In this document: piece by piece, positions 1 through 64,000 of the stretch
Position numbering within the stretch: position 1 is the stretch's first letter
Layout: the number at the start of each line of letters is the position of its first letter
DNA from: a virus
Length of the DNA stretch: 64,000 nucleotides
Reading direction: 5' to 3' (one strand)
IMG/VR virus record: IMGVR_UViG_3300012931_000001
Span: 4,711-68,710 of that record
The notes under the pieces: model-generated
The model's input: only the letters and a program-made list of their open reading frames with translations
What the model was told of the DNA's origin: nothing
The model's database searches: none
Made by a program: the position numbers and the translations under genes

Positions 1-1689
1 TATAAGCCGAGACATATCCACGCCAAGGCCGGCCGAGATGTCGGCCAACCGCTTCGTGGTGTCGTAGAGTTGGTCCGTCTCGATCCGGTAAGCGGCGAGC
101 TGTTTCGTGTAGGTTATAAGTTCCTTGATCTGGAACGGGGACTGAAGACCAAGTTCGATCATCTGCGAGAACAGCTTGTCGGCTTTCGGTTTGTCCTGGA
201 TGATCGCGGCCAAAGCGACACGCTGCATTTCGAACTCGGCGGTGGTCTTGACGATGTTACTTGCGAGGCGGTAGGCCCCAAGGACGGAGATGTAGGAATT
301 GACCATTTGAGGCAAGCCGTTCAGCAGGCCGCGTTGCGACTTGTAAGCAGCATTTTGATTGTTAAGACTTTTTACGGCATTATCAGTAGCTCTATTAGCA
401 GAATCTTGAACTTTTGCCGCATTTTTTATAGTCCCAGCAGCTTGCCCAGCCGCCGTTGTTAATTTTTGATATTGCGCTATTAATGCCTGACCCTTTGTGC
501 CTGTCCTATCATTTAGTGATAGCGAATTCCATTGCTTGTTCAGTGCCGAAAATTGAGCCGACAGCGCACCGGATGGAACTTTTAATGATGCGAGTTTTGT
601 CTGGAGGTTTGAAATTAGCGAATCCGCTTCCTTTATTTGCTTATCATCCATATTCAACTTTGACTTCATGGTTGAAATCTGGTTGATTTTTGCGTTAATC
701 TGGGATAGGGTTGCTTCTGGTTTTTTTAATATCTGGTCGTATGTAGCCCATAGCTGCGTTTGACGCGACAAGTTGGTATTAATTTTATCTTGTATGGATA
801 AATTTTGATTATTCAGGTCGATTTCTTTTCGAGCCGATTCAACAGGGGTGGCCTTTAGTTTTTCTTGATTCACCGCCGAGAGTGATGATCTGTACCTATC
901 CATTGCCGCCGATATTTCAGAATATATCGCAGCCTCATCTTTTGTCCCCATCGCCGAAACAGAAACGCTGGTCGTCGGAATTACCTGACCAGCCTGTACG
1001 CTCGCCCTCGCTCTGATTCGCGCATTTATTTTATCAAGTTCAGATTCGAGTTTTTTATATGCGGCGATAGTTTCGTTTACTTTTTTCTCTTCGCTTGTTG
1101 CTTTTAGTGCGGATTCCTGTTTTCCGTACATGTTTCTGATTCTATCTTTGACCGCGAGTAGTTTTTCGTTTGCAATAACAGCCTCCGCACTACCCTCCTT
1201 CTCTGCGTTGATAAACCGCTGAAGTTCGTCGCGCATCGTTTTAAGATTTAATCCAGTCGGATTTTTCCCGCCAATAGATAGTATATCCTTTAATGGCAAC
1301 GCGGCATTAGACACTGATATTATTTCCCCCTTTAACTCTCTTGACTTTTGAATAAGCGACTCTATCTCCTTCTTGTTGTCTGCAACCGGCAACCCAAACG
1401 CTTGCCCAGTCATCCCAATCATTTCATTTTTGATAGCCTGCAATGAACCTTCAAGAGCCTCCACCTCTTTTCGCGTCTTCGCAACGCCAGACCCGGTCAT
1501 TTTAGACATCTCGCCAAGTACTTTTATAAGCGCGTCGCCGTCAATATTAATTTTTGCCGTCAATGGTTTAGCGTCAAGGATTTTCTGCAACGCCGGCTCC
1601 TTGGCCGTCCATTCCTTTTGGAAATGGGATACGTCAATATCCAAGTGCATCGGAAAAATCAAATCTTCACTACCCTCTTGTTTTGCCAT
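1..1689 (-). CDS. Tape measure protein, N-terminal 563 codons (runs off the window start)
   Basis: Not in the ORF track. Read by hand as an open frame from ATG 1689 (MAKQEGSEDLIFPMHLD...) to base 1. Helical K/A/Q-rich; ends in a tape-measure domain-like segment (TTAEFEMQRVALAAIIQDKPKADELFSQMIELGLQSPFQIKELITYTKQLAAY...RLADISAGLGVDMSRLI). Follows the tail chaperone. Confidence 0.9.
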   Translation of the reverse strand, partial: MAKQEGSEDLIFPMHLDIDVSHFQKEWTAKEPALQKILDAKPLTAKINIDGDALIKVLGEMSKMTGSGVAKTRKEVEALEGSLQAIKNEMIGMTGQAFGLPVADNKKEIESLIQKSRELKGEIISVSNAALPLKDILSIGGKNPTGLNLKTMRDELQRFINAEKEGSAEAVIANEKLLAVKDRIRNMYGKQESALKATSEEKKVNETIAAYKKLESELDKINARIRARASVQAGQVIPTTSVSVSAMGTKDEAAIYSEISAAMDRYRSSLSAVNQEKLKATPVESARKEIDLNNQNLSIQDKINTNLSRQTQLWATYDQILKKPEATLSQINAKINQISTMKSKLNMDDKQIKEADSLISNLQTKLASLKVPSGALSAQFSALNKQWNSLSLNDRTGTKGQALIAQYQKLTTAAGQAAGTIKNAAKVQDSANRATDNAVKSLNNQNAAYKSQRGLLNGLPQMVNSYISVLGAYRLASNIVKTTAEFEMQRVALAAIIQDKPKADKLFSQMIELGLQSPFQIKELITYTKQLAAYRIETDQLYDTTKRLADISAGLGVDMSRLI

Positions 1690-2065
1690 CTTCGTTTAAT
1701 TTTTCGCGTATCCGTTGTGCTTTTTGTTCGTCAGTCTCCATGATCTTTGATCCAAAACCAAAATCATCAAGCATTTCGTTAAATTCATCATCTGGCATCT
1801 CCGGGTTATTTTCTTCCATGTTCGGATCAGGAGGTATGGTTCCTTTCTTTCGTAGCCCACTCTTATCCAAAAGCATGATTGTTTGTTTGGCTATACTATC
1901 GACCCACCAATATCTATATGTCGTATATAGAGTCACTGCTCCGTAGAGTTCAATTATTATTTGGTTTCTGCTTCCGAGCTCAGTTCTTGACGAATAGTTT
2001 GCGTATTTATCTCCGACATCCTCTTGATTATCCTGTTGTTTTCCTGAAGGGATGCCGTAAATTGA
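1670..2065 (-). CDS. -1 frame extension of the tail assembly chaperone (T part of a G-T fusion, about 255 aa in total)
   Basis: The -1 frame opens just before a T8 run (plus-strand A8 at 2065-2072) and stays open to 1670. The track ORF 1670..1936 has only a weak GTG start. Confidence 0.75.
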   Translation of the reverse strand, partial: SIYGIPSGKQQDNQEDVGDKYANYSSRTELGSRNQIIIELYGAVTLYTTYRYWWVDSIAKQTIMLLDKSGLRKKGTIPPDPNMEENNPEMPDDEFNEMLDDFGFGSKIMETDEQKAQRIREKLNEDGKTRG

Positions 2066-2436
2066 AAAAAAAGGCTCACATCATTTAATGATGAAAACTC
2101 CTTATAAACAGCTATTAATTCAGATAGCGCGTATTTTCTATGAATATACCTCCAGTGTATCCAGTGAAAAAACTTAACCTTAAACCAACTATGTAAAATC
2201 AGTAGAGACACATACTTTGGGATTACTGTTCTGTTTTTAGAAAGGTTTACCAGTAATTCTTTTGTCTCCGTAGACTCAGATAGTTTTGTATATCTTTCCG
2301 CTACATATCTATCAGCCAAATCCGCCACTGCGTTTGTCATTGGGTGCAAGCGAAGCTCTTTATTTCTAATCTTAAATAATCTAGGCTCGTTGTTTTCTAG
2401 TGCGCGCAATCTTAAATTATCCTCGGTGGTTGCCAT
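1957..2436 (-). CDS. Tail assembly chaperone (gpG-like)
   Basis: Lies between the major tail and tape measure genes; likely start MATTEDN at 2436; contains the slippery run. Confidence 0.75.
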   Translation of the reverse strand: MATTEDNLRLRALENNEPRLFKIRNKELRLHPMTNAVADLADRYVAERYTKLSESTETKELLVNLSKNRTVIPKYVSLLILHSWFKVKFFHWIHWRYIHRKYALSELIAVYKEFSSLNDVSLFFQFTASLQENNRIIKRMSEINTQTIRQELSSEAETK

Positions 2437-2462
2437 TTTTTTTATTTTTTTGTTTAAAAACA

Positions 2463-2495
2463 AGAAAAGGCAGGCTTATTTCACCCGCCTTTTCT
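2463..2495 (-). terminator. Intrinsic terminator after the major tail gene
   Basis: AGAAAAGGCGGG-loop-CCTGCCTTTTCT hairpin followed by a U-rich tail on the minus strand. Confidence 0.65.
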
Positions 2496-2512
2496 ATGCA
2501 TTTATCGCAATA

Positions 2513-3106
2513 TTACGCTGTATAATTTGGCGTTGTTGCGCGTATAATCATCAACTGCTTCAGGTTGGTAGTCGAGATTGATTGAGCTTCAAATGATAGC
2601 TTTAATCCAACTCCGCTGTCCTGCGAAATCAGAGAGGCCGTCACTTGGCATTTAGGGAAGAAGATCGCGGTTTTCTTTTGCTTATCAAACACAGCCACAG
2701 GCATGATTTGAGTGTAGAAATTACCATCCACCCCAACGATGTCAGATGAAGTAAGCCAAGTGGAAGAGCTCAAGGAGGCGTCAGTAATAGACACACCACC
2801 CAAGAACTTCGTAGTTAGTGCTTTATTTAGCCTAATACATACAGCTTCAAAAGAATTCGTGCCGCCTTCGGCGTAAGAAGCTTCAACGTTACCATCTTCG
2901 TCCTTAATCTGCGTGATCTCAGGTTCGTCACCGGTCCAAGCCGCCGTACCATTGTACAGTGGACGTACTTTCATCGCGTTTGCGAATGAGGATACTTTTG
3001 CGGTTTCGTAAGCGGTGTCAGTAATCGCGTCGAAAACCACCAGTTCACCCAGCATGGAGAAGCATCCACCGACACTTGCATCCAAATTAGAAATAGTATT
3101 TGCCAT
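2513..3106 (-). CDS. Major tail (tube) protein
   Basis: 197 aa, S/T-rich and beta-rich; canonical position before the chaperone; followed by a terminator. Confidence 0.75.
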   Translation of the reverse strand: MANTISNLDASVGGCFSMLGELVVFDAITDTAYETAKVSSFANAMKVRPLYNGTAAWTGDEPEITQIKDEDGNVEASYAEGGTNSFEAVCIRLNKALTTKFLGGVSITDASLSSSTWLTSSDIVGVDGNFYTQIMPVAVFDKQKKTAIFFPKCQVTASLISQDSGVGLKLSFEAQSISTTNLKQLMIIRATTPNYTA

Positions 3107-3109
3107 TTT

Positions 3110-3529
3110 TTAATAATTTATGTAACAATTCACGTTGATAATTTTTGTTGAATATCCCGAGACTAAACTTTTTCCGTCATACACAACCGGGTTTACGGCC
3201 AGTTCGTAGGCGAAAGAGTCTTGTCCGAAGGTTGTTGTTGTCGTATCCTCAAACAGTGACTGAAATTTACCGATAACAAGGTTTGATTTTATCTGGTTCA
3301 CAGCTCCGGTCGTCAGCAGCTTTGTGTATATTGAGACAGAAAGCACACATGATGCCTGCGCGAACTTCTCGGCGTTCGTCTTGATTCCACCATTTGGCTC
3401 TATCAGGATAAAGCTATCCGGGAGCCCGGAACTCGTAAGTCCGCCATTGACGTATATCGAAGCGTCACAACCTGCTGTCGCCATCAGGTTTTTAAGCGGG
3501 GTCGATGCGTCTATGTTCAGTGCTACCAT
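3110..3529 (-). CDS. Tail terminator / tail completion protein
   Basis: 139 aa; position immediately upstream of the tail tube gene. Confidence 0.55.
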   Translation of the reverse strand: MVALNIDASTPLKNLMATAGCDASIYVNGGLTSSGLPDSFILIEPNGGIKTNAEKFAQASCVLSVSIYTKLLTTGAVNQIKSNLVIGKFQSLFEDTTTTTFGQDSFAYELAVNPVVYDGKSLVSGYSTKIINVNCYINY

Positions 3530-3532
3530 GTT

Positions 3533-4066
3533 TCAAAATGTTGCAAAACGCGATTTATGCGCTTTTGGTTTAAAATTTCCAGACAATATCTGGTTTGCGT
3601 GAGCAACAACGATTTGATTAACGAGATCCGACAACTCATCAGCATAGTCATCAAAATAACCGATATGGGCTGTATGAACTTCATTTAACCATTTTGCATA
3701 AGGCTGCGCGGCGTATAGGACAATCCATACCCCTTTGCTAAATTTAGATGCTCCAAAATTAAGGGCCAATGCTAATTGCTCCCTTCCCCTGTAGTATCCT
3801 CCGCTCCAGACTTGCAGCTCATTTCTAACTAAATCTCGCTCAGACCTAAACACAGTCACGACTCCGTCTATGTAGATAGCCACCGCTGTGGCCTCCCTTG
3901 CGTTTCCGGTGTCAAGTGGATAATAAACCTCGTCGATCTGCTCCATTATCAGATTAGCGATAGAGGCTAATCCGTCATATATAGCATCGGTCAGAAGCGG
4001 CCTGTTTCTCTTTCCATTGATACGCTTATCAATCACCGCTACATTATGTTGCGTAAATGCGCTCAT
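3533..4066 (-). CDS. Neck / tail completion protein (HK97 gp10-like)
   Basis: 177 aa; YPLDTGN and YAAQPYAKWLNE motifs resemble gp10-like proteins; gene order fits. Confidence 0.55.
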   Translation of the reverse strand: MSAFTQHNVAVIDKRINGKRNRPLLTDAIYDGLASIANLIMEQIDEVYYPLDTGNAREATAVAIYIDGVVTVFRSERDLVRNELQVWSGGYYRGREQLALALNFGASKFSKGVWIVLYAAQPYAKWLNEVHTAHIGYFDDYADELSDLVNQIVVAHANQILSGNFKPKAHKSRFATF

Positions 4067-4417
4067 TTACTCGTCTTGGTTTTGTTTCAGCCAGATTGTC
4101 GTACCTTCCATTCCAGTCCATGCGCAGGGATCGTAATTTTTGATTGTACCTGTCGATATTCTCCCTGAGAATCCAGTCACGGTAACGATGTCGTTGACCT
4201 TGAACGGGATGTCGTAAACGGGGATTATCAGTTTCGGTGCGCTCTTGAATTCCAGACCTTGCAGCGTGGTATCGCCGGACGTGTTCAGGTTGAAGCCGCA
4301 TTTTCCGGAATACAGGGTGTCGAACATTTCCTCCCCGGTACTCGCGTTGACAGAGCCATTGGCCCTGTTTATCACGCAAGTATCAGGATAGAATATGTCG
4401 TCATCCACGTATGTCAT
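4067..4417 (-). CDS. Head closure / stopper protein
   Basis: 116 aa beta-rich protein (YPDTCVINR...VNDIVTVT...GTTIW); gene order fits. Confidence 0.6.
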   Translation of the reverse strand: MTYVDDDIFYPDTCVINRANGSVNASTGEEMFDTLYSGKCGFNLNTSGDTTLQGLEFKSAPKLIIPVYDIPFKVNDIVTVTGFSGRISTGTIKNYDPCAWTGMEGTTIWLKQNQDE

Positions 4418-4779
4418 TTCCAGAGGTATGATGCGTCGTAAACCATGCTTTCATTCGGAGTTGTCACTCCCCACTTGGCCCGCAGTGATTCTGCCCGCAG
4501 CCTCCATGCAGCGCGGTCGGATTCGGTCGCGCTGTATGAGGATGAGGATACGCTTCGGTTGTCAATCTTTACCGAGCTTCCGCCACCGGAAACGAATCCG
4601 GCTGCGGCTTCCCACATCATGGCCTCCATCAGGTCGCGGTTTTGCTCCGAGACCGTGCTCGCCAATACCCCTGACTCCACGCCATACCTCAAAAGCGCCC
4701 TCTCGATGGTGTCATCGGAGAAGTTGTAATTCGAGATTATGGATTGCAGATACTGGTTTATGGTCAGTGTAGATGCCAT
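4414..4779 (-). CDS. Head-tail adaptor protein
   Basis: 121 aa directly after the major capsid gene; helical N-terminus; SSVKIDNRSVS...LRAKWG C-terminus typical of adaptors. Confidence 0.6.
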   Translation of the reverse strand: MASTLTINQYLQSIISNYNFSDDTIERALLRYGVESGVLASTVSEQNRDLMEAMMWEAAAGFVSGGGSSVKIDNRSVSSSSYSATESDRAAWRLRAESLRAKWGVTTPNESMVYDASYLWK

Positions 4780-4791
4780 GATTGGTTCGGT

Positions 4792-5973
4792 TTAGGATGC
4801 GCCGTATGGATGCAAATACCACATATACTGCGGTTTGTCAGGAACGACCAATGTGGTCATTTCTGTCTCAAACTGCTGAATCTTGCGCTGAGGCTGGGAT
4901 GTTACGGTCAGCAACAGGCGCCCACCATAATAAGAGGCGGTCGAGTCGGCACCCGGAGCAGGAAATGGTTGTACAGTGTGTATCTCACCAAGGCTTCCGT
5001 CAGGCACAAGCACGATGACGTTGGCATCAAAGGCGCGGATCTGCGTTTCAGTCAACACCCCTTTTGCCGTTAATGCTTCTCCGTTCACGATGCTATCGAT
5101 GATTTTGAAAGGACAGTCAAGGATTTCTCCGAGCTTGTTCATTCGTTCCTTGTACGGAAGCATCGCAGCAGCAGCGGATTGGGAGGCAGCATCCGCAAGC
5201 GGATAAAGATATGCGCCGACTTTAGCGAGAACCTTGCTATGGTTAGCTACTTGCTTTGCGTACAGTTTGTCGATTTCAAAATGTTTTGCCGCAATACCTT
5301 TGTCTTCAGCCGCGTCAATCATTGTTTGAAAATCGGAAACCGGATCGCAAGAACTGCCTTCGCTCGAATAGACACCGCTTGTATTAACTGTCCACCAACG
5401 GGCATTCCCCGTCTTGGTTGTGATATTCCCAAGCGGAATATGCGATGCGAAAGTGTCTTTGATCCCGCGAGGGTTATTCGCATTGGTCAATTCCAATTTT
5501 CCGGCTGATACGATCTGGTGACGCTGATAGGTCACGGACATCGTGTGCCCACCGATCAGGTAGTCAAGCTTGTTGAAAAGTTCAGTGATGGCGTTTTCGA
5601 GGGCGGCGTTACCGGAACCTCCGTACATTTTATTGATTATTTCCTGCTTACGCCAAGAGTCCTCATCATAAAACTGTACTTTTTTCTGGCGCGGTATTTT
5701 GCCGGTTGACAAGGTGAAACCTTTGGTTCCGTCCGGAATCACATCTGCCTGAGTGGGCACATAGGTGGCCATCTTGTACAGGTTTAATTCCTTCTGGATC
5801 TGCTCGTAGGTGAAATCGAGCTGCATTGCCGGGGCAAACGCGAATCCGTCCCATTGGGCCAAATTATATTTGTTCGCCATTACATTGTCCAAGAATCCCT
5901 GGAGTTTTGCGGAGCTGCTCGCACCCAGTGCGCCAGCTATGAGGTCATAGACCCCTGTTGAATAGGTATTCAT
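4792..5973 (-). CDS. Major capsid protein (HK97 fold)
   Basis: 393 aa after the scaffold and decoration genes; gpE-like features (IPRQKKVQFYDE, ETEMTTLVVPDKP). Confidence 0.85.
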   Translation of the reverse strand: MNTYSTGVYDLIAGALGASSSAKLQGFLDNVMANKYNLAQWDGFAFAPAMQLDFTYEQIQKELNLYKMATYVPTQADVIPDGTKGFTLSTGKIPRQKKVQFYDEDSWRKQEIINKMYGGSGNAALENAITELFNKLDYLIGGHTMSVTYQRHQIVSAGKLELTNANNPRGIKDTFASHIPLGNITTKTGNARWWTVNTSGVYSSEGSSCDPVSDFQTMIDAAEDKGIAAKHFEIDKLYAKQVANHSKVLAKVGAYLYPLADAASQSAAAAMLPYKERMNKLGEILDCPFKIIDSIVNGEALTAKGVLTETQIRAFDANVIVLVPDGSLGEIHTVQPFPAPGADSTASYYGGRLLLTVTSQPQRKIQQFETEMTTLVVPDKPQYMWYLHPYGAS

Positions 5974-5976
5974 GGA

Positions 5977-6621
5977 TTACAGTTCTTTACGGAATTTCAC
6001 ATTTGGCAATAGCGCACGGATATTTGCAGGAACGGTCGGTATCCGATCCTCCAGTACGACACCTTCATCAACAAGGGTGAGGTGTCCGCAAATTCCGCCG
6101 GTTCCAATAGGAAGATCATGCAATAACAGTCCGTTTGCGGGAGCCTTCATTGATTTTCCTGATCCAGCCTCTACGGCCAAAACAAGATAATCGCCAGCCG
6201 AGGCTGCACCAATAGCGTTTGCGGCAATACTGATGTTGTAATTCAAGGATGCGTCGATAGCAACCGCCGAGTTTACAGCAGCCTTTCCAGTCGTTCCAGA
6301 TGCCGGGTTCACCATAAAGATATGGCTCGTGGTCGGAACGGTTCCGAGATTACCGAGTTTTACCGTTATATTGGTATCAGCAGTGGAGATGTCAGTCACA
6401 ACTTCAAATACCTCCAGTGGGGTTTGCAGTCCTCCGATAGAGGCTTGATAGCATGGTGTTCCAGCCGGGATCACAGTGTCCGCAACGAGATATTCCGCTG
6501 CGAGCTGACCCCCTCCGGGTAGCACGCCAATCTGAACTTGTGGCATCCATACAGGGGTCATTCCCCCGAAAGATTGCGAACCAGACGCATTAACGTCGAA
6601 TCCGCCCAAGTATAAGCTCAT
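5977..6621 (-). CDS. Head decoration / capsid-associated protein
   Basis: 214 aa, G/A/T/S-rich, between the scaffold and capsid genes. Confidence 0.6.
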   Translation of the reverse strand: MSLYLGGFDVNASGSQSFGGMTPVWMPQVQIGVLPGGGQLAAEYLVADTVIPAGTPCYQASIGGLQTPLEVFEVVTDISTADTNITVKLGNLGTVPTTSHIFMVNPASGTTGKAAVNSAVAIDASLNYNISIAANAIGAASAGDYLVLAVEAGSGKSMKAPANGLLLHDLPIGTGGICGHLTLVDEGVVLEDRIPTVPANIRALLPNVKFRKEL

Positions 6622-6646
6622 TTTTTTTAGTTTTAAATTAATAATA

Positions 6647-7345
6647 TCAGTTTATTTTTGCTGATTCTTGGGTTGGAAGTTTTCCGAGGTTCTGCAAGAT
6701 TTTATTTGCCGCTGCAAATTGCGCCGCATCCGATCCTGTAGCCCCGCCTGACTGCTCTGCAGGGACATAAGGGGAATCAACCCCCGCAATCTTCGCCAGA
6801 TCGTCAAACTCAGCCTTCATTGCCGTTGTGATGTCTTCTACCCTTGAATCCTTCCCGACTTGGGACTTCACCGTCGTGAAAACGCGATCCTTAATCATCT
6901 TCACCCTCTCATTTGAAAGATCGGGTTTGTTTTTTTCAAGGAATGCGTTCTGCGCTTGCGTGAAGATGCTTTCGGTCGTTCGCTGCGTGTCAATTTCGCC
7001 AAGTTTTGAAGTGAATGGCTCAATTGACTCTTTGAAAATCGCTCTTACGTCTTCTGCTGTCAATCCGCCTGTAGGTGTTACTGGTGGAGTTGTTGGCGGT
7101 GCGGTCGGTTTCGGGTTTTTAGCTTCCCAGTCTTTGACAAAATCAGATTGTTCCTTAATAAGGTTTCCGTTTGCGGTCACAAACATAGGCTCGGCATTCT
7201 TTAAAAAGTCTGCGAGTTCAGTTTCTTCACCAGCGAACGCCATAGCATTCACAATCATTTCATCAACGCTCCGGTCGCTGAGTTTTCGGGTGCTTCCCAG
7301 TTTTGCCACGATTTTTTCGCGGACTTGCTCTTTTGTAAATTTCAT
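6647..7345 (-). CDS. Capsid scaffolding protein
   Basis: Likely start MKFTKEQ at 7345; helical with a Pro/Thr linker (PTAPPTTPPVTPT); first gene of the head operon. Confidence 0.7.
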   Translation of the reverse strand: MKFTKEQVREKIVAKLGSTRKLSDRSVDEMIVNAMAFAGEETELADFLKNAEPMFVTANGNLIKEQSDFVKDWEAKNPKPTAPPTTPPVTPTGGLTAEDVRAIFKESIEPFTSKLGEIDTQRTTESIFTQAQNAFLEKNKPDLSNERVKMIKDRVFTTVKSQVGKDSRVEDITTAMKAEFDDLAKIAGVDSPYVPAEQSGGATGSDAAQFAAANKILQNLGKLPTQESAKIN

Positions 7346-7371
7346 AGTGTTTCTATAAATTTGGTTAAAAT

Positions 7372-7427
7372 AAAAAAGCCCAGAATACAAAGCGTGTTTC
7401 GCTTGTTTTCTGGACTCTATGGTCTCT
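7372..7427 (-). promoter_or_regulatory. Leader of the head operon: tandem AGAG(A/T)CCA repeats overlapping a terminator-like hairpin
   Basis: Minus strand reads AGAGACCA-T-AGAGTCCA, then GTCCAGAA..TTCTGGGC stem plus TTTTTT, ending 26 nt before the scaffold ATG. Confidence 0.55.
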
Positions 7428-7486
7428 GTGGCCTATAAGGCCTTTATGTTTTTAAAAAACTCACCCCATAAAAGGGTGTCTGGATT

Positions 7487-7660
7487 TTATTCTCCTGATT
7501 TTATCGTTATTAAATTCATTTCCCCACAATGTCTGCAATAAATGGAAAGAATGACAGAACCGGTTACGGAAATTGCGGCCACAGGTAGTTTCTTGCCGCA
7601 TTTACAGCACACCTCTTGGCCCTTGCCTTGTCGTTCAATTCCTTTTTCTGAATGTTCCAT
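7487..7660 (-). CDS. Com-like zinc-ribbon regulator
   Basis: 57 aa from MEHSEK; CCKCGKKL...IYCRHCGEMNLI matches the Mu Com pattern of two CxxC pairs. Confidence 0.65.
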   Translation of the reverse strand: MEHSEKGIERQGKGQEVCCKCGKKLPVAAISVTGSVILSIYCRHCGEMNLITIKSGE

Positions 7661-7675
7661 CGGTAAAATTTGCAT

Positions 7676-7723
7676 CAAATATAAACAATTAATATTCACC
7701 TTGCAATATTTTCCCTATATTTG
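7676..7723. promoter_or_regulatory. Divergent Bacteroidota-type -7 promoter boxes (head operon / terminase)
   Basis: TATATTTG on minus (7676-7683) and on plus (7716-7723); -33 boxes are not canonical. Confidence 0.55.
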
Positions 7724-7743
7724 TGTTAAAAATATTACCACCC

Positions 7744-9432
7744 ATGCTGAAATTGAAACAGGAACGGGTCGCTTGGCCTGCAAAATATCCGAAAGTGGAG
7801 AGGAAAGAGCCAACGATAGATGAGGAAGGCTGGGTAAAAGTGGATGGTAAACTGCTCAGAAAGGGCGTGGATATTATTCCACAGGAGGGGCTGCAAACCG
7901 AGATGATAACGGAAAACGTCGATATACAGCTACTCGGGGGAGACCCCGGGGCGGGGAAAAGCTACGGAATACTCTTAGCCGCATTGGACGGAATAGATAG
8001 ACCCGGATACGGCGCGCTAATAGTGAAAAAACAACTCGTCGCAACAAAAGGCGGGGCCGGTGGTATAATCGAAGACGCTAAGAGGATCTATATACCTTTC
8101 GCTGATTGTGAGTTTAGAGAGTCTGACAATCCGACTTTTTCATTTCCGGGATGGGGCACAGCGGTCACGTTTACCCATGCAAATTTCTCAGGAGAAAGCT
8201 CGAAATCCCTGACGGACGCACAGGAAAAATTCAAAAATTTTCAAATTTCCCATTTGTATGTAGATGAAGCAACCGACCATTCGTGGAAGGTTGTCAGTTA
8301 TTTATTGAGCAGAAATAGGGACAACTCGGGTGTCCCTCCAAAAATGATATTGACGTTCAATACGAATAGCGACCACTGGACAAGACAACTAATAGATTGG
8401 TGGATAGACGAACATGGCAATGTCATTCCAGAAAGAATCGGCGTTGTTAGATACTGTCATATCCAAGGAGATAGCGTCAGGGATATTGTATGGGGAAGCA
8501 CAAGGGAAGAAGTCGTCAGGCTGTGCGGGATCAAAATTAGGCAGGACTTGTCTGATTTCGGGATGTCCGCCGAGCAGTTGGTAATGTCGGTAATTTTCCG
8601 TCCAAGTGGAATGCTTGACAACAAGATACTGCTTTCCTCCACCAAAGGAAGGCACGCAGCGAATATCTTCAACCTTGGAGGTACAGAAACAGGCAAGTTG
8701 TATCATAACAACTGGAACCAGGAAGTTGAAGGCGTCGCAACCGTATCCCGCCAGATGATAAAAAATATGTGGGGGAACCCTACAATCGACGGAAGACAGA
8801 TGTACGCCTCCCTTGATGTGGCGGGTGGCGGAGACAACTGTGTTATGGTTATATGGAAAGAATTGACGATCGTCGCCATCGAAAATTTTGACGGGGATTA
8901 CAAACAGTTGGAGCAGTGGATTTCCGTTATACTACGGCAATACGGGGTTCCGATAGAAAATATGGCGTTTGACGCAACCGGATCTGGTTCATATCTGAAA
9001 TCGTATACTAACGGTCGGGCTATAACCGCCAATGCTCGGGCAATCCAAGAGGTTGACGAGGCGGGGAATCCCGTCCTGATGGAGCAGTTCTATAATATCC
9101 GCTCTCAGTTGATGGGTAAAATGCAATACCTGATGGAAACCGGCCAAATCTCCTGCTTGGTGGACATGCACAGATTATACCCGCATGGCAGTAAAAAAAC
9201 ACCAAAGGAGCTGATAGAAATCCTGTACGTAGAGGCCGACGAATTCCGGAGGACGACAAAAAACAATAAATTTTATTTCAAACTGAAGACCGAGTTCAAG
9301 GAAAGATACGGGTATTCTCCTGATTACTGGGATGCAATATTATATCGAGCAATATTTGAGTTGGAAAGCAAAAGCCGGAAGGAGATTGAGCAGGAACTTA
9401 CTATTGCTGATTATGCAGCGCTATGGGGATGA
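7744..9432 (+). CDS. terL: Terminase large subunit
   Basis: Walker A GGDPGAGKS, Walker B YVDEA, motif III TFN, nuclease motif LDVAGGGD, C-terminal SPDYWDA. Confidence 0.92.
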   Translation: MLKLKQERVAWPAKYPKVERKEPTIDEEGWVKVDGKLLRKGVDIIPQEGLQTEMITENVDIQLLGGDPGAGKSYGILLAALDGIDRPGYGALIVKKQLVATKGGAGGIIEDAKRIYIPFADCEFRESDNPTFSFPGWGTAVTFTHANFSGESSKSLTDAQEKFKNFQISHLYVDEATDHSWKVVSYLLSRNRDNSGVPPKMILTFNTNSDHWTRQLIDWWIDEHGNVIPERIGVVRYCHIQGDSVRDIVWGSTREEVVRLCGIKIRQDLSDFGMSAEQLVMSVIFRPSGMLDNKILLSSTKGRHAANIFNLGGTETGKLYHNNWNQEVEGVATVSRQMIKNMWGNPTIDGRQMYASLDVAGGGDNCVMVIWKELTIVAIENFDGDYKQLEQWISVILRQYGVPIENMAFDATGSGSYLKSYTNGRAITANARAIQEVDEAGNPVLMEQFYNIRSQLMGKMQYLMETGQISCLVDMHRLYPHGSKKTPKELIEILYVEADEFRRTTKNNKFYFKLKTEFKERYGYSPDYWDAILYRAIFELESKSRKEIEQELTIADYAALWG

Positions 9433-9442
9433 GTCTCCCTAA

Positions 9443-10084
9443 TTACTCGCTAAACGCATCCTCGATGCTCCATTTAAGTTTATAGAGTCTACAGTATGTT
9501 CTTGGGTATTTTATACCAAGAAACTCCGTCCACTGTTTTAGCGTCTTTGTCTCTCCCCTGAACTCTATGTTTAAATTTCTTCTGGTATTATTTGCCTGAG
9601 CCTTCGTATCGACCCATCGGCAATTTTCTGGACAATAGCCTTTCGAGTTATCAATCCTGTCTATAGTTAAAGAGTCCGTGTACATATTCTCCATAGCCCA
9701 CTCATAAAATCGACTAAAACCATCGACTTCATTCCATTCATCGCAAACCGTTATACCTCTTCCTCCGTAGTTTTTATAAGCCTCTCCAATTTCGCGTTTA
9801 GCACGATCACGCATAGCCCTCCATATTCTATAAATCCTTTCATTGCTCTTCCCGTGTGTGGTTAACGAGTCTAATAATTTAGCCTTATGCACGCAACCGC
9901 AACTCGTAGTGTGTCCAGATGTAATATGATAACCTTGGCTGATTACTTCTTCTGACCCGCAGTCGCATCGGCAAAGCCAAAATGCTCGACCTCCGTCATC
10001 TCTGCCGAAGAATTTAATAACAGTTAGCATCCCAAATTTTTGCCCAGTCAAATCTCGCCTTAACCCTCTAACCGATCTTGCCAT
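9443..10084 (-). CDS. Free-standing HNH-type homing endonuclease (AP2-like N-terminal repeat)
   Basis: DLTGQKFGMLTVI, WLCRCDCG, SCGC, YGGRGITVCDEW, TIDRIDNSKGYCPENCRW. Confidence 0.8.
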   Translation of the reverse strand: MARSVRGLRRDLTGQKFGMLTVIKFFGRDDGGRAFWLCRCDCGSEEVISQGYHITSGHTTSCGCVHKAKLLDSLTTHGKSNERIYRIWRAMRDRAKREIGEAYKNYGGRGITVCDEWNEVDGFSRFYEWAMENMYTDSLTIDRIDNSKGYCPENCRWVDTKAQANNTRRNLNIEFRGETKTLKQWTEFLGIKYPRTYCRLYKLKWSIEDAFSE

Positions 10085-10101
10085 AGTTTTTTAATTTAAA
10101 T

Positions 10102-10186
10102 AAGCCTAACGGTTCAGGAGTAGCGGTCCATCCCCGTAGGCTTAAAATACTATTTTTTTTTATATACGTCCCGCTACGGCATATAT
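10102..10186 (-). promoter_or_regulatory. Two-hairpin leader with complementary loops upstream of HNH gene 1
   Basis: Loop GTAGCGG of hairpin 1 is complementary to loop CCGCTAC of hairpin 2. Confidence 0.5.
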
Positions 10187-10201
10187 TTTTTTTGTTTTGA
10201 T

Positions 10202-10233
10202 AAAACCGCCCCCGCTTCACAGAGGGGACGGCT
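10202..10233 (-). terminator. Terminator closing the tRNA/ncRNA transcript
   Basis: AGCCGTCCCC-TCTGTGAAGC-GGGGGCGGT followed by TTT. Confidence 0.6.
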
Positions 10234-10310
10234 GTTTACGTTAACCTAAAACAAAATATATCGACACTGAGCAGTTCTGATGGTATGCGTTCGTGTACTG
10301 TTTTAAATTT

Positions 10311-10442
10311 AAGCCGCCACTAAGGACTTACCGTTCTTTTTACGCCTCAATCGGAGAACCAATTTTCGTCACCAACTTGTGATGCCGTCCGATAATCTTG
10401 TTCGCAAATACACTTAAATAAATCCGTCAAACATGGCGGCTT
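10311..10442 (-). ncRNA. Putative structured ncRNA
   Basis: 9-bp closing stem AAGCCGCCA/TGGCGGCTT, inner stems ATCGGA/TCCGAT and TCAC/GTGA; no ORF; lies inside the tRNA operon. Confidence 0.35.
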
Positions 10443-10460
10443 CTCGCCTTTGATGAGTTG

Positions 10461-10533
10461 TGGAGCGAAAGGGATTCAAACCCTTGACCTCCTGCTTGCA
10501 AAACAGGCGCTCTATCGGCTGAGCTACCACCCC
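10461..10533 (-). tRNA. tRNA-Ala(UGC), no encoded CCA
   Basis: Cloverleaf with G3:U70, anticodon arm CCTGT-TTTGCAA-GCAGG; T-loop variant TTTGAAT. Confidence 0.85.
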
Positions 10534-10616
10534 AATGAGCCGGTATAAATACATTCAGTCAAATTCCCGGCAGCCACCATCTTCTTTAGTGGTCTTTTGC
10601 TTTTAAATAAAGGTTG

Positions 10617-10691
10617 TGGAGAATAAAGGGTTCGAACCTCCAACCTCATTGCCATCAAGACAATACGCTCTACCAACTGAGCTAATTCCCC
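10617..10691 (-). tRNA. Atypical tRNA: Ala acceptor identity, 9-nt anticodon loop centred on UGA
   Basis: GGGGAAT/ATTCTCC-A with G3:U70; normal D and T arms; anticodon arm TATTG-TCTTGATGG-CAATG. Confidence 0.7.
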
Positions 10692-10785
10692 TGTTTGCCG
10701 TCTTTCCGAACTGTCATACATGAGCCGCGATTTTACTCGTCCTCGTTCCTAACCTCTGTAAGCGAGCTGATTCGAACAGCATTCG

Positions 10786-10859
10786 TGGGCGCATACGGAA
10801 TCGAACCGCAAACCTTGACTGTATAAGAGTCCTGCTCTAACCTATTGAGCTATATGCCC
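10786..10859 (-). tRNA. tRNA-Ile(UAU), no encoded CCA
   Basis: Cloverleaf; anticodon loop CT-TAT-AC; T-loop TTCGATT; one A-C mismatch in the acceptor stem. Confidence 0.85.
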
Positions 10860-11016
10860 GTTTTTCAAAAAGAAGTGTAGGCGTGTGGCGACGCCTCGTT
10901 TTTAACTTGCCAATAGCCCTGTACGTTTATCACCCGGCTCTTGGACTTGCCTGCATCTTCTGAAACGTCTGAAGGCACCATTTCAATTACCGACAAGCTC
11001 ACTCCTTTAAGAATTA

Positions 11017-11048
11017 CAAAGATACGGCGCGTTTTTGAATTATCCAAA
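11017..11048 (-). promoter_or_regulatory. Consensus Bacteroidota promoter for the tRNA cluster
   Basis: TTTG-N20-TATCTTTG on minus. Confidence 0.8.
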
Positions 11049-11065
11049 CATTTTGGAGAAAAAGT

Positions 11066-11462
11066 TTAGAGTTTTTGTTCAATTATTTTATGCAGCCACA
11101 TTCTCTGCTCGATCCTATCTAACTTAAACCCGAGATCCGAGAGTCCGCGAGTATAAACATCGCGGCGCCTTCCGTCGTCCCATGATATGCTGGATTTTCC
11201 CCTTGCCGTCATTACCGTCAAGGAAATGTTTCACGCAGGATTTTGCCCATAATAAGGATTTTATTCCATCCTTTCCGGTCTGCTTCATGTATGAGTACCC
11301 ATTCTTGCGCTTGTTTACCCATAGAACTATCGTCCAATATATCAGATTGCTATATTCTTCGGGAGTTATGATGAGGCGCATGATCTGTCCGCAGGAGTTT
11401 TTGCTTTTATAGGTCAAAATTCCGGCAGGACTGACTTCTACGGATATTTCGTAGGCTTCCAT
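11066..11462 (-). pseudogene. Hypothetical protein apparently split by a +1 frameshift near 11190-11200
   Basis: Frame 0 gives an odd tail. The +1 frame continues SISWDDGRRRDVYTRGLSDLGFKLDRIEQRMWLHKIIEQKL*, which would give about 131 aa. Confidence 0.45.
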
Positions 11463-11463
11463 T

Positions 11464-12885
11464 TTATTTAGTAAATTCTACCTCAATCTTATTCTTCCTT
11501 ATCTTATGCGGAACCCTGACGTATGTTTGCCGTTCATCAAACCGCAGATAGTAATCGATCATTTCGTCAATTTCCTGCTTCGGAAAGAAGTCGCGCGAGG
11601 ACCAGTTGTTTATCTTCTTGCGAATGTCTGACCGAATCCAACTCCAATGATGCATCGTGACAAACTCTTTTGAGAATGTCATAGTGAAGTCGGTATCCAT
11701 TCTCCGGGTCGGGTCAGACGGGTGTTTAAACGGGATGTCATATTTGAACCGCTGCGAAGTGGATACAAGCAAAGGGACGACCCTTGGGATGCTAAAACAG
11801 TCGTCCAGTAGTTTGCAATTCTTGAACTTGTAGTAATTTTCGTAATAACAGTAAACGGCCTGCGGAAGCCATTCCCGTACCACAGCCTTGGCCCTGGAAA
11901 ATTGGTCAGCCTTGTAGAATTCGTCAGAGTCGCAAATAAGCGCATAGCCGATCCCGCGCGATTGGAAGTATGCAAGTCCTTGGTTACGCCTGACCGTTTC
12001 CTGCTCACGAACAGGCAGGTGTGCCATATACGGGAAAGCTACCTCGGCGTCCACCAGTCCTTCCGCAAGTAGCGCCTGTATCTCGGCTTTGTCTAATGGG
12101 CCAATGGGTTCGCCAAGGTAGCTTGTTTCTGAAGTGAGTAATGCAATCTCATCAACATGCGGGCGAAGCTCTGCGATAATCGTCCGCAGATGCTCCGTGC
12201 CCTCGTAAGTAATAATGCCCATTCCGACTTTTATCTTTTCATCCCAATCAGGTAGCGTTGCAGCCCACGCTCGCATCTGCAGGTTTGCTTCATTATTTGA
12301 AAACCCAGACTCTTTCGGATGAAAAACCCACACAGCATCATCAACGATATTTTTCAGTCCACGATCTCTTGCTCGTTTACATAGATACTTATCCGTGCCC
12401 CATCCTATCCGATTAAGTTCAAGCGGAACCGAGAACCCCAGGGTTGTCCTAAACATCTGGAACCACCCCTCAAAATAAGGTACTTCCCTGAAGTTCCCGG
12501 TATTTCTGCAATAACCATAAGAATGAGATCGCCCTGAACTATGGCATGATGGCTGATAATTTCCAATACTCGGATTTATCGCCACGGCTTTCATGCGCTC
12601 AATCAAAAAGGCTGCTGCTTGGTCCGTAATCTGTACATCTGAAGTGATGATGCAGCACCATTCATAAGGCCCTGCTTTCGCCTTTTTTACAGCCTCGTTC
12701 CACATTCCCCCGTAATAGATATTTTCAAAATGAATTGCCACTGGGCATGGCGGCTCGGAGCCTGAATCAAAAATGTACGTTCGGAAGTACGGCTCAAAAA
12801 TAGACCTTAATCGCTGCGCGTTTTCGTTGTGGTTGTAGTTGAAAATGGTGACGACAATTCTTTTGGGTGATTGCTGGTGGTTCAT
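11464..12885 (-). CDS. Two-domain GT-A (GT2-like) glycosyltransferase
   Basis: Likely start MNHQQ at 12885. Domain 1: IFDSGS, ITSDV, GWGTD, VFHP. Domain 2: MGIITYE, ETVRRNQG, CDSDEF, MHHWSWIR. No TM helix seen. Confidence 0.75.
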   Translation of the reverse strand: MNHQQSPKRIVVTIFNYNHNENAQRLRSIFEPYFRTYIFDSGSEPPCPVAIHFENIYYGGMWNEAVKKAKAGPYEWCCIITSDVQITDQAAAFLIERMKAVAINPSIGNYQPSCHSSGRSHSYGYCRNTGNFREVPYFEGWFQMFRTTLGFSVPLELNRIGWGTDKYLCKRARDRGLKNIVDDAVWVFHPKESGFSNNEANLQMRAWAATLPDWDEKIKVGMGIITYEGTEHLRTIIAELRPHVDEIALLTSETSYLGEPIGPLDKAEIQALLAEGLVDAEVAFPYMAHLPVREQETVRRNQGLAYFQSRGIGYALICDSDEFYKADQFSRAKAVVREWLPQAVYCYYENYYKFKNCKLLDDCFSIPRVVPLLVSTSQRFKYDIPFKHPSDPTRRMDTDFTMTFSKEFVTMHHWSWIRSDIRKKINNWSSRDFFPKQEIDEMIDYYLRFDERQTYVRVPHKIRKNKIEVEFTK

Positions 12886-12895
12886 AAAATATATT

Positions 12896-13159
12896 TTAGT
12901 GCTGCATATTAATGGGCTTTCCATCGGTTGATGCAACGGTGTATCTTTGGTCAACCGGAGGCCAATGAGTTGTAATCTGATTGTATGTCGGATAACCATC
13001 AGGCCAAGTGTTTGGCTTATTTTGCGCAATAGCTATTAGTCCAAAAAATTTTTCCAGCTCAATGTGCATCCTGACGATTTCTTTTTTCGTCAGCTTCATA
13101 TACATGGAGAATTTTTCTTCGTCGGTCATTTCGACAACTCGACTGTAATTTATGTTCAT
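12896..13159 (-). CDS. Hypothetical protein
   Basis: 87-aa ORF co-oriented and tightly packed. Confidence 0.55.
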   Translation of the reverse strand: MNINYSRVVEMTDEEKFSMYMKLTKKEIVRMHIELEKFFGLIAIAQNKPNTWPDGYPTYNQITTHWPPVDQRYTVASTDGKPINMQH

Positions 13160-13162
13160 ATT

Positions 13163-13456
13163 TTATTCTACAAAGTGTTGAGTAATATCATATTGAGGTT
13201 TATCTGATTCAAAATAATCATCTTTAATTATATGCTCGGCTACCCAGTTATTCACTATACCATCCCCTTTTTGGATCGCATCAGCCTTTTCCTCAAATAC
13301 GCCTTCGATGGTAGAATCGCAATCGTATCCTAGGCACACAGATAAAACAAATACACACCGGTGTGATCCAATTGTTATTATGGGAACCCCTTTTGTTATT
13401 CCAGAGGGTTTGTTTAATTGCTGCGTCAGCATTACATGTCTATGTTTTTTTTGCAA
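13163..13456 (-). CDS. Hypothetical protein (start uncertain)
   Basis: Co-oriented ORF; C-terminal half looks like a small phage protein. Confidence 0.45.
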   Translation of the reverse strand: MQKKHRHVMLTQQLNKPSGITKGVPIITIGSHRCVFVLSVCLGYDCDSTIEGVFEEKADAIQKGDGIVNNWVAEHIIKDDYFESDKPQYDITQHFVE

Positions 13457-13497
13457 AGTAAATAAATTAATCTTACATATTCAAATATACTAATGCA

Positions 13498-13845
13498 TTA
13501 TGGATAATCTAAACATACGACTCGTTTTTTGTATAATCCAAAATTAATAGGTTTTGTTTCGCCCCCTCTTACATCTTTTAAGTATTCTAATTCTTCGCTT
13601 GTTGCATCCCTATCCAATGGCTCGCAATATTTTTGAATTTGTATTAATCCAAATAAAGAACAAAATAACGAAGGTGCTACTTTGTTTAAAAATTCAGGCA
13701 TATTTTTAAACATTTTACAGTAATTCCGTTCAGACCAATTTGAATAACAACCATTTAAAAAATTCAAATGGTTACAAGTGAAGTTTGGTATCTTAATCGC
13801 GTATATTTTAAGCCTAAATACTATTCTTGTTGCCCCTTTTTTCAT
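13498..13845 (-). CDS. Minimal protein-kinase-like fold protein
   Basis: KKGATRIV (Gly loop), YAIKIP (VAIK Lys), GETKPINFG (catalytic loop-like), VVCLDY (DFG-like); AT-rich. Confidence 0.5.
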   Translation of the reverse strand: MKKGATRIVFRLKIYAIKIPNFTCNHLNFLNGCYSNWSERNYCKMFKNMPEFLNKVAPSLFCSLFGLIQIQKYCEPLDRDATSEELEYLKDVRGGETKPINFGLYKKRVVCLDYP

Positions 13846-13922
13846 ATATAGTTACAATTTTATTTCTACTTGTAGTCTGTAAACCTAAATCCTTTCCTCT
13901 TTAGTTCCTATAGATTCTTGGA

Positions 13923-15482
13923 TTATTTAGCTTGATTGTTCGCTCCCTCCCCAGAATCTCCAGCCTCCTCCACGACAGTTGGATCGCTGGCCGCTGTCCG
14001 TTTAGCCTCAGCGTCTTTTACGGCTTCTTCTTTTGCGGCGGCCTCCTCGGCCTCTTTTCTCAGTCGCTCAATCTCCATCGGATTATTAAACGGGATTTCT
14101 CCGGCGCCGGTTTCGACCGAAGTCAGTCCGGCGTTTTTGGACATACAGATGTTCGTAATTTCCTCCGTGATATTTTTCGGCACATACGGTTCAAGCAGGT
14201 ATGTCATCTTTATTTTATTGAACTCGGAATCATTCTCGATTTTCGCAACCAATTCCTTGAATATCGAAATTAGGCGCATGAATGCTGGTCGCAATTCGGC
14301 AATCATGTTAGTACTCCATTGAACTTCGCGCCAGTATAGGTTGCGAATAAACGCGCCTGTGTTCTCCCCGGCTTTCAGTTCCTTTGGCTCGATAACCACG
14401 ATACCCAACGTCTCCCAGAGCAGGTCGAGGTTTTTTTCCAAGTCTACGGTAAATGTATTGCTCGCGTCGGCAGGTTGCAGTATCTCAGCCTTTGCGTCGG
14501 TGGATTTTGCGGCGATGGTCTTCCCCATCTGCCCGACAGGCGGCAGGTTTAGAACTCCACCTGCGACGAAAAGAATCTGGTATGCAAAATACTTGTTGTT
14601 TTCGCCGAGGTCGGAGAGTATGCGTTCGACCCGTTCGATGCCGTCTTGACCCGGTCCCCAAACGACATCCGGTATCCGCCAGTACATGACGGGGCATTGC
14701 GTTCCTCCGTGCGCTACATGACTTGTGTGCGTGAATCCATCCTCGGATTCGTCAAGGTTCTTTCCTTTCAGTATTTTAACGGCCTTATCCACGAATTTCT
14801 GGAACTTTCCGGAAAAATCCTTCTGTATCCAAACGTCAATATATGTCGGCCCGTAAATTTCGACCGTCGTGACTCCTGCGACTTTCAACATCCGGACAAA
14901 GACGTCTTTTCCATCCTCGTCCTTGGTCATGCAAAATACGTCGCCTTTTTCGTAGGAGAACACCTTGTATTGTACCACTCCGTTTTCGGCTGACAAGTAG
15001 ATGGCTGCGTCGGCTGTCCCGAACAGAGCGCGCCCCCATGAGTTCAGCGCGTCGGTCATCCCTGCCATAGACCAATGACTCCTCAGCAACGATACGCGAT
15101 CGTCATTTTTCGGCTCCTTGCCCTCCGGCCCGAACCACATCTCGTTTCCGAACGTGTGCGTGACCTTGTGACGCAGGACGCCTTCCTGAAATCCGACGGC
15201 GACTCGCTCCACGTCATCCCATCCGTCAGCGACGTTCACTTGGGAGGCGGCGTCGTAACGGAACTTCTGCCGCATGGATCGGTAAGTGCAACTGTTGATT
15301 TTGTGGGCGGTAGGGATGAGTTCGTTCAGGAAATCCGATTGCTTGAGCTTATAGACGGTTCCGTTGTCGAAAACCATCTCCTCCGTATCAAGGGAGGAGC
15401 CTGCTTCCACCCTTGGGATGACGGTTCCCGGGGCGCGGCGCGTCCATACAGGTTTTTGCAGATAATCCCTGATTTTTGTCAT
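13923..15482 (-). CDS. Portal protein (SPP1 gp6-like)
   Basis: About 519 aa from MTKIRDY; VAVGFQEGVLRHKVTHTFGN, WGPGQDGIE, PYVPKNITEE, LTSVETG; acidic coiled C-terminus. Confidence 0.85.
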   Translation of the reverse strand: MTKIRDYLQKPVWTRRAPGTVIPRVEAGSSLDTEEMVFDNGTVYKLKQSDFLNELIPTAHKINSCTYRSMRQKFRYDAASQVNVADGWDDVERVAVGFQEGVLRHKVTHTFGNEMWFGPEGKEPKNDDRVSLLRSHWSMAGMTDALNSWGRALFGTADAAIYLSAENGVVQYKVFSYEKGDVFCMTKDEDGKDVFVRMLKVAGVTTVEIYGPTYIDVWIQKDFSGKFQKFVDKAVKILKGKNLDESEDGFTHTSHVAHGGTQCPVMYWRIPDVVWGPGQDGIERVERILSDLGENNKYFAYQILFVAGGVLNLPPVGQMGKTIAAKSTDAKAEILQPADASNTFTVDLEKNLDLLWETLGIVVIEPKELKAGENTGAFIRNLYWREVQWSTNMIAELRPAFMRLISIFKELVAKIENDSEFNKIKMTYLLEPYVPKNITEEITNICMSKNAGLTSVETGAGEIPFNNPMEIERLRKEAEEAAAKEEAVKDAEAKRTAASDPTVVEEAGDSGEGANNQAK

Positions 15483-15501
15483 ATCGGAGGTGAAATTATG
15501 G

Positions 15502-15582
15502 CAAATATAATCGTAAAAAATAACAAATGCAAAAAATAAATGGGAAAATGTTTGGATATACAAGTGTTAAGTGTTACATTTG
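15502..15582. promoter_or_regulatory. Back-to-back consensus promoters (portal on minus; early/middle operon on plus)
   Basis: Minus: TTTG-N20-TATATTTG (15533-15502). Plus: TTTG-N20-TACATTTG (15551-15582). Confidence 0.8.
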
Positions 15583-15616
15583 TGGTGTTGAATTTATAAA
15601 CTTAATACTTTGATTT

Positions 15617-16586
15617 ATGGAAAAAGAAAAAGGTGAAAAAATGGTCACAATTACGCTGAGTGAATACGAGCAGCTAAAAAAGTATGCGGAAAAATTTAAA
15701 AATGCGGATGTTATAATGGAGCCGGCTTACTTCGAAGGGTGCGGAATAAAACTTGTTAATGTCAACATTTGCATTGCTGACGAGGGGCCATCCTTTATGA
15801 GGGCAAAAGATCTATTTGAGATAATGAAATCTCAGACAAACTTGCAAGCATCCGAACTTAAGAGTAAAGATGTGGAAATAAACAACCTACGATCCGAGAA
15901 CCGAAATATCCAATCCATGTCATGGTTCGATTTCAAGGTTTACAAACACAATAAAAAATTCAAATAATGCTACCGGATGCATATCCAATTACATGTTACC
16001 GAGGGCAATTTGATCCGAATATTAAGGATTATTCAGGGTCGGAAGAAAGAGTGGATATTATCTCAACAGGGCACGGGGATGACTTTTCCCTTTATTCCGC
16101 ATTAAAAACGGCTGGAATCATCCCTATAAATACAGACCCAAGGGTGGATAACACATACTGGGGTAGAATTAAAATATTAAATGAAAATGTAGCTACTAAA
16201 ATTTTAATAAAAAAATAATTATGAAAACAAACAAATCTTTAAGGTATTTAGGTTCGGCTATACTTGTTATATCACTTGTCTCTGCGTGGTGCTTCTATGA
16301 CTGGAAACTTGCTATAATACTTTTCCTTGCTTTAGCCGGAAATAACTTAGAACAAAACCACTAAGCCAAAAATAAAAGAATGAATAAACCAACCATCGAT
16401 CAATTATTCGTCGATAAGGAGAACGCAAAAATGCAGATAGGTGAAATTTTGTCAATCCTTGGAGCGAAATATCCAGGATTCAGAATTGAGTGTACGAGTT
16501 ATACAGAAGAATATTACTCTGAAGGCGGACAAACAATTGCCGTAGCCTATGTGGTTGACATAAAAATGGAATCTAAAGATAAATAA
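15617..16586 (+). other. Four small hypothetical genes (15617-15967, 15967-16218, 16221-16364 with 2 TM, 16380-16586)
   Basis: Abutting co-oriented ORFs after the plus promoter. Confidence 0.6.
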
Positions 16587-16805
16587 TAATTGAATAGTAT
16601 GGACGGAAACAAGTGCGAAAATTGCGGATGCGGAGAATACAAGGAGGTCTCAGAAACCTATTTCGAAGTTATCAATCCAAATGGAGAATTCGTAAAAGGA
16701 TACTGCGGGGTCGTTAGCGTTCAAAAAAACAAGAACTATTATGCGGTGCCCAATGTGTGGGCACGTTAAAGGACAGAAAATTATATCACTTTAAAATCAA
16801 GTAGA

Positions 16806-17330
16806 ATGAAAAGCAAATGGATTGAATTTATCGAATGGGCAATACCGAATGCGGAAGAAAGAGAAGCGTTCCGAGTATATGTAAAAAATGCGGTTACAGG
16901 GGTGAAAAACGAGAAGGCGCTAATACTGCTTGGGTCTGGCATGAATGGGAAAAGCGTGCTGGCGCGTATTCTTTGCTCTGTAATTAGTGACACCAAGACT
17001 TATGACCCATGTTTCTGCGAGGATTCAGACAATTTTGAAGACATTAGTAAAAATAAACTTATTTTTATTGACGGATATGATGGGCATTCATACTGCGGAT
17101 TATTACAAAATATGATTAACGGAAGTCCTGTGATGTGCAGAATGGATGATGGAGTCTATAATACCACCTGGCCCGATGTGATAGTTGTCGCAAATAGTAT
17201 AAAGTCCGAGGGTCTACTCCGCCGGTGTTCCGTCACCAATATGCCAAATGTCCCAGAAGCCCCCAATCCAAATTTGGTTGCCGAATTAATGGAATGCGCA
17301 GACGAAATAAGAGACTATTTTCTCAACTAA
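16806..17330 (+). CDS. Stand-alone SF3 (D5/P4-type) AAA+ ATPase domain
   Basis: Walker A GSGMNGKS, Walker B FIDG, sensor VVAN, LLRR Arg finger; aligns by eye to the helicase at 31148-32605. Confidence 0.65.
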   Translation: MKSKWIEFIEWAIPNAEEREAFRVYVKNAVTGVKNEKALILLGSGMNGKSVLARILCSVISDTKTYDPCFCEDSDNFEDISKNKLIFIDGYDGHSYCGLLQNMINGSPVMCRMDDGVYNTTWPDVIVVANSIKSEGLLRRCSVTNMPNVPEAPNPNLVAELMECADEIRDYFLN

Positions 17331-17341
17331 AATAAAAAACT

Positions 17342-17782
17342 ATGTCATTATTTAAAAAGAAAAACGAAGTAACGCTCGACCTGAAACTCGGTAAAGAGGT
17401 CGTCTATCGCGTGACGATCACCAAAACCTACGTGCAGATCGAATCCGCATCGAAAGACTGGCAGGTACAGTATTCTCTCGCCACAATGGAGGCGGGTCTG
17501 GTCAATTCGTTCATAGTAAACGCAGATTTATCAGGATTAACAGCGTGGGTGCGTATCCAATCAATGATGCGCGTAGAGGTTCGGTACTTAACTTTGTCGG
17601 AATATCGTGTTAAGCGATTCATTGAGCTGTTCCCAAAAAAATGTGCGGAAATCGAAGCTGCGGTTAAGTCCGGACAAAAGAAACAATCCGATGCCGAGAT
17701 TTTGGCCGAGGAAAAAGTGCTGTCGGAAAAGACAGCGGAAAGCATAAAAGAATTGGAAACGATTAAAAAGAAGAAGAAATGA
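17342..17782 (+). CDS. Hypothetical protein
   Basis: 146-aa ORF, charged C-terminus. Confidence 0.6.
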   Translation: MSLFKKKNEVTLDLKLGKEVVYRVTITKTYVQIESASKDWQVQYSLATMEAGLVNSFIVNADLSGLTAWVRIQSMMRVEVRYLTLSEYRVKRFIELFPKKCAEIEAAVKSGQKKQSDAEILAEEKVLSEKTAESIKELETIKKKKK

Positions 17783-18243
17783 GCAAACAAAATATTATTG
17801 AGAAAATCAAGAATCTACTGATTTCAAATTCCCGCAGCGATGGGTTTCATTGGATGATTGAAGATGATGTTTACGACAAGGTCGCTACGGAAATTGCTAA
17901 TATTTATCCGGATATAAATTCGGCGATTGAATTGGTGGCCGATGAAAGAAGGCGGCAGATTGAAGCGGAGGGATGGAGTTTAGAAGCAGATACCCTCGAT
18001 AATAAAAATGAGGAGCTCGCCTTGGCCGCAGCATGTTATTCCTTGCCAGATAGAAATAGATTTGTTGCGAATAGGTCTATGGGTGGGAATAGCGTCACTC
18101 CAGATTTTTGGCCGTGGCTTAAAGCGTGGTGGAAACCTACTCCTAATGATCGAATCCGTGAACTTGTAAAAGCGGGTGCGTTGATCGTTGCTGAAATCGA
18201 ACGTCTGCAAAGAATAGAGGAAATTAAAAATAAAAAGAAATGA
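17779..18243 (+). CDS. Conserved phage protein of unknown function
   Basis: ERRRQIEAEGW...LAAACY...WPW..WWKP...RELVKAGALIVAEIER motif, which I recognise from many phages. Confidence 0.7.
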   Translation: MSKQNIIEKIKNLLISNSRSDGFHWMIEDDVYDKVATEIANIYPDINSAIELVADERRRQIEAEGWSLEADTLDNKNEELALAAACYSLPDRNRFVANRSMGGNSVTPDFWPWLKAWWKPTPNDRIRELVKAGALIVAEIERLQRIEEIKNKKK

Positions 18244-18597
18244 AAACAATTTACGATTTGGAATTACACGAAACAATGACAGTCGAGGGCTGCATGGTGG
18301 TTATGAGGGTTGCAAGCGGGTGGCTCTACGATATTTGGGATTATGAAAACCAACAATATAAGCAGGGTGTATTTGTTCCATTTGACAATAACTTTGCAAT
18401 CAAGTCATGACCCGCACAGAATTAGCAGCAGAATTGAACCGGCTCGCCAAGGATGGTGAATTGGTTTCGGTCGAAGGGTTTCGGTACGCGAATCACATCT
18501 CGCGCACTACGGCATCGAAAAGATTGTCGGATGAAAACATCTGGCTCAGGGTGTATATTGAGGATCGGGTATTTTACTTAAAAAACAAAGAATAATT

Positions 18598-19128
18598 ATG
18601 ACACACTACAGAACAGGAGGCAAGCTAACTCATTGTGGATGTGAGATTTTACCACAAGGTAACGATATAGAATATCTCGTTATCCGCGAAATTAAATTCA
18701 AGGCCGAGGAAGAAGTTGGAGGTCGCACAGAAAAAGGAGTCTGGGTCGCATATTTTGAGCCAAACCCCTACACAAATCTGCCGATGATCCTCAATTCGAC
18801 CAATAGAAAAAGGCTCTTCAAGCTATCCGGAAACGAGAATATCGACGAACTCAAAAACTACCCCGTCCGTCTGACAAAGGAAAAATGCAAGGACGCAACG
18901 GATGGCGGAGAAACCGTCGGGCTGCGCATATCGAAAATTCCAGCAAAAAAACAGACCGTCGCCCCAAAAGCAAAACCAACCTTGACCGACGAAAAATTCG
19001 ACAGTGCGGTTGAGTTTCTGAAAACCAAATCTATGGATGATTTGCGCGCTCATTACGTGATCTCAGAGGAGATGGAAAAACGGCTGATGGAAAAAGGGGA
19101 GGATTTAACGCAGGAGGTGAAGGAATGA
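18598..19128 (+). CDS. Putative single-strand annealing / recombination protein
   Basis: PMILNSTNRKRL...GLRI motif; near the YqaJ exonuclease; helical C-terminal tail. Confidence 0.5.
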   Translation: MTHYRTGGKLTHCGCEILPQGNDIEYLVIREIKFKAEEEVGGRTEKGVWVAYFEPNPYTNLPMILNSTNRKRLFKLSGNENIDELKNYPVRLTKEKCKDATDGGETVGLRISKIPAKKQTVAPKAKPTLTDEKFDSAVEFLKTKSMDDLRAHYVISEEMEKRLMEKGEDLTQEVKE

Positions 19129-19870
19129 AATACTTAATCATACCAATATGCCGCATTGTCACCCTTCCGGTTGTGGTCGCTATTTCGCTGTTTGCACTTA
19201 TTGGGTATCTTCTTGTCTCATTATGGAATTGTAATTTTGAACCACTATTGTGGCTTATCGAGGATGACGGCGTAAGTGATAAATTTTGGAGATCAGATGA
19301 ATATAGGATGTCCGGAGGAAAGGTTGGGTACTGCTACAAGACGTTCTGGCATTATTTAGTATATAAGAAGACCTACGGAAATGAAAAAGCCATTTAAAAT
19401 ATCGTCGCAATCGCTCTGTAATTTTACAGAGGCTGGAGTTCCATTTGCCACAATGCTCGCCGCCAGTCTCGGTATATCCATTGCTGAACTTCAGGAGAAA
19501 ATCAAGAACGGAGAAATATATGTCGTTTGCAAGAAAAAATCACCATTTAAAAAATTTATATCATGGATAAAACGAAGGGGTCGATCGAAGAGCGCGTAGA
19601 GATACTCGAAAAACAGCGCAAATACTTTATAGTAAAGGCGGGCATAAATAGCAAGATTGTAAAAAATCTAACTGAAAAAATAAAAAACTTGAAATAAAAT
19701 AACTTTAATCAAAAATGACATGTGTAGAGATAAATCAAGGCTCAGTGGCGCGGTTAAGTGTATTTATTCCCTAACGGATAGTAAAATGTTCTGGCTTATA
19801 TTTGGATTGGTGTTGATTGGTTTCTTCATTGGCGCTTGTTTTATATTAAAAAACTAAAATTATTTATATC

Positions 19871-20680
19871 ATGGATGAAAAAGAACGTCCGAGAATGGAC
19901 GAAAAAGAACGCCTCTGGCATATTAAAAAGATAGGTAAATTCTCAGCAAGTTGCGCAAAAGACTTAATGTCGGCAAGCGGAAAATGGATTGAAGGGAATA
20001 TTGACTACCTCTATGAAATACAGCAACAGCGATTGACCGATGAGCCCGAGCCGCCCATTTTTGCCCGTCCAATGCAATTAGGGACGGAAAATGAGCCATA
20101 CGCTATCGGATGGGCGGAAGAAAATTACCCAGACATGATAATCTTGAATTGCGACAAGGATTTCACGGAAAAGATTTTCGAGGAAACGGATTTCAATTAC
20201 GGGGCAAGTCCTGATGCGTTTATCATGTGTCCTGACTTTGAGGCTATTGAAAAGCCACTATCCTATAATGTCGAATTTAAAAACCTGATCCAAGCTCTTC
20301 TTGAGGTGAAGTGCGTTATCGGTCGCAAAATGACCAATCGTTATTTCTCCCCAACGCTTCCGTTTGAGGAAAAGCGGATGATGGCGTTAAAGGAACACGG
20401 TTGGCAGATGGCCGGGCAGTTGTTGGCCTACCCGTATATTCATAAAATATACCTTCTGAAGTATCTTCCTCAACTTGAAGACCTTCAGATAGAGTTATGC
20501 AGCCCGACGGGAAATCTACGGGGAATATTCGACCCTGCGCGAGGCCTGATGTTTGAATATTCACGCGTGGAACTTTCCATGATGATCGGGCAGGTCGAGC
20601 AGCGCGTCCGTTTTGCCGATGCGTATTTGAAATCAGGGAAGGATTTGGAAAAAATAAATGAAATAAAAACAAATGTATGA
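19871..20680 (+). CDS. YqaJ / lambda-exonuclease-family recombination nuclease
   Basis: KFSAS, MQLGTENEP, GASPDA, LEVKC, WQMAGQL motifs. Confidence 0.85.
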   Translation: MDEKERPRMDEKERLWHIKKIGKFSASCAKDLMSASGKWIEGNIDYLYEIQQQRLTDEPEPPIFARPMQLGTENEPYAIGWAEENYPDMIILNCDKDFTEKIFEETDFNYGASPDAFIMCPDFEAIEKPLSYNVEFKNLIQALLEVKCVIGRKMTNRYFSPTLPFEEKRMMALKEHGWQMAGQLLAYPYIHKIYLLKYLPQLEDLQIELCSPTGNLRGIFDPARGLMFEYSRVELSMMIGQVEQRVRFADAYLKSGKDLEKINEIKTNV

Positions 20681-21102
20681 TACAGGCAAGAGAGCTTAGA
20701 CTTGGGAATTATATCAATAATCTATTTGGCCCTGATTTTTATTTTAGGGTTGATGAAATAAGGCCAGAACAAGGGTTTTGGCTTCTAATACAATATAAAG
20801 ATTTTAACTACGAATGCCCTTTTAGGAGTGATTCATCTCTTGAGCTAAGATCGAATCAAGCGTCACCAATAAGCCTAACCCACAGACTACTGACGGAATC
20901 GTGTGGATTTATATGTCAAGATATAGGGCAGTATTCGCATGAAAAATTAAATAGGGTGGTTCTTGATATAAATACACAAATAAATGAAAATTCACCAGAT
21001 AGTGATGACGATATTGTCTATTTGAGCATACCAAAAAGCCTTCACCAGCTTCAAAATCTTTATTATGCCTTAACTGGCGAAGAATTAAAAATAAACTTTT
21101 AA
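20677..21102 (+). CDS. YopX-like protein
   Basis: ARELRLGNYI...PISLT...LHQLQNLYYALTGEEL pattern. Confidence 0.55.
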   Translation: MIQARELRLGNYINNLFGPDFYFRVDEIRPEQGFWLLIQYKDFNYECPFRSDSSLELRSNQASPISLTHRLLTESCGFICQDIGQYSHEKLNRVVLDINTQINENSPDSDDDIVYLSIPKSLHQLQNLYYALTGEELKINF

Positions 21103-21269
21103 AAAATGAGCGAAAAAAGTCCAGAAGGAATGAGCCCGTTTATAGCAGTCCTTAATTATCTCGGGAGCGACGAGTACGCAGAGCGAGTTAAGGCTGAGGC
21201 CGACAAGTATTATTCGCATCCCTCTGTTCTTGCTCAAGTGGAAAAACAAAATAAAATCTTAGAAAAATT

Positions 21270-22715
21270 ATGAATCAAAAAGAAACCACCGAAGTAGCCG
21301 TAGTAATACTGCCCGAAGAAGTGCAAACCCTCGCTCTCCGCGTATCGGATGAAAAGCGCGAAGAAGTGACCAACACCCTTAGCCAGATATTCGCTGGAAC
21401 AGCGGATTGGAAAAACCAAGTCGAGGCTATCGTCGTCAATGATCCATTTGACAAAATGGGTATGAATCTTGCAAAAACCGCCCGCCTTAACGCGAAAAAT
21501 GCCCGTCTTGCAGCAGAGAAACTAATTGACCAGAAACGCGATGAAGTTCAAGTGCAGATGCTTTCGTTTCAAACCGAGGATAAACTATGGTTGAAAGCAA
21601 AGCAGACCATGCAGATCCTTTTCAAGGAAATCGAGACGATGGCCGAGTATAAGGAAAAAACCGCCGAACGTCACGAAGCGGAGCAGCTGGAATTACGCAC
21701 TCAGACCCGCTTGGCGAAAGTGGTAACTGTTAACCCGGAAATAACACGTACCGAAATCGAGTTTATGTCGGAGGCTTCATTTGAAGTGTTCTATAACGGA
21801 CTTGTCGCGTCAAAAAAGCAAAAGGAAGAGGAGGCTGCCGCTGAACTGAAAAAGCAGGAAGAGGTTAAGCTTCGCAAACAGCGTGATGATGATCGGTTTA
21901 AGGTTTTTGCTGGTACGGGGCTTATCTTTACCAATGGGGTGTTCGCTAACGCAGAGGTGAAATATGATTTATCCGAGCTTTGCGAACTCGATAATGAAAC
22001 GTTTGCGTTGAAGGTGCAAGAAGCTACCGATAAAGTGGCTGAATGCAAGGCCGCAGAAATCAAAGAGCAGGAAAGGTTGCGTATAATCGCCAAGCAGAAA
22101 GAAAAGGAATTAGCCGAAGAAAAGGAAAAGGCTGAGCAGGAGCGCAAAAAACAGGAAGATATTCGGAAAAAGGAGACGGAGGAAAAAAACACCCGGTTTG
22201 AGGCGAGGAAAAATATAATGATTGGCTTGGGTTTTGAATATTTCGAGGATGCCGAATATAATTTCTCGCTAAAAGGTGTTTGGTCATGTTTTTATGAGCA
22301 GATATATAATCCTTCCGATAAGGAGTTCGAGGCATATATTTCGGATATTAAAAATGCCATTGTCCGTAATGCTGAAAAAGCAAAACAGGATGAAGTAATC
22401 GCTAAGCAAAAAGCGGAGGCCAGACAGCTCGAAATCGAAGCCGCTAAAAAACAGGCCGAATTAGAAGCTGAACTCGCAGCCCGTAAAAAGCAGGAAGCGG
22501 AGGCCAAGGCCGCAGAGCAGGCGGAAATCGCTGCGCAGGAAAAAGCGCGTCAAGCTGCACTGCTGGCTCCAAGGAAGGAGAAACTGACGACATGGATTGA
22601 CGGACTTTCGCTCAACGCTCCGGCTGGATGCGAAGAGGATGTGCTCGTCGGGGATATACTGATTAAATTCAGCGGGTTCAAGAAGTGGGCTAAATCGGAG
22701 GTGGAAAAATTATAA
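21270..22715 (+). CDS. Long coiled-coil protein
   Basis: 481 aa, E/K/A/Q-rich heptads. Confidence 0.75.
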   Translation: MNQKETTEVAVVILPEEVQTLALRVSDEKREEVTNTLSQIFAGTADWKNQVEAIVVNDPFDKMGMNLAKTARLNAKNARLAAEKLIDQKRDEVQVQMLSFQTEDKLWLKAKQTMQILFKEIETMAEYKEKTAERHEAEQLELRTQTRLAKVVTVNPEITRTEIEFMSEASFEVFYNGLVASKKQKEEEAAAELKKQEEVKLRKQRDDDRFKVFAGTGLIFTNGVFANAEVKYDLSELCELDNETFALKVQEATDKVAECKAAEIKEQERLRIIAKQKEKELAEEKEKAEQERKKQEDIRKKETEEKNTRFEARKNIMIGLGFEYFEDAEYNFSLKGVWSCFYEQIYNPSDKEFEAYISDIKNAIVRNAEKAKQDEVIAKQKAEARQLEIEAAKKQAELEAELAARKKQEAEAKAAEQAEIAAQEKARQAALLAPRKEKLTTWIDGLSLNAPAGCEEDVLVGDILIKFSGFKKWAKSEVEKL

Positions 22716-22719
22716 GAAT

Positions 22720-24104
22720 ATGGTGTTCCAGAATAACGACCAAGATTATCCGCCCGGCGACAACGAAAAATATTCCGACTGCGAGGATTGCGGCGGAACT
22801 GGACGAATAGAGGATGATGATATTTGTCCGTCTTGTCTTGGTGTCGGATTTACTGAAAACGAAAATGAACCAGATTGGGATAACATAAGAGACGAACGCA
22901 ATGAAACACTTTAGTGACGACCTAATTGTAAAGCACCTGTCCCGTGTCGGCGAATACATGTACCGCAAAGGATTGCGCGATGCTGCTGAATCAACCGACA
23001 TCACTCCGGTCACAGAGTTGATAGAGCTGGACGATGCAAAGCAAACGCTTCGGTTCCTTTACGACGAAGGCGGGGTCGCGATGCAGAAGGATTTCTACTG
23101 CGACCTCTTGTGCGTCGTTTCAAGGCGCATAGGGGCACTCGCGGTCAGGGAGGCACTGATTGACCACAGCTATCCGAAAAGTGTCTGGCGTGGCACACCT
23201 ATGCTGATGAACGCCATGTATAGGGTCGGATTGAGGGACGGGCGCGGACTGGACCAATATGAAGCCAATAGTCTGTTCGAGTCGGTCGGAAGCGGAGACA
23301 AACACAAGCGTATCGGAGCCAGCAATATTTCCACCTCGAAATTCATCGACGAAATGAAGCTGGAACTCAGCCGTATCGAAAGTGAGTGTCAAAGTTATAC
23401 CGGATCGGCGGATGCCGGCGCGCTCAGGACTTTCATTTCATCAACGATCGAGCAAAAACGACTCAGAGAAGAAATGGAAAGGGAAGACTACTTTTTAAAT
23501 CTCAGGGACTTATGACACTTGAACACAATCTGTCAGACTGCAAGAACCGGGGTATGCTTATACCGTTCGGCTTGTATAAAAATTCATTCCTGCATGAGGT
23601 GAGCCCCGGCGAGATACTCGAAACAATGGATGACCCACCTGTTCGGATACGGGTCCTTGCCATTTCTGTCGTACAGGCAAAAAGTGAGTCGACGAATGCC
23701 ATATCCATGCTCCTGTATGGGCAGCCGATTGAGTCCATCATGGACATCATGCGCCGGAACTGGAAGCACGAGGTCGGGCAAGACTCATTGTTCCTGCTTA
23801 CATACGACATCGCATGATAACCGTAAAACATAAATTCCAGCCACGGATGTTCGTTCCGTGGTCGTCCATATCCGGGAACATTGCTTTTATGCACGGCGAA
23901 GACAAGGAGATCGAGACCGCAGACGGAATCGCGTGTGCGGTAAAAAAATATACGGAAATTCACATCCTGTCGCAAGAAGCGACCGAGCTGGTATCCGAAT
24001 TATACGACATGCAGGTCATGTCGTTTTTGAGGCTGTGGTACAAGAAATGTCCGTGGCTGAGCGAGATGTGGTTTGTTTATCTGGAACTTAAAAAAAATGA
24101 GTAA
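22720..24104 (+). other. Four hypothetical genes (22720-22914 with CxxC, 22901-23515, 23512-23817, 23814-24104)
   Basis: Overlapping stop/start junctions, co-oriented. Confidence 0.6.
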
Positions 24105-25662
24105 CCCTCTAACCCCTCTCCTTCTCCGCCCATACCAGCAGCGTATCATCGAGGCGACCACCCAATCTATGTTAAAAAACAATAGGCGGGGTGATCGCCA
24201 TATTGGGGTGTACGCTCCTTGCGGATCCGGCAAGAGCGTGTTGGCCGCATTTATGGCTCAAAACTCTGCAATAAAAGGAAACAGGACGCTTATTCTTACG
24301 CACAGGGCAGAGATTTTAAAGCAGAATTTTTTCAAGATGGAAATGCTTAGGCTTGACGTTTCGTTTATCAACGCGAACGTGACGAAAATTCCAACATCAC
24401 AGATTGTGTGCGCGATGGTTCAAACGCTTCGGTCGAGATGTGAAAGCGAAAGGCGGGCTGAGGAGTATATCGAGTTCATCGGATCGTTCGATTTTATCAT
24501 CATCGATGAGGCGCATCGCGCAGAACATGATATGATGTTTAAATATTTTAAAAAAAACGCGTGGGTCGTCGGGCTTTCGGCGACTTGGCTTAGGTCTGGA
24601 AACCAGAAGCAGTTGCGTGATTTTTATTTTGATATTGTCGCTCCGGTAACGCCATCTGAACTGATTGGCTTAGGCCACATCCTTCCGTCGGAAAATTATA
24701 TTTTCGATGCCCCAAAACTCGATGATGTTGCAGTGGATTATTCATCTGGGGATTATAATCAAAAACAATTGCAGTCAAGGTTTGCTAAACCTGAGCGTTA
24801 TTCTGGAATTATCGAAAATTACAAAAGGATCTGCCCTGGTAAAAAGGTAATTATTTTCACTACCGGATCACTTCATTGTATTGGGTTGACTAAAGAATTC
24901 TGCGATGCTGGTATAAAAGCCAAGTATCTTTTGTCTGAACGAAACCCTGATACTGACGCACGGTACTCAGGGGAACGCAGCGTTGTGTTAAATGAATTAA
25001 AGAGTGGTGACATAACGGCTCTTATCTCGGTCGAGATGATTTCAACGGGGCTTGATATGCCTGAACTTGAAGCCGTGATACTTGACTATTCCACCCAGTC
25101 ATACACTAAGTATCAGCAATCGGTGAATAGGCCATGCCGTCCGTTTGGAGGGCAAAAATCGTTTTTTGTTTTGGATTTCGGCTCTAACGTACAAATCTAC
25201 GGGAAGCCTGAAGCGGATCCTATAATGTCGCTATTTCATAAAGTTGGGGGAGGAGGGGTGGCGCCATCGAAAGTCTGCCCAGATGACCGCCAAGATAGCG
25301 AAGGCCGTACTGGATGCGGTCGGATATGGCCAATCTCGACGATGATTTGCCCTCGGTGCGGTTTTACGTGGCTGACCGATAAGCAACAGTATGAAGTAAC
25401 CCTTACAAAGATGGTTGAGAATATTGATTATGCGAATGAGACCATTCCGCAATTCTGTGCCAGGATGAAACTAAGAGGATGGGAGAATAAATGGATACTT
25501 CAGAATATCTGCAAAAAGAATAAGGATAACCAGAAGAAAGCATTTCTTGAAGCAATAAAAGTACTCAGGGGGAAGAATGGCGAAATGATAAGCCCGTGGT
25601 ACTGGAAGACATTCAGCGCGATATATTTAAAGGAAAAAAAGGGGGAAGAGCCGCAAACCTAA
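24097..25662 (+). CDS. SF2 DEAH-box helicase with C-terminal Zn ribbon
   Basis: LRPYQ, APCGSGKS, IIIDEAH, GLSAT, STGLDMP, QSVNRPCR, then CxxC pairs. Confidence 0.9.
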   Translation: MSNPLTPLLLRPYQQRIIEATTQSMLKNNRRGDRHIGVYAPCGSGKSVLAAFMAQNSAIKGNRTLILTHRAEILKQNFFKMEMLRLDVSFINANVTKIPTSQIVCAMVQTLRSRCESERRAEEYIEFIGSFDFIIIDEAHRAEHDMMFKYFKKNAWVVGLSATWLRSGNQKQLRDFYFDIVAPVTPSELIGLGHILPSENYIFDAPKLDDVAVDYSSGDYNQKQLQSRFAKPERYSGIIENYKRICPGKKVIIFTTGSLHCIGLTKEFCDAGIKAKYLLSERNPDTDARYSGERSVVLNELKSGDITALISVEMISTGLDMPELEAVILDYSTQSYTKYQQSVNRPCRPFGGQKSFFVLDFGSNVQIYGKPEADPIMSLFHKVGGGGVAPSKVCPDDRQDSEGRTGCGRIWPISTMICPRCGFTWLTDKQQYEVTLTKMVENIDYANETIPQFCARMKLRGWENKWILQNICKKNKDNQKKAFLEAIKVLRGKNGEMISPWYWKTFSAIYLKEKKGEEPQT

Positions 25663-26201
25663 ACTACATTTTTTCGTAATACACTTAACGCGCTTTGGTA
25701 AGCAATCGAGGCTAGCTCTTCTGATAAAAATGTTCCGATATATCTAGTTTTTCCATTAATATAGATAGTAGAAATCCACCCACCCCCACCGCTTTGTTTA
25801 GAAACACCAATATACTTGGATGTAAATAAATGATTATTTTTTCTATAGCAAATGGATGAGTTTTCCCTCTGTGTTACTATTTCTATATTATCAATGGTAT
25901 TTTTTAATTTATCTCCATTTATATGGTTTATCACTAGCTGGTATCCACACGGTTTGTGGTTTAAAAAGGCCATTGCCATTAATTGATGAATTGAAAAATT
26001 TTTATGCTTCTTCTCTTTACATAAAACAACATAATAGTACCCACGACTATCGAGGCACTGCTTTAAAATCCTCTCACCTACAGGCTGAATCCCATAAGTA
26101 TTTCTCACTACAACCCTTGCAATGCTTTTTACATTTGAAAAATTACTTATCTCATACAGTCCTTCATACCCAGGTATATCTTTCCAAACTTCTTCTTCCA
26201 T
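25659..26201 (-). CDS. NUMOD4-HNH-AP2 homing endonuclease
   Basis: EVWKDIPGYEGLYEISN (NUMOD4), IHQLMA..INHINGDKLKNTIDNIE (HNH), SKYIGVS..LGTF-like AP2; likely start 26201. Confidence 0.88.
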   Translation of the reverse strand: MEEEVWKDIPGYEGLYEISNFSNVKSIARVVVRNTYGIQPVGERILKQCLDSRGYYYVVLCKEKKHKNFSIHQLMAMAFLNHKPCGYQLVINHINGDKLKNTIDNIEIVTQRENSSICYRKNNHLFTSKYIGVSKQSGGGGWISTIYINGKTRYIGTFLSEELASIAYQSALSVLRKNVV

Positions 26202-26312
26202 AACAATAAAAACGCCCCCAATCAAATCATCGGGGTTCGACTACCGAATCAATGAAAGAGGGCTTAAAAGGTTAATTGCTATTGTCGAACCGCAATTTAT
26301 TCTACAAAGATA
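26202..26312 (-). promoter_or_regulatory. Promoter plus two-hairpin kissing-loop leader of HNH gene 2
   Basis: TATCTTTG (26312-26305); hairpin 1 loop GGTTCGAC; hairpin 2 loop GTCGAACC; U-tract before the ATG. Confidence 0.55.
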
Positions 26313-26342
26313 GCAAGTATTTACGACAGAAAAAATATATTA

Positions 26343-26798
26343 CTATTCTTTTTCTTCTTTCACTTCATACTTCACAACGCTCAGTATCGGCGTCTCCTCG
26401 ATCTTCACAACTTCATAGTCGCTTAATGTTCCCTTCATGCCGTCTTCGAGCCTGTCACGTGCTGATTCCAGATCAGATGCCTGCACGAGCATGGTTGAGG
26501 CTGTGCGCTTCTCTTTGCCCTTCTCTGCGTCGAGAACCACGAACACGACCTTGGCCTTATAGAACTTGTCGCCCTCTGCATTCTCAAAGATTTCACAGAA
26601 CTTAGTGCGCTTCAACGCGGATACCGTGAACTCACCGGTGATGTAGGGCTTTGCGACTTCAATAGTCCTCGCCTCCGCCTCTGCGAAGCTCATTGCGTCA
26701 ATCAGGTAAACGTCGGTCTGACGTTTTTGTTTGCCATCATCCGTGCCGATCCGGTCATACTGGATACGGGATTCAAAAAAACAGTTAAATGCAATCAT
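26343..26798 (-). CDS. DUF4494-like protein
   Basis: YLIDAMSFAEAEAR...GEFTVS...FYKAKV...MLVQASDL...IEETPILSV, typical of this Bacteroidota family. Confidence 0.8.
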   Translation of the reverse strand: MIAFNCFFESRIQYDRIGTDDGKQKRQTDVYLIDAMSFAEAEARTIEVAKPYITGEFTVSALKRTKFCEIFENAEGDKFYKAKVVFVVLDAEKGKEKRTASTMLVQASDLESARDRLEDGMKGTLSDYEVVKIEETPILSVVKYEVKEEKE

Positions 26799-26823
26799 TT
26801 TTTTAGTTTATGTTAATTAATTA

Positions 26824-27204
26824 CTAAAAAGGAAGCTTATCTGATTCCGGTTGCGGAGGAAATGGGTTTGATTCCGTATTTCCCTGCGGTGCTTGCGGTT
26901 TTTGTCCGATCGGTTCGTTGTCCATGCGATCGGATTCGACAGACCACGCATTATTTTCACCAAATACACGGGTTTCTTGCGTGGCGGGGTCAAGCCATTC
27001 ATTCGTCCTCATGCTAAACTTGATCTTTACAATCTCACCCTCGTTCGGGGTCGCTGCGTTTTTACCAAGTTTGAACATCGCCGATTGCGGATATTGACCG
27101 TCAGTTTCCTCAACCCAAATTTCGGTAGAAGTCCAACTGCCGCTTCCGTCTTTTTTTGTACCAGTCTTTGTGAAAATCTTCTTCACTCGTCCAATAAATT
27201 CCAT
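26824..27204 (-). CDS. ssb: DUF3127-like single-stranded DNA-binding protein
   Basis: OB-fold pattern (GQYPQS, VKIKFSMRTNEW, NNAWSV) and acidic tail ending DKLPF. Confidence 0.75.
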   Translation of the reverse strand: MEFIGRVKKIFTKTGTKKDGSGSWTSTEIWVEETDGQYPQSAMFKLGKNAATPNEGEIVKIKFSMRTNEWLDPATQETRVFGENNAWSVESDRMDNEPIGQKPQAPQGNTESNPFPPQPESDKLPF

Positions 27205-27262
27205 ACTTTTTTTGTTTTATTTTTCCCTACTTACGGCATCGGGTTTCCGTTTTTGTTATAAA

Positions 27263-27973
27263 TTAATTTTCTAAATAGAAGATGTCACTGCTTGGCTTCC
27301 AGAATTTTTCATCAAAACACGACCGAAGTCCTTCTACAAGATCTCCGCGATTATAAGCATTATTTTCTTTTAAAAATACGCCAAAAAACTCCGAAATAAA
27401 CAATACAGAACCCTCTTCCTTTGTGCTATCCATAATCAAAGGAAATTTAGAAAACGATGCCCCGGCCTCATTAAAAAGAATAATATCATCGTTATTATTC
27501 CGAATAGATACCCTCCCCTTAAAATAATCATCAAACGCCACCCCGTCATTTTTTAATAATGGAGCGTAGGAGGCCATTCCATTTGTGAAAATAATGGCGC
27601 CTGATTTTCCAATAAACCATGCGACTCGATCCGGATAAAAGCTGTGACCGATGAGAGCGTTTCGTTTAAAAACGTCAACCCCGATGTTTCCAATACTTAC
27701 GTCCATATTTTTTTTGTTTTTTTGTTTTTCCTACTCTTGAAGATTTTCGGATTTCTCTTTTTCCAGATAGTATTCCCTTATGGCAATCCAGTCAATTTCC
27801 TCGCCAGTGAATGGGCTAAACCTGAATACTATAAAATCGTTAACCATTTTTAGGTTGCAGTATTGCAGCATCGTTATTTTCGACCTTTTCGAGTGTATTT
27901 CAAGTTCGGAAAGTGCCACAAGGGCTTGATAACTCTCGCAAATGACCATCCCTACGGTAAGTTGTTTATTCAT
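27263..27973 (-). other. Two hypothetical genes (27263-27706, 27731-27973)
   Basis: Co-oriented ORFs. Confidence 0.5.
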
Positions 27974-28038
27974 CTTCTTTTTTTGTTGTTGGTTTAATTT
28001 ATTTTGTGTTTGGAGATTGGTCGGGCGGGCGTTTAAAT

Positions 28039-28671
28039 TTACTCCCCATCCTGTTTTTCCTTTCTACTTAGTTGCGTTTTGTAATCAAAAAATATCCCAT
28101 TTTCGTTGGCATATTTTTTATAGTTGCAAATCTCGCATTCGTCAACACACTCTTTTTCGCAAAAAGCCTTATACCTGCATGGGCTATCACATATTTCAGG
28201 AAGGTAACGGCGAGGAGGCTCCGATGTCTTATTCATTTGAATATCCTTCATCATTTTTGTCATTATCGTCTTGAAGGCGTCCTGGTAATTCGCATTGTTC
28301 TGGTCCGACAAAATCCCCTGCAAATCCTTCATCACGTTCGGGATCATGTCGGCGAGCTGCTCGTCGATGCTTTTTTCGACCACCGGCTCGACTTCGATTC
28401 CAAGTTCTTCCTCGGTGAACTCGTCCGGGAAATACCATTTTCGCAACTGCATTTTTCGCTGCTCAAGGTATTCCTTTCCATCGGATGAACTCATCAGGGC
28501 GTTCGCCTTTTGTGACATCTTCGCGGGGGATTCGGTGGACATGAAGACCATCGCGTACAGCGCGGAAGCATATTCGCCTGTCGTTATGGTCAGGTCAAGG
28601 AAGAACTTGTGCCGGGGTTTCAGTTGCCAATGCTTATCATCCGGTGGCTGGGGTAGTTTGAGAGTTTTCAT
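28039..28671 (-). CDS. Putative terminase small subunit
   Basis: N-terminal LKPRHKFF...ANALMSS..KEYLEQR resembles the TerS HTH; helical middle; Cys-rich tail; no other TerS candidate found. Confidence 0.4.
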   Translation of the reverse strand: MKTLKLPQPPDDKHWQLKPRHKFFLDLTITTGEYASALYAMVFMSTESPAKMSQKANALMSSSDGKEYLEQRKMQLRKWYFPDEFTEEELGIEVEPVVEKSIDEQLADMIPNVMKDLQGILSDQNNANYQDAFKTIMTKMMKDIQMNKTSEPPRRYLPEICDSPCRYKAFCEKECVDECEICNYKKYANENGIFFDYKTQLSRKEKQDGE

Positions 28672-28816
28672 TTTTCTTTATGTTTATGTTTATGCACAAA
28701 AATGCGCAATAATCGGATGGCATTCAATAGCTTCAAGTTTTTGCATGGAGTGATAGCATTAGTCACGACTATGATGCAGCGCAGAAGCATGGCGTAGTCG
28801 GAGTTGGAGATTTGTT

Positions 28817-29461
28817 TCATAGGTTGAGTAGATATTCCGTATACTGGGTTGCAATTGCATTCGCAATACCTTTGAAGGTTTTTGATCTCGCTTTTCTTCT
28901 TTCTTCTTTTGGTAGTTTAAGCGTTTCAAAATGCAATTTCCCATCCGTCCTACCAGATTTGTGCATTATAATATTTGGTTCGACAATATTTGTATATTTA
29001 AGTTTCGGAAGACTTTTAAGCCAAAGGCATGTCCCCTTCCGTTCCGCGTCTCCAAAATGATATGGATGTATAATCTGGTCTGGCTTCCTATATCTTGTGC
29101 TCATTATCCCGATAGGGTTCTCTATGGCAATATGTTTTATGTTCGCATTCGCCAGATTCATAAAAAACTCAACCGCTTTTTCCCTATCATCATGTATGGT
29201 TGGGAACCGCTCCGAATATTCAGGTTTATAGTATTTATTTGCAGCCACGGTTAATCTGGTACATTCAGGATGCGCAATCATTAAATCCCACCCATCATTT
29301 ATAACCTCGAAAACATCCCGCTGTATATGCCACTCCGGATGTCCACCGCTGCACGGGAGCAGATCGCAGCTATACGCCTCTATTCCTAATTTGCGAAACT
29401 CAATACATACAGCCTGAGATTCCTCGCACGCCACCAAGACCCTGATTTCTTCTTTTTTCAT
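28817..29461 (-). CDS. Short phage DNA cytosine-C5 methyltransferase-like protein
   Basis: Start MKKEEIRVLVACEESQ; SCDL, DLMIAHPECT, IAIENP, RSKTF..IANAIATQ. Confidence 0.7.
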   Translation of the reverse strand: MKKEEIRVLVACEESQAVCIEFRKLGIEAYSCDLLPCSGGHPEWHIQRDVFEVINDGWDLMIAHPECTRLTVAANKYYKPEYSERFPTIHDDREKAVEFFMNLANANIKHIAIENPIGIMSTRYRKPDQIIHPYHFGDAERKGTCLWLKSLPKLKYTNIVEPNIIMHKSGRTDGKLHFETLKLPKEERRKARSKTFKGIANAIATQYTEYLLNL

Positions 29462-29462
29462 A

Positions 29463-29879
29463 TTATATAAATTTATTTCTATCCCACACAAAAGACCCTG
29501 TCTTAACCTTTTCCAGATACGCCAAGACTTTGCGCGGGTCAATCCATACGGGGCGTCCTTGGATGATTGATTTGAACTGCTCGAAGTCGTCACAGAAACC
29601 GCCGCAGTCACAAACTTCAAGGATCCATTTTGCCTGGTTTGTGACGCGCGAAACCGTGTGGCTTTCACCCGGATATTTCATTTCGATCCCAATCAATCCC
29701 CGCCCTTTCGGCTCATATTTCAGTAGGTCAGAAACTCCGACGGTCATTCCGAGAGAGTTCTTCGCCCCGGTGTTTGCGCCCTCGTTAAAAGTGGCCCAAA
29801 GAAAGTGAATATCTTGATACCACTCGTTTCTGTACCATTTCACACATTCTGCTTGTAATCTACCTTCGGGTTGTGCCAC
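29463..29879 (-). CDS. VRR-NUC nuclease
   Basis: EGRLQAECVKW, GVSDL, IEMKY (PD-(D/E)xK). Confidence 0.8.
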   Translation of the reverse strand: MAQPEGRLQAECVKWYRNEWYQDIHFLWATFNEGANTGAKNSLGMTVGVSDLLKYEPKGRGLIGIEMKYPGESHTVSRVTNQAKWILEVCDCGGFCDDFEQFKSIIQGRPVWIDPRKVLAYLEKVKTGSFVWDRNKFI

Positions 29880-29882
29880 AGT

Positions 29883-30176
29883 TTATTTTATTTCTAATAA
29901 AATAAGAACGGCTGTTCGATAAACTAATCTCTTTGCAGTCAAGTATAAATTTCCAAAATCTGGCCTGCTCATCACATTTTTAGCCCACCATTGGAAGTCT
30001 TCCTGCTTGTCAAGGAAATCAGTTACATATCTGGCTGATATATTTTTAGGCTCAGGTAGGTTTCCGTTATTTACGAGCCTGCAAATCTCGACGCTCATCC
30101 AGTTGTCAATACTTTCGTCCCACGCTGAGTGTGATTCATCAATATTATACTTTTTAAAAAGCTCTTGCTTTGTCAT
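29883..30176 (-). CDS. Hypothetical protein
   Basis: 97-aa co-oriented ORF. Confidence 0.55.
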   Translation of the reverse strand: MTKQELFKKYNIDESHSAWDESIDNWMSVEICRLVNNGNLPEPKNISARYVTDFLDKQEDFQWWAKNVMSRPDFGNLYLTAKRLVYRTAVLILLEIK

Positions 30177-30183
30177 TTTTTTT

Positions 30184-31146
30184 TTATTTTCTTATTAAAT
30201 AATCCAAAACCAAATCACCCATATCCGCCTTCGCTCCGCACTCCCAGCCATGATAATTTTTCCACCAGCGGGAACATTGCCCGGGATACCTCTTATTCCA
30301 TTCTTCCCACGCATCTATATCCGACAGTATCGTCCAGTCCGGTTGCACCCAGCTTTTCGGCATGTTATTTTTCCCACCAGTTGCCAAGAAAATATGCTTT
30401 CCAAAATAAGCGGCGCAGACTACAGCGGTCTTCTCTGCCTCGACCACAAAAATCCGTTCGCCATCCTTCCTGTCTTTCAGTAAATGCTCCCCGAAAAGAC
30501 ACCGGTTGGAGAAACCCTTTCCTTTTTTGAACCTTCGTCCGCCGCCGTATTCGTGGTCTCGATGCCCATCGAGTCCGTACAGCATCAGCTTGTCATGGCA
30601 AACACCCTTGCTGTTAACATACCAAAATTGTGTCATATTAGAACTTTCCGCTGACCCTGCGATTTTAAACGGATAGCAGCCGACCAGATATTTACGTAAA
30701 TAAAACTCGGCTTTTTCCTTCCCGAATGTCGCAGCCATGAATAGCGAAAAATTATCCTTGACCTGAAGGCGCTTTTCGTAACTCTGTTCCATAAATACGC
30801 GCGGGACGAATTTCGACTCGACCACCAGTTCTATCGTATCCGGCACTTCAAATACCGCACCGCCCAGAGCCAGCAGTTTTTGCCTGGCCTCGACCGGCGT
30901 GCGGCATCCTCCGTATTTTTGCATCCACGCGAAAAGCGTCAGGTATTCTCCGCCCTGCTCAAAAACCTGTACCCCGTCATCGACCATCCTGCATACCAGC
31001 TTGTCCCAGCGGTTCGAGTACGCCCCGTCGATATGGCGTGAGGCGAACCAGCGCGGACCTTTGCGGATCATCGGCATCGACATTATCTGCGGAAGTATCG
31101 AAAATACTTTCGCGTAGTCTATTCGGGTTTGTTCAAATTTGCCCAT
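30184..31146 (-). CDS. Primase-like Toprim protein (DUF6371-like)
   Basis: Likely start MGKFEQ; CLFGEHLL, FVVEAEKTA, FLATGG, DMGD; adjacent to the helicase. Confidence 0.75.
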   Translation of the reverse strand: MGKFEQTRIDYAKVFSILPQIMSMPMIRKGPRWFASRHIDGAYSNRWDKLVCRMVDDGVQVFEQGGEYLTLFAWMQKYGGCRTPVEARQKLLALGGAVFEVPDTIELVVESKFVPRVFMEQSYEKRLQVKDNFSLFMAATFGKEKAEFYLRKYLVGCYPFKIAGSAESSNMTQFWYVNSKGVCHDKLMLYGLDGHRDHEYGGGRRFKKGKGFSNRCLFGEHLLKDRKDGERIFVVEAEKTAVVCAAYFGKHIFLATGGKNNMPKSWVQPDWTILSDIDAWEEWNKRYPGQCSRWWKNYHGWECGAKADMGDLVLDYLIRK

Positions 31147-31147
31147 A

Positions 31148-32605
31148 TCAAAAAGGTAATTCCTGTTCTTCTTCCGTAAATACACCCAATCCGGTTTCCT
31201 TCTCTGGTTCTCCGATTTCATCCCCATCGTTGAAATCGATCTTATAAAACGACCAGCCAGTGCTTTTCTTGCCAAAAATCCGAAGTGTCGGTTCATATGT
31301 AAAATTCTCTTGTCGTATATCATCGAAAAAATTATTCTTGGATTTCGGGGTGTTCCGCCAGCTGGTGCAATATTCGACGTAATTAGAGAATAAGTCTACC
31401 GAGTGCATGCAATCCCTATGCCCAGCCTGCCCAGGCTTCAGCCTTCCTACCCACCCTTTTTCTTCAAGGAACGACAGGACGCTACTGGAATGCTGTCTCA
31501 TTTTTCTATTCGCATCTTCCATCTTTTCCGATTCGGTAAATTGCCCATGTGATTTTACCAGCCTTTCCCGCCCCTCCATTATCCAATTCAGAATTCCAGA
31601 TGCCTCGGTCCTTAATTTCAGTTCCACGTATCCATCAGCGGACTTCCCCTCAAATGTCTTTTCAAAACGGACAATCTTATATCTCCTCCAGTTCCCATTC
31701 GTCGAGTCGGTCGTAACCGGGACCTTGTTTATGCTCGCCATCATCAGCGGCATCTCCCTTGCCGTGAACGGAGCCATTCCGATGGGTCGAGCCATGATTG
31801 GATCATAGGATGTTATCGCCTTAAATTGCCCCCCAGAAAAGTCCTTGTCTCCCATATCTGAGACGTTGTTCAATAATTTACCGTTTGCCACAGCCGTGTT
31901 GTAATTTGCATCATTGGTGGTACAAAGCTGTGGAAAGGAAAAGTTCGTATAATTTTCTTGCCCAATAACGTAATTTATAGTATCTCCGAGTACCGTTTTC
32001 CCATTTGCCCCCGTTCCGTAGAGAAACATGGCGACCGCTACTTTCATATCAGCTCTGTCGATAAACATCAGCCCAAAAAATTCCTGCAATACCTTTATTG
32101 AATCCTCGTCGGATATGACTTCGGTCAAAAATTTTCGCCACTCAGGGCATTTCGCTTTTGGGTCATAGCCGTGCGGAATGTGCGTTCTCGTCATCCACTC
32201 CGGTCCATGCTCGTGCGATTTCATGTCGTTAAGCGTCAGCACGCAGTTATTGAAGGATATTATACTTTTCGACGGCTCAAACGACTTCATTTTGCGCGAC
32301 CGGTATATACGCTTAAAAATAGACTCAATGCTTTTCATTTGATATGGTATACCAATCTCAAGCTCCTCAAGCAGCCCGCAAATTAAATCATATACATTAT
32401 TGCTACTTAATTTCTCGTACTTTATTCCGTTGTATATAAATAATGTTTCCTCTCCTTTTCTGATTCCATTCTCCGATGCAACCCTTGCAATTTCAATAGC
32501 AATCTTACCCTCTATCACCACATCCACCTTGGTGTGTTCAGCCCCAAGGCCGCCAAGGGTGGAGAGGGCTTGGGATAGCCTTCCTATTACATGGTCCATT
32601 TCCAT
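31148..32605 (-). CDS. SF3 D5/P4-family replicative helicase
   Basis: D5_N region (SFNNCVL, YDPKAKCPEW), Walker A GTGANGKT, MASINK, NWRR; winged-helix tail. Confidence 0.88.
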   Translation of the reverse strand: MEMDHVIGRLSQALSTLGGLGAEHTKVDVVIEGKIAIEIARVASENGIRKGEETLFIYNGIKYEKLSSNNVYDLICGLLEELEIGIPYQMKSIESIFKRIYRSRKMKSFEPSKSIISFNNCVLTLNDMKSHEHGPEWMTRTHIPHGYDPKAKCPEWRKFLTEVISDEDSIKVLQEFFGLMFIDRADMKVAVAMFLYGTGANGKTVLGDTINYVIGQENYTNFSFPQLCTTNDANYNTAVANGKLLNNVSDMGDKDFSGGQFKAITSYDPIMARPIGMAPFTAREMPLMMASINKVPVTTDSTNGNWRRYKIVRFEKTFEGKSADGYVELKLRTEASGILNWIMEGRERLVKSHGQFTESEKMEDANRKMRQHSSSVLSFLEEKGWVGRLKPGQAGHRDCMHSVDLFSNYVEYCTSWRNTPKSKNNFFDDIRQENFTYEPTLRIFGKKSTGWSFYKIDFNDGDEIGEPEKETGLGVFTEEEQELPF

Positions 32606-32608
32606 GGA

Positions 32609-32902
32609 TTATTCCTCCGATGTTTCCGATTCTCTTCCTTGTTCTGATTCCGCTACGGCTTCCGGTTCCAGTTCAGGCCCGGCAGATTCCGTCGAAGCTA
32701 TCTCTGCCCTCAAAACGGTGAATCCGTCAGCAAGGCGATACAGCAGTACCCCCCTGGAACTGTCCCTGATCGCGCGAGGCTCGCTGCCCTTCGTCCAAAG
32801 ACGTATGGTTTCTGGATGTTTCCCCACCAACTTGCAAAACTGGGAAAGGGAATACCATTTGTATCCGTCGAATTCGGCGGTGTGGATTGCTATTTCTTCC
32901 AT
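32609..32902 (-). CDS. Small HTH DNA-binding protein (MerR/excisionase-like)
   Basis: WYSLSQFCKLVGKHPETIRLW; acidic tail. Confidence 0.6.
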   Translation of the reverse strand: MEEIAIHTAEFDGYKWYSLSQFCKLVGKHPETIRLWTKGSEPRAIRDSSRGVLLYRLADGFTVLRAEIASTESAGPELEPEAVAESEQGRESETSEE

Positions 32903-32974
32903 TTTCAAATTATTTATTTTCAAAAGCAAATATAATACAATTAATCCAAAATGTGCGGCTATTGTCCAATTATT

Positions 32975-33814
32975 TTAAATTTTTGACAATTTCCAGTCAG
33001 TCGGGTAATAATCGTCATTTCCGTACCTTTCTTGGAATGCATCCGATATATTTCTCCCGCAATGTACGGCCTCCCCATCCATTATATTCTTGACATACCA
33101 CATCTGCCACCACGAGAATGTGGAGCTACCGCCAATGAAATAGTCGCAGCTTGCACCAAGTACGAACTGATCCATAGGGTCTGAGTGGTACATCGGGCCG
33201 TGCAGGTGAGTATTGTTCGGCTCCGGGTAAAAGAACGGCTGGTCGTGAAAATAAGAGCGGCACCACGCGATGTCGTCGGAAAACACCACGACCTTGCTGT
33301 TCTTTTTCCATGAAGGATAAAACTTGCCAAGCGTTTCAAAATACCACGTCTCTGGTATCTGATAAAAAACCTCGTGCCCGACAAAATCTCCACGACGGAT
33401 TCCAAGCCCGACAAGCTGGGCTTCCTTGAACCCATCATATTTATCAAGGGTCGATTCTACGGCGTCGCGGCTAAACTGGAACTTTTCTTTCACTATTCCG
33501 ACGTCAAACCACTTCTCGGATTGCAGAAAGCAAGTCAGATCAAAATTTATAACCTTATTTCGATTGCTGCGAAAAAACTCATACATGTAATTTTTCGCTG
33601 TATCAGAATATCCCGGCCCCGGTGCCTGAAAAAGCAGGTCGTACTCGGTATCGGTAGTCAGTTTCGGCGGATGCGCAAGATATTTCCATAGAAAATATTT
33701 AGCCGGCATCTCCACCTCATGCCCGGTCGCCTCGGCCACGCTCACGATGGTCGCGTACACAAAAAGCCAGTTCCCGAGTCGTGTGTGCTGCCCAAATTGG
33801 TTGCATCGTATCAT
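32975..33814 (-). CDS. GT11 alpha-1,2-fucosyltransferase-like protein
   Basis: RLGNWLF, FLQSEKWF, GIRRGDF, VFSDDIAWC, SSTFSWW: the conserved GT11 motifs. Confidence 0.85.
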   Translation of the reverse strand: MIRCNQFGQHTRLGNWLFVYATIVSVAEATGHEVEMPAKYFLWKYLAHPPKLTTDTEYDLLFQAPGPGYSDTAKNYMYEFFRSNRNKVINFDLTCFLQSEKWFDVGIVKEKFQFSRDAVESTLDKYDGFKEAQLVGLGIRRGDFVGHEVFYQIPETWYFETLGKFYPSWKKNSKVVVFSDDIAWCRSYFHDQPFFYPEPNNTHLHGPMYHSDPMDQFVLGASCDYFIGGSSTFSWWQMWYVKNIMDGEAVHCGRNISDAFQERYGNDDYYPTDWKLSKI

Positions 33815-34545
33815 AGGAATCTCCTCCTATTTTTAAATCCATTTTGAAAATATTCCTCATGCGCAGCGTCTGGGAGTCCATAATGAAAATTCCAACCTTT
33901 ATGCTTGCTATCCTCGGCTATTCCGCGATCACGGATCTCGTGCTGCCTTGCAAGCCCCGTGTCCCAGTTCTGCCACTTAGTATGATACAGCGGATAATGG
34001 ATTTCGCTCCATTTTGGCTGTACCACATCTCGCATCGTGGGTTGGCAGGTGTGGCTGCCAGGGGCAAAATTCATGTCGAGAACCGAAGGCGCGTGAAAAA
34101 GGACGCTCTTACAATACCCTTCGGATTCGATTCCCCAAAATTCATCCGGCTTGTCATCGTCCGCGCCAAAGAGTTCTACTCCTTGGCATTTACACAGGTT
34201 CCATTTTTCGCCGTCATTGCAATCAAGTAAATCTTGCTCTGTAATATCGATAAGTTCATCGCTGTCGCATACGATTATAAACATCGCATTAGACCTTTTC
34301 CATGCGTTGTTCCTTAAAGAAATCAAGGCAGATTCATCCATTTTTCCACCGGTATCAAATTGGCGAAACTTCACCTTGTTTATATCGCATACAAATCGCG
34401 TTTCATTACCATCCGTTGACATGTTATCATGAACGGTTATGTCGCACATGGGCACTCTTTCTCGATACCATTTAATAAAACGCTCGACGGTTGCCGGCTC
34501 GTTCCAGCTTGTTGTGAAAATTTCTAATAGTGGCCGCATAATCAA
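33811..34545 (-). CDS. GT2-like glycosyltransferase
   Basis: WNE, VHDNMSTD, RNNAW, IVCDSDE, PGSH, LYHTKW. Confidence 0.8.
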   Translation of the reverse strand: MIMRPLLEIFTTSWNEPATVERFIKWYRERVPMCDITVHDNMSTDGNETRFVCDINKVKFRQFDTGGKMDESALISLRNNAWKRSNAMFIIVCDSDELIDITEQDLLDCNDGEKWNLCKCQGVELFGADDDKPDEFWGIESEGYCKSVLFHAPSVLDMNFAPGSHTCQPTMRDVVQPKWSEIHYPLYHTKWQNWDTGLARQHEIRDRGIAEDSKHKGWNFHYGLPDAAHEEYFQNGFKNRRRFL

Positions 34546-34907
34546 TCTTTTTTGGTTGTAATAAAATCAAGAATCTTTTTGTTTATTTCGCGCATATCAG
34601 CCAAGTGTGACTCTGTTGCTTGTAGTTTTCCAGTAATAAGATTTTCTTCCGGGGTTTTTATGCCCATGCTGTGTTGATTGTCAGATATAGCCTTAAAAAG
34701 ATGCGCGGCAAATTCGGAAGGCAACGATAAAAACGGCTTCAAATACGAGGATCTAACGATACACGGGTCGATTAATGTTTCGATAAGTTTGCCCCTGTTT
34801 TGGGATATATTCTTCGATCCGTCCACGCAACGCTTTGTTACCCACACAGCTACACTTCTTGTGTTGAAATCATTCTGGATATGAATTTCGTACTGTTCCA
34901 TTTTCAA
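34542..34907 (-). CDS. Hypothetical protein
   Basis: 121-aa ORF coupled to both neighbours. Confidence 0.6.
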   Translation of the reverse strand: MKMEQYEIHIQNDFNTRSVAVWVTKRCVDGSKNISQNRGKLIETLIDPCIVRSSYLKPFLSLPSEFAAHLFKAISDNQHSMGIKTPEENLITGKLQATESHLADMREINKKILDFITTKKD

Positions 34908-35464
34908 TCTTTTTTAAACACAATCAAACAATCATCCCACCTGCCCTTTATATGGCGCAGATTCACTATCCAGCATTTTCCGCCATCCGGTGCCAAGGCG
35001 ATCAGTTCCTCTTCGCGGCCTTCGGGAATATCCTCGATAATTAGGAATCCGCCAGGCTTGAGATAAGCGGGGAAGTTTTGAAGGGCGTAGATTTGGTGTG
35101 ATTTTTCATGACTTCCATCCTCGATTATAACGTCAAACATGCCATGCTTAAAAATCCTATCCCAATATTCTGGACTATAAGCATTAACCGTCCATAAATT
35201 CATATTATAAAACCAAGATGGGATATTACTTTCATTAACGCCAGTTCGGTCAACTATATCAATTCCGCATATATGCGCACTCTTCATGTAGTCTCGCATT
35301 AGGCGAATTGATCCGCCTTTGTAGACTCCAATCTCAAGGATATTCAACTCCGCATTCTCTTTCCCCGCAAATAATTCATCATAGAACGCTGCATACGAGT
35401 GGCCGGAGAACTTATCCGTGCAAAATAAAGCCGGATTCGACGCTTGTAATTCTGAAATGCGCAT
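34904..35464 (-). CDS. Class I SAM-dependent O-methyltransferase
   Basis: TDK..GHSYAAFY, ILEIGVYKGGS, GIDI, FDVIIEDGSH, LKPGGFLIIEDI, resembling sugar O-methyltransferases. Confidence 0.85.
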   Translation of the reverse strand: MRISELQASNPALFCTDKFSGHSYAAFYDELFAGKENAELNILEIGVYKGGSIRLMRDYMKSAHICGIDIVDRTGVNESNIPSWFYNMNLWTVNAYSPEYWDRIFKHGMFDVIIEDGSHEKSHQIYALQNFPAYLKPGGFLIIEDIPEGREEELIALAPDGGKCWIVNLRHIKGRWDDCLIVFKKD

Positions 35465-35470
35465 AATTAT

Positions 35471-35940
35471 TTATTTAGTTGTTGTTTTTATTAATTTAGG
35501 TAATTTCCCATTAGATATTATCCACTCATGTACAGCTTGCAATAACCCTCCTTCTCCAAAATCTGCCGTAATTGTGACCATCCCTATATCATATAATCTT
35601 GAATTTTCGCTTACTAATGGGTGTATTATAACATCTCCAACCCCATGCATATCCACCTTAGTCCAATCCATAGACTCAAAAGCTTCGAGACGCAGAACCC
35701 TATCCTCATTATTGATCGCTTCGTTTTTCACAATACCCCAGCCCGGTGTTTAATGATTGCTTCGATGATTTCATTGAAATCCACCGATTCGCATAGCCTG
35801 CCAGACGTGCATGAGACAAGGGCTACTCTATCCTCGTGGACAACCACAGCAAGTTTATCACTGTTTGATCGAAACGCGTTTTTATCGTGTTTTTCGAACC
35901 CAAGCGCCTTAATCAGCGCGATAAAAGATCTTTTTGTCAT
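35471..35940 (-). other. Two small hypothetical genes (35471-35731, 35728-35940)
   Basis: Coupled ORFs. Confidence 0.5.
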
Positions 35941-35954
35941 TTTTCTTATTTTAT

Positions 35955-36509
35955 TTAATCAATTTTAAAAACACCCATCCTATACAACGCCAGCACAATG
36001 TCAGCCTCATGGAAAGCATCGTCCGCCCCACGGTGTTTTTCGACGTACCCGTGATCCGTGCCGAAGAAATGATTATACGCCTCCTCAACTTTCGGCCATT
36101 TATAGCTTCCGTACTTTCCGGACAGTTGGCATATATCCGTTGACAAGAGCATCAGGCATGGTAGCTTTCTCGGAAACCTTACCCCGCGACTTTCCAAGAA
36201 GTTGAAATCAAACGCCCGATTGTATGCGGTTGCCCCAAGTGGGTAAGCGTCAAGTATGGACTGGATTTCCGGGATCAATAGCGCAAGTTGCGGGGAGTTC
36301 TGGATCTCCTCGACGCTCATGTACCCATTCGTTACGATCCAACTTTCCTCGACTTCCTTGCGGGTGATCGGGCGCTCATGCACCACTTTGTCAAACAGGA
36401 TCTTCTTTTCACCGGATTCAAGGTTGAGTGAGATGATCCCAACTTCGACAATCTTGCCACCCTTGCCTTGAAAATCCGTGGTCTCAATATCTATTATAAG
36501 TATCTCCAT
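35955..36509 (-). CDS. DEDDh 3'-5' exonuclease (DnaQ-like)
   Basis: IDIETT, AYNRAFDFNFL, HRGADDA. Confidence 0.88.
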   Translation of the reverse strand: MEILIIDIETTDFQGKGGKIVEVGIISLNLESGEKKILFDKVVHERPITRKEVEESWIVTNGYMSVEEIQNSPQLALLIPEIQSILDAYPLGATAYNRAFDFNFLESRGVRFPRKLPCLMLLSTDICQLSGKYGSYKWPKVEEAYNHFFGTDHGYVEKHRGADDAFHEADIVLALYRMGVFKID

Positions 36510-36514
36510 GTCAG

Positions 36515-37102
36515 TTAGTTATGAACGAATAGCGCGCGCGCTATATGATACGCCACCAACCCTCTCCGAGCGCATTCCTTTGCGCAGGATTCAGCGTAGA
36601 ACCCGTCGGCACTAAAATCGTCATGTGTAAATCCTACGAATTTTGAGATGTCGGCTCGGACTATAAAACATCCCATATCCAAACCACCTTCAAACAGTCG
36701 GCTGCGGTGGTATCCGTAGTTCAGATGCGAGTGAATTGTATCTGAATAGATAAATCCAGCATTCTCCTTTTTGGTCGCCTCCATCATTTGAGAAACAAAT
36801 TGGGGACAATAATAGTTGTCTGAATTAGATAATAAGACCCAATCGTTTTCGTCTGCAACAAGCGAGTTTAAAAAATATCTGCGGTTGATATGCCCGTATT
36901 TCCCATTCCGTTTTAATGTGCAAGTAAATTTTATACGGGGATCGTCTTTATACCGATCCATTATTTTATGTACAACTTTCGGCGCCGGCCCGTCGTGGAC
37001 TATGAGCATCTCCCAGTTAGGGTTAGTCTGTAACAAGAAAGAACCTATGGATACCTCCAGTTCGTGGGTGTGATTGTATGTTACAAATATTGATTTAAGC
37101 AT
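36515..37102 (-). CDS. GT2 family glycosyltransferase
   Basis: FVTYN, WEMLIVHDGP, GHINRR, LSNSDNYY, LDMGCF, SADG. Confidence 0.85.
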   Translation of the reverse strand: MLKSIFVTYNHTHELEVSIGSFLLQTNPNWEMLIVHDGPAPKVVHKIMDRYKDDPRIKFTCTLKRNGKYGHINRRYFLNSLVADENDWVLLSNSDNYYCPQFVSQMMEATKKENAGFIYSDTIHSHLNYGYHRSRLFEGGLDMGCFIVRADISKFVGFTHDDFSADGFYAESCAKECARRGLVAYHIARALFVHN

Positions 37103-37104
37103 GG

Positions 37105-39624
37105 TTAAATTTTTTCGAATTCTTTTTCAAGTTTACATAATTCCCGCTCGTGAATGGACAGGAGGGTGCGCTTTGTTGCCTCAAGTATAATTCTTACAGA
37201 TTGGCCGAGCTGACTTGTCGGGTTTGCCGCCACGGATAGCTTCATGTCAGGTACGTCACGAGACGAGTATGCCTGTGCTATCGATATTTCACCACCGCAT
37301 TCCATTGAGAGCGAATTTATTATGTTTTTAAATACCCCTATTCTTTCATACAATTCATTTGCCGCTTTTAACTGTTCTTGTGTCATTTTTCTTTAGTTTT
37401 TAGTTGAATACATTTAATATTTCTCTGGTTTTTTAGCTAAAATAGTCAATACGAGCTCATTCTGTCCTATCCCACCGGAGTCGACTCTGAGTTCCGCATT
37501 AGGAAAAACGAGAGTCATTCCGTCCTCGCATTCAACTGTCAATTTTGGCCCGTCCCACGTAAGGCTGGTTACTTTTATTTCCATCTGTTTTATTTTATTT
37601 TCATCTCTGCCCGTCCGATATTTTCGTCCAATTTAAACTTCACCAGGTCGTTTGCAATTATTGACATCAGAATTGACCGATACGCGTCGTGTTTCCACTT
37701 TTCCATTTCAATTTTCCGAACAATAATTCCTCCGTCGGGTCCGTATTCGTTGATGACAAAATCCACCATACGCACGTCGTGTTGGTCGAGTTCTTTTGCT
37801 ATTGCTAACTTCATTTCGTTAAATTTATTAAAAAATTCTGCACCATTTCCATCTCCGGATTTCTGAACGCGTGATCCACATAGCTACAAGGTTCGGCATA
37901 ATGATATGAGTTGAGCCGAATGTGTTCCTCGCAGGCCTTTTCGGTAAAGAACGCGTTCTGATACTTGTATTCGTAATCAAAATTCATCTTCTGCCATCCG
38001 GCTTCCTCCATGATCTCTTCCTGTTCCCATGATTCGAGCGTTACAAATCGTGCAACAAACATATTATTATCATTGTTAAAATCGTTAATGGCATCCACCA
38101 CTTCGGTTTCCGTTTCCAATATTATTCCATCCTTATACCAGCCTTCCGTGCCGCATCCCTCCGGTACTGCAATCCGTTCATTTGTCTGGATCTGGAATAG
38201 GATTGGGTATGCGGTTCCTCGATTATCCTGCGCGTTCATGTTCTTAGAAATCTCGACAAGGGCGTCGTAGACGCTATCCTCAACTTGAATTGTTTTCATT
38301 TTGATTCAGGTTTAACCACCCGCAGGCGATATTCAACAACGCAGTCAGTTTCGGATTTCAAATTTCGGGTACACTCAACCATTCCCAATTCCTGAAGTTG
38401 CCGGATAATGTTTCCCGATATTTCCCGCGCCTGTCTGAAATTAAGTTCTTCGGGCGTATATTTGATTGCCTCCTCTCGCTTGATCCGAACTTCGCCCCAT
38501 AGATCTACAATTTCAAGACTGCGCTTCAAAAACATAGGGTCGGGTTGTCCACATCCTCCAGTCGTCTTCGGTTCATTCCAATCTTTTTCTATCCCCAATA
38601 TCTTGGCGATAAAGTTCATGATTTTTTTCTTAGTTTTCAGTTCCATTTTATTTATACGTTTTTCGAATCAATTCCTTACTCGCAAACCTCTCCATGCAAT
38701 TATGGTTCGTGCATTTAAACTCTTTCGTTAGAAAATCATGCGGGTCGTAATAGGCTTTCTTCTGCCCACATATAGGGCAAGGCTGATAAAGTAGGGGTCC
38801 ACCACCCCAACCGCTTCCTTCCGTCCTGCTCATTTGTCTACTTTTTTCAACGCCAAATTCACTACATCATATATCAATCTGGTAACTTCTACTTCATAGC
38901 GGCCCATTATCACACGGTCTCCTTGTTTCACTTCCGGCTCGGTTGCGGCCCACGTTTTCGCCAAGCCCATCAATTCATACAGCACCGGTTCTCCGAATTT
39001 TTCGCGGATCTTATTCTTATTCAGAAGGGTATATCTCATTTCCCCACTATTTTAAATCCACGTTTTCCCGCATCCTCCATAACCATCGACCCTTCCGGCG
39101 CCGTGGCAAAATTACTCAACGCTCCACATCCGGGTTCAGAGAAAAATAAGAATTCGCCACCCTGCCTGCGTATCGCTGCGGCCTCCAGTGCGATCACCAT
39201 TTTGTTGGGTAAGATTATTGTGTAGCTTTTCATGTCATTCAAATATAAATTCGCCAACAGCCATTTCTTTTATCTTCTTCAGCGCTTCTTTTGATGGAGC
39301 CACCCCGTCGCACATGATGGGCTCAACACCTTGAACGCAGTGTTGAATATTCTGTATTGCATCAGATAAAACACTTCCAATCATACGGCAAACCTCGCCG
39401 TTTGATCCGTATACAAACAGCTTGTTCGGATGGAATTTCCCACTAATCCACAAGGCTGCCGAATACGGCTTAAACTCGGAAAGTTGCATTTTTGCGTTGT
39501 CAATGTTTAGAACAACAACCCTTGCCTCGTGAAGGCTTTCATGGTGGCCGGATTTAGGATCAAAAACATAGACCGAGACCTTCTTAAATATTTTCTCGAC
39601 CGCTATTTTTTCAAACTTTCTCAT
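37105..39624 (-). other. Run of about nine small hypothetical genes (37105-37386, 37590-37814, 37811-38299, 38296-38646, 38648-38833, 38830-39039, 39036-39233, 39235-39624)
   Basis: Translationally coupled ORFs; 37811-38299 has the QDNR...NAFFTE..C.EHI..N motif common in phages. Confidence 0.6.
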
Positions 39625-39629
39625 GTCAT

Positions 39630-41552
39630 TCAAATTTTGTGCCTTTTCAGAAAGGCGGGTTTTACTTCGGAGTTGAAAAATTCGGTGGCTTCGGATTCGG
39701 TGCGGAAATAATTGCCAAGTTCGTAGTGGTACCCATCTAGCCTATCACGATAGTCCTTTCGAGGTCTCTGGAGTCCATCGGAATCAATATAATAATATGA
39801 TTCACCTTTATCCGCCCTCCATCTTTTCGTCTCCACCTGTTTCTTTTCGGCGTTCCATATTTTACCGTCTTTGTCAAGGGCAGAGATGAGCCGTTGGCGC
39901 TCAGGCGAGGTCGCTAGTCCACGGATGCCCGAAAATTCTCCACACGTAATAATACAGTCTTCATCAGTATATAAATTGCCATCTTCGCTAATTGTGGCGT
40001 AAGGAAAAACACGGCCAGCCTGCTCTTTTTTGAATATTGTAATCCATCCATTATTTTGTGTGATTATATCCCCATCCTTCGGTTCCCATTTTTCCACTTT
40101 CGTCAACACCTTCTTCTTGGCGTTCCACTTGTATCCAGCCTCGACCATCTTTTCAAAAAATAGGCAGCGCTCTTCACGGGTGGCCAACCTGTAATCGAAC
40201 CCAGTGAATATGCATGTACCAGTAAAAAACCTGCCACCATAAAGGAGGGCATAAGAATGAAGCGTATTCAGGAGCTGGTTTTTTCCTTTATATATCAGGA
40301 TCCCCCCGCCCTTCAGTTTCACCACGTCCCCATCGGTAGGGGCCCATGCTCCACCATTCGTGCTAAATAATATTCCAAATTCAAACATTTTTTTAGACTC
40401 ATCTTTTGATAGTTTTTTTGGCTTAACTCCGCTAAGATCTTCCTCTATTTTATCAGCTATCGTTTGTCCGATGCTCTCCGCCGCGTAATTCTTGCATTTA
40501 GCACACGCCATTTTCTCCTCAATAGATCGTCTATCAATCGGCTTACTCAATACGGACCTAAAGTATTCGCTTAGAATATCAGTAGATGGTGTTTGGGTGG
40601 ATTTATTTATCTTCACCACCTCCATCTTCACCACCTCTCCATCGGTAGGAGTCCAAGGTTTAGTCGCAGTCAGGGTGCTCATGTGTGCGCCCGCCATTTT
40701 GTCCAGGTTGTCGACCTGCATCCGCGCCGTCATTTTCGGTATGGACTTAATCGGGGCGTATATTCCCCCTTTTTTCACCGTATCTCCCGCTTCATGAGAA
40801 TTAAGAACAGTCCAAAATCCCCTATCCCATACCGATGCTGTATTCGCTTTTTCCACCACCTCCATCTTCACCGCATCCCATCGGTATCCGGCTTTCTTAA
40901 GTTGGTTGAAAAATTCTCGGCGCTGTTTTTTGGTCGCAAGCCTCGGGGTGTGGGCAGCCATGATGGCGTCGGTTGAAATTCCGCCTCTGTAAGGCACCAA
41001 TAGAACCTTTATGTTCCCCGCATTCGTGCGCTCTTTATATATATACGTCAATCCCTGCCCGTTGTCGCACACGTCGCCTTTTTTCGGTACCCATTTCTTT
41101 TCGCCGATCTCCGCCGCATAAAACCATAAACACTCCACCTTTTCCGGTTCCGCCAGCGCAATATATCGATTCCCCTCCATCCTCATCACCATTCTTTCCA
41201 ATCCTGGATTATTTTCCGTGATCGGAGCATCCGACACCAGCATCATGCGCGGAAACTTATTATTGCTTTCCATATTTTTTTTTGGATACCTTTCAAAGAA
41301 CGCGTCAAAGTTCCGATTAAATATCACATCCCTCCAAAACGCATCCCGTTCCGTCGTTGCCCACCAGTCAAAACCACCCGATAATCCGCCAGCGTGTCTC
41401 GTCTTTTCAAACACCCCGACATCCCTCTTTCCGATCTGTTTTTCCTGGTTTTCGAGCATTTTTTCGACGATTTCGTCTGGAAAGCCCTGTAGATCGCCCT
41501 TCCAGCCTTTTTTTTCTTCGTAATTTTTGCGGTTCTCGCGCGCTTGTTTCAT
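39630..41552 (-). CDS. 640-aa mosaic protein with three ~75-aa repeats
   Basis: Repeat W.P..GD[VI]...LAT..[EQ]R...G..W[DN]A.K; extra small domains at both ends. Confidence 0.8.
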   Translation of the reverse strand: MKQARENRKNYEEKKGWKGDLQGFPDEIVEKMLENQEKQIGKRDVGVFEKTRHAGGLSGGFDWWATTERDAFWRDVIFNRNFDAFFERYPKKNMESNNKFPRMMLVSDAPITENNPGLERMVMRMEGNRYIALAEPEKVECLWFYAAEIGEKKWVPKKGDVCDNGQGLTYIYKERTNAGNIKVLLVPYRGGISTDAIMAAHTPRLATKKQRREFFNQLKKAGYRWDAVKMEVVEKANTASVWDRGFWTVLNSHEAGDTVKKGGIYAPIKSIPKMTARMQVDNLDKMAGAHMSTLTATKPWTPTDGEVVKMEVVKINKSTQTPSTDILSEYFRSVLSKPIDRRSIEEKMACAKCKNYAAESIGQTIADKIEEDLSGVKPKKLSKDESKKMFEFGILFSTNGGAWAPTDGDVVKLKGGGILIYKGKNQLLNTLHSYALLYGGRFFTGTCIFTGFDYRLATREERCLFFEKMVEAGYKWNAKKKVLTKVEKWEPKDGDIITQNNGWITIFKKEQAGRVFPYATISEDGNLYTDEDCIITCGEFSGIRGLATSPERQRLISALDKDGKIWNAEKKQVETKRWRADKGESYYYIDSDGLQRPRKDYRDRLDGYHYELGNYFRTESEATEFFNSEVKPAFLKRHKI

Positions 41553-41782
41553 AAATAGTTTTTTTAATGTTAATTTATATAAGAAAAAACCAAATGTAAA
41601 TTGATTTTTTTTCTTTGTCGTTTGCTTTTTTAGGCTTCCATCTATTTTTCTGTCAAGTGGTTAACAATTATACCCCCGTTTAAGGTATGTAACCTGACAC
41701 GACTTTTCCGAATACAAATCTACTCCAAAAATCCAAATAATCATAATAATTATCCACATTATTTTGTTAAACAACGTTAAAT

Positions 41783-42067
41783 GCCGTTGTTTGCCGTGAA
41801 GTGCCGTTAGGTTGCCGTTAGGAAATTACCTCTTAACGGCCACAAAAAGGCACCCAACTCACTGTATTATACAAGGTTATAAATTAGTGCCGTTAATGCC
41901 GTTGTTTTTTTCGACCCTAAGGGCCCTAATGTGTGCGTGTGCGCGTGTGTATATCTTATATAAAATTTAACGGCATTAACGGCATTGTGTATAAATGTCT
42001 ATATATCAATACATTATCTGCCGTTAATTAATAATTTTCTAACGGCATAAAAACGGCATTAACGGCA
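41783..42067. repeat. Iteron array, candidate replication origin
   Basis: Six GCCGTT, six AACGGC and one GCCGTG within 285 bp, arranged symmetrically; 16-bp exact inverted repeat 41888-41903 / 41969-41984. Confidence 0.75.
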
Positions 42068-42640
42068 GCGGATTTTTTTTGTGTACTTATTTAGGAAATG
42101 GTAATGATTTGGTAAATTTGGTAACGTTGTGTTGAATATTTTCCATTACGAAATATCTGTAAAAAAATAAAAAAAAATTTGAGAGTCGCTTCCTTCTTTT
42201 TTCTCTTCTCTTTTTCCCGTCGGGGGACCCCTAACTACTTGATAATCAGATAGTTACAACCGTTTGTAACCTTAAACGGTCGTTTAAGGGTTCTAACTCG
42301 TTGATATGCGAAGTGGGTATCAATATAAATCAAAATTAAAGAATCGCATACCTGATTCTTGAAAAAAGTCATATTATTAACATTAATTTAATTAACTAAA
42401 TTCCAAACTTGTATATACAAGTCAAATCCAACTATCTAATAATCAACACATTATATTTTCCTTCGTCCAACTTGTATATACAAGTCAAAAGCCGACTATT
42501 TAACGTTTACTTTATATTGGCCTTATATATATTTGATTATCAGAGACTTATCTCAATTAATACATTTTAACGTTAATATTAATTTAACGCTTAACATAAA
42601 GTTTAAATAGAGTGTCAATGTGTTGATAATCATATAGTTA
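41855..42640. promoter_or_regulatory. Seven copies of a 25-bp motif containing IHF-consensus sites
   Basis: Consensus TAAYN-NN-TTGATWATCA-N4-GTTA at 41855, 41992, 42232, 42294 (partial), 42429, 42526, 42616; several contain WATCAR-N4-TTR, some on both strands. Confidence 0.55.
42407..42485. repeat. Two perfect 16-bp palindromes ACTTGTATATACAAGT
   Basis: At 42407-42422 and 42470-42485, 63 bp apart start to start. Confidence 0.85.
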
Positions 42641-44123
42641 AAAATGGCCAAAAATCCGACTTTCATTTTTAGTTAAAATTGATGTTGCTGAAACATTGGA
42701 TGTTAAATGATGTTAAAACTGGTAGAACTGGATGAAATTAGATACCAAATATTTTGGAGATAATACAAAGATTATGTACATTGCGTTCTGTTAGTTGTTC
42801 TTTGAGTTTCGGCCTGCTTTGCCCTTGCCATACCCGCGCGCGAGCGTGTGCCTGGTTGGATTGAAAGGCCGCTATTCTTAAGCCATTTTAGGCGATATGG
42901 TAACCCGTTTGTTCGGGCTGTACATTTGACGGTAAAAATCATTAGATTGGTTGCTTGCTGTATATCGCTGCTTATGAAATAGAATCTTTGACGTGCTGGT
43001 GTTACTTTTACCCTGTTTACGCATTCGGGCAAATACCTGGTTTGCGGTAAAAATCGGATTTTAACGGGGTACAATTTTTCTTAACTTAAAAACACAAAAA
43101 CTATGAAACAATTTATTTTTAACGTTTATTTTATTGTTGATGACTACAGAATAGGCGAAAAAGTACTATTCGATGGATCAATTGAGGACTGTATGAAATA
43201 CATACAAAAGGCTGGAAATAATGATGAGTTCTGTCTCATTTTCTCATGTAAATTAAACTGATTAAAACATACAACTATGAAAACAACTGATTTTGAAAAA
43301 AACGTATCTATGATGAATAGGGCTATATTAACTATTGTTAGATACAAAAAACTGTACCGATATATGGTTCAATTTTCCGACGGACGGTCTGAAAGTAGCT
43401 TTAGACGTTATTAACCATTTCTTTTACCCCTTATATAAGGCCTGCAAACAGGGCCTTATGTGTTGTACACGTATAAGGGGGCAACGTCCGATATTGGACA
43501 CAATTTCAAAAACACAACAAAATGAAGACAACATTTGATTATGCAAAATGGCTCAAAGAAAGGGCCGAAAAAGACGCTACTAAAACGGTTGATTTTAACG
43601 CGTTAACGAAAGTTGAAAAGATCAGCGCTCTGCTGTTTCTACTTGACAAGACGAAGGCCGATATGGCGGACGTGAAAATTGTGGGAATCGAAGAACGTGC
43701 TTTTGGTGAATGTAGTGCACAAGCCAAAGCGGCCGTACTGACTGAAGTGATTAAGAGGATGCAAGCGGGTGAATCTGTAGGCATACCGTCTGACAAAGAT
43801 ATTGTGTGCGTGCCTGTTAAGACGTCATTTGCAGCCGCTTCGATGAATGATCAAATTTCCTACTTGTCGGACCTATACTGCAAAGCAGTGGACGTGATAA
43901 CCATTGATTTGCCAGCCGGCGAAGCGTGGGTAACTGGATTGACAAACCATATTGAGGCTGATTTTTTGGCCGATATTGCGGGGTACGATGAAGCCGATTA
44001 TCAGGCATTTTTGGCCGATCTGGAAAATAGACGTAAACCGTTTAGCACGTTGACGCTTGTTGGCAAAACGGAAAAAGGCATATTAATTACACCCGAAAAG
44101 TAACACCAACAAAAACCGACCAA

Positions 44124-44156
44124 AAACCCCTCTATCTGCAAAGGTAGGGGGATTTT
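44124..44156 (+). terminator. Intrinsic terminator
   Basis: CCCCT-CTATC-TGCAAA-GGTAGGGG then ATTTTT after the 43522-44103 ORF. Confidence 0.5.
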
Positions 44157-47100
44157 TGCGTTTAAATAAAACGAAAGAAAATGACATACTATAAAGTTCC
44201 TGTAAAATTAGACCAAAAACGGCTTAAAAATGGTTGGTTTTTGGTTGCAAATGAATTGCTTACTGAAAAAGAGGCATGCAGACGTGGTGTCAACACCGAA
44301 AAGCTAAATCGGATTGAAATTTCACGGCGTAAAATTTACTGGTTTTTCGGAGTGAGGTTTGAAATTAAATAAACACGAAAATGAAAAAGAAACAATTTTC
44401 AGGAAAAGTCCAGGGTGAATATTTGGACATTGAGCGGATTAACAAAAATACCGCGCGGGTAAAACACAAAAACGGGGAACGAGTTTTTCTTTGCCCGGTA
44501 AATTTGCACCCCTTCAATCAGTGGTGCACAACTATGGAAATGAACAACAGAACGCCGTTTGATGAATTTGTTGATATGTACGAAAACTATAATTGTACCG
44601 ATAATAAGACGGGAAAATACGCCGCCTTTTACCGGGTGATTGAGTAACAAATAGCCGTCGAAGTTTAGCTTTTTTTAGCCCGGTGGGTTTACGGGCGACG
44701 GAACGACTTTAGTATTAACAAATAAAAATGTGATCATGGATATTGATGAATATTTCCCGTACGACTTCGACGAATCCAAAAAGCCGGAGACACTTGAGCA
44801 TTGCATAGAAAGAGTAAATCGTTATTTCGGCGTAACTGATTGTCCGTATAATATAGATTTATTAAAACAAGTACTAGACGAACGAAGAAATTTGAGGGTT
44901 TTCCTCCCGTCGTATTTTTGGAACAAACGGTACTACGAATTACTTGAAAACGCAACAACAAAAGGAAAATTAAATGATTGGGATCAGACATCCACTATCA
45001 GATAGTTTGACGTAATGTTTTTTAAACGAATAAAAACGCAACAAAATGAGATACGTACAATTTTTAACCATGAGCACCGGATATATTCAGGGCTCAATTC
45101 CGCCGCGATTTTCAGACGACAACCGGAAACCAATTGAATTATTGGGATCAGACGGCTGTTATCCTGCAGATGGACGATTCGGATTAAACCGAATAATTTT
45201 TGAGGCCGAAAAACGGGCAAACAATCTGAAAAATATCCACTCAATTGTTGGGTTCCAGATTATTCAGGCATTAAGTTTTCCACAAAACGGGAGGATTATT
45301 TATGAAGAAAATTATAGAAATAGATAGCCCGAGCGGAGTGAATTCAAAAAGGATGAACGAATTGGTTTTATCCTTTTTGAAGGCCGGAATCAGATCGGAC
45401 GAAATCATCCTTCAGATGAATTTCGTAGCGAACGAAGATGTTGTTAAACAGGTGATGCACGAATTTCACGTGCTGAAAAACAGGGCGGCAATGTCACTGG
45501 ATAAAAGATGGACAAAATGAAGACAAAAACAAAAACGATAAGAGGCTGGGCAAATAAGTCTGACCTGTTGTTTAGCCAAAACTCTGGAAATATCATATTT
45601 ACCGAAAATTTTAGAGAATTGGAATCCCGACTCATTAAAGACGGGTATAAACAATTGAACATAGCGTTTGATACGCTCAGGGGTAAAAACGCGACTGCAA
45701 AAGTCGTCGTAAAAGGCTGGCACTGGAGGGGATCATGGAGTGATCCGACTAAAGAAATTTATGCAATTTTTTATAAATAAAACAATAAAAACATGAAAAA
45801 AGTTGAATTTACATTAGCGCCGGATTTGGCGGCTGAATTTAAAAGTGTTGTCAAGGGATTAAATTTTGTAACCCCGAAATTATTAGGCTATTGCCGGATA
45901 AAGAATGGAGTGGCCGAATTAACACGCGGAGAATTTTTAGGAAAGTATAGGTTTGGAGTCACGGTTGTTCGCTTTGGCGAGCACGATTTCGATGCCTGTA
46001 AAAGTTTTAATACCAGATTTGAGGCTGAAATTTACTGTGATACTTTAACCCACCGATGAGCCCGCGAAAGTCGAGCGAAACCCTACTGAACGGCGGGGCT
46101 TGGAATAAAAACAACTAAAAACACAGATTATGACAAACGAAGAAATTTTAAGCGGCAATAAATTAATTGCTGAGTTTATGAGGTATGATAGAATAGACGG
46201 GTATATCCTGCTATTTCATATCTCTTGGGATTGGCTTATGCCGGTGATTGCCGAGATAACGAACCAATGCGAAGAGCCCGACGAATTGGACGGTGTAAAA
46301 TACGCCTTATTAACGGATAATATTTCCGAGGCATATATTTTTGTAGTAGATTATATAAATAGAATACATGAGCACTAACCTATTTTTCACCGAACCAACC
46401 CCGGAACCACGCACAAAAATTCGTGTCAGCTTCCGGCAAGAAAAAAGCGGCGGCGACGTTTTCGCTGCATTTCTTGACACTTGGCCTATTCAGGGCTACG
46501 AACACACGGGGCAACATTGCGAATGTTCGCCTGACTGGATCCGAAAAACCAAACCCGCAAAAGATTATCGCGATTTGCTTGCGGAATTAGAGCGGATCGG
46601 GTATGATGTAACGGTTATGAAGATGTTTCCCAAGCCGAACCCGGATAAAATAACCTGCCCGAAATGCGGGGAAATATTCACTCCGAGCCGGACGGAATAT
46701 GAACAATGGTGCCGGGATGAGGACAGGAATTTGCGCCTAAGTTTCGACGGTGCGGAAAACGTCAAGAGAATGAGTATAAAGGAGTGGGGATTGAAAAACC
46801 ATAAATGTAAGGCAAGATGAAACCATACAACGAAAAAAGAGTTGAGAAGTTATTCGCAGAATTACGCGAGTTTGGGTATATTGAATCGCATTTATTCAAA
46901 TGGTCGGCAGGAGATATTGATTCTTGCGCGCAGGATGCCGGCGTAAAATTACCGGAAATGACAGACGACAAAAAGGTTGAATTGCTGTCTGAAATTATCG
47001 AAGGAATTTCCGAGTCGGTAATCGAGGATATGAACGACGCGATTTGTATTGAATTATTTGAACGCTTTAAGACTGAATAAAATGGTTAAAGTTTATTTTC

Positions 47101-48203
47101 GATCGCGAATGAAGGATACTTTGGTCGCGGTATTTGATGATGAATTTCTGTACGAATTGTGCCTGCCTGCTATGGAAAAGTACGCCGGAGAGCTTGGTGT
47201 CACTCTGAATGAGAGCGTAGATGAAACCTATTTATCCGACTTAAAATGAGAGGTAGACCAAAAGGCGCGCCGTCATCCCTATGCGGATGGGCGTTTCAAA
47301 ACATGAAGGCAGGAGAATCCTTCCTCTGCCAGATTGCGAGCAAGGATGCGACTACGATCGCGTCGAATTATGGCAGGGTGATCACGACGGAGCGATTTGT
47401 CGCCTTGGACTGCATGAGTCAGAGTAAAATTGAACGGTATATTAAAATAACTTTTTTGAAATGAAAAAAATTGAAAGCATCGACCAGTTTAAAACGCTGG
47501 CATTTGACGCGCCCATTGAATGCTTTGTCCGCATGGGCGCGGCAAGGAGCAGCAAGAATGTACAGTACCTTGGCAACGACCAATGGGAAATCTACAACGG
47601 AATCGACGATTTTGACCAGAATTTGACCACTATCGAATTGTGGACAGAATCGAACATCGGAAAAGCCTTGGATCTAAAACAGTTATATTTATACGACTAA
47701 AATGATAATCAGAACAAAAACGCGCGCGGAATTCCAGGAATTTCACGCCAAGATGAAAAGCAAAGGTTATACGCAGATTAGCAACGCGATATTGCCGAAC
47801 TGGATAGGCGGGGATAATTACGTGGAAATTGCGGACGACATGGGAGTGTTCGCGCTGTGCAGCCGGGAAAAGGCTGAGCGGGATGGATTTAGAAATTATA
47901 AGCCATGAAAACAAAAAAGAAAGACCGGCCCCAGGAGAATATGAGAAATTTTGTACCCGGTATTTATGCTAACGAAAACGGAGACCGCTTAAAGGTTACC
48001 GGTTTTGGATTTCTAAATGGATGGCCATTTGTTTCATGGTTTTGGACTAATATTCCGGGATCAGACAGGGGCGGTGGAACAGCCTTAGATGGATTTGAAA
48101 AATTCATGGAGGATTTTAATCTTGTTAAGGAGTGCGATTTGCACTGCTATAAAAAGAAGTGAATCTTAACAGGCGACGGGGTGCGCTATATCACCCCGAA
48201 TTT

Positions 48204-48271
48204 GCCCCAACAAAAAGGTCTTGGTTTAGTTGTGTTTTCCAAGGTGTCGGGTTCGATTCCTGGATGGGGTA
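48204..48271 (+). ncRNA. tRNA-like element lacking a D arm
   Basis: GCCCCA/TGGGGT acceptor-like stem, T arm TCGGG-TTCGATT-CCTGG, CTTGG/CCAAG stem with a 14-nt loop. Confidence 0.4.
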
Positions 48272-48572
48272 CTAAAAATACATAGTGCAGGGAAAAACCA
48301 AGCGGCCTGCACCCGCGAAAAAAATATGAAAACAACAACTGAAAACCCTAAAAACATCAACTCTACATTTGACGGACGCACTGCAAAGTATGTCGCCGGA
48401 ATCGCATCACCTGCGGTCTTTTATTGGTCTTCAAAAAGAGGAGACAAAACAAGGTTAAGGTTGTCACGCAAGAATAGCCGTAACTTTTCGGGCATCATTT
48501 TCAAGAATGGAAGTGAGCGCGCCGTAATGGTTACCGCTCAGGGCTATTGGTGGATTGGATAATATTTTCCAC

Positions 48573-48951
48573 GCTGTGCTACCAGCTATACGGGCGAACA
48601 ATCAGACCACGGTGGAATTAATAAACAATATAATTCTAAACAAAATGAAAACCTTAGTAAAAAGAATCAGCGAAAAATTGAATAGTTTTGGATTGAACAA
48701 TATCAACGAATCAACAACCGTTACTGTTGATTTAGAAACAAAAGAGGTGGATGTATTCGATACAGATGAGATTTCGTTTCAAGGCAAAGAATCCTTCTGT
48801 GCAAATCAATTTATCTACGAAATACAAGATGATTGTTATGATGTTAATCTCGATGAAATCAAAAATCAGACGTGCGTCATTGAATAATTTCTCAGCTGTG
48901 CTACCGGCTTGACGGGCAAACAATCAGACCAATTTGGAATTAATAAACAAT
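48573..48951 (+). repeat. 57-bp intergenic direct repeat (48573-48629 and 48895-48951)
   Basis: 50 of 57 positions identical; each copy sits between a stop codon and the next gene. Confidence 0.85.
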
Positions 48952-51441
48952 CTAAAAATACGATAATGAAAAATCTTGAAAGATTATCTAAAAAGGCTGC
49001 TGAATTCTGCTATTTAAGCGGTTTTGATGCAGACAAGGTACGTGAAGCGATGAAATCAAGTTCATTCGCTATTCAGATTTGCGAAAATAAATCCGAAATG
49101 GACGAGGAGGGCGTCGATTATGCATATCCATATGTGATTTGGAACCCGTATAACTTTGATATTGATTAACCCTTTTACACCCTCTGCCGCCTTTGAGCAT
49201 TGCATCTGATTGCAGCAGGGGACAAAACAAACAAATTTACTAATTAAAAAAACGAACGATCATGAAAAAATTTAGCGGAAAAGACGAAGCAATTAACGGC
49301 ACCTGGTACCCGGCAACCGTTGAGGCTGACAATCTGAAAGAAGCGATCAAGAAACTGTATGTTGGTGAAAGAAAAAGCTACGGAACCGTTCAGGAAATCC
49401 GGGGACGTTTTTCAGAAGAATTATAAATCTTAATAAGTCCCGAAAGGGCGAAAATCATGACAATAGTAGAAATTTTAAGATCATTTCAAATTGCCTTGGA
49501 AAAGGCTGAGCCGTCACAAATATCAATTACATTTTCAAATCTTTGCGTTAACGACGCGAAAGATTTAATTTCGTTTCTACGGAATGAGACCCCGCTTACC
49601 TTTGTCGAAAAATTTTCGACAAAAACAGGTAAAAAGGTCAAGTCCTTAAAAGCGGGGATGAGAGTAGATGTAAAAGCATCAGGAGGTAACAGTTATGCAG
49701 ATTACACGCTAGGAATTTCGCTTGGCAATGCAATCGGAAAGCCAATAATGGAATTTATCCCTAAAAAATATTTGGAAAAACGCTTGGATCATTATAATTT
49801 GGGTCAATTTTCCGGGTATAATTATTTAAAAATTCACGAATGTTTTGATTTTCCAATATGAAAACATTCAAATTGACATACTTATATTGTGATAGTAAGG
49901 ATGTCAAAATTGAGACTATCACGGCGAAATCTCACCGGGAGGCGGTCAAGTACAGAAACGATCAGTATCTAAACTGCCCGGACGCTTATAATATCAGAAT
50001 TACGGAAATAAAGAAGTCAGAGATCTTTTTGAGATAGAAAAATCTCTTAAAACCATAAAATTATGAAAAAGCAAAAATTTTACGATTGGCTCTATCGTAA
50101 CGATATTTCAGAGCCGGAATTTTACGTATATTTGGCAATGGCTGTTTTGGCGGTTATCTGGGTGATTAATTGGATATGTCATGGAATTGCATGAATTTCA
50201 CCGCGACGTGATGCGACATCCGCAAATGTACGTCGTTTTCCGTGGCCCGGAATATGTTTGCGAAACTGACCACGTTGGGGCGTTCGCGAATGACCCGAAA
50301 TACAATGTCTGGGTGGATATGCGCCACGCAGCCCGGATGCGCCTATACGATTACCTGCTGAAAAAATGCGGGGTATTGGAGACGAAATACGACCCGTTCG
50401 GCGGGGATAAGGAAATAGGAGTCAGTAAACCAATTTTAAACTTTTAAATTATGCAGACAATCAGATTTATTTCTTTGCACGGCACCGAACTCTACGGAAA
50501 GGTCGGCGCGGAACAAAAAATCCGCAGGAATATTGTAAAGTTCGTCTATAAACTTGGCCGCATCTATGCGGTCGTGAACGGGTCGAGCGTGGATGAAATA
50601 CAGGAAACGGAAGATTTCGGGGAATTTGTGAAAAGAGTGGGGGAGGCAATATGAAACGAAACTTTTGGATGTGGCTGTACCTGACCTTCGGGATCGACAC
50701 GTCATGGCACCGGTACGAGTGGCGAAAAATTTGCCGCAGGAATCAGTGCGCATTGGATCACCGGCTTTTTGAGCTGGATTGCGAGAAAGATGAGCTTTAC
50801 GGAATTCATCCATTCTGACCATGTGGATAATAACCGTATTGCTCGTTTTTTGGGTTGTAATGAACGGATTTAATGAACTGTTTAGAAACTAAAATATGGC
50901 AGGAATTGATAAGACGTACATAGATGGGTGTGAGTACCGCCTGTACCGTGATTGGTGGATAACCAATTATGAAAAAATGAAAAAGGAACTCGGTGATTAT
51001 ATCTGGCTATACACGTTCGGTTTCTTTTATCCAAACGAACCGGATGAGTTTACGCCCGAATTTTTGGAGTCGCACACCAGGGATATTGATTATTACTCAC
51101 GAGTCAACGATTTTCCGATATGGAACACCTCCGAATCGACGGATAGATGGCTGGTTAAGAATTGCGAAATTGCGTCGTATCGGGCGTATTTGCTGAGTGC
51201 TTACTCCGCTAAATGGAAGGGATTCAAGGGTCAAAAATGGGTTCCGAAAAAGAATTATAAACCTAAATACGTAAGATGATTATGTGGAAGACTTTATTTA
51301 TTATCGCGGTGATTACCGCTGTTATTCAATGGGCTTTGTACTCATTTTCCCCATCAGCGTTTATCCTGGCTCAAGCTGTCTTGTGGTCGATATGGGCTGG
51401 ATTTTGTGCTATTAAATTATTTGTAAAATGATATACAAAAA

Positions 51442-52182
51442 ATGGCACGAGAATATATATCATGGATCAGAGTATCCACAAAAAGGCAGGGAATCAGTGC
51501 GCTTGGCCTTGACGCCCAGCGCGAAATAATCCAAACATCAATGGGTGGGATCACTCCGATTGCAGAGTTTAAGGATATATACACCGGAACGATCCTGTCT
51601 AAATGTACGGAACTCAGAAAGGCCATCAATATGGCAAAAGGAGGTGGATACCTACTGGTTGTAGCCAAAGCCGACAGGTTCAGGACGGACATAGAGGCGC
51701 TACAGATCTTGGACGAAATGGGAGAAGAAAATATCCGCTTTTGCGATTCGCCGGGGAGCAGCAGGCTTATTTTGACCGTTCTTTTTGCAGTATATAGGCA
51801 GCAGGCTTACATCGGGAGAATAAACACGAAAAATGCGCTCAGGCAAATTCAGAAAAAGATAGACACAGGGGAGCCTCACTACTCGAAGGTGAGCAAAAAT
51901 AGGGTAACGCAACTTGGGCGTCCTCGTGGGTTAAAAGCAAAGGAGGGCTGGGCGGATCAGTCCGTCGCGCAAAAAACAGCCAGCAAAGACCGGATCGGAT
52001 CAAACCCGATCAGGCGCAGACAGTGGCTGCTTATGTCGGAGTTGCGTAACCGTGGTGACTCACTGGTGGCGATCGCCGGAACGTTAAACGCCACCGGTGA
52101 GAGAACGCCAAGTGGACAGGACTGGACAAAAGGGTCGGTAAGTCATGCGCTGAATAAATGGAGTAAATATTTTGAAAAATAA
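51442..52182 (+). CDS. Serine recombinase (resolvase domain plus recombinase-type DNA-binding domain)
   Basis: IRVSTKRQ catalytic Ser motif, GLDAQR, VVAKADRF; C-terminal IAGTLNATGERTPSG..W. Confidence 0.88.
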   Translation: MAREYISWIRVSTKRQGISALGLDAQREIIQTSMGGITPIAEFKDIYTGTILSKCTELRKAINMAKGGGYLLVVAKADRFRTDIEALQILDEMGEENIRFCDSPGSSRLILTVLFAVYRQQAYIGRINTKNALRQIQKKIDTGEPHYSKVSKNRVTQLGRPRGLKAKEGWADQSVAQKTASKDRIGSNPIRRRQWLLMSELRNRGDSLVAIAGTLNATGERTPSGQDWTKGSVSHALNKWSKYFEK

Positions 52183-52660
52183 AACAAAAATTATGGAAAA
52201 AGTAAATTTCAATTGCACAGCGGAAGAGGCTGAGATTATCGAAAAAATTGCAGAAAGAGCCTGCGAAAAGTTTGACATCACGGATAAGGTGTCCCTTATA
52301 AGTAATGTTACGGCGACTCATTGCAACGGGAACAGATTACGGTTGCAGGAGTTCCTTGATTCTGACGACCTTGATTTTGTGCATGACATTGGCGGAATTA
52401 TGGGGCACATTGACCAGAACACAGGGAAGTTAACTGACTGTTTTTTACCACTTTTTTCGGAATAGCCATGTACACCTCCAACCAATTTCCCGTCAAGCAG
52501 CGCGTCCGGGCATTAACCGGTCAGTTACTGTACTTCCCCTATGATGGACATCCCGGGCAGATATTGCTGTCCGGTGAGCCGTGGTGGAAGCTTGAACAAG
52601 AGAAAAAGCGGCTGATATGCCGTGGATACGACAGGAACAAATTCAAAAAAACATACTGAA

Positions 52661-53059
52661 ATGCTACGAAAACTTTTAATCCTTGCGTCCATCCTGTGCT
52701 GTTCGGCTTGCGGCGCTCAATTGAAGCCGAAAGTTATGGTTTCATACGCCCCATACGAGCGTTATCAGATCGGGACCTCCGAAGTCTTAGTGCTACCGCA
52801 AACGTCCGTGCGTTCGGGGGTATCGTACACTTGGCGTTTCCTGCTGGCCGATTTCGACAATACATTTTGGGTGAGCGACGGTCATGGGCTGGCATTCACC
52901 CCGACGCAGGCAAAATTTGAAGTGGGAATTGAGGCTCGACGAGGGGCGGTAAAATTAAGGCTGGAGCATACCTGCTGGCATCCGGTATCTTCATTTGAAA
53001 CAGAGGTGTCAGGGATTTACGGAGGATGCACGAAGGTGAGTCTGAGTTATGGTTATTGA
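52661..53059 (+). CDS. Secreted small beta-barrel or lipoprotein-like membrane protein
   Basis: Signal peptide MLRKLLILASILCCSACG, amphipathic beta strands, ends with aromatic SYGY. Confidence 0.5.
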   Translation: MLRKLLILASILCCSACGAQLKPKVMVSYAPYERYQIGTSEVLVLPQTSVRSGVSYTWRFLLADFDNTFWVSDGHGLAFTPTQAKFEVGIEARRGAVKLRLEHTCWHPVSSFETEVSGIYGGCTKVSLSYGY

Positions 53060-53663
53060 TTATTTAAAAATGAATAAAATGAGAAAGATAAATGGGCGCT
53101 ACATAAAAGGTGCTGGCATTGCAGGATCGTGGAGCAAGGAAATATTAAACGATAGAACCCTCCTATCGCCAGCTGAATGGGTTTATAAATACCACAAAAC
53201 CGCTGGGAATTATTTAACATTATGCCTCCTGTGTGATTTTCAACTTATACACGAAGATGATCTGATCTCTTTTTGCACTTGGTGTATCAATCGGGTCATC
53301 AATATGGGAAGATACGGGGCAGAACTAAACTCGGATGTAATTAGGCTTGTGAAACGAAAGTCCAGGGGGTGTAAAATTGATCAGGAAGCGGACATCTTAA
53401 AAGAAAAAAGAAGAGAATTCGACAGGGACAGGGGTGGGTATATTGATGATGATAGCGCAAACCGATGTGTATATGACGCCTGCACTCTATTGCTATCCTC
53501 AAAAATAGGCCATTTAGACATTGCTATTTTGTGCCAACAGGCAAAGGCTGTTAATGCGGCGTCGGTAGTGGGTTGCATCGGTTGGGACGAGGTGGCGTTT
53601 TCAGAAACCTTAAAAAGCGAGTGCTATGATCAATTGAGGGAATTACTTAAATATATATTATGA
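53049..53663 (+). CDS. Hypothetical protein
   Basis: 204-aa co-oriented ORF. Confidence 0.55.
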   Translation: MVIDYLKMNKMRKINGRYIKGAGIAGSWSKEILNDRTLLSPAEWVYKYHKTAGNYLTLCLLCDFQLIHEDDLISFCTWCINRVINMGRYGAELNSDVIRLVKRKSRGCKIDQEADILKEKRREFDRDRGGYIDDDSANRCVYDACTLLLSSKIGHLDIAILCQQAKAVNAASVVGCIGWDEVAFSETLKSECYDQLRELLKYIL

Positions 53664-54115
53664 AAAGATGTTCAAAATGCGGTCAGCTTAAGCCATTAGA
53701 GGAGTTTGGAAAGGATAAAAAAAAGAAGGACGGGCATCGTTCATCCTGCAAGTCATGCTTTAAGTTGAGATGGGAGGAACTCGGAAGTAAGCACCATAGC
53801 GCTCAGGATCAGAGAGAGTGGAGGCACCGGATAAAAATTGAAAAATATGGAATCAATAAATGCTCTGTATGTGGGGTTAGCATAGAAGGCAAAACCCTAA
53901 ACGCTCGATATTGCGACCTTCATAGAATCAAACATAACGAATTTTTGACGGCGAAGAAGCAGAGACTCGACGCCCTCCTTCTAAACGACCAATATATTAA
54001 GAAGCTGCTTATTGAGCATGATGGATTTACGAGAGAAATGATCAACAATGATATAATTGAAACAAAACGTCAAATTTTAAAAATTAAAAGATTATGCAAA
54101 ACATTAAAGAATTAA
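53660..54115 (+). CDS. Zinc-finger protein (endonuclease-VII-type N-terminal finger)
   Basis: KRCSKCGQLKPLEEF..DGHRSSCKSC plus a second CxxC...YC..H; no clear nuclease domain. Confidence 0.6.
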   Translation: MKRCSKCGQLKPLEEFGKDKKKKDGHRSSCKSCFKLRWEELGSKHHSAQDQREWRHRIKIEKYGINKCSVCGVSIEGKTLNARYCDLHRIKHNEFLTAKKQRLDALLLNDQYIKKLLIEHDGFTREMINNDIIETKRQILKIKRLCKTLKN

Positions 54116-54288
54116 GGAACAGTTTATCTCAGAATTACGAGCTGATGGTTGAAGGTAAAATGGAATTAAAAGTCGGCAAGCAGCTGGCAAATACAGCAGG
54201 GAAGATGATCGGAACACTTAAGATTGAGTTGGAATACGCGCAAATGCGGGGGTCAAAAAAGAAAATAGACTTTTTAGAGTATGAGTAA
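54094..54288 (+). CDS. Small helical protein coupled to the zinc-finger gene
   Basis: 64 aa, overlapping start; ANTAGKMI motif. Confidence 0.55.
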   Translation: MQNIKELRNSLSQNYELMVEGKMELKVGKQLANTAGKMIGTLKIELEYAQMRGSKKKIDFLEYE

Positions 54289-54300
54289 TTATTGCCCCAC

Positions 54301-54918
54301 TTATTTCATAATCAAAATTCCCAACACCATCCCAAGTCCTCCGTAGATCCACTTCTCATTCCGGTGCCACCAGTTCGTCTGCCGGTTAAGCTCTTTTTTC
54401 AGCTGAGAGATGTTACCTTCTGCCGACTTATAATTTCCTTTTTCAAGCAAATAAAGTCCGCGATACTGCTCCGTTTTGGCCTTTTCGTTTTCCGTCAAGC
54501 CTTCCTGCTGTAAAACTTCCGCCTTCAAGCTGTCAGAAACTTGGGCGGATGCTTTTATGGCTGAATCAGCCTTGGCGATTATCAGCGCACAATCATCCGG
54601 AGCGGAGGCTGTATCTCTGTAAAAAGCAGCCGCCAGCTCGTCTCTCTCTTTTTCAAGTCGCGAAACCTCCTTTTTCAGCGCCGATACCTTCTTCTGCCCG
54701 ATTTTTTGTACGCTGTCGATGCGTAGGAGTTCAATGGCGGCACTTTCAGTCTTTAAAGAGTCTATCAGGTGTCTGCGCAGGGCCGCCTCATCTACGGCCT
54801 CTATTACGGTATCGGAATGTTTGGACGAGCAAGAGTCGAGCGAACCGGAAAGGAAAAAAAATAGCCCGACCGCGACCAGAACGATCGCGAGCCAGTATTT
54901 TTTCAGGAAGGGGATCAT
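54301..54918 (-). CDS. Spanin-like membrane-anchored coiled-coil protein
   Basis: N-terminal TM, long coiled coil, C-terminal hydrophobic segment; last gene of the lysis cassette. Confidence 0.55.
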   Translation of the reverse strand: MIPFLKKYWLAIVLVAVGLFFFLSGSLDSCSSKHSDTVIEAVDEAALRRHLIDSLKTESAAIELLRIDSVQKIGQKKVSALKKEVSRLEKERDELAAAFYRDTASAPDDCALIIAKADSAIKASAQVSDSLKAEVLQQEGLTENEKAKTEQYRGLYLLEKGNYKSAEGNISQLKKELNRQTNWWHRNEKWIYGGLGMVLGILIMK

Positions 54919-55130
54919 TTCTTTGTGAGTTGGGAAGTCCCGGCAATAGCCACGCAAATAGCGATTACGTAACCAAGAGCGGAAATAAGCTGCTCAGGTA
55001 AGTTCAGCGTCATGGCGGTATTGGCGACCAATACGGCGGCGGCGGAAGTACCGACGCTCACGGCGATTGTTTTCAGTTTCTTGAAAAATGCGGGAAGTTC
55101 GGCCTTCCAGCGTTCGATGATTGTGTTCAT
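54915..55130 (-). CDS. Holin
   Basis: 71 aa, two TM segments, adjacent to the endolysin. Confidence 0.65.
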   Translation of the reverse strand: MNTIIERWKAELPAFFKKLKTIAVSVGTSAAAVLVANTAMTLNLPEQLISALGYVIAICVAIAGTSQLTKK

Positions 55131-55143
55131 AATTTTGTCTTTT

Positions 55144-55590
55144 TTATTGAAAATATAAATTACTTTCAGCTATCCTCCTTCGTGTCAAACCAGCCAACAC
55201 CTTTCCTCCAGCCCTGTTCCATTTCAGGAACTCAAACTTAATGGACGGATCAGATGGGTTTGCGTTGATCTTTTTAAGCAGCGTGGATTTTTTCAGGTTA
55301 TTCCCACCCAGATTATAGGTGAACGAAACGAGAGCATCAAATTGGTCCTGATTTATTTGCGATTTCACCAGCACAGAAACGGTTTGCTCAAACGATTCGA
55401 CATCGTGCTGCAGGTATTCGGACGCTTTTGACTCGGTGACGCACGGATCGAGCATTGTTACCCGTTTTCCGGATGGATAAACCGTCGTGCCGTAACCCAC
55501 AGTTGCAACCCTGGCCGGGCATAGGTACGGTTTTGCCCGAAAACTCTCAAACTCCTTGATTAGGGAAATTCCTTTTTGTGATGTTTTCAT
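55144..55590 (-). CDS. Endolysin, GH24 lysozyme
   Basis: LIKEFES...PYLCPARVATVGYG (E-8-C-5-T), QFDALVSFTYNLG, GLTRRRIAE. Confidence 0.95.
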   Translation of the reverse strand: MKTSQKGISLIKEFESFRAKPYLCPARVATVGYGTTVYPSGKRVTMLDPCVTESKASEYLQHDVESFEQTVSVLVKSQINQDQFDALVSFTYNLGGNNLKKSTLLKKINANPSDPSIKFEFLKWNRAGGKVLAGLTRRRIAESNLYFQ

Positions 55591-56081
55591 TTTTTCACCT
55601 CTTTTATAAGTCGTTCATATTCCAACGCTATCGGGCAGGCCATCTTCGGTGTCTGGCAGGCTCCTTGCTGGGCGATCGCCTGCATGCTTAATGCGTATAG
55701 CGCCTCGGACTCGCCCTGTGCCTTGGCTCTGATCTGTATCTCGTCCGTCAGCGCGCCGATTTTCCGGTCTTGCTTTTCGAGCCTCTGTTCAAAGTCGGCT
55801 TTCAGGTCTTTTATTTGCTTGGAAACTTCCGCCTCTCTCCTGGCCGAATTGTCGCGCTCACGGTTGAGCTCCTTTATCAGGTTGTCATTCAGCCCCTGGT
55901 ATATTCCGATTGCTTTCCTTACGGCATCCAGCCCCGCGATGTCAACCCTTACCCCTGCCGTGTCCGCTTTGTATTCGGCTTCCCGTTTCGTCGCTTTCCT
56001 CGTTGAAAGCCAGATTATAAATCCAGTTAAGGTACCGCCTCCGAAAAGTCCGATGGCGAGATTCAGTAGATTGATTTCCAT
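55587..56081 (-). CDS. Holin-like / lysis-associated coiled-coil membrane protein
   Basis: N-terminal TM followed by a coiled coil, directly upstream of the lysozyme. Confidence 0.55.
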   Translation of the reverse strand: MEINLLNLAIGLFGGGTLTGFIIWLSTRKATKREAEYKADTAGVRVDIAGLDAVRKAIGIYQGLNDNLIKELNRERDNSARREAEVSKQIKDLKADFEQRLEKQDRKIGALTDEIQIRAKAQGESEALYALSMQAIAQQGACQTPKMACPIALEYERLIKEVKK

Positions 56082-56143
56082 TGTTCAGTTCTATTTTTTG
56101 CATTAATGAAATTGCTTGGATCAGGTCGATGTAATCCTGCTCC

Positions 56144-56653
56144 CTAAATGTGTCGCACATTCCGCACCCTATTTTCATCCAGAATCTCAGAAGGACTCTT
56201 CTTGCTTGACCTTCCACCTTTTCGTTCATTGGCATAAATATAGGTTGCGATTATGATTCCGGTTACAGTTATGAATAAAACACCCCAAATATAAACATTA
56301 ATTCTTTCATCTGCAACATAAATATAATGCAGTATTTTCCACGCCCTCAATGTTTCGAGAAGTAAGGCTGCCGACATAGACCACACGAGAACCCGATGCC
56401 ATTTGCAAAGCCCGAATTGCCATGATAGGATCAGGCATACCGGGACAGTAAAAAGAAGGTTCGATCCGGTCAGCGTGTAAATGTAACCGGAAAAACACCA
56501 TAGATGCGACGCGCACCCGGCGGCGTCCAGTGCCAGAAGCACATTGAACACCACCGGGTACCATTTCACAAGATCCCTAAGCCATTTAAGGCTATTTTTT
56601 CGTAGGCCGGCCCGTTCCTCCGCCACCCTTCGGTTCGTCTTCATCGTCATCAA
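56144..56653 (-). CDS. Multi-pass membrane protein
   Basis: About four hydrophobic segments; followed by a short overlapping ORF (55942-56235, start uncertain). Confidence 0.55.
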   Translation of the reverse strand: MMTMKTNRRVAEERAGLRKNSLKWLRDLVKWYPVVFNVLLALDAAGCASHLWCFSGYIYTLTGSNLLFTVPVCLILSWQFGLCKWHRVLVWSMSAALLLETLRAWKILHYIYVADERINVYIWGVLFITVTGIIIATYIYANERKGGRSSKKSPSEILDENRVRNVRHI

Positions 56654-56695
56654 TGTTCTTTTTCATAATAATTGTTTTTTTAAAAATAATAAAAA

Positions 56696-59600
56696 TCACC
56701 AATCGTTATCATACTCGGCACCGAGCATTAACCCGTACCCTAATATTCCGGCCGTCTGAGCGGGATAAAGTAAATTATACAAATAAAAGCATTCCCTTAT
56801 GCACCCCCCGCTCAAAAGGGTGTCTAGCCCGCCGCAATAGAAATATATGTCGCTATTATCATTCGCGTTAATAAGTGTAAATTTTTTCCCGACCGATAAC
56901 CCCGTAAATCTATACCTGTAGGTTCCAGACAGGACGCGAAAAATTACAAGATCAACAGGAAATCCGGCAGCCGTACCGCTAGTCCCGTATAATGGCAGAC
57001 TATAATACGTGTTACTGTTCGTGTCAGTTGCGCTTGTAAGGGTCGCTGAATAATACGGGCTACTCCCAATCCCGTTCACGTAATAAATAGCCGTCGAGCC
57101 GTCAACCACGACCGCGGTTCGTCTTGTTGATCCAAATACCCCGCGGCACCAAACGTCGCCAGTCCTGAACTTCCATGCGTTTCCTGACGAATCGACTCCT
57201 TGGTGGGATAAATCGCCATGGAACATGAGCCCCTCGTCTCCAAGGACTATTTGAACAGAAGGGTCTTCATAGGCTTGCAAGCTTACGAACGTACCGGTTA
57301 CGGCGTCTAATTCTCCTGAGAATATTCCAGATGATGCGTTAATTGCTCCTTGTATCACGGCGTTTCTCGCAGTAATAATTCCAGTACTGCCATCTAATGT
57401 TAAATTTGGAACAAAAAGCGAACTATCCCAATTCGTACTTGCGTCACCGTTTATTGTCCCGGACTGCGAAATCATTTGCGCATCTTTGTAGATAAACTCT
57501 GCAATATTTGCGTTATCAGCCAAGAGTGTACCTGTTGCGATATTCTCGAAGCTGTTTAGCGCCTCCCAATTGGTGGTATCCGTGGATGGCGCCGTGCTGG
57601 ACGTAAAAGTTCCGACGCTTGTTTTAACCGCATAATACACACCATTTGTGTATTTTACAACATCACGCTGAATACAGTTTCCTATATATGAGGTTCCGCT
57701 CACCCATGATCCTTTACGAATTTCAATAGAGTTAAACACCCTTGCGACCGAGATGGATATAGAATAAGTAACGCCTCCGTAGATGATTGATACCGTAACA
57801 TAGCCGACAGTTACGGTTGACAAAGTGAATCCAGTGAGATTCACCGTATAACTATAAGAGTCAGCGTGCGTGTCCGACCCGTAAGCCATATTCGTGACGG
57901 TTTTTCCATATGACGTCCAGCTTGCATACGGAATAGCCGTTGTGCCGCTAAACAGTTTTACGCTGATTGCTTTTGTAAAAGCGTTAGTGGATGGCGTAAC
58001 AGATAGGCTCTGGCTTTCGCAATAGATTGAAACCGTTGCTGCTCCGGTTGCCCCCGCCGCTCCAGCCAAAGATTTAACCACCGTAAATCGTTGCGTTAAA
58101 ACCTCTACACCTAATCCGTCAATATCCAGCGTTATGTCCGCGTAGGCGTTATTCGCTGTTATTGATTCAGCGTAGACCTTGATATATTCGGAACTGGAAC
58201 CGAGTTCAGATAAGGCGGTCATACCTGCCACCGATATATCTATGCCTGTATCTATTAAATCGACAATATCAGATCCCCTATATACCCTAACCTCGGTATA
58301 AGCCAAGTCCAACGCTTCGGATGTGTAAGTCCCGTCACTGGCGCACTGAATATTGTGCGCCGGATTACTCAATACCATCGTTAGAGCGTCGGAACCGTCA
58401 ATAACTCTTGATATTGTCCCTGTGTCGTAATATGTTCCATCTGTATATTTACATGATAAGGTTGTAAACGTTGCCGACGCAGAGGTTATTGTTAACGTTG
58501 CACTATTTACTGACACATCTGTTGGAACTGTTGCGGAAAACGTACCCCCATCAACGCTAAACATCCACGCCATTGTGCCAACACTCCCCTGCGTTGAGGC
58601 GTTTACAGTGATTGTCGTTGGCGTCGTTGTCCCATCCTTTGCTTGTGATATAATATTGCTCGATGCGGTTACCGTTACGAGTTTCGCTGCCGTACCCGCT
58701 GTTCCGGTGGCTCCAGCCAAAGATTTTGCGATAGAAAAACGCTTCTCAATACCCCATGCCTCATCGGTGTCGTTTATAGTTATATCGGCGTAGCCAGAAT
58801 CTATACTGGAGTCCATCGACGTAAGTTGAACGTCCGCCCCGTTTAGGGAGAATGTGAGCCCCGAGCTTGGCGAAACAGCCTCTATATAATAATCACTTCC
58901 TATTGTCAATTCCGTCCCTCCCCTGAAAACTTTGACTGCCGTAACGGCTTTTGCCAGTTCTCCCGAATATAGGTTGCCCGAGCTGTCTGCCGAAACGGTG
59001 TGCGACTCGTTAGTTAACATTACTGATATTGCGCTACTTCCGTCTTCCGCCAGCGCAATAGACAAGGTGTCAGAAATAGAGCCGTCGGTCGCCTTTATTG
59101 AAAGCGTGTTAAACGTGACGTCCGCGGTGGAGATATTGACCGACAAGCCTGTTCTTGATAAGCCGGTAGGAACTGTGCTTGAAAAGTTACCTCCGTCTAC
59201 AGAATAGGTCCACGCTGATATAGATGTGTTTTCGCCCACCCCTACTACGCTAATAGCCGTTGGAGTACGAACCCCAAGCTCCGTTTCGAGTATCATTTGG
59301 GATGTGGCTGAAAGGGTTATACGTTTTGCCGCCGCGCCGGTTGCTCCGGTTTTTGACTTAGTAATAGTCTGCGTCGTTGACATTGTTACGTCGCTTCCGT
59401 CAGCCCTGTTTATTGTTAAGGGATACGTAATCGTGACCACATCCTCTGAATTCGACATTGCTGAATGAACATTAACCAAGGCTGTCGTTGTTCCACCCCC
59501 ACTTCTTGAACCAACAGTGATTGACCCTGAGGGGGAAACAATTGGTGTACCTATTGTAAATTTTCCAGCAGCCCAGACATAACTATATTGCAATAACGTT

Positions 59601-62600
59601 GATCCCTCGTACACCCGAATCGTGGTGCCTGACCCGGTGTAAGATGAAACGATACCGTCTGTTGATGCCGGAACGGTGTGAGACTGATTACTATTAACTA
59701 CAGATATGCCGTCCGATCCAGCTTCCGCCATCACGTGCCAACAACCCGTATCGGTTGGAGGTGTTCCGGCCGTTGTCTGCACATCGCAATAATAAGTTGA
59801 TCCAAGATAGTAGACCGTATTTCCGACATAATATATTGCAGTAGGGCTGTATGCCCCCCTATCTACCGTTAATGCGGACTCGTTCCCGACACTATCCACA
59901 ACGGTAGAATCTTGCGTTATAACTCCACGAAATGATATTATACCTGTAGATGAGTCGAATTTTATATAATTATCAGTAGCCGAATTACGTCCACCGATAT
60001 ATGCATCTCCATAGATTGTCTCAAAAGCACGTCCGGTTGATGGGTCGAAACCAAACTGAATAAATTCTTTATCGGTCAAGGTGTATCCGCTTATCTCAGC
60101 ATATTGCGTTACTGTTCCGCCGTTCGTCTGGTCGATTATCAAGGCGGATTGCCTTGCCGTGTTCGTCGCGTTTCCAAGTTGTGCGATGTTATCGCCAACA
60201 GCAGGGACTCCATCTCCGTCTCCAACGGATGGATCTGCGGAAATTACTATATAATCGTAGCCGACTTCTAAAACCGGCTTCCAATAATATTTAATAATAT
60301 CGTTCGTTTCTGGATCAAATCTTTGACAGTAAGCGTGATCGCCTACCGCGAATTGATTTAATACCGTTCCATTTTTTATGTCCAAATAGCAGACATGGTA
60401 AGAAGCGTTAGACGAGTCGATAGACGAGACTGTCATACACGCGGCGGAATAAACATGGACGCCTCCGTAGATAGATACTTGGTTAATTACAAGCTCATTA
60501 ACAGTCAGGGTTTTCCTTATGTTCAACTTATCTATTTCAAGAACATAATATCCGTTTGCGTCTTTATATATAGAATAGCCGTATCCGCCAACTTGCCCCT
60601 GCAGGAAACTGCTTGATGTAATGCTCCCCGTAGTGGTTATACTATCCTTGAATGTCGTTTTTGAATATGATACATCCGATTCTCCATCCTTTCTCAAATA
60701 TCTACTATCAAGCTTCAGCTCCACCTGTTCAATTAAAGAGGCGGCGGACGTAAGGTTGCTGCTTAAAACCTTAACATCACCTTGCAATATTGATACGGCA
60801 TTTTTGCTTGATGTTGGCTCATCTACAACCGTTATAGTCCATTCAGGTAGTAATACCCCTGTTTTATATTCAATAGTTACATTTGATATAAATAATCCAG
60901 CCGGGTCTGATCCAAAAATCTGCGGGTCTCCTATGTTTACTTTAACTCCTGTTCCTATTGATGCATTTTCTGAATACGACTCTAAGAAAGCAGCACTCGG
61001 CTTAATGGTGTAAGTTGGATTTTCGTCATTAACTTTTGCTAATTCATTTTCAAGGTAAACTTGCTCCCTCTCCTCCGCATCATATACATACGGATAATAC
61101 GGCATTTCTATTCCGGTGAAATAGAAATGGTCACCGGCGGAGGCGTTAATAGCTATCGTCGGTAAATAATAGTCACTCGCCTCCAGCTCCGCATCTGATT
61201 TCATAAGCGAGAGCCTCCAATGCGAGTTGACCGTCCCGACACTGGTATCTATTGATTTTGTTTCGTCGTGATAGATGTAATAATCGGTAGAGTCGGAAGG
61301 AACTGCTATCGTAAATTTATAATCAGATCCTGCCAGCAGTCCGTCCGAAAACATAACGGTCATATCCTCGCTAGGAGCGACAAGCGGATCCCATATCCGG
61401 TGCATATAAGTGTCGTCCGATTCCCCGGAATTTTGTGAAGAATCCCAGATGTTTTTTATCCAAATGTCAAAAATTTCTTGATATTCGTTTGTTTGACTCC
61501 GGGTAATGGCCGATAAAGAAACAGAGAATGTTTCATTCCTGGAGAGCACTTGAACGTAGAAGTATCCAGTTATTGCTATCTTATATGTTCCAGGGTCTAA
61601 GTTTTTAAAAGTAAAAGACGTAGACAGGGTTGCCTCCCCATAATGATCAACCGATATTGTTGAAGAGTCTATTGTAGACTCTCCAGACATCACTTCTACT
61701 GTATATCCGAATAGGCACTCCCTATGATCCGCCCAGTCGCCTTCATTGGATAAGCTGGCGTCCGCAAATGTTACGGAAAATGCGATATTACCAAAATCTT
61801 CTATTATCTCAAACTCGGCGGATGATAAAGAAAAATCCGCCGACGCTGTTGTCTTTTGGTATTTTTGCATCAGCACCGCCTCTGTGACTACCGTATTTAA
61901 GCTGGTATCCGTATCATTGTAATCATCGTTGAGCACCGCCTCTACGGATACAATCTCATCAAGTCTTCCAAGTGAGGCGGTTGATACATTCTGTAATGTC
62001 GGATGTATGTCATCATTATCCTCCACTGACCCTTTTCTTATTCCGTAAATAGCCTCCGCCGACTCCGATATGACGTAATCGACGGGGTTAAAGTCATTCC
62101 CAACCGAAGCGTCGGCGACACCCTTTAGATAGGCATAAGTCTCCACCTCTATACTTGTCCCATTCCACCCCTTGACGTAATCCCTGTACGATTTGGGCAT
62201 CAACCCTGTGTAAGGGATGTTTTGTGTATAAGTGTTATTATCCGGGTCTTCTATGTAATCATCTGTGGCGGTGTCGAAATATCGGTATGGCAGGTTTATC
62301 GATGATCCTTTTCCCGAAAGTCTTGTGTAAACGTCCGGTTGGGAATTGACACGCTCAAAACTAGTCAGTCCTTCCTCGAATCCGTACTTAAAAGTATGGG
62401 AGAGAGTTATAGGCGTATATCCCAAGGTGATCGTCATCACCCCGTCAACGTCTGTTATCTTCCATCTCAGCCCGTAAATATCGTAAAGACCAGTCAGTAG
62501 CGACCATAGCGTCTCACGCGAAAAAGCCGTCGTGACTCGGCTTGTCCCATCATAAATTGTCGTCGTGAGATTATCCATATAGGAATCATCCAAGACCATA

Positions 62601-63082
62601 TTCCATACGCCGGACCCAAAATAATATTCTAAGTTGATATTAAATCTCTCCACGAAATCCTGAACGGTAAGCGGCAAGGTGAAATCGTACGAGATTAGTT
62701 GCTGTGTGCCACCGGTTGAAACATAGTTGGCGAACTCGTATCGCTGAAGATCCGCCCGTTGCGATTTGAACACAAGGGTGTACTTATAGCGCAATGACGA
62801 GGTATCCTTGACGCATGAAGGAGTTAGCGTGATTAGGGTGAATTTCTCACCCCTGAATTCCACATACCAATCCTTGTCAAACGCTGGGATCATGTCCGGC
62901 TCCACGTATAGATCCAATTCTATGGACGCCATCTCCATCTCTTTTTCCGAGTACGTGAATCCTTCGACGTCGAAATGAGTCAATCCGCGTACCCAAAAGG
63001 TCAGAGCTTCGTTGTTGAACAGGAGCACCTCGCTGTTAAATTCGAGCGCGGCTAGTTTATCGGTGTATATTCTCTTTTTCAT
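56696..63082 (-). CDS. Large tail tip / baseplate hub-adhesin protein (2128 aa)
   Basis: N-terminal hub-like region, IDKLNIRKTLTVNELVINQV motif, CBM5/12-like YSPTAIYYVGNTVYY, three Ig-like repeats (L[ST]N[EQP][SA]H[TN][VI]), G-x-x-G linkers; very S/T-rich. Confidence 0.85.
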   Translation of the reverse strand: MKKRIYTDKLAALEFNSEVLLFNNEALTFWVRGLTHFDVEGFTYSEKEMEMASIELDLYVEPDMIPAFDKDWYVEFRGEKFTLITLTPSCVKDTSSLRYKYTLVFKSQRADLQRYEFANYVSTGGTQQLISYDFTLPLTVQDFVERFNINLEYYFGSGVWNMVLDDSYMDNLTTTIYDGTSRVTTAFSRETLWSLLTGLYDIYGLRWKITDVDGVMTITLGYTPITLSHTFKYGFEEGLTSFERVNSQPDVYTRLSGKGSSINLPYRYFDTATDDYIEDPDNNTYTQNIPYTGLMPKSYRDYVKGWNGTSIEVETYAYLKGVADASVGNDFNPVDYVISESAEAIYGIRKGSVEDNDDIHPTLQNVSTASLGRLDEIVSVEAVLNDDYNDTDTSLNTVVTEAVLMQKYQKTTASADFSLSSAEFEIIEDFGNIAFSVTFADASLSNEGDWADHRECLFGYTVEVMSGESTIDSSTISVDHYGEATLSTSFTFKNLDPGTYKIAITGYFYVQVLSRNETFSVSLSAITRSQTNEYQEIFDIWIKNIWDSSQNSGESDDTYMHRIWDPLVAPSEDMTVMFSDGLLAGSDYKFTIAVPSDSTDYYIYHDETKSIDTSVGTVNSHWRLSLMKSDAELEASDYYLPTIAINASAGDHFYFTGIEMPYYPYVYDAEEREQVYLENELAKVNDENPTYTIKPSAAFLESYSENASIGTGVKVNIGDPQIFGSDPAGLFISNVTIEYKTGVLLPEWTITVVDEPTSSKNAVSILQGDVKVLSSNLTSAASLIEQVELKLDSRYLRKDGESDVSYSKTTFKDSITTTGSITSSSFLQGQVGGYGYSIYKDANGYYVLEIDKLNIRKTLTVNELVINQVSIYGGVHVYSAACMTVSSIDSSNASYHVCYLDIKNGTVLNQFAVGDHAYCQRFDPETNDIIKYYWKPVLEVGYDYIVISADPSVGDGDGVPAVGDNIAQLGNATNTARQSALIIDQTNGGTVTQYAEISGYTLTDKEFIQFGFDPSTGRAFETIYGDAYIGGRNSATDNYIKFDSSTGIISFRGVITQDSTVVDSVGNESALTVDRGAYSPTAIYYVGNTVYYLGSTYYCDVQTTAGTPPTDTGCWHVMAEAGSDGISVVNSNQSHTVPASTDGIVSSYTGSGTTIRVYEGSTLLQYSYVWAAGKFTIGTPIVSPSGSITVGSRSGGGTTTALVNVHSAMSNSEDVVTITYPLTINRADGSDVTMSTTQTITKSKTGATGAAAKRITLSATSQMILETELGVRTPTAISVVGVGENTSISAWTYSVDGGNFSSTVPTGLSRTGLSVNISTADVTFNTLSIKATDGSISDTLSIALAEDGSSAISVMLTNESHTVSADSSGNLYSGELAKAVTAVKVFRGGTELTIGSDYYIEAVSPSSGLTFSLNGADVQLTSMDSSIDSGYADITINDTDEAWGIEKRFSIAKSLAGATGTAGTAAKLVTVTASSNIISQAKDGTTTPTTITVNASTQGSVGTMAWMFSVDGGTFSATVPTDVSVNSATLTITSASATFTTLSCKYTDGTYYDTGTISRVIDGSDALTMVLSNPAHNIQCASDGTYTSEALDLAYTEVRVYRGSDIVDLIDTGIDISVAGMTALSELGSSSEYIKVYAESITANNAYADITLDIDGLGVEVLTQRFTVVKSLAGAAGATGAATVSIYCESQSLSVTPSTNAFTKAISVKLFSGTTAIPYASWTSYGKTVTNMAYGSDTHADSYSYTVNLTGFTLSTVTVGYVTVSIIYGGVTYSISISVARVFNSIEIRKGSWVSGTSYIGNCIQRDVVKYTNGVYYAVKTSVGTFTSSTAPSTDTTNWEALNSFENIATGTLLADNANIAEFIYKDAQMISQSGTINGDASTNWDSSLFVPNLTLDGSTGIITARNAVIQGAINASSGIFSGELDAVTGTFVSLQAYEDPSVQIVLGDEGLMFHGDLSHQGVDSSGNAWKFRTGDVWCRGVFGSTRRTAVVVDGSTAIYYVNGIGSSPYYSATLTSATDTNSNTYYSLPLYGTSGTAAGFPVDLVIFRVLSGTYRYRFTGLSVGKKFTLINANDNSDIYFYCGGLDTLLSGGCIRECFYLYNLLYPAQTAGILGYGLMLGAEYDNDW

Positions 63083-63555
63083 CCGTTCCAGGGTTGTAAT
63101 GTTTGTGGATCTGCCACGTATAGTACCAATTCAAAAAGATAGGCTGATTTCTCCACCTCCGTCAACTTCGGATAATAACCCTTCTCCGGGTTCGTCTTGA
63201 TATATCCAGTCACCCTGACGCCCTTCCACTCGTTATAGATGGTAATCGGCAACGCCTTTCGCAAATCAACCCCCGCCGTTATCTCGAAACAAGAGTCGAA
63301 AAAAGCATGGACGGAGCTGTTCACGGTTGACGAATCACCGATAGCAAGCAGTTGGCATGTATAATCGAACGTCTTAAACGTCGTGTATGGATAAATCTCC
63401 ACAGCCGCCGATTCGGGGTATTTTTGTTCCTCGTAATCTTTGAGTGGGGCGGTCACGGTGTCATCGGATTCCATCAGGTGGAAGCCGTAATAGGATTCGG
63501 CGTCACGAACGGCGCCGGTGGAGATTTGGATATGGATTTTACAGTTGCGTGGCAT
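63079..63555 (-). CDS. Distal tail protein (Dit-like)
   Basis: 158 aa immediately upstream of the hub gene. Confidence 0.55.
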   Translation of the reverse strand: MPRNCKIHIQISTGAVRDAESYYGFHLMESDDTVTAPLKDYEEQKYPESAAVEIYPYTTFKTFDYTCQLLAIGDSSTVNSSVHAFFDSCFEITAGVDLRKALPITIYNEWKGVRVTGYIKTNPEKGYYPKLTEVEKSAYLFELVLYVADPQTLQPWNG

Positions 63556-63745
63556 CGGTGGGTGGGTTAAGAATTGATAAATCTACGTCAAACGGAAAAG
63601 GCTCTACAAACACAACCGACTCCAACCGTTCACCCGTTCCGTCTTCATTATAAAGTGCGCCGCGTATTGAACCATCTTCAAGGACTGTTTGTAGCTCGAA
63701 GGTATCTTGACTGATACCCTCGATGTTGATTTTATAAATATTCAT
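63539..63745 (-). CDS. Small tail-region protein
   Basis: 68 aa, coupled to both neighbours. Confidence 0.5.
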   Translation of the reverse strand: MNIYKINIEGISQDTFELQTVLEDGSIRGALYNEDGTGERLESVVFVEPFPFDVDLSILNPPTDATQL

Positions 63746-64000
63746 TGTATGCTGATTTTAGAAGTACATTGACCATAAACCTACCCGCTGTGTCAGTTTT
63801 TGCGGTTGCCGAAACTCGTACCGTGCAATCAACCAATTGTAACGACTGCGCAACGCTGATAGGGATGTAGGCGGGTTGATTAGCTGTTATCGCTACCCCT
63901 GTGCAAAGCGTTTCCTTTGCAGCACCCGCCCCTGTGTATAACACCGCTTGAAATCCTGTCATAGCTGTTTCAGATACAACACGCAAAGCCATCACGCAAT
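63732..64000 (-). CDS. Tail-region protein, possibly 5'-truncated by the window edge
   Basis: Frame stays open to the window end; beta-rich sequence. Confidence 0.5.
   Translation of the reverse strand, partial: CVMALRVVSETAMTGFQAVLYTGAGAAKETLCTGVAITANQPAYIPISVAQSLQLVDCTVRVSATAKTDTAGRFMVNVLLKSAYNEYL

Follow-up and report, generated by a model that had tools for sequence, protein, structure and literature searches.

A two-hairpin kissing-loop RNA in front of an HNH endonuclease gene of an uncultured phage: a probable attenuator-type leader shared among phages

Background

Homing endonucleases must stay at a low dose, and the few regulatory RNAs known for their genes all come from T-even phages. 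Hairpins sequestering the ribosome binding site (RBS) are found there in I-TevI, I-TevII, I-TevIII, segB and Aeh1 mobE, and T4 mobE and segF have intrinsic terminators at their 5' ends (PMC2988022). These RNA structures are thought to hold nuclease expression low or late, with expression occurring via read-through from upstream units (PMC2988022). The leader described here precedes HNH endonuclease gene 1 of an uncultured phage and is likewise a cis RNA structure at the start of a free-standing nuclease gene. The T-even regulators, however, are single hairpins with neither loop-loop pairing nor a G·A motif, and several of them hide the Shine-Dalgarno (SD) sequence, whereas in our leader the second hairpin ends 17 nt before the ATG, no SD is present, and RBS and start codon lie outside the hairpin. 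Furthermore, the fold is a tertiary one made of two hairpins, and it is also found before non-nuclease genes and alone. The same job is apparently done here by an RNA fold that is far more elaborate and also very abundant, with one narrow subtype alone occurring in at least 120 stretches of IMG/VR.

A comparable arrangement is known from the guanidine-IV (mepA) riboswitch, in which the loop of an upstream hairpin kisses a terminator-linked hairpin in the 5' leader and controls read-through (PMC11611296). According to the proposed mechanism, guanidine binding brings about the kissing loop, which in turn displaces the terminator; the loop sequences are conserved (PMC11611296). Our leader has an upstream loop kissing a terminator-type hairpin in a 5' leader, too. 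Unlike in guanidine-IV, the loops of the leader family are hypervariable and fully complementary, their pairing is compatible with the terminator hairpin, no ligand is indicated and there is no Rfam match.

In P4 CI (seqA/seqB/seqC) and P1/P7 C4, short complementary leader segments pair in cis or trans, which results in premature termination or a translational block. Thereby, a processed RNA acts on repeated target sites and controls prophage immunity genes. Each copy of our leader, in contrast, contains one intramolecular loop-loop helix, and neither repeated target sites nor signals for processing were observed. The analogy to P4 CI and P1 C4 drawn by the first-pass annotation of this DNA can be kept in a loose sense only, as there is no Rfam C4 match, no pairing to the start region and one complementary pair. 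Bidirectional or convergent intrinsic terminators resemble the locus in that convergent transcripts meet at this site, both strands are foldable and T-runs flank the first hairpin of the window. They differ from it in that loop sequences and internal-loop motif are conserved here and that strand-specific covariance model matches indicate a leader family. The element would work like a leader attenuator, yet it belongs to none of these families.

At positions 9900-11000 of the window, Rfam (E<=1) returned tRNAs and one chance plus-strand match only, and for six family members (E<=1) it returned no family match but sub-threshold chance matches only. Full-text literature searches found no description of such leaders. 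The family is thus absent from Rfam and the searched literature, and it provides a directly testable model for the control of termination in Bacteroidota, a group in which little is known about leader regulation.

The leader and its surroundings

The window is the whole stretch of DNA analysed, i.e. 64,000 nt (positions 4,711 to 68,710) of IMG/VR virus record IMGVR_UViG_3300012931_000001. The features around the leader are, in window positions:

7723..9432, plus strand: large terminase gene (terL), convergent with the leader and HNH gene 1
9443..10084, minus strand: HNH endonuclease gene 1, 213 aa, phrog_374 type
10085..10100, minus strand: tail and linker to the start codon (UUUAAAUUAAAAAACU), U/A-rich, 5 U in the first 8 nt
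10101..10144, minus strand: hairpin 2 (H2), 11-bp lower stem with a 1-nt bulge, from the minimum free energy (MFE) fold
10145..10161, minus strand: spacer between H1 and H2, A/U-rich, 17 nt, from alignment A3
10162..10186, minus strand: hairpin 1 (H1), AU-rich stem with one U·G pair and an A bulge, loop GUAGCG, from the MFE fold
10202..10232, minus strand: GC-rich intrinsic terminator of the tRNA cluster, directly upstream of H1

HNH gene 1 occupies the space between the terL stop (9432) and the leader. Together with the leader, the GC-rich terminator and three tRNA genes it forms a minus-strand block facing terL in the 71-kb genome of this uncultured phage. The public gene call for HNH gene 1 (P0001) is a 149-aa truncation; homologues cover residues 2-211 of the 213-aa ORF starting from ATG 10084.

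Fold of the leader

Since HNH gene 1 is located on the minus strand, the leader was read on this strand, and the 116 nt upstream of the gene were folded. The MFE structure of window 10085-10200 contains two hairpins (-26.0 kcal/mol, z -2.9 to -3.1). Above its lower stem, H2 carries a 4x4 internal loop GGAU/UGAA (tandem G·A), a 3-bp apical stem GGA/UCC and the 7-nt apical loop CCGCUAC (10126-10120). This loop is the exact complement of the 7-mer GUAGCGG at 10177-10171, which comprises the H1 loop GUAGCG and its closing G. The complementarity ends at the loop borders, with none in the flanks, and both 7-mers are predicted to be unpaired (P 0.84-1.0) with the exception of the closing G. The linker between the end of H2 and ATG 10084 (17 nt) is unpaired in the MFE structure, too.

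A loop-loop match of 7 nt was reached in none of 1000 dinucleotide shuffles and one of 6 nt in 2 of 1000, and only two other 7-nt cases exist on both strands of the 71-kb genome, both of them AT-rich. The loop match in the window leader is not due to chance. MFE folding and shuffles thus confirm what had been proposed from the letters of the sequence, namely two hairpins with complementary GUAGCGG/CCGCUAC loops, the second one ending 17 nt before the ATG. Enrichment of GTAGCGG was sought across the window and was not found. The word TTTTAAGCC, shared by this leader and a second leader of the window, occurs 5 times in the window compared to 1.2 expected.

H2 is stable and its tail reads UUAUUUAA; a consensus terminator scan gave no call at H2. 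A genome scan for MFE hairpins with strict stems missed the leader on account of the short apical stem of H2 (3 bp) and recovered it once the stem requirement was relaxed. A naive loop-pair detector, with which 14% of shuffles reach 7 nt and enrichment is weak, was replaced by motif-anchored tests.

The same leader without a nuclease gene in a relative

In a related phage (L087, record G005), the terL of which is 63% identical to that of the window, a homologous two-hairpin element starts 17 nt past the terL stop. The HNH gene is absent from this phage, and the two phages differ at this site by the HNH ORF alone. The leader is 82-88% identical between window and L087, the surrounding coding DNA 65-70%, and the leader is the sole conserved non-coding piece between them. 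Substitutions affect 1 of 44 stem positions and 16 of 42 non-stem positions (Fisher p = 2e-5), the single stem change converting the U·G pair to U-A. The spacer measures 17 nt in the window leader and 15 in that of L087, with differences in 10 of 17 columns. In the kissing helix, one compensatory change from G:C to A:U is found and the terminal pair is lost, leaving a 6-nt match in L087; the window leader's own loop covariation is therefore one event seen in two sequences of this leader only (p ~0.1, an estimate). The internal loop of H2 is UGAU/UGAU in L087 compared to GGAU/UGAA in the window, the tandem G·A being flanked by U·U.

Upstream of the L087 leader, a TATTTTTA box is located 5 nt before H1, and 7 of the 8 nt following H2 are U. 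Downstream of it there is nothing but the antisense 3' end of terL. The 17 nt separating H2 from the ATG in the window are matched in L087 by 17 homologous nt separating H2 from the terL stop, indicating that the insertion in the window is essentially a bare ORF. Either the leader was already in place when the nuclease ORF arrived behind it, or L087 lost the ORF cleanly; in both cases the comparison suggests that the leader predates or outlives the nuclease at this site. The pair illustrates that a leader can persist at a site with the nuclease ORF present or absent. The orphan leader (L087:5700-5800, G005:C1:28518-28618), having a -7-like box, both hairpins and a U-run, could be a stand-alone RNA gene of ~95 nt or the scar of a lost nuclease ORF.

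Among the other terL relatives covered by metagenome and viral scans, only G005 has the leader, the others carrying different genes in the slot. A model of the window and L087 leaders (R1) yielded no further copy in 80 HNH loci, in the terL relatives and in G001-G005, and blastn of the leader against the phage collection gave no match. Exact-pattern scans for closer homologues hit the G005 contig only, apart from chance matches in a CRISPR array (L095) and in an unrelated coding stretch of a MAG labelled Bordetella (L107). The CRISPR array (L095:250-600, repeat GTATCCCCCGCGCAAGCGGGGATGGACC), which matched the hairpin-2 pattern by chance, is located on a 63.9-kb IMG/VR viral contig.

A second leader at 26 kb and leaders of related nuclease genes

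The window contains another leader of the same class:

26202..26312, minus strand: second leader, -7 box TATCTTTG at 26312-26305

Its H1 (26297-26274) has the stem AAUUGC/GCAAUU and a 12-nt loop. H2 (26263-26214) contains an internal loop UUGAU/UGAUU, a 4-bp apical stem UCGG/CCGA and the loop UAGUCGAACC, and is followed by GUUUUU. The 10-nt loop of H2 shows 8-nt complementarity to the H1 loop. This fold is the MFE structure for the isolated hairpin only; the whole leader is no better than shuffles (z -0.4 to -1.4). The NUMOD4-HNH gene behind it (25659-26201, minus strand) most likely starts at ATG 26201 (MEEEVWKDIPGYEG) and not at TTG 26225 of the ORF list, and its stop codon and that of the convergent gene 24073-25662 overlap.

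We examined 80 loci encoding homologues of the NUMOD4-HNH protein for leaders. Several of them exhibit a TAnnTTTG box followed by the same two-hairpin layout, with matching loops of their own, and then the ATG. In L113, L114 and L126, GUAGUGC pairs with GCACUAC above an internal loop CGAU/UGAA, and in L110 the loop match is 10 nt long. The leaders of L108, L122 and L176 carry GUUGCGG, GUUACGG and GUUGCAG, respectively, with their complements and an internal loop GAGUA/GAAA. The loops of L109 (AAUUCGAC with GUCGAAUU) are two compensatory changes apart from those of the related 26-kb leader (GGUUCGAC with GUCGAACC), with AA in place of GG in loop 1 of L109 and UU in place of CC in its loop 2. 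That the HNH gene at 26 kb has the same architecture with different loops, as claimed by the first-pass annotation, holds down to the UGAU/UGAU-type internal loop, and L109 covaries with this leader.

Covariance models place the window leader in a family

Two covariance models trained on leaders from unrelated contigs, with no sequence of the window or G005, were used, R2 built from L113, L114 and L126 only and R3 built from 62 IMG/VR leaders (alignment A10). The best R2 matches in the window and G005 were window 10093-10185 on the minus strand (25.2 bits) and the G005 copy (22.5 bits). The top two matches of R3 were the G005 copy (25.3 bits) and window 10091-10186 on the minus strand (21.7 bits), both over the full length. 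The window leader aligns full length to both models (R2 1-87, R3 1-94), with H2 entirely covered in each case. R2 additionally finds L122, L124 and L108. From 255 kb searched, both models pick the same ~95 nt and the same strand, with marginal E-values from a rough calibration (about 0.007-0.025 for R2 and about 0.08 for R3). As both land on the same pre-specified place and strand in spite of these marginal values, the window leader is a member of the family.

The 26-kb leader went undetected by R2 and R3. An R2 match at 32934-33019 is noise, and descriptor matches at window 45409, at window 32524 and in L011 look like chance inside coding sequence. A MAFFT alignment of nine diverse leaders (A7) was structurally inconsistent and was not used.

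Thermodynamics differ by strand, the window leader folding better on the minus strand and the L087 leader on the plus strand (z -5.05). The leader is nevertheless assigned to the minus strand on the basis of R2, R3 and the G·A motif, not of thermodynamics. Only the minus strand contains the G·A internal loop, the plus strand being AUCA/AUCA-like at this place.

The family design follows the order host-type -7 box, H1, A/U spacer, H2, U-run and, 7-25 nt further on, a start codon. H2 has a long terminator-like stem, a G·A loop that is either a tandem G·A or loop-E-like (GAGUA/GAAA), and an apical stem of 3-4 bp. The gene behind the leader is most often a homing endonuclease. The window leader fits this design in length (~90-100 nt), in the order of H1, A/U spacer and long H2, and in its loop-loop complementarity of at least 6 nt (usually 7; 7 nt in the window, 6 nt in L087). 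It fits in its G·A-rich internal loop (NGAU/UGAN or GAGUA/GAAA) under an apical stem of 3-4 bp, too, and belongs to the tandem-G·A subtype. The ATG follows 17 nt after H2, i.e. within ~25 nt, but only 5 of 8 nt are U, which is the weakest U-run seen; the L087 leader has 7 of 8 U and no gene.

The window leader departs from the family in lacking a -7 box (TAnnTTT[G/A]) ending 2-8 nt before H1. The usual position of the box is taken by a poly-A run and the terminator of the tRNA operon. The closest look-alike, TATATTTTG at 10260-10252 on the minus strand, lies upstream of the GC-rich terminator. This sequence, situated between tRNA-Ala and the terminator, is a near-consensus -7 box with one extra T; if it were active, its transcript would run into the GC-rich terminator and then the leader.

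Covariation and downstream genes in IMG/VR

IMG/VR was scanned for the loop-E-type H2 apex with the loop left free, which gave at least 120 stretches and at least 83 distinct matches. Among the matches listed, 72 of 83 distinct ones (87%) have a cognate H1 match of at least 7 nt, with 44 different loop sequences; for non-cognate pairs, again among the matches listed, this applies to 31 of 830. In nine leaders, cognate loop matches are 6-10 nt long compared to a non-cognate mean of 4.1 (0 of 100,000 permutations). The 62 sequences of alignment A10 were kept for a loop match of at least 7 nt, a trait of 87% of the unselected matches listed. Pairing of the kissing helix reaches 99.8% in this alignment, with changes on both sides in 6 of the 7 pairs, and H1 and the lower stem of H2 covary, too. 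None of 500 shuffles reached any of these measures, and slid registers pair in 33-43% of cells. Loop covariation among homologues, on which the first-pass annotation had made its reading depend, is thus present. As the sequence of the kissing helix differs in almost every copy, it ranks among the clearest examples of natural covariation in a kissing complex.

A G·A-rich internal loop below a short apical stem is common to all family copies, and a U-run before a start codon to most of them. Among the matches listed, a -7 box ends 2-8 nt before H1 in 54 of 72 copies, 6-7 U occur in the 8 nt after H2 in 63 of 72, and an ORF starts 18-60 nt past the H2 apex motif in at least 70 of 72 loop-E-type copies. 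Pfam domains recognised in the 58 distinct downstream proteins among the matches listed include NUMOD4/HNH_3 (18), NUMOD3 (7), GIY-YIG (4), AP2 (4), NUMOD1 (3), HNH_5 (2) and HNH (1). The remaining products include DUF6291 (5), primase/helicase types, KilA-N and HTH proteins. About 40% of the family copies among the matches listed stand before non-nuclease genes.

At 80 loci with homologues of the HNH gene 1 protein, none carries the leader. This indicates that the leader is tied to the phage group and its promoter type and not to one nuclease family. The proposal of a conserved cis-acting RNA travelling with selfish endonuclease genes therefore stands in part. A conserved structured RNA is present on the HNH-coding strand, as seen from the compensatory loop changes, and relatives of the design occur just upstream of homing endonuclease genes of several families. 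Strict travelling with the nuclease is not supported, given the L087 leader without HNH gene, the non-nuclease genes behind about 40% of the copies listed and the 0 of 80 homologues of HNH gene 1.

Possible function of the leader

Beyond fold, strand, family membership and loop covariation, we consider it fairly likely (probability about 0.6) that window 10085-10190 on the minus strand is a copy of an undescribed leader RNA family of Bacteroidota-type phages, in which H2 acts as a terminator or attenuator limiting the downstream nuclease. H2 and the U-run would constitute an intrinsic terminator or attenuator in the 5' leader, at which most transcripts would stop, and the nuclease would be made from read-through transcripts only. 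The kissing helix and the G·A motif could give a defined tertiary fold that fixes the termination efficiency. Alternatively it might be that this fold is a handle for a factor altering read-through. HNH gene 1 probably needs leaky read-through, since the -7 box is replaced by a poly-A run behind the tRNA terminator and the U-run is weakened. It may thus rely on leaky read-through of two terminators, opposed by convergent terL transcription, an arrangement that would fit the low expression expected of nuclease genes.

A more far-reaching version of this idea, which we regard as doubtful although conceivable, describes the leader as an autonomous portable module made up of a promoter, a kissing fold whose G·A motif binds a protein or ligand, and a terminator. 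It would act as a regulated gate and also offer bare nuclease ORFs a place to land; these would be gained and lost behind a leader that persists, as in the pair of window and L087. Its loop code would be self-matching, and read-through would be set by a factor. If this were true, the leaders would represent a new class of phage riboregulator, and the fast-changing loop code would keep each copy folding with itself alone.

The conserved stems and the complete orphan copy could also mean that the ~95-nt RNA itself is the product, i.e. a small RNA gene with its own function, behind which cassette genes insert and borrow leaky read-through. The L087 copy with its TATTTTTA box and 7 of 8 U has no gene downstream, its stems and those of the window leader are under purifying selection, the HNH ORF is the only difference between the two phages, and the genes behind family leaders are of unrelated types. 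We nevertheless regard a small RNA gene as unlikely, because an ORF behind at least 70 of 72 loop-E-type copies among the matches listed makes orphans rare, a trans target is not evident, and the hypervariable loops match their own partner only. Still less probable in our opinion is that the element belongs to the phage backbone at the convergent junction and is no nuclease leader, the HNH ORF having simply been dropped in front of it. It would then provide face-to-face terminators or a 3'-end stabiliser for terL on the plus strand and the tRNA/portal block on the minus strand. A terL terminator was in fact the first reading of the site, given L087 without HNH gene, the T-runs and the convergent junction. 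The position of the L087 element 17 nt past the terL stop, the variable slot after terL in all relatives, the T9 and T8 flanking the plus-strand complement of the window H1, and the better plus-strand fold of the L087 copy (z -5.05) all agree with it. It was downgraded by the minus-strand R2 and R3 matches and the strand-specific G·A motif: both models, trained on promoter-proximal nuclease leaders, match the minus strand only, and the conserved G·A loop becomes AUCA/AUCA-like on the plus strand. Moreover, plain terminators of these phages are simple hairpins, and conserved loop-loop pairing is unnecessary for a terminator. In the window, the plus-strand complement of H1 may have a secondary role as the terL terminator.

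Chance complementarity of the loops, or a DNA-level site such as inverted protein half-sites or a homing target in place of RNA pairing, is close to refuted. The longest inverted repeat of the region is equalled in 9% of shuffles, and GTAGCGG is not enriched in the window, as would suit such a reading. Against this, the match does not reach beyond the two apical loops and was equalled in none of 1000 shuffles, it is preserved in L087 by a compensatory change, and a fixed protein site would not allow the 44 loop sequences among the matches listed with their 99.8% pairing.

The slot downstream of terL

In every relative, a different minus-strand gene is located downstream of terL (L092:2840-5544, L082:5725-6255, L085:5494-6102, L084:5799-6164); in L092, this is a long minus-strand ORF directly after terL. 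The slot behind terL is an insertion hot spot. Many terL homologues in this phage group have 650-950 aa and contain LAGLIDADG or Hom_end intein-type domains (PF14528, PF05204). Examples are P0132-P0134, P0140, P0142-P0143 and L085:2675-5479, one of them from Parabacteroides phage PF672P1.

Other leader types before related nuclease genes

Variant leaders were detected before the NUMOD4-HNH genes of L117 (1370-1497) and L119 (1374-1494). In these loci, the transcript begins directly behind TATATTTG with 12-13 nt complementary to the loop of a terminal hairpin of more complex shape. Another leader type precedes the NUMOD4-HNH genes of L125 (595-725) and L118 (1340-1500), in which TATATTTG is followed by a terminator-like hairpin with GUUCACGUU; its complement AACGUGAA lies beyond the U-run near the start codon. 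HNH homologues are also encoded by sigma-70-type phages (L022 and L024, about 2860-2990; L061, about 2880-3010). There, the loop of an upstream hairpin (e.g. CUUACUC) is complementary to the SD region (GAGUAAGGAG), representing a different, anti-SD style of nuclease leader.

Follow-up and report, generated by a model that had tools for sequence, protein, structure and literature searches.

An alanine-type tRNA gene with a nonstandard anticodon arm in a tailed phage: sequence evidence pointing to redundancy

The tRNA cluster and its genomic setting

The stretch of DNA analysed here (the window) covers 64 kb of a complete IMG/VR record of 71,215 bp with direct terminal repeats, and its source genome is that of a tailed phage. 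ARAGORN recognises three tRNA genes in the whole genome, and these lie together on the minus strand in the following surroundings (window positions):

7723-9432, plus strand: large terminase gene
9443-10084, minus strand: HNH endonuclease gene
10209-10225, minus strand: terminator-like hairpin with a T run, ending the tRNA unit; the homologous stretch is kept in the relative L245
10461-10533 (from 10460 according to ARAGORN), minus strand: canonical tRNA-Ala(UGC), Rfam 63.2 bits, 83 nt downstream of the middle tRNA
10617-10691, minus strand: alanine-type tRNA gene of 75 nt, the middle gene of the cluster, CCA not encoded (ARAGORN, Rfam RF00005 and a check of the stem pairs)
10647-10665, minus strand: anticodon arm of the middle tRNA, UAUUG-UCUUGAUGG-CAAUG, with the loop at 10652-10660 (Rfam, ARAGORN and ViennaRNA)
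10786-10859 (from 10785 according to ARAGORN), minus strand: canonical tRNA-Ile(UAU), which opens the cluster, Rfam 58.8 bits, 93 nt upstream of the middle tRNA
11015-11067, minus strand: promoter-like block TTTG ... TATCTTTG with a -7 box at 11017-11024, 87% identical to the sequence upstream of the single tRNA of L245
11124-11462, minus strand: ORF of 112 aa flanking the tRNA island
11464-12885: glycosyltransferase-like gene next to the cluster
13923-15563, minus strand: portal gene

The two outer tRNA genes are ordinary in structure. The UAU anticodon of the tRNA-Ile reads AUA without the lysidine route of bacterial tRNA-Ile2, and the tRNA-Ala(UGC) is the normal alanine tRNA that a preliminary description of this DNA had correctly placed beside the atypical gene. 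None of the three genes (0/3) encodes its CCA end. The block upstream of the cluster is of the Bacteroidota type and probably acts as its promoter, in which case co-transcription of the middle gene with both of its normal neighbours would be expected, as the three genes form a single unit behind it; the corresponding -7 motif, TANNTTTG, occurs 75 times in the window, compared with 55.5 +/- 7.6 times in shuffled sequences. At the other end of the unit, the terminator region (window 10203-10304) matches positions 2142-2253 of L245 at 75% identity. A further hairpin (10879-10896) lies between the promoter block and the tRNA-Ile gene, and its T run is better placed on the plus strand.

Cloverleaf and alanine identity of the middle tRNA

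Scoring of the middle gene by ARAGORN, a check that had been proposed earlier, returns it as a tRNA, labelled 'Ser'(tga), at 10616-10691. The tRNA model of Rfam (RF00005, gathering score 29) matches it over its full length (model positions 1-71) with 51.0 bits and an E-value of 2e-9, and the nucleotides that are conserved in the D and T loops of tRNAs are in place. The 5' half of the RNA reads GGGGAAU UA GCUC AGUUGGUA GAGC G UAUUG UCUUGAUGG, and is followed by a 3' half of CAAUG AGGUU GGAGG UUCGAAC CCUUU AUUCUCC A. All 21 of the 21 pairs in the acceptor, D, anticodon and T stems are standard pairs, so that the acceptor, D and T arms are intact, as had been described, and the opinion that the gene has not undergone random decay is strengthened by the count of broken stem pairs, which is zero. 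The nucleotides of the tertiary core are likewise conserved (U8, A14, G18G19 and the UUCGA of the T loop), and the connector UA, the D loop and the variable loop have standard sizes, namely 2, 8 and 5 nt. The Levitt pair is G15.U48 (window 10677 and 10642); at the same positions A15:U48 is found in the tRNA of L245 and G15:C48 in the common viral tRNA-Ala. The middle gene may combine parts of two alanine tRNA lineages, or a single substitution may account for its Levitt pair.

Alanyl-tRNA synthetase (AlaRS) reads the G3:U70 pair together with A73 and ignores the anticodon. As the acceptor stem is sufficient for alanine identity, a change in the anticodon arm leaves a tRNA-Ala chargeable. The identity set as currently understood consists of G3:U70, A73, G1-C72, G2-C71 and G4-C69 (PMC11415595), and each of these elements is present in the middle tRNA (G1-C72, G2-C71, G3.U70, G4-C69 and A73). 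Its first 25 nt, which comprise the 5' acceptor strand and the D arm, are found without change in at least 120 contigs of IMG/VR, where almost all of the genes concerned are for tRNA-Ala(UGC), with a few for tRNA-Ala(AGC) and one for tRNA-Phe. The matching alanine genes also share its 3' end, ATTCTCCA, and its last 8 nt are identical in more than 100 genes for tRNA-Ala(UGC). The alanine identity first proposed from G3:U70 and A73 thus extends to both ends of the molecule, and under the established identity rules the middle tRNA should be charged by AlaRS. As a copy of a host gene the body finds no counterpart, for it is present in 0 of 151 Bacteroidota genomes searched for a tRNA-Ala of this kind.

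The serine label assigned by ARAGORN does not withstand inspection. Bacterial SerRS requires the long variable arm of class II tRNAs, and the variable loop of the middle tRNA is just 5 nt (AGGUU); because a long arm is absent, the label rests solely on the UGA triplet in the loop. By its nucleotides the gene specifies a genuine alanine-type tRNA body. A tRNA-Ala with an altered anticodon arm could come to mistranslate, to shift the reading frame or to act as a decoy, or it could be of no use.

The anticodon arm

The anticodon arm of the middle tRNA measures 19 nt instead of the usual 17, and it can be drawn in more than one way. In the Rfam alignment the interior of the loop contains 8 nt against 6 in the model, which yields a stem of 5 bp and a loop of 9 nt. 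In the drawing by ARAGORN the stem has 5 bp and the loop 7 nt (C-U-UGA-U-G), and an extra U and an extra G stay unpaired at the top of that stem; these two outer nucleotides could pair with each other to give a stem of 6 bp closed by CUUGAUG. ViennaRNA favours a stem of 7 bp with the pentaloop UUGAU, as had been anticipated in the preliminary description, in which the arm was thought extendable to 7 bp. This minimum free energy fold carries little weight because the loop of the normal tRNA-Ala is likewise reduced by ViennaRNA, to 3 nt. By our own estimate, two extra closing pairs such as these (U.G and C-G) would arise by chance in about 1 of 7 cases, that is (6/16)^2. Of the loop that was originally described as having 9 nt centred on UGA, the two extra nucleotides stand, but its size and its centre depend on the drawing that is adopted, and GAU can be read from the same loop as UGA.

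The features of a standard arm, namely a 5-bp stem, a 7-nt loop, U33 and a purine at position 37, do not come together in any of the three drawings: the 9-nt loop is oversized, the 7-nt loop has U37 and a Watson-Crick C32-G38 pair, and the 5-nt loop is too small. There is also no anticodon of the kind that reads GCN, as no NGC triplet occurs in the loop UCUUGAUGG. A pyrimidine at position 37 was found in 31 of 1220 unique viral tRNAs in a sample biased by the pattern with which it was collected. Eighteen of these 31 are tRNA-Asp(GUC) with the loop YUGUCYA (17 with U37 and one with C37), a recurrent variant that might owe its existence to escape from an anticodon nuclease. In the same biased sample, the arm resembles both tRNA-Ile(GAU) (UUGUC-UUGAUAA-GGCAA) and tRNA-Ser(UGA) (CUUGU-CUUGAAA-ACAAG), and its C32-U33-U34-G35-A36 is identical to the 5' side of the loops of bacterial tRNA-Ser(UGA).

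Searches for the same arm in other genomes

The proposal that the same loop be sought in related phages was taken up, and no other tRNA with this arm came to light among records that are not near-identical to this one. The stem flanks UAUUG and CAAUG enclosing any loop of 5-11 nt gave 0 matches in IMG/VR and the JGI metagenomes, a 9-nt loop set in a tRNA frame matched only coding sequences in IMG/VR, and the pattern of the T arm plus the 3' end had no match in IMG/VR. The exact 19-mer occurs four times among 185,579 GTDB species (one genome per species), each time as a chance match and never in a tRNA. A pattern for the lineage that allowed arms of 17-21 nt retrieved only Asn and Pro tRNAs from IMG/VR, and the INPHARED phages yielded only generic tRNA-Ala and tRNA-Ile matches, to the neighbouring tRNAs.

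Class I genes that nominally specify tRNA-Ser(UGA) do exist in other phages (L171, L209, L233, L163, L228, L236 and L237); their acceptor stems are mismatched and they are unrelated to the gene under study. The short UGA tRNAs at L171 293-366, L209 6391-6464, L233 2596-2669, L163 3619-3692, L236 4637-4711 and L237 1253-1325 are labelled 'Ser' by ARAGORN and none has the alanine set. By their predicted structures, such short UGA tRNAs look like decayed or non-standard genes.

The closest relative and the turnover of the tRNA island

The product of the glycosyltransferase-like gene has few relatives, which are 64-69% identical at seven IMG/VR loci and 80% identical on one JGI contig (P0002, L245). 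L245 is the closest relative that was reached, and BLASTN aligns it with the window in four collinear blocks, which are the end of the glycosyltransferase-like gene, the promoter block, the tRNA and the terminator region. At the collinear place L245 has a lone tRNA gene (2028-2100) for a normal tRNA-Ala(CGC) with the loop UUCGCAA. This tRNA is more similar to the middle tRNA (58/73 positions; 74% over 82 nt, E 1e-9) than to the normal tRNA-Ala of the window (50/73, E 9e-5). Because the middle tRNA is the best match of the L245 tRNA, lies between collinear flanks and shares with it the variable loop AGGUU, we regard the middle gene as corresponding to a normal tRNA-Ala.

The two tRNAs have different nucleotides on both sides of five stem pairs (5:68, 7:66, 30:40, 31:39 and 50:64), with pairing kept, and two of these pairs (30:40 and 31:39) belong to the anticodon stem; two more stem pairs have changed on one side only. 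The anticodon arms themselves are several substitutions and indels apart. The compensatory changes look like the result of continued selection for structure, and two sequences give no order of these changes relative to the change in the loop.

A 7-nt loop in relatives had been regarded at the outset as a sign of an assembly error or a private mutation. The premise holds, in that L245 is normal at the matching place, but the consequence does not, for the arms differ by several events, and these differences together with the paired changes rule out both a slip in assembly and one recent mutation as the cause. The same evidence bears on the supposition that the arm is an artefact of assembly or sequencing and that its two extra bases are absent from the real phage. 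In favour of this is the fact that the arm is a singleton; yet the difference from the arm of L245 is symmetrical, extends over many positions and keeps the pairing, quite unlike an indel error. Moreover, the three tRNAs lie in a gap of 1039 nt, and exactly this length recurs in a 71,497-bp contig of the ENA assembly ERZ27227667 and in a Logan contig of SRR15532677, which argues against an indel specific to one assembler, with the qualification that these contigs were matched by their flanking proteins and gap length and that the samples may not be independent. We consider the probability of an artefact to be close to negligible.

The composition of the locus in other relatives varies widely. 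The island is empty in L002, L247 and L252, holds one Met tRNA in L249 and L250, a series of Thr-Met-Ile(GAU)-Met tRNAs in L003, and a tRNA-Asn, a permuted tmRNA and a tRNA-Phe in L004. In L006 and L246 it is occupied by a permuted tmRNA and a low-scoring tRNA, and in L005 by a weak tRNA. Comparison of these loci marks the site downstream of the glycosyltransferase-like gene as a fast-changing tRNA island. The low-scoring tRNAs (L006 8644-8713, equivalent to L246 7644-7713, and L005 8032-8100) reach 32-33 bits; of the two types represented by the L006/L246 pair and L005, one has the loop CAACUAA with A33 and a mismatch at 31:39, and the other combines an anticodon CAU with T-arm matches that are shortened. 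Judged from such predicted structures, aberrant tRNAs recur in the island. Downstream of the Met tRNA of L249 (3930-4000) there is a tRNA-like fragment (GCAGTTGGTAGC ... GCGGGTTCGAGCCCCGC) that is called by neither ARAGORN nor Rfam.

The protein-coding genes around the island vary as well. L245 is without the 112-aa ORF (11124-11462) and the HNH endonuclease gene (9443-10084), and in it the tRNA and the terminator are flanked directly by the glycosyltransferase-like gene on one side and, on the other, by a 316-aa ORF on the reverse strand that is cut by the end of the contig. This ORF occupies the place of the terminase of the window, a match by position only. From this arrangement, the 112-aa ORF and the HNH gene seem to be indels that surround a mobile hot spot.

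The permuted two-piece tmRNA genes of the sister phages (L004 8692-8911, L006 8155-8401 and L246 7155-7401) match Rfam RF04321 at 51-55 bits (gathering score 47). Their presence in the island bears on a further reading, according to which the middle gene specifies a maintained, alanine-charged and non-decoding mimic of a tRNA, in which the body is kept and the arm is free to change. Such an RNA could lure away or soak up a tRNA-directed defence nuclease of the host or a tRNA-binding factor, or could meddle with alanine-dependent ribosome rescue, and if it were real it would fit an island in which sister phages hold permuted tmRNA genes, whose products are also substrates of AlaRS. The intact cloverleaf and its compensatory changes relative to L245 are consistent with this reading, as is the 5' side that its loop shares with bacterial tRNA-Ser(UGA) in the biased sample, in view of the VapC-type toxins that cleave tRNA-Ser isoacceptors at the GA of the anticodon (PMC10264068). 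There is also precedent in the TLD-only RNA that inhibits tmRNA, perhaps through titration of SmpB (PMC4131195). Set against these points are the singular occurrence of the arm and the ordinary tRNA-Ala of the nearest relative. In addition, the known phage tRNAs that escape nucleases retain both their cognate anticodon and a loop of 7 nt (PMC10264068). The full D arm and the anticodon arm are unlike the TLDs of tmRNAs, and models of tmRNA found no match at E <= 1 within window positions 9500-12000, although the same Rfam library and E-value threshold detect the permuted tmRNAs of the relatives; by these models the middle RNA is thus neither a tmRNA nor a TLD-only RNA. An antisense partner is also lacking near the cluster, where no site complementary to the anticodon arm was found; the best duplex with the arm on the same strand (-18.7 kcal/mol) falls inside the HNH gene and is no stronger than chance would produce over as many windows. 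Finally, the phage has no domain of the FemAB (Fem-type transferase), RtcB or tRNA_SAD (AlaX-type) families that could signify a partner enzyme. On balance, we regard a maintained mimic as unlikely.

Codon usage and reading frames

If the middle tRNA took part in decoding, the phage genes might bear traces of it. We examined 118 ORFs (20,618 codons) of the phage in alignment with relatives. All three tRNAs of the phage have U34, which matches A-ending codons that the phage often uses: TCA leads its Ser codons (21%), and ATA accounts for 33% of its Ile codons (54% in the relative G001) and GCA for 27% of its Ala codons. In the 38 genes with matches in the 63.5-kb genome of G001, TCA is aligned with Ser in 53% and with Ala in 5% of cases, and TCC, TCG and TCT with Ser in 54-56% and with Ala in 6-10%. 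Over both comparisons the Ser share of TCA (50-53%) is similar to that of the other TCN codons, and when all of the relatives are considered, TCA has the lowest Ala share of the TCN codons (4.4%). For every codon the commonest aligned residue is that of genetic code table 11, so that ATC and ATT correspond to Ile and only GCN to Ala, and TCA has not been purged from the phage genes. With respect to frame, no ORF of a relative matches two frames of the phage genome, and long open continuations in the +1 or +2 frame after TCA or ATC are in no excess over those after control codons. Among the phage genes that can be compared with relatives, the alignments indicate neither recoding nor a gene that depends on frameshifting.

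These results bear most directly on the possibility that the middle tRNA inserts alanine at UCA or UCN codons by way of a 6-bp stem and the loop CUUGAUG, or at AUC and AUU by way of GAU, as a form of deliberate or tolerated mistranslation. Several facts make this thinkable, among them the status of TCA as the top Ser codon, the indifference of AlaRS to the anticodon, the occurrence of mistranslating tRNA-Ala variants such as those of CUG-Ala yeasts and human tRNA-Ala(ACC) (PMC11415595), and the function of 6-bp anticodon stems in tRNAPyl and mt-tRNASer(UCN) (PMC7609411). The insertion of Ala at UCA that had been suggested earlier has nevertheless left no imprint on the genes, in which TCA positions are conserved as Ser, are the least Ala-like of the TCN positions and have not been avoided. 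The U37 and the Watson-Crick pair between positions 32 and 38 would be atypical of a decoding tRNA, the standard connector, D loop and variable loop are without the compensations of natural 6-bp-stem tRNAs, and competition from host tRNA-Ser would be expected. A decoder of this kind is, in our judgement, improbable.

The other suggestion about decoding, namely suppression of frameshifts through an enlarged loop that reads four or five bases as one codon (as in UCAA, AUCA or AUCAA), fares worse. It could appeal to the mutant tRNAs with loops of 8-10 nt that shift frame in E. coli, and to the few natural tRNAs, some of them in a phage, that have odd loop sizes, none of which is known to shift (PMC5009743). 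The phage has no gene split across frames relative to its relatives, however, the open shifted frames after TCA and ATC do not exceed those after control codons, and C instead of U precedes the centre of a 5-base anticodon. Frameshifting by this tRNA seems very improbable.

A proposed redundant paralogue

The sequence evidence points to redundancy of the middle gene, which can be considered redundant because a canonical tRNA-Ala(UGC) sits 83 nt away. The reading that we prefer, with a probability of about one half, is that the gene represents a redundant paralogue of an alanine tRNA whose anticodon arm has been remodelled, and which is probably chargeable, a poor decoder or a non-decoder, and not relied upon by the phage genes. 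The gene would belong to the alanine lineage and correspond in sequence and position to the tRNA-Ala of L245, its anticodon arm having been remodelled from 17 to 19 nt. The three tRNAs would be co-transcribed behind the conserved promoter block, after which the middle RNA would be trimmed, acquire its CCA end from the host and receive alanine from AlaRS. With its nonstandard arm it would then probably be poor at decoding or incapable of it, and the nearby tRNA-Ala(UGC) would cover the decoding of alanine codons, which would most likely leave the middle gene as a relaxed paralogue in an island of rapid turnover. We have counted against this interpretation the fully paired stems, the five compensated pairs and the several events by which the arm differs from that of L245, as well as the match between the central UGA and the commonest Ser codon of the phage.

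Comparison with known systems

Several classes of unusual tRNA invite comparison with the middle tRNA. Enlarged anticodon loops are known from frameshift suppressors such as sufD, SufJ, SufA6 and the 9-nt mutants of E. coli tRNA-Arg. Odd loop sizes also occur naturally, in yeast mitochondria (tRNA-Thr), in a phage and in sponge mitochondria (tRNA-Gly) (PMC5009743, PMC4238358, PMC3113583). If its stem is drawn with 5 bp, the middle tRNA shares the enlarged loop with these suppressors; unlike them it has no shifted target gene and no U directly on the 5' side of a plausible 4- or 5-base anticodon, and its extra bases can pair. The arm can also be drawn as 6 bp with a 7-nt loop, in the manner of tRNAs that naturally have a 6-bp anticodon stem. 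Of these, mt-tRNASer(UCN) carries a UGA anticodon, and this likeness is coincidental. The 6-bp stems of tRNAPyl, tRNASec and mammalian mt-tRNASer(UCN) are compensated by a short connector (positions 8-9), a small D loop and a 3-nt variable loop (PMC7609411), whereas the middle tRNA is without such shortenings and its identity is that of alanine.

Mistranslating variants of tRNA-Ala (PMC11415595) similarly combine an alanine body with a triplet that does not specify alanine. They keep a 7-nt loop and have been shown to decode, in contrast to the middle tRNA with its nonstandard loop and the absence of an Ala signal at TCA. The TLD-only RNA of mycobacteriophage DS6A (PMC4131195) and the phage tRNAs that escape nucleases (PMC10264068) resemble it in being phage-borne, with an alanine-type acceptor and a nonstandard anticodon region. 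It differs from the former by its full D arm and short anticodon hairpin and from the latter, which keep the size of the loop and the cognate anticodon. From the canonical tRNA-Ala of bacteria and phages (RF00005; L245) the middle tRNA is set apart by its 19-nt arm, by the absence of a GCN-reading anticodon and by the U37 of the 7-nt-loop drawing, and it agrees with them in the acceptor set, the D arm, the variable loop AGGUU, the T arm and the position of the gene in the genome.

Follow-up and report, generated by a model that had tools for sequence, protein, structure and literature searches.

The closest analogue of the locus described here is the glycosyltransferase (GT) and methyltransferase insert of the Cluster J mycobacteriophages, in which the genes for Omega gp16, gp17 and gp23 lie between the major head/capsid and connector genes (Pope et al., 2013, PMC3706429). 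The insert encodes a two-catalytic-domain GT like E. coli chondroitin polymerase (gp16), a Methyltransf_24 methyltransferase (gp17) and a PF13704-like GT (gp23), all of them soluble, and its content differs between close relatives, which carry non-orthologous methyltransferases. No demonstrated target of these enzymes was found in literature searches. For the mycobacteriophages Che8, Corndog and Myrna (Freeman et al., 2023, Cell Host Microbe), which use phage-encoded soluble GTs and an O-methyltransferase, glycans are reported at the capsid and tail-tube C-termini (summarised in PMC12619734). Chlorovirus PBCV-1 (A064R, A061L, A111/114R) places a methylated, deoxyhexose-containing glycan on its major capsid protein by means of sugar O-methyltransferases and cytoplasmic GTs with several domains, one of them a predicted fucosyltransferase; these enzymes are expressed early, from genes located apart from that of the capsid (PMC9614988). 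In cyanophages, genes for GT11 or 'alpha-1,2-fucosyltransferase' often adjoin nucleotide-sugar epimerases and other GTs, and they are usually assigned a putative role in modifying the surface of the host cell (PMC12801897).

Here, we describe a comparable set of genes in an uncultured phage related to Bacteroidales phages, the records of which come from wetland metagenomes only. Its complete genome is 71 kb, and the window is the stretch of 64,000 nucleotides of this phage that was analysed. Glycan-related enzymes are encoded in a 4-kb cassette on the minus strand (32975-37102) and at a separate gene near the portal.

11464-12885, minus strand: two-domain GT-A glycosyltransferase of K4CP-like architecture, 473 aa (AlphaFold2 and Foldseek)
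13923-15563, minus strand: portal gene, upstream of the two-domain GT (phrog_64 portal protein, 1.3e-18)
31148-32605, minus strand: primase/helicase gene just downstream of the cassette (phrog_864 DNA primase, 2.5e-64)
32975-33814, minus strand: GT11-family glycosyltransferase of the alpha-1,2-fucosyltransferase type, 279 aa (PF01531, phrog_2644 and motifs)
33811-34545, minus strand: GT-A fold glycosyltransferase (GT2-like), 244 aa from TTG or 242 aa from ATG at 34539
34542-34907, minus strand: 121-aa ORF of no assigned function inside the cassette (phrog_30489, unknown function, 5.9e-8)
34904-35464, minus strand: SAM- and metal-dependent sugar O-methyltransferase, MycE/TylE-type catalytic domain only, 186 aa (Methyltransf_24)
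35471-35940, minus strand: two small ORFs (86 aa, 35471-35731; 70 aa, 35728-35940) of no assigned family
35955-36509, minus strand: DnaQ-like 3'-5' exonuclease (phrog_192 DNA polymerase exonuclease subunit, 3.5e-14; RNase_T, 1.2e-4)
36515-37102, minus strand: SpsA-like GT2 glycosyltransferase, 195 aa (PF00535)
41591-41598, minus strand: Bacteroidota-type -7 box TAnnTTTG (pattern scan), 46 nt upstream of the first gene of the long operon that holds the cassette

The GT11 protein matches Pfam Glyco_transf_11 (PF01531) with 48.6 bits against a cut-off of 23.9 (8.7e-13) and the phrog_2644 glycosyltransferase family at 8.8e-30, and three motifs of the alpha-1,2-fucosyltransferase type (IRRGDF, VFSDDIAWC and STFSWW) are legible in it; PF01531 is found in all but one of its 114 homologues, the contigs of which are mostly phage-sized. 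The neighbouring GT-A gene, which likely starts at 34539, gives only a below-threshold Pfam match (PF13704, 21.1 bits against 27.5). Its AlphaFold2 model (pLDDT 89.8) nevertheless has a clear GT-A fold in Foldseek searches, with SunS/ThuS, TarP, SpsA and K4CP as neighbours; its family profile matches GmaR (1.9e-8) and TarS in the PDB, and in A3 its DSDE motif shows no variation at the first Asp or at the Glu. The methyltransferase matches PF13578 (Methyltransf_24) and PF13489, and in the PDB it comes closest to the sugar O-methyltransferases MycE (3ssm, 2.2e-13) and TylE (2.3e-7), with which its DGSH and ED motifs align. The GT2 protein matches Glycos_transf_2 (PF00535) with 39.2 bits against 23.3 (8.7e-10) and SpsA (1h7l) at 9e-4. 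The two-domain enzyme remained without a match in Pfam, PHROG and NCBIfam searches; its AlphaFold2 model (pLDDT 90.2) contains two GT-A domains, and its best Foldseek matches are themselves two-domain enzymes (chondroitin polymerase K4CP, COLGALT1, LH3, heparosan synthase 2 and LARGE1), accompanied by many viral multi-GT proteins. Its 14 full-length homologues share invariant D40, S82-D83, D182-D183 and D319-S-D321-E322. The original prediction, made from the DNA alone, had named these GT11, GT2-type, O-methyltransferase and two-domain GT genes, with five GT domains in total (GT11, GT-A, GT2 and two in the 11464-12885 enzyme), and its boundaries proved exact. Its gene list for the cassette has to be extended by the exonuclease and the three small ORFs, of which the 121-aa ORF has no match in Pfam or NCBIfam and the 86- and 70-aa ORFs none in Pfam or PHROG. 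The exonuclease is probably a replication gene outside the glycan pathway that interrupts the cassette; in one relative (L030) the GT2 and methyltransferase genes are adjacent with no gene between them.

A transmembrane-like segment is absent from the cassette proteins and the two-domain GT, as had been predicted: the highest 19-residue Kyte-Doolittle value does not exceed 1.21 in any of the five GT and methyltransferase proteins or in the 121-aa ORF, whereas a lysis-region protein reaches 2.36. In related phages the enzyme genes recur in several groupings. In L030 the GT2, methyltransferase, GT-A and GT11 genes form one uninterrupted block just 5' of the primase gene; in another relative this pre-primase site is occupied by GT and methyltransferase genes that are not orthologous to them. 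The primase/helicase gene, with the same junction in L030 and G001, anchors a recurrent insertion site. The GT-A gene is paired with GT11 in three relatives (L001, L003 and L030). GT2 orthologues with 61-63% identity occur in G001, G003 and L011, and in G003, L011 and L036 the gene lies between portal and terminase, beside the two-domain GT and on the portal strand; in G003 and L036 methyltransferases join this group adjoining the portal gene, those of L036 being of the TylF type. Every relative having the two-domain GT carries it after the portal, directly or just 3' of the gene in L008, L009, L011, G003, L036 and L037, and this enzyme is the conserved member of the glycan system. Because the genes are grouped together in several arrangements (L030, G003 and L036), the cassette and the two-domain GT very probably form one glycan-assembly system, and the enzymes probably build a short, methylated sugar chain of the fucose type. 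What the cassette contains differs greatly from one relative to another, and all of these enzyme genes are absent from two complete, more distant relatives, which indicates that the cassette is dispensable.

The resemblance to Cluster J thus extends to a two-domain GT, a Methyltransf_24 methyltransferase, a PF13704-like GT, solubility, variable content and placement in the morphogenesis region, and Omega gp17 is homologous to the methyltransferase (32.6% identity, 3e-9). The two-domain GTs of the two phages, however, lack BLAST similarity, GT11 is missing from Omega, the hosts belong to different phyla, and the Omega set lies between the capsid and connector genes whereas the present set occupies two places, one near the portal and one ahead of the primase. 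GT11 is likewise an extra family relative to the mycobacteriophages with O-glycosylated virions. PBCV-1, to which no sequence homology was shown, is a eukaryotic giant virus with N-linked glycans and different fusions (GT-GT-MT in one protein). In the cultured-phage collection, GT11 homologues come from cyanophages alone (97 records) and are distant in sequence at 25-29% identity.

GT11 enzymes require a sugar acceptor, and the GT11 step supports the predicted chain of more than one sugar. The order of steps, the sugar identities and the acceptor that we infer would be those of a soluble cytoplasmic assembly system drawing on host nucleotide sugars. The two-domain GT-A enzyme, perhaps with the GT2 enzyme, would begin a short chain on a non-lipid-linked acceptor and elongate it; the single-domain GT-A enzyme of the cassette would lengthen it, the GT11 enzyme would cap it with a fucose-type 6-deoxyhexose and the MycE-like enzyme would O-methylate a sugar hydroxyl. 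As the acceptor, one or more virion structural proteins are the leading, if tentative, candidate, in which case the particle would bear a phage-specified methylated glycan, a parallel to mycobacteriophage virions and the chlorovirus capsid. This target is favoured because the two-domain GT follows the portal, a link to the morphogenesis module, because a GT array with a 43%-identical GT11 lies directly upstream of the portal-to-capsid block in crAss-like contigs L005-L007, and because like or homologous enzymes lie between the major head and connector genes of Omega. The hallmarks of DNA and envelope targets (Tet_JBP, thymidylate synthase, nucleotide metabolism, GtrA and transmembrane segments) are also absent. 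Counting against it, four of the six enzyme genes lie not with the structural genes but in the replication operon, between a putative initiator and the primase. No separate promoter-like box for the cassette was found by the pattern scan; from the box at 41591 to the cassette end there is one other intergenic minus-strand box, at 32934, 5 nt from the next start. Early expression is compatible with a capsid target, since the capsid-glycosylating GTs of PBCV-1 are expressed early (PMC9614988).

The same operon position, beside the primase and exonuclease and 3.3 kb from a phrog_757 'DNA methyltransferase', would fit GTs that help the phage to evade restriction by assembling a mono- to oligosaccharide on a modified base in its DNA, as in T4 (alpha/beta-GT), RB69 (with DLP3, arabinosyl-5hoC) and metavirome MT/5mYOX/GT clusters. 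Those systems also rely on soluble GT-A enzymes that can attach sugars one after another, and replication genes are often close by; up to three sugars are placed on 5hmC by phage GT-A enzymes akin to those for LPS and teichoic acid (bioRxiv 10.1101/2023.12.21.572611), and the L036 island contains a PAPS-reductase-like gene. The known routes, however, all need a hydroxylated base from a thymidylate-synthase homologue or a 5mYOX/TET enzyme (PMC13326640). As predicted, neither was found: six-frame searches of the complete genome gave no Tet_JBP or thymidylate-synthase homologue at E<=1, the thymidylate-synthase search scoring above cut-off in 10 of 14 control genomes and that for Tet_JBP in 0, so that the latter negative is less well validated. 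No nucleotide-metabolism gene was recognised among all ORFs scanned, nor a phage DNA polymerase in the genome, and in relatives the same enzymes adjoin the portal rather than replication genes. Pyle et al. regard the approximately 65% of GT contigs that lack such neighbours as less likely DNA modifiers. We therefore consider DNA modification very improbable.

It is possible, if rather doubtful, that the soluble GTs and methyltransferase modify undecaprenyl-linked intermediates of host capsule, LPS or another glycopolymer at the cytoplasmic face, altering the infected-cell surface, for example to block superinfection or prevent progeny adsorption to debris. O-antigen and capsule loci typically hold GT11 and GT2 enzymes, and the GT-A enzyme has among its best structural neighbours TarP, a prophage-encoded glycosyltransferase of wall teichoic acid. 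The fold points to no one target, since these neighbours also span protein and peptide GTs (SunS, ThuS and GmaR). A host-surface role is the published hypothesis for the cyanophage GT11/LPS genes (PMC12801897) and, with the host capsule as target, for GTs between the portal and capsid genes of Bacteroidales 'Gratiaviridae' (PMC8008677); the latter is all that literature searches returned for Bacteroidota phages, in agreement with the original statement that no case of virion glycosylation is described there. Against an envelope role, no initiating phosphoglycosyl transferase, flippase, polymerase or any membrane protein is present in or near the cassettes, and the predicted lack of a Gtr flippase was upheld by an empty six-frame GtrA search of the complete genome. 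Lasting serotype conversion is unlikely, because an integrase of the usual kind is absent and a search of about 185,000 species genomes turned up no prophage copy, the sole match being an 8.5-kb MAG contig. Nor is GT11 a recent capture from a host capsule locus, as its clade sits on phage-sized contigs and the protein itself shares only ~37% identity with the one homologue given as bacterial by a source. An envelope role also leaves the conserved portal-adjacent position unexplained.

Finally, the substrate might be a host protein, a small molecule or a phage protein that is not structural, or these might be independent accessory genes with no common substrate. This is unlikely, although secreted peptides are what SunS and ThuS, the foremost structural neighbours of the GT-A enzyme, glycosylate, and the variable cassette content, with its absence from two complete relatives, would suit it. 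The recurrent grouping of the genes argues for a shared pathway, GT11 enzymes need a sugar acceptor, and no glycocin-like precursor or exporter gene was recognised in the genome. The alternative draws some support from the acceptor search, which yielded no candidate in the capsid, the putative tail tube or its neighbour and so also counts against a virion target: comparison of relatives gave no conserved Ser/Thr tract or C-terminal tag in the latter two. The capsid does end in HPYGAS as described, but the terminal Ser that had been offered as an acceptor found no support in a survey of relatives. The 2-3-residue tail after the conserved HPY is of the same kind in phages with GTs (GAS, GSA, AAA, ASA and AKA) and without them (TA and AAS), so that a C-terminal acceptor as in the mycobacteriophages is not supported, and G001 ends in AAA despite carrying the two-domain GT, GT2, a methyltransferase and another GT. 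The Ser/Thr richness attributed to virion proteins is real but moderate: 20.8% in the putative tail tube and 22.7% in a 2128-aa tail protein, against a proteome mean of 12%.

The minus-strand cassette at 32975–37102 encodes a GT11 enzyme, a GT-A (GT2-like) enzyme, an O-methyltransferase and a GT2 enzyme, and this cluster of glycosyltransferases (GTs) and methyltransferase, proposed in the original prediction, was borne out by profile matches, folds and sequence motifs. Its description as a compact 4 kb group needs one amendment, namely that a DnaQ-like exonuclease and three ORFs with no assigned function also lie inside it. The minus-strand genes around the cassette are tightly packed, and are listed below in their order along the operon.

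Genes of the operon that contains the cassette (coordinates, strand, product)
39630–41552, minus, 640-aa unknown protein, first in order, preceded by a promoter-like box at 41598
between the 640-aa gene and GT2, minus, ten small ORFs with no assigned function
36515–37102, minus, GT2
35955–36509, minus, DnaQ-like exonuclease
between the exonuclease and the methyltransferase, minus, 70-aa and 86-aa ORFs
34904–35464, minus, methyltransferase
between the methyltransferase and the GT-A gene, minus, 121-aa ORF
33811–34545, minus, GT-A enzyme
32975–33814, minus, GT11
between GT11 and the primase/helicase, minus, 106-aa ORF
31148–32605, minus, primase/helicase, last in order

The 640-aa first gene of this replication operon adjoins an iteron-like region. 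Searches with its product against Pfam, PHROGs, NCBIfam and PDB sequences came back empty and the Atlas search was uninformative; the protein may be a novel replication initiator.

The viral contig around the window is 71,215 bp long and carries a 123-bp terminal direct repeat, which indicates a complete, circularly assembled genome. The exact sequence was found only in wetland metagenomes, from two studies, and a nucleotide search of the 10 kb around the cassette against cultured phages gave no match. A Bacteroidota-type host is suggested by several features: the large terminase shares 53% identity with those of Parabacteroides phages PF672P1 and PF672P2, the capsid finds its sole match among cellular genomes on an 8.5-kb Bacteroidaceae MAG contig, the phage encodes DUF4494 and DUF3127 proteins, and operons are preceded by TAnnTTTG boxes.

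The protein encoded at 32975–33814 scores 48.6 bits against PF01531 (cut-off 23.9) over only positions 159–264 of the 298 in the profile, and its full-length match is phrog_2644. The motifs of GT11 (alpha-1,2-fucosyltransferase) enzymes are HxRRGD[YF], FSDDxxW and SxFSWW, and all three are readable here as GIRRGDF (138–144, with Gly for His), VFSDDIAWC (177–185) and STFSWW (231–236). Since the score exceeds the Pfam threshold, PF01531 is present in all but one of 114 homologues and the three motifs are recognizable, the sequence-based assignment to GT11 is solid. Enzymes of this family use GDP-L-fucose as donor and attach the fucose to a galactoside. The neighbouring 244-aa protein (33811–34545) stays below the threshold of PF13704 (21.1 bits; cut-off 27.5). 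Its AF2 model (pLDDT 89.8) matches SunS, TarP, SpsA and K4CP with a Foldseek probability of 1.00, and the protein is confidently predicted to fold as a GT-A enzyme. Residues D38, S41, D43, D92 and E95 are invariant in the family alignment, with the first Asp and the Glu of the DSDE motif invariant, and the family profile matches GmaR (1.9e-8) and TarS. The structural neighbours of the GT-A enzyme include peptide and protein glycosyltransferases and also a teichoic-acid glycosyltransferase.

The methyltransferase (34904–35464) scores 35.2 bits against PF13578 (cut-off 26.3). It aligns with MycE at 2.2e-13, where IEDGSH corresponds to IDDGSH and IIEDI to VIEDM, and also with the sugar O-methyltransferase TylE; the DGSH and ED motifs are kept, and we take these to be catalytic and metal-binding motifs with residue roles as in MycE. 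The alignment covers only residues 191–325 of the MycE chain, and the N-terminal auxiliary domain of MycE and TylE (about 160–190 residues) is absent from the 186-aa phage protein, which by sequence is a MycE/TylE relative comprising the catalytic domain alone. The 195-aa GT2 protein (36515–37102) scores 39.2 bits against PF00535 (cut-off 23.3) and matches SpsA at 9e-4. Its DxD position reads NSDN, with a single Asp, and a scan of viral contigs with it gave no confirmed relative. For the 121-aa ORF, searches of Pfam, NCBIfam and PDB sequences found nothing, and the Atlas search was uninformative.

A further glycosyltransferase gene lies downstream of the portal gene at 11464–12885 (minus strand; 473 aa). 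Its product has no Pfam, PHROG, NCBIfam or PDB sequence match. The AF2 model (pLDDT 90.2) shows two Rossmann-like halves, the best Foldseek matches are all two-GT-A-domain proteins with chondroitin polymerase K4CP first, and the product is confidently predicted to be a two-GT-A-domain protein. Each half has invariant acidic motifs: D40, S82-D83 and D182-D183 in the N-terminal one, and D319-S-D321-E322 in the C-terminal one. The C-terminal GT domain (11464–12264) shares about 34% identity with ORFs of Prevotella Lak megaphages that carry no annotation.

Gene arrangements in relatives indicate that the cassette genes belong together. On a 16-kb contig (L030) whose GT11 is 60% identical, GT2, Methyltransf_24, a 248-aa ORF and GT11 are contiguous and the primase follows directly. 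The related genome G001 (92% complete; capsid 76% identical) carries a GT2 orthologue at the same site as the window phage, followed by a TylF/Methyltransf_24 enzyme 25% identical to the window methyltransferase, a PF13704/GT92-type GT unrelated by BLAST and then the primase; GT11 is absent from this genome. In three other relatives (G003, L011 and L036) the GT2 orthologue, 61–63% identical in the first two, adjoins the two-domain GT in the portal–terminase interval, and the L036 island adds two methyltransferases, several 233–247-aa ORFs and a PAPS-reductase-like gene. This island of the 71.7-kb L036 (L036:11606-12484 and L036:13893-17783) has the two-domain GT on one side and, on the other, a terminase gene with a LAGLIDADG/Hom_end element inside it. 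Wherever a relative carries the two-domain GT, this gene comes after the portal. In the complete, more distant genomes G002 and G004, whose capsids are about 51% identical, there is no two-domain GT, no PF00535 match, no GT11, no GT-A enzyme and no methyltransferase, and judging from this gene content the basic phage plan can do without the glycosyl system. In G003, a 241-aa ORF immediately upstream of GT2 (46205–46930; L027:6205-6930) was considered as a flagellin-type protein glycosyltransferase; this MptE/Maf-like reading was dropped because PF01973 reaches 28.3 bits against a cut-off of 34.6 and PDB sequence searches lend no support.

The arrangements in relatives thus indicate a system of a conserved core enzyme and swappable cassettes at two hot spots. 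On a bolder reading, the portal-proximal two-domain GT would serve as the constant initiator, and non-orthologous GT/methyltransferase cassettes would be exchanged in the portal–terminase gap and upstream of the primase. We regard such a modular 'glyco-island' in a Bacteroidota-type phage lineage as possible, if somewhat unlikely. Outside the lineage, the GT-A and GT11 pair recurs in other viral contigs (as in L001 and L003) at 42–48% identity, and in L003 the genes after the pair encode a two-domain GT, a GT4, a nucleotidyltransferase and a mutase-like flavoenzyme. In crAss-like contigs, a 43%-identical GT11 is the last member of a GT array that abuts the portal-to-capsid block on its upstream side. 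These rows (L005:5393-19693, L006 and L007) consist of six or seven successive GT genes, the last of which is GT11, and stand directly upstream of 744-aa, 917-aa and 419-aa genes and a Crass_capsid gene.

Soluble phage GTs and an O-methyltransferase, as expected for virion glycosylation of the mycobacteriophage type, are present in the window, and would act on a virion protein; we consider a virion target plausible, falling a little short of probable. This reading is favoured by the association with the portal/terminase region in relatives, by the crAss-like GT arrays beside structural genes, by the absence of hallmarks of other targets and by a close architectural parallel in Cluster J mycobacteriophages. 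Mycobacteriophage Omega has three such genes between its major head and connector genes (PMC3706429): gp16 is a chondroitin-synthase-like two-domain GT, gp17 is a homologue of the window methyltransferase and gp23 is a PF13704-like GT. The gene content of the Omega-type insert differs between relatives, as it does in the window lineage. That most of the cassette sits in a replication operon is not decisive, since the GTs that glycosylate the capsid of chlorovirus PBCV-1 are expressed early (PMC9614988).

Action on a host envelope glycan, by way of capsule or LPS intermediates that are lipid-linked, has been surmised in print for GTs of other Bacteroidales phages (PMC8008677). We consider it rather unlikely here. 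Neither a priming enzyme nor an exporter is encoded, there is no sign of lysogeny (a prophage scan of the genome collection returned one short MAG contig only), and the GT11 belongs to a phage-borne clade rather than representing a recent host capture. Serotype conversion of the Gtr type was excluded on two features already seen in the first reading of the sequence: GtrA is missing (PF04138 without match at E≤1), and none of the cassette proteins is membrane-like or has a transmembrane segment.

Glycosylation of DNA is highly improbable. The routes described all start from a base that a thymidylate-synthase homologue or a 5mYOX/TET enzyme has hydroxylated (PMC13326640; bioRxiv 10.1101/2023.12.21.572611). 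Of the phage contigs that bear GTs, about 65% lack a DNA-modification partner (bioRxiv 10.1101/2023.12.21.572611). In agreement with the original prediction, in which no base-hydroxylating enzyme was recognised, six-frame searches of the complete genome detected neither family (PF00303 and PF12851 without match at E≤1); the thymidylate-synthase control search exceeded its cut-off in 10 of 14 control genomes and the Tet_JBP control in none, so that the Tet_JBP negative is the less well validated. The remaining ORFs hold no nucleotide-metabolism genes and give only a lysozyme, DUF6874 and a DnaJ zinc finger. A caveat is the protein at 28817–29668 (minus strand), which matches phrog_757 'DNA methyltransferase' at 1e-63 and nothing in Pfam, NCBIfam or PDB sequence searches; translation probably begins at the internal Met that precedes ...KKEEIRVLVACEES.

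The acceptor on the virion was originally linked to the terminal Ser of the capsid and to S/T-rich structural proteins, and this part of the proposal did not hold. Candidate acceptors encoded in the window are the capsid (4792–5973), a 214-aa protein (5977–6621), the putative tail tube (2513–3106) and a 139-aa protein (3110–3529). Capsids end alike with and without the enzymes: the conserved HPY is followed by two or three small residues, and the tails read GAS, GSA, AAA (in G001), ASA and AKA in phages with GTs and TA and AAS in those without, a small comparison with only two complete relatives lacking GTs. No Ser/Thr acceptor site at the capsid or tail-tube C-termini tracks the GTs, the putative tail-tube C-termini are not conserved, and neither the putative tail tube nor its neighbour has a conserved Ser/Thr tag or tract. 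GT-specific capsid columns or insertions were likewise rejected, as three Ser/Thr columns are specific to GT phages against four to phages without GTs, which amounts to no signal. Over all ORFs, Ser/Thr tracts are limited to one T5 run and to short stretches within the putative tail tube and a 2128-aa protein, none of them conserved in relatives. The T5 run (residues 96–100 of a 139-aa head–tail region protein, 3110–3529, minus strand) is unique to the window phage and absent from the orthologues in L008, G001 and G003. That the enzymes serve another soluble acceptor, or form no single pathway, is decidedly unlikely.

Soluble GT/methyltransferase cassettes are well known in phage genomes. What is specific here is a predicted GT11 capping enzyme, a system split over two loci and a documented exchange of cassettes around a conserved two-domain enzyme. 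Virion glycosylation has been demonstrated in chloroviruses and in mycobacteriophages, the only phages for which we found it reported; in these it is reported to affect immune recognition (Freeman et al., 2023, as cited in later papers). Literature searches found no described or tested case in Bacteroidota-type phages, as the original prediction had it. If a modular island of the kind described does act on the virion, close relatives would carry different virion glycans and form phage glyco-serotypes, in analogy with O-antigen loci, and glycosylation of phage particles would extend beyond the phages of Actinobacteria for which it is reported. Its occurrence in phages with Bacteroidota-type hosts would bear on particle stability and on recognition by host receptors and defences, as well as on the antigenicity of candidate therapeutic phages and the reading of the very many orphan virome GTs. 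The conserved core enzyme and swappable cassettes offer a concrete enzyme set, with natural 'knock-out' relatives, for testing.

Several other features of the genome were recorded. The 2128-aa product of a giant ORF at 56696–63082 contains 22.7% Ser/Thr and is probably a tail protein; another giant ORF, of 2218 aa, occupies window positions 1–1689 (minus strand) and wraps the origin of the circularly assembled contig, on to position 70835 of the complete contig. A small serine recombinase (51442–52182, plus strand; 246 aa) with a Resolvase domain and a partial Recombinase domain is conserved in both G001 and G003. Typical large serine integrases are longer than this protein, which may be an invertase. 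Three tRNA genes at 10460–10859 (minus strand; Ala-TGC, Ser-TGA and Ile-TAT, the middle one being tRNA-Ser(tga) by ARAGORN) separate the two-domain GT region from an HNH gene.
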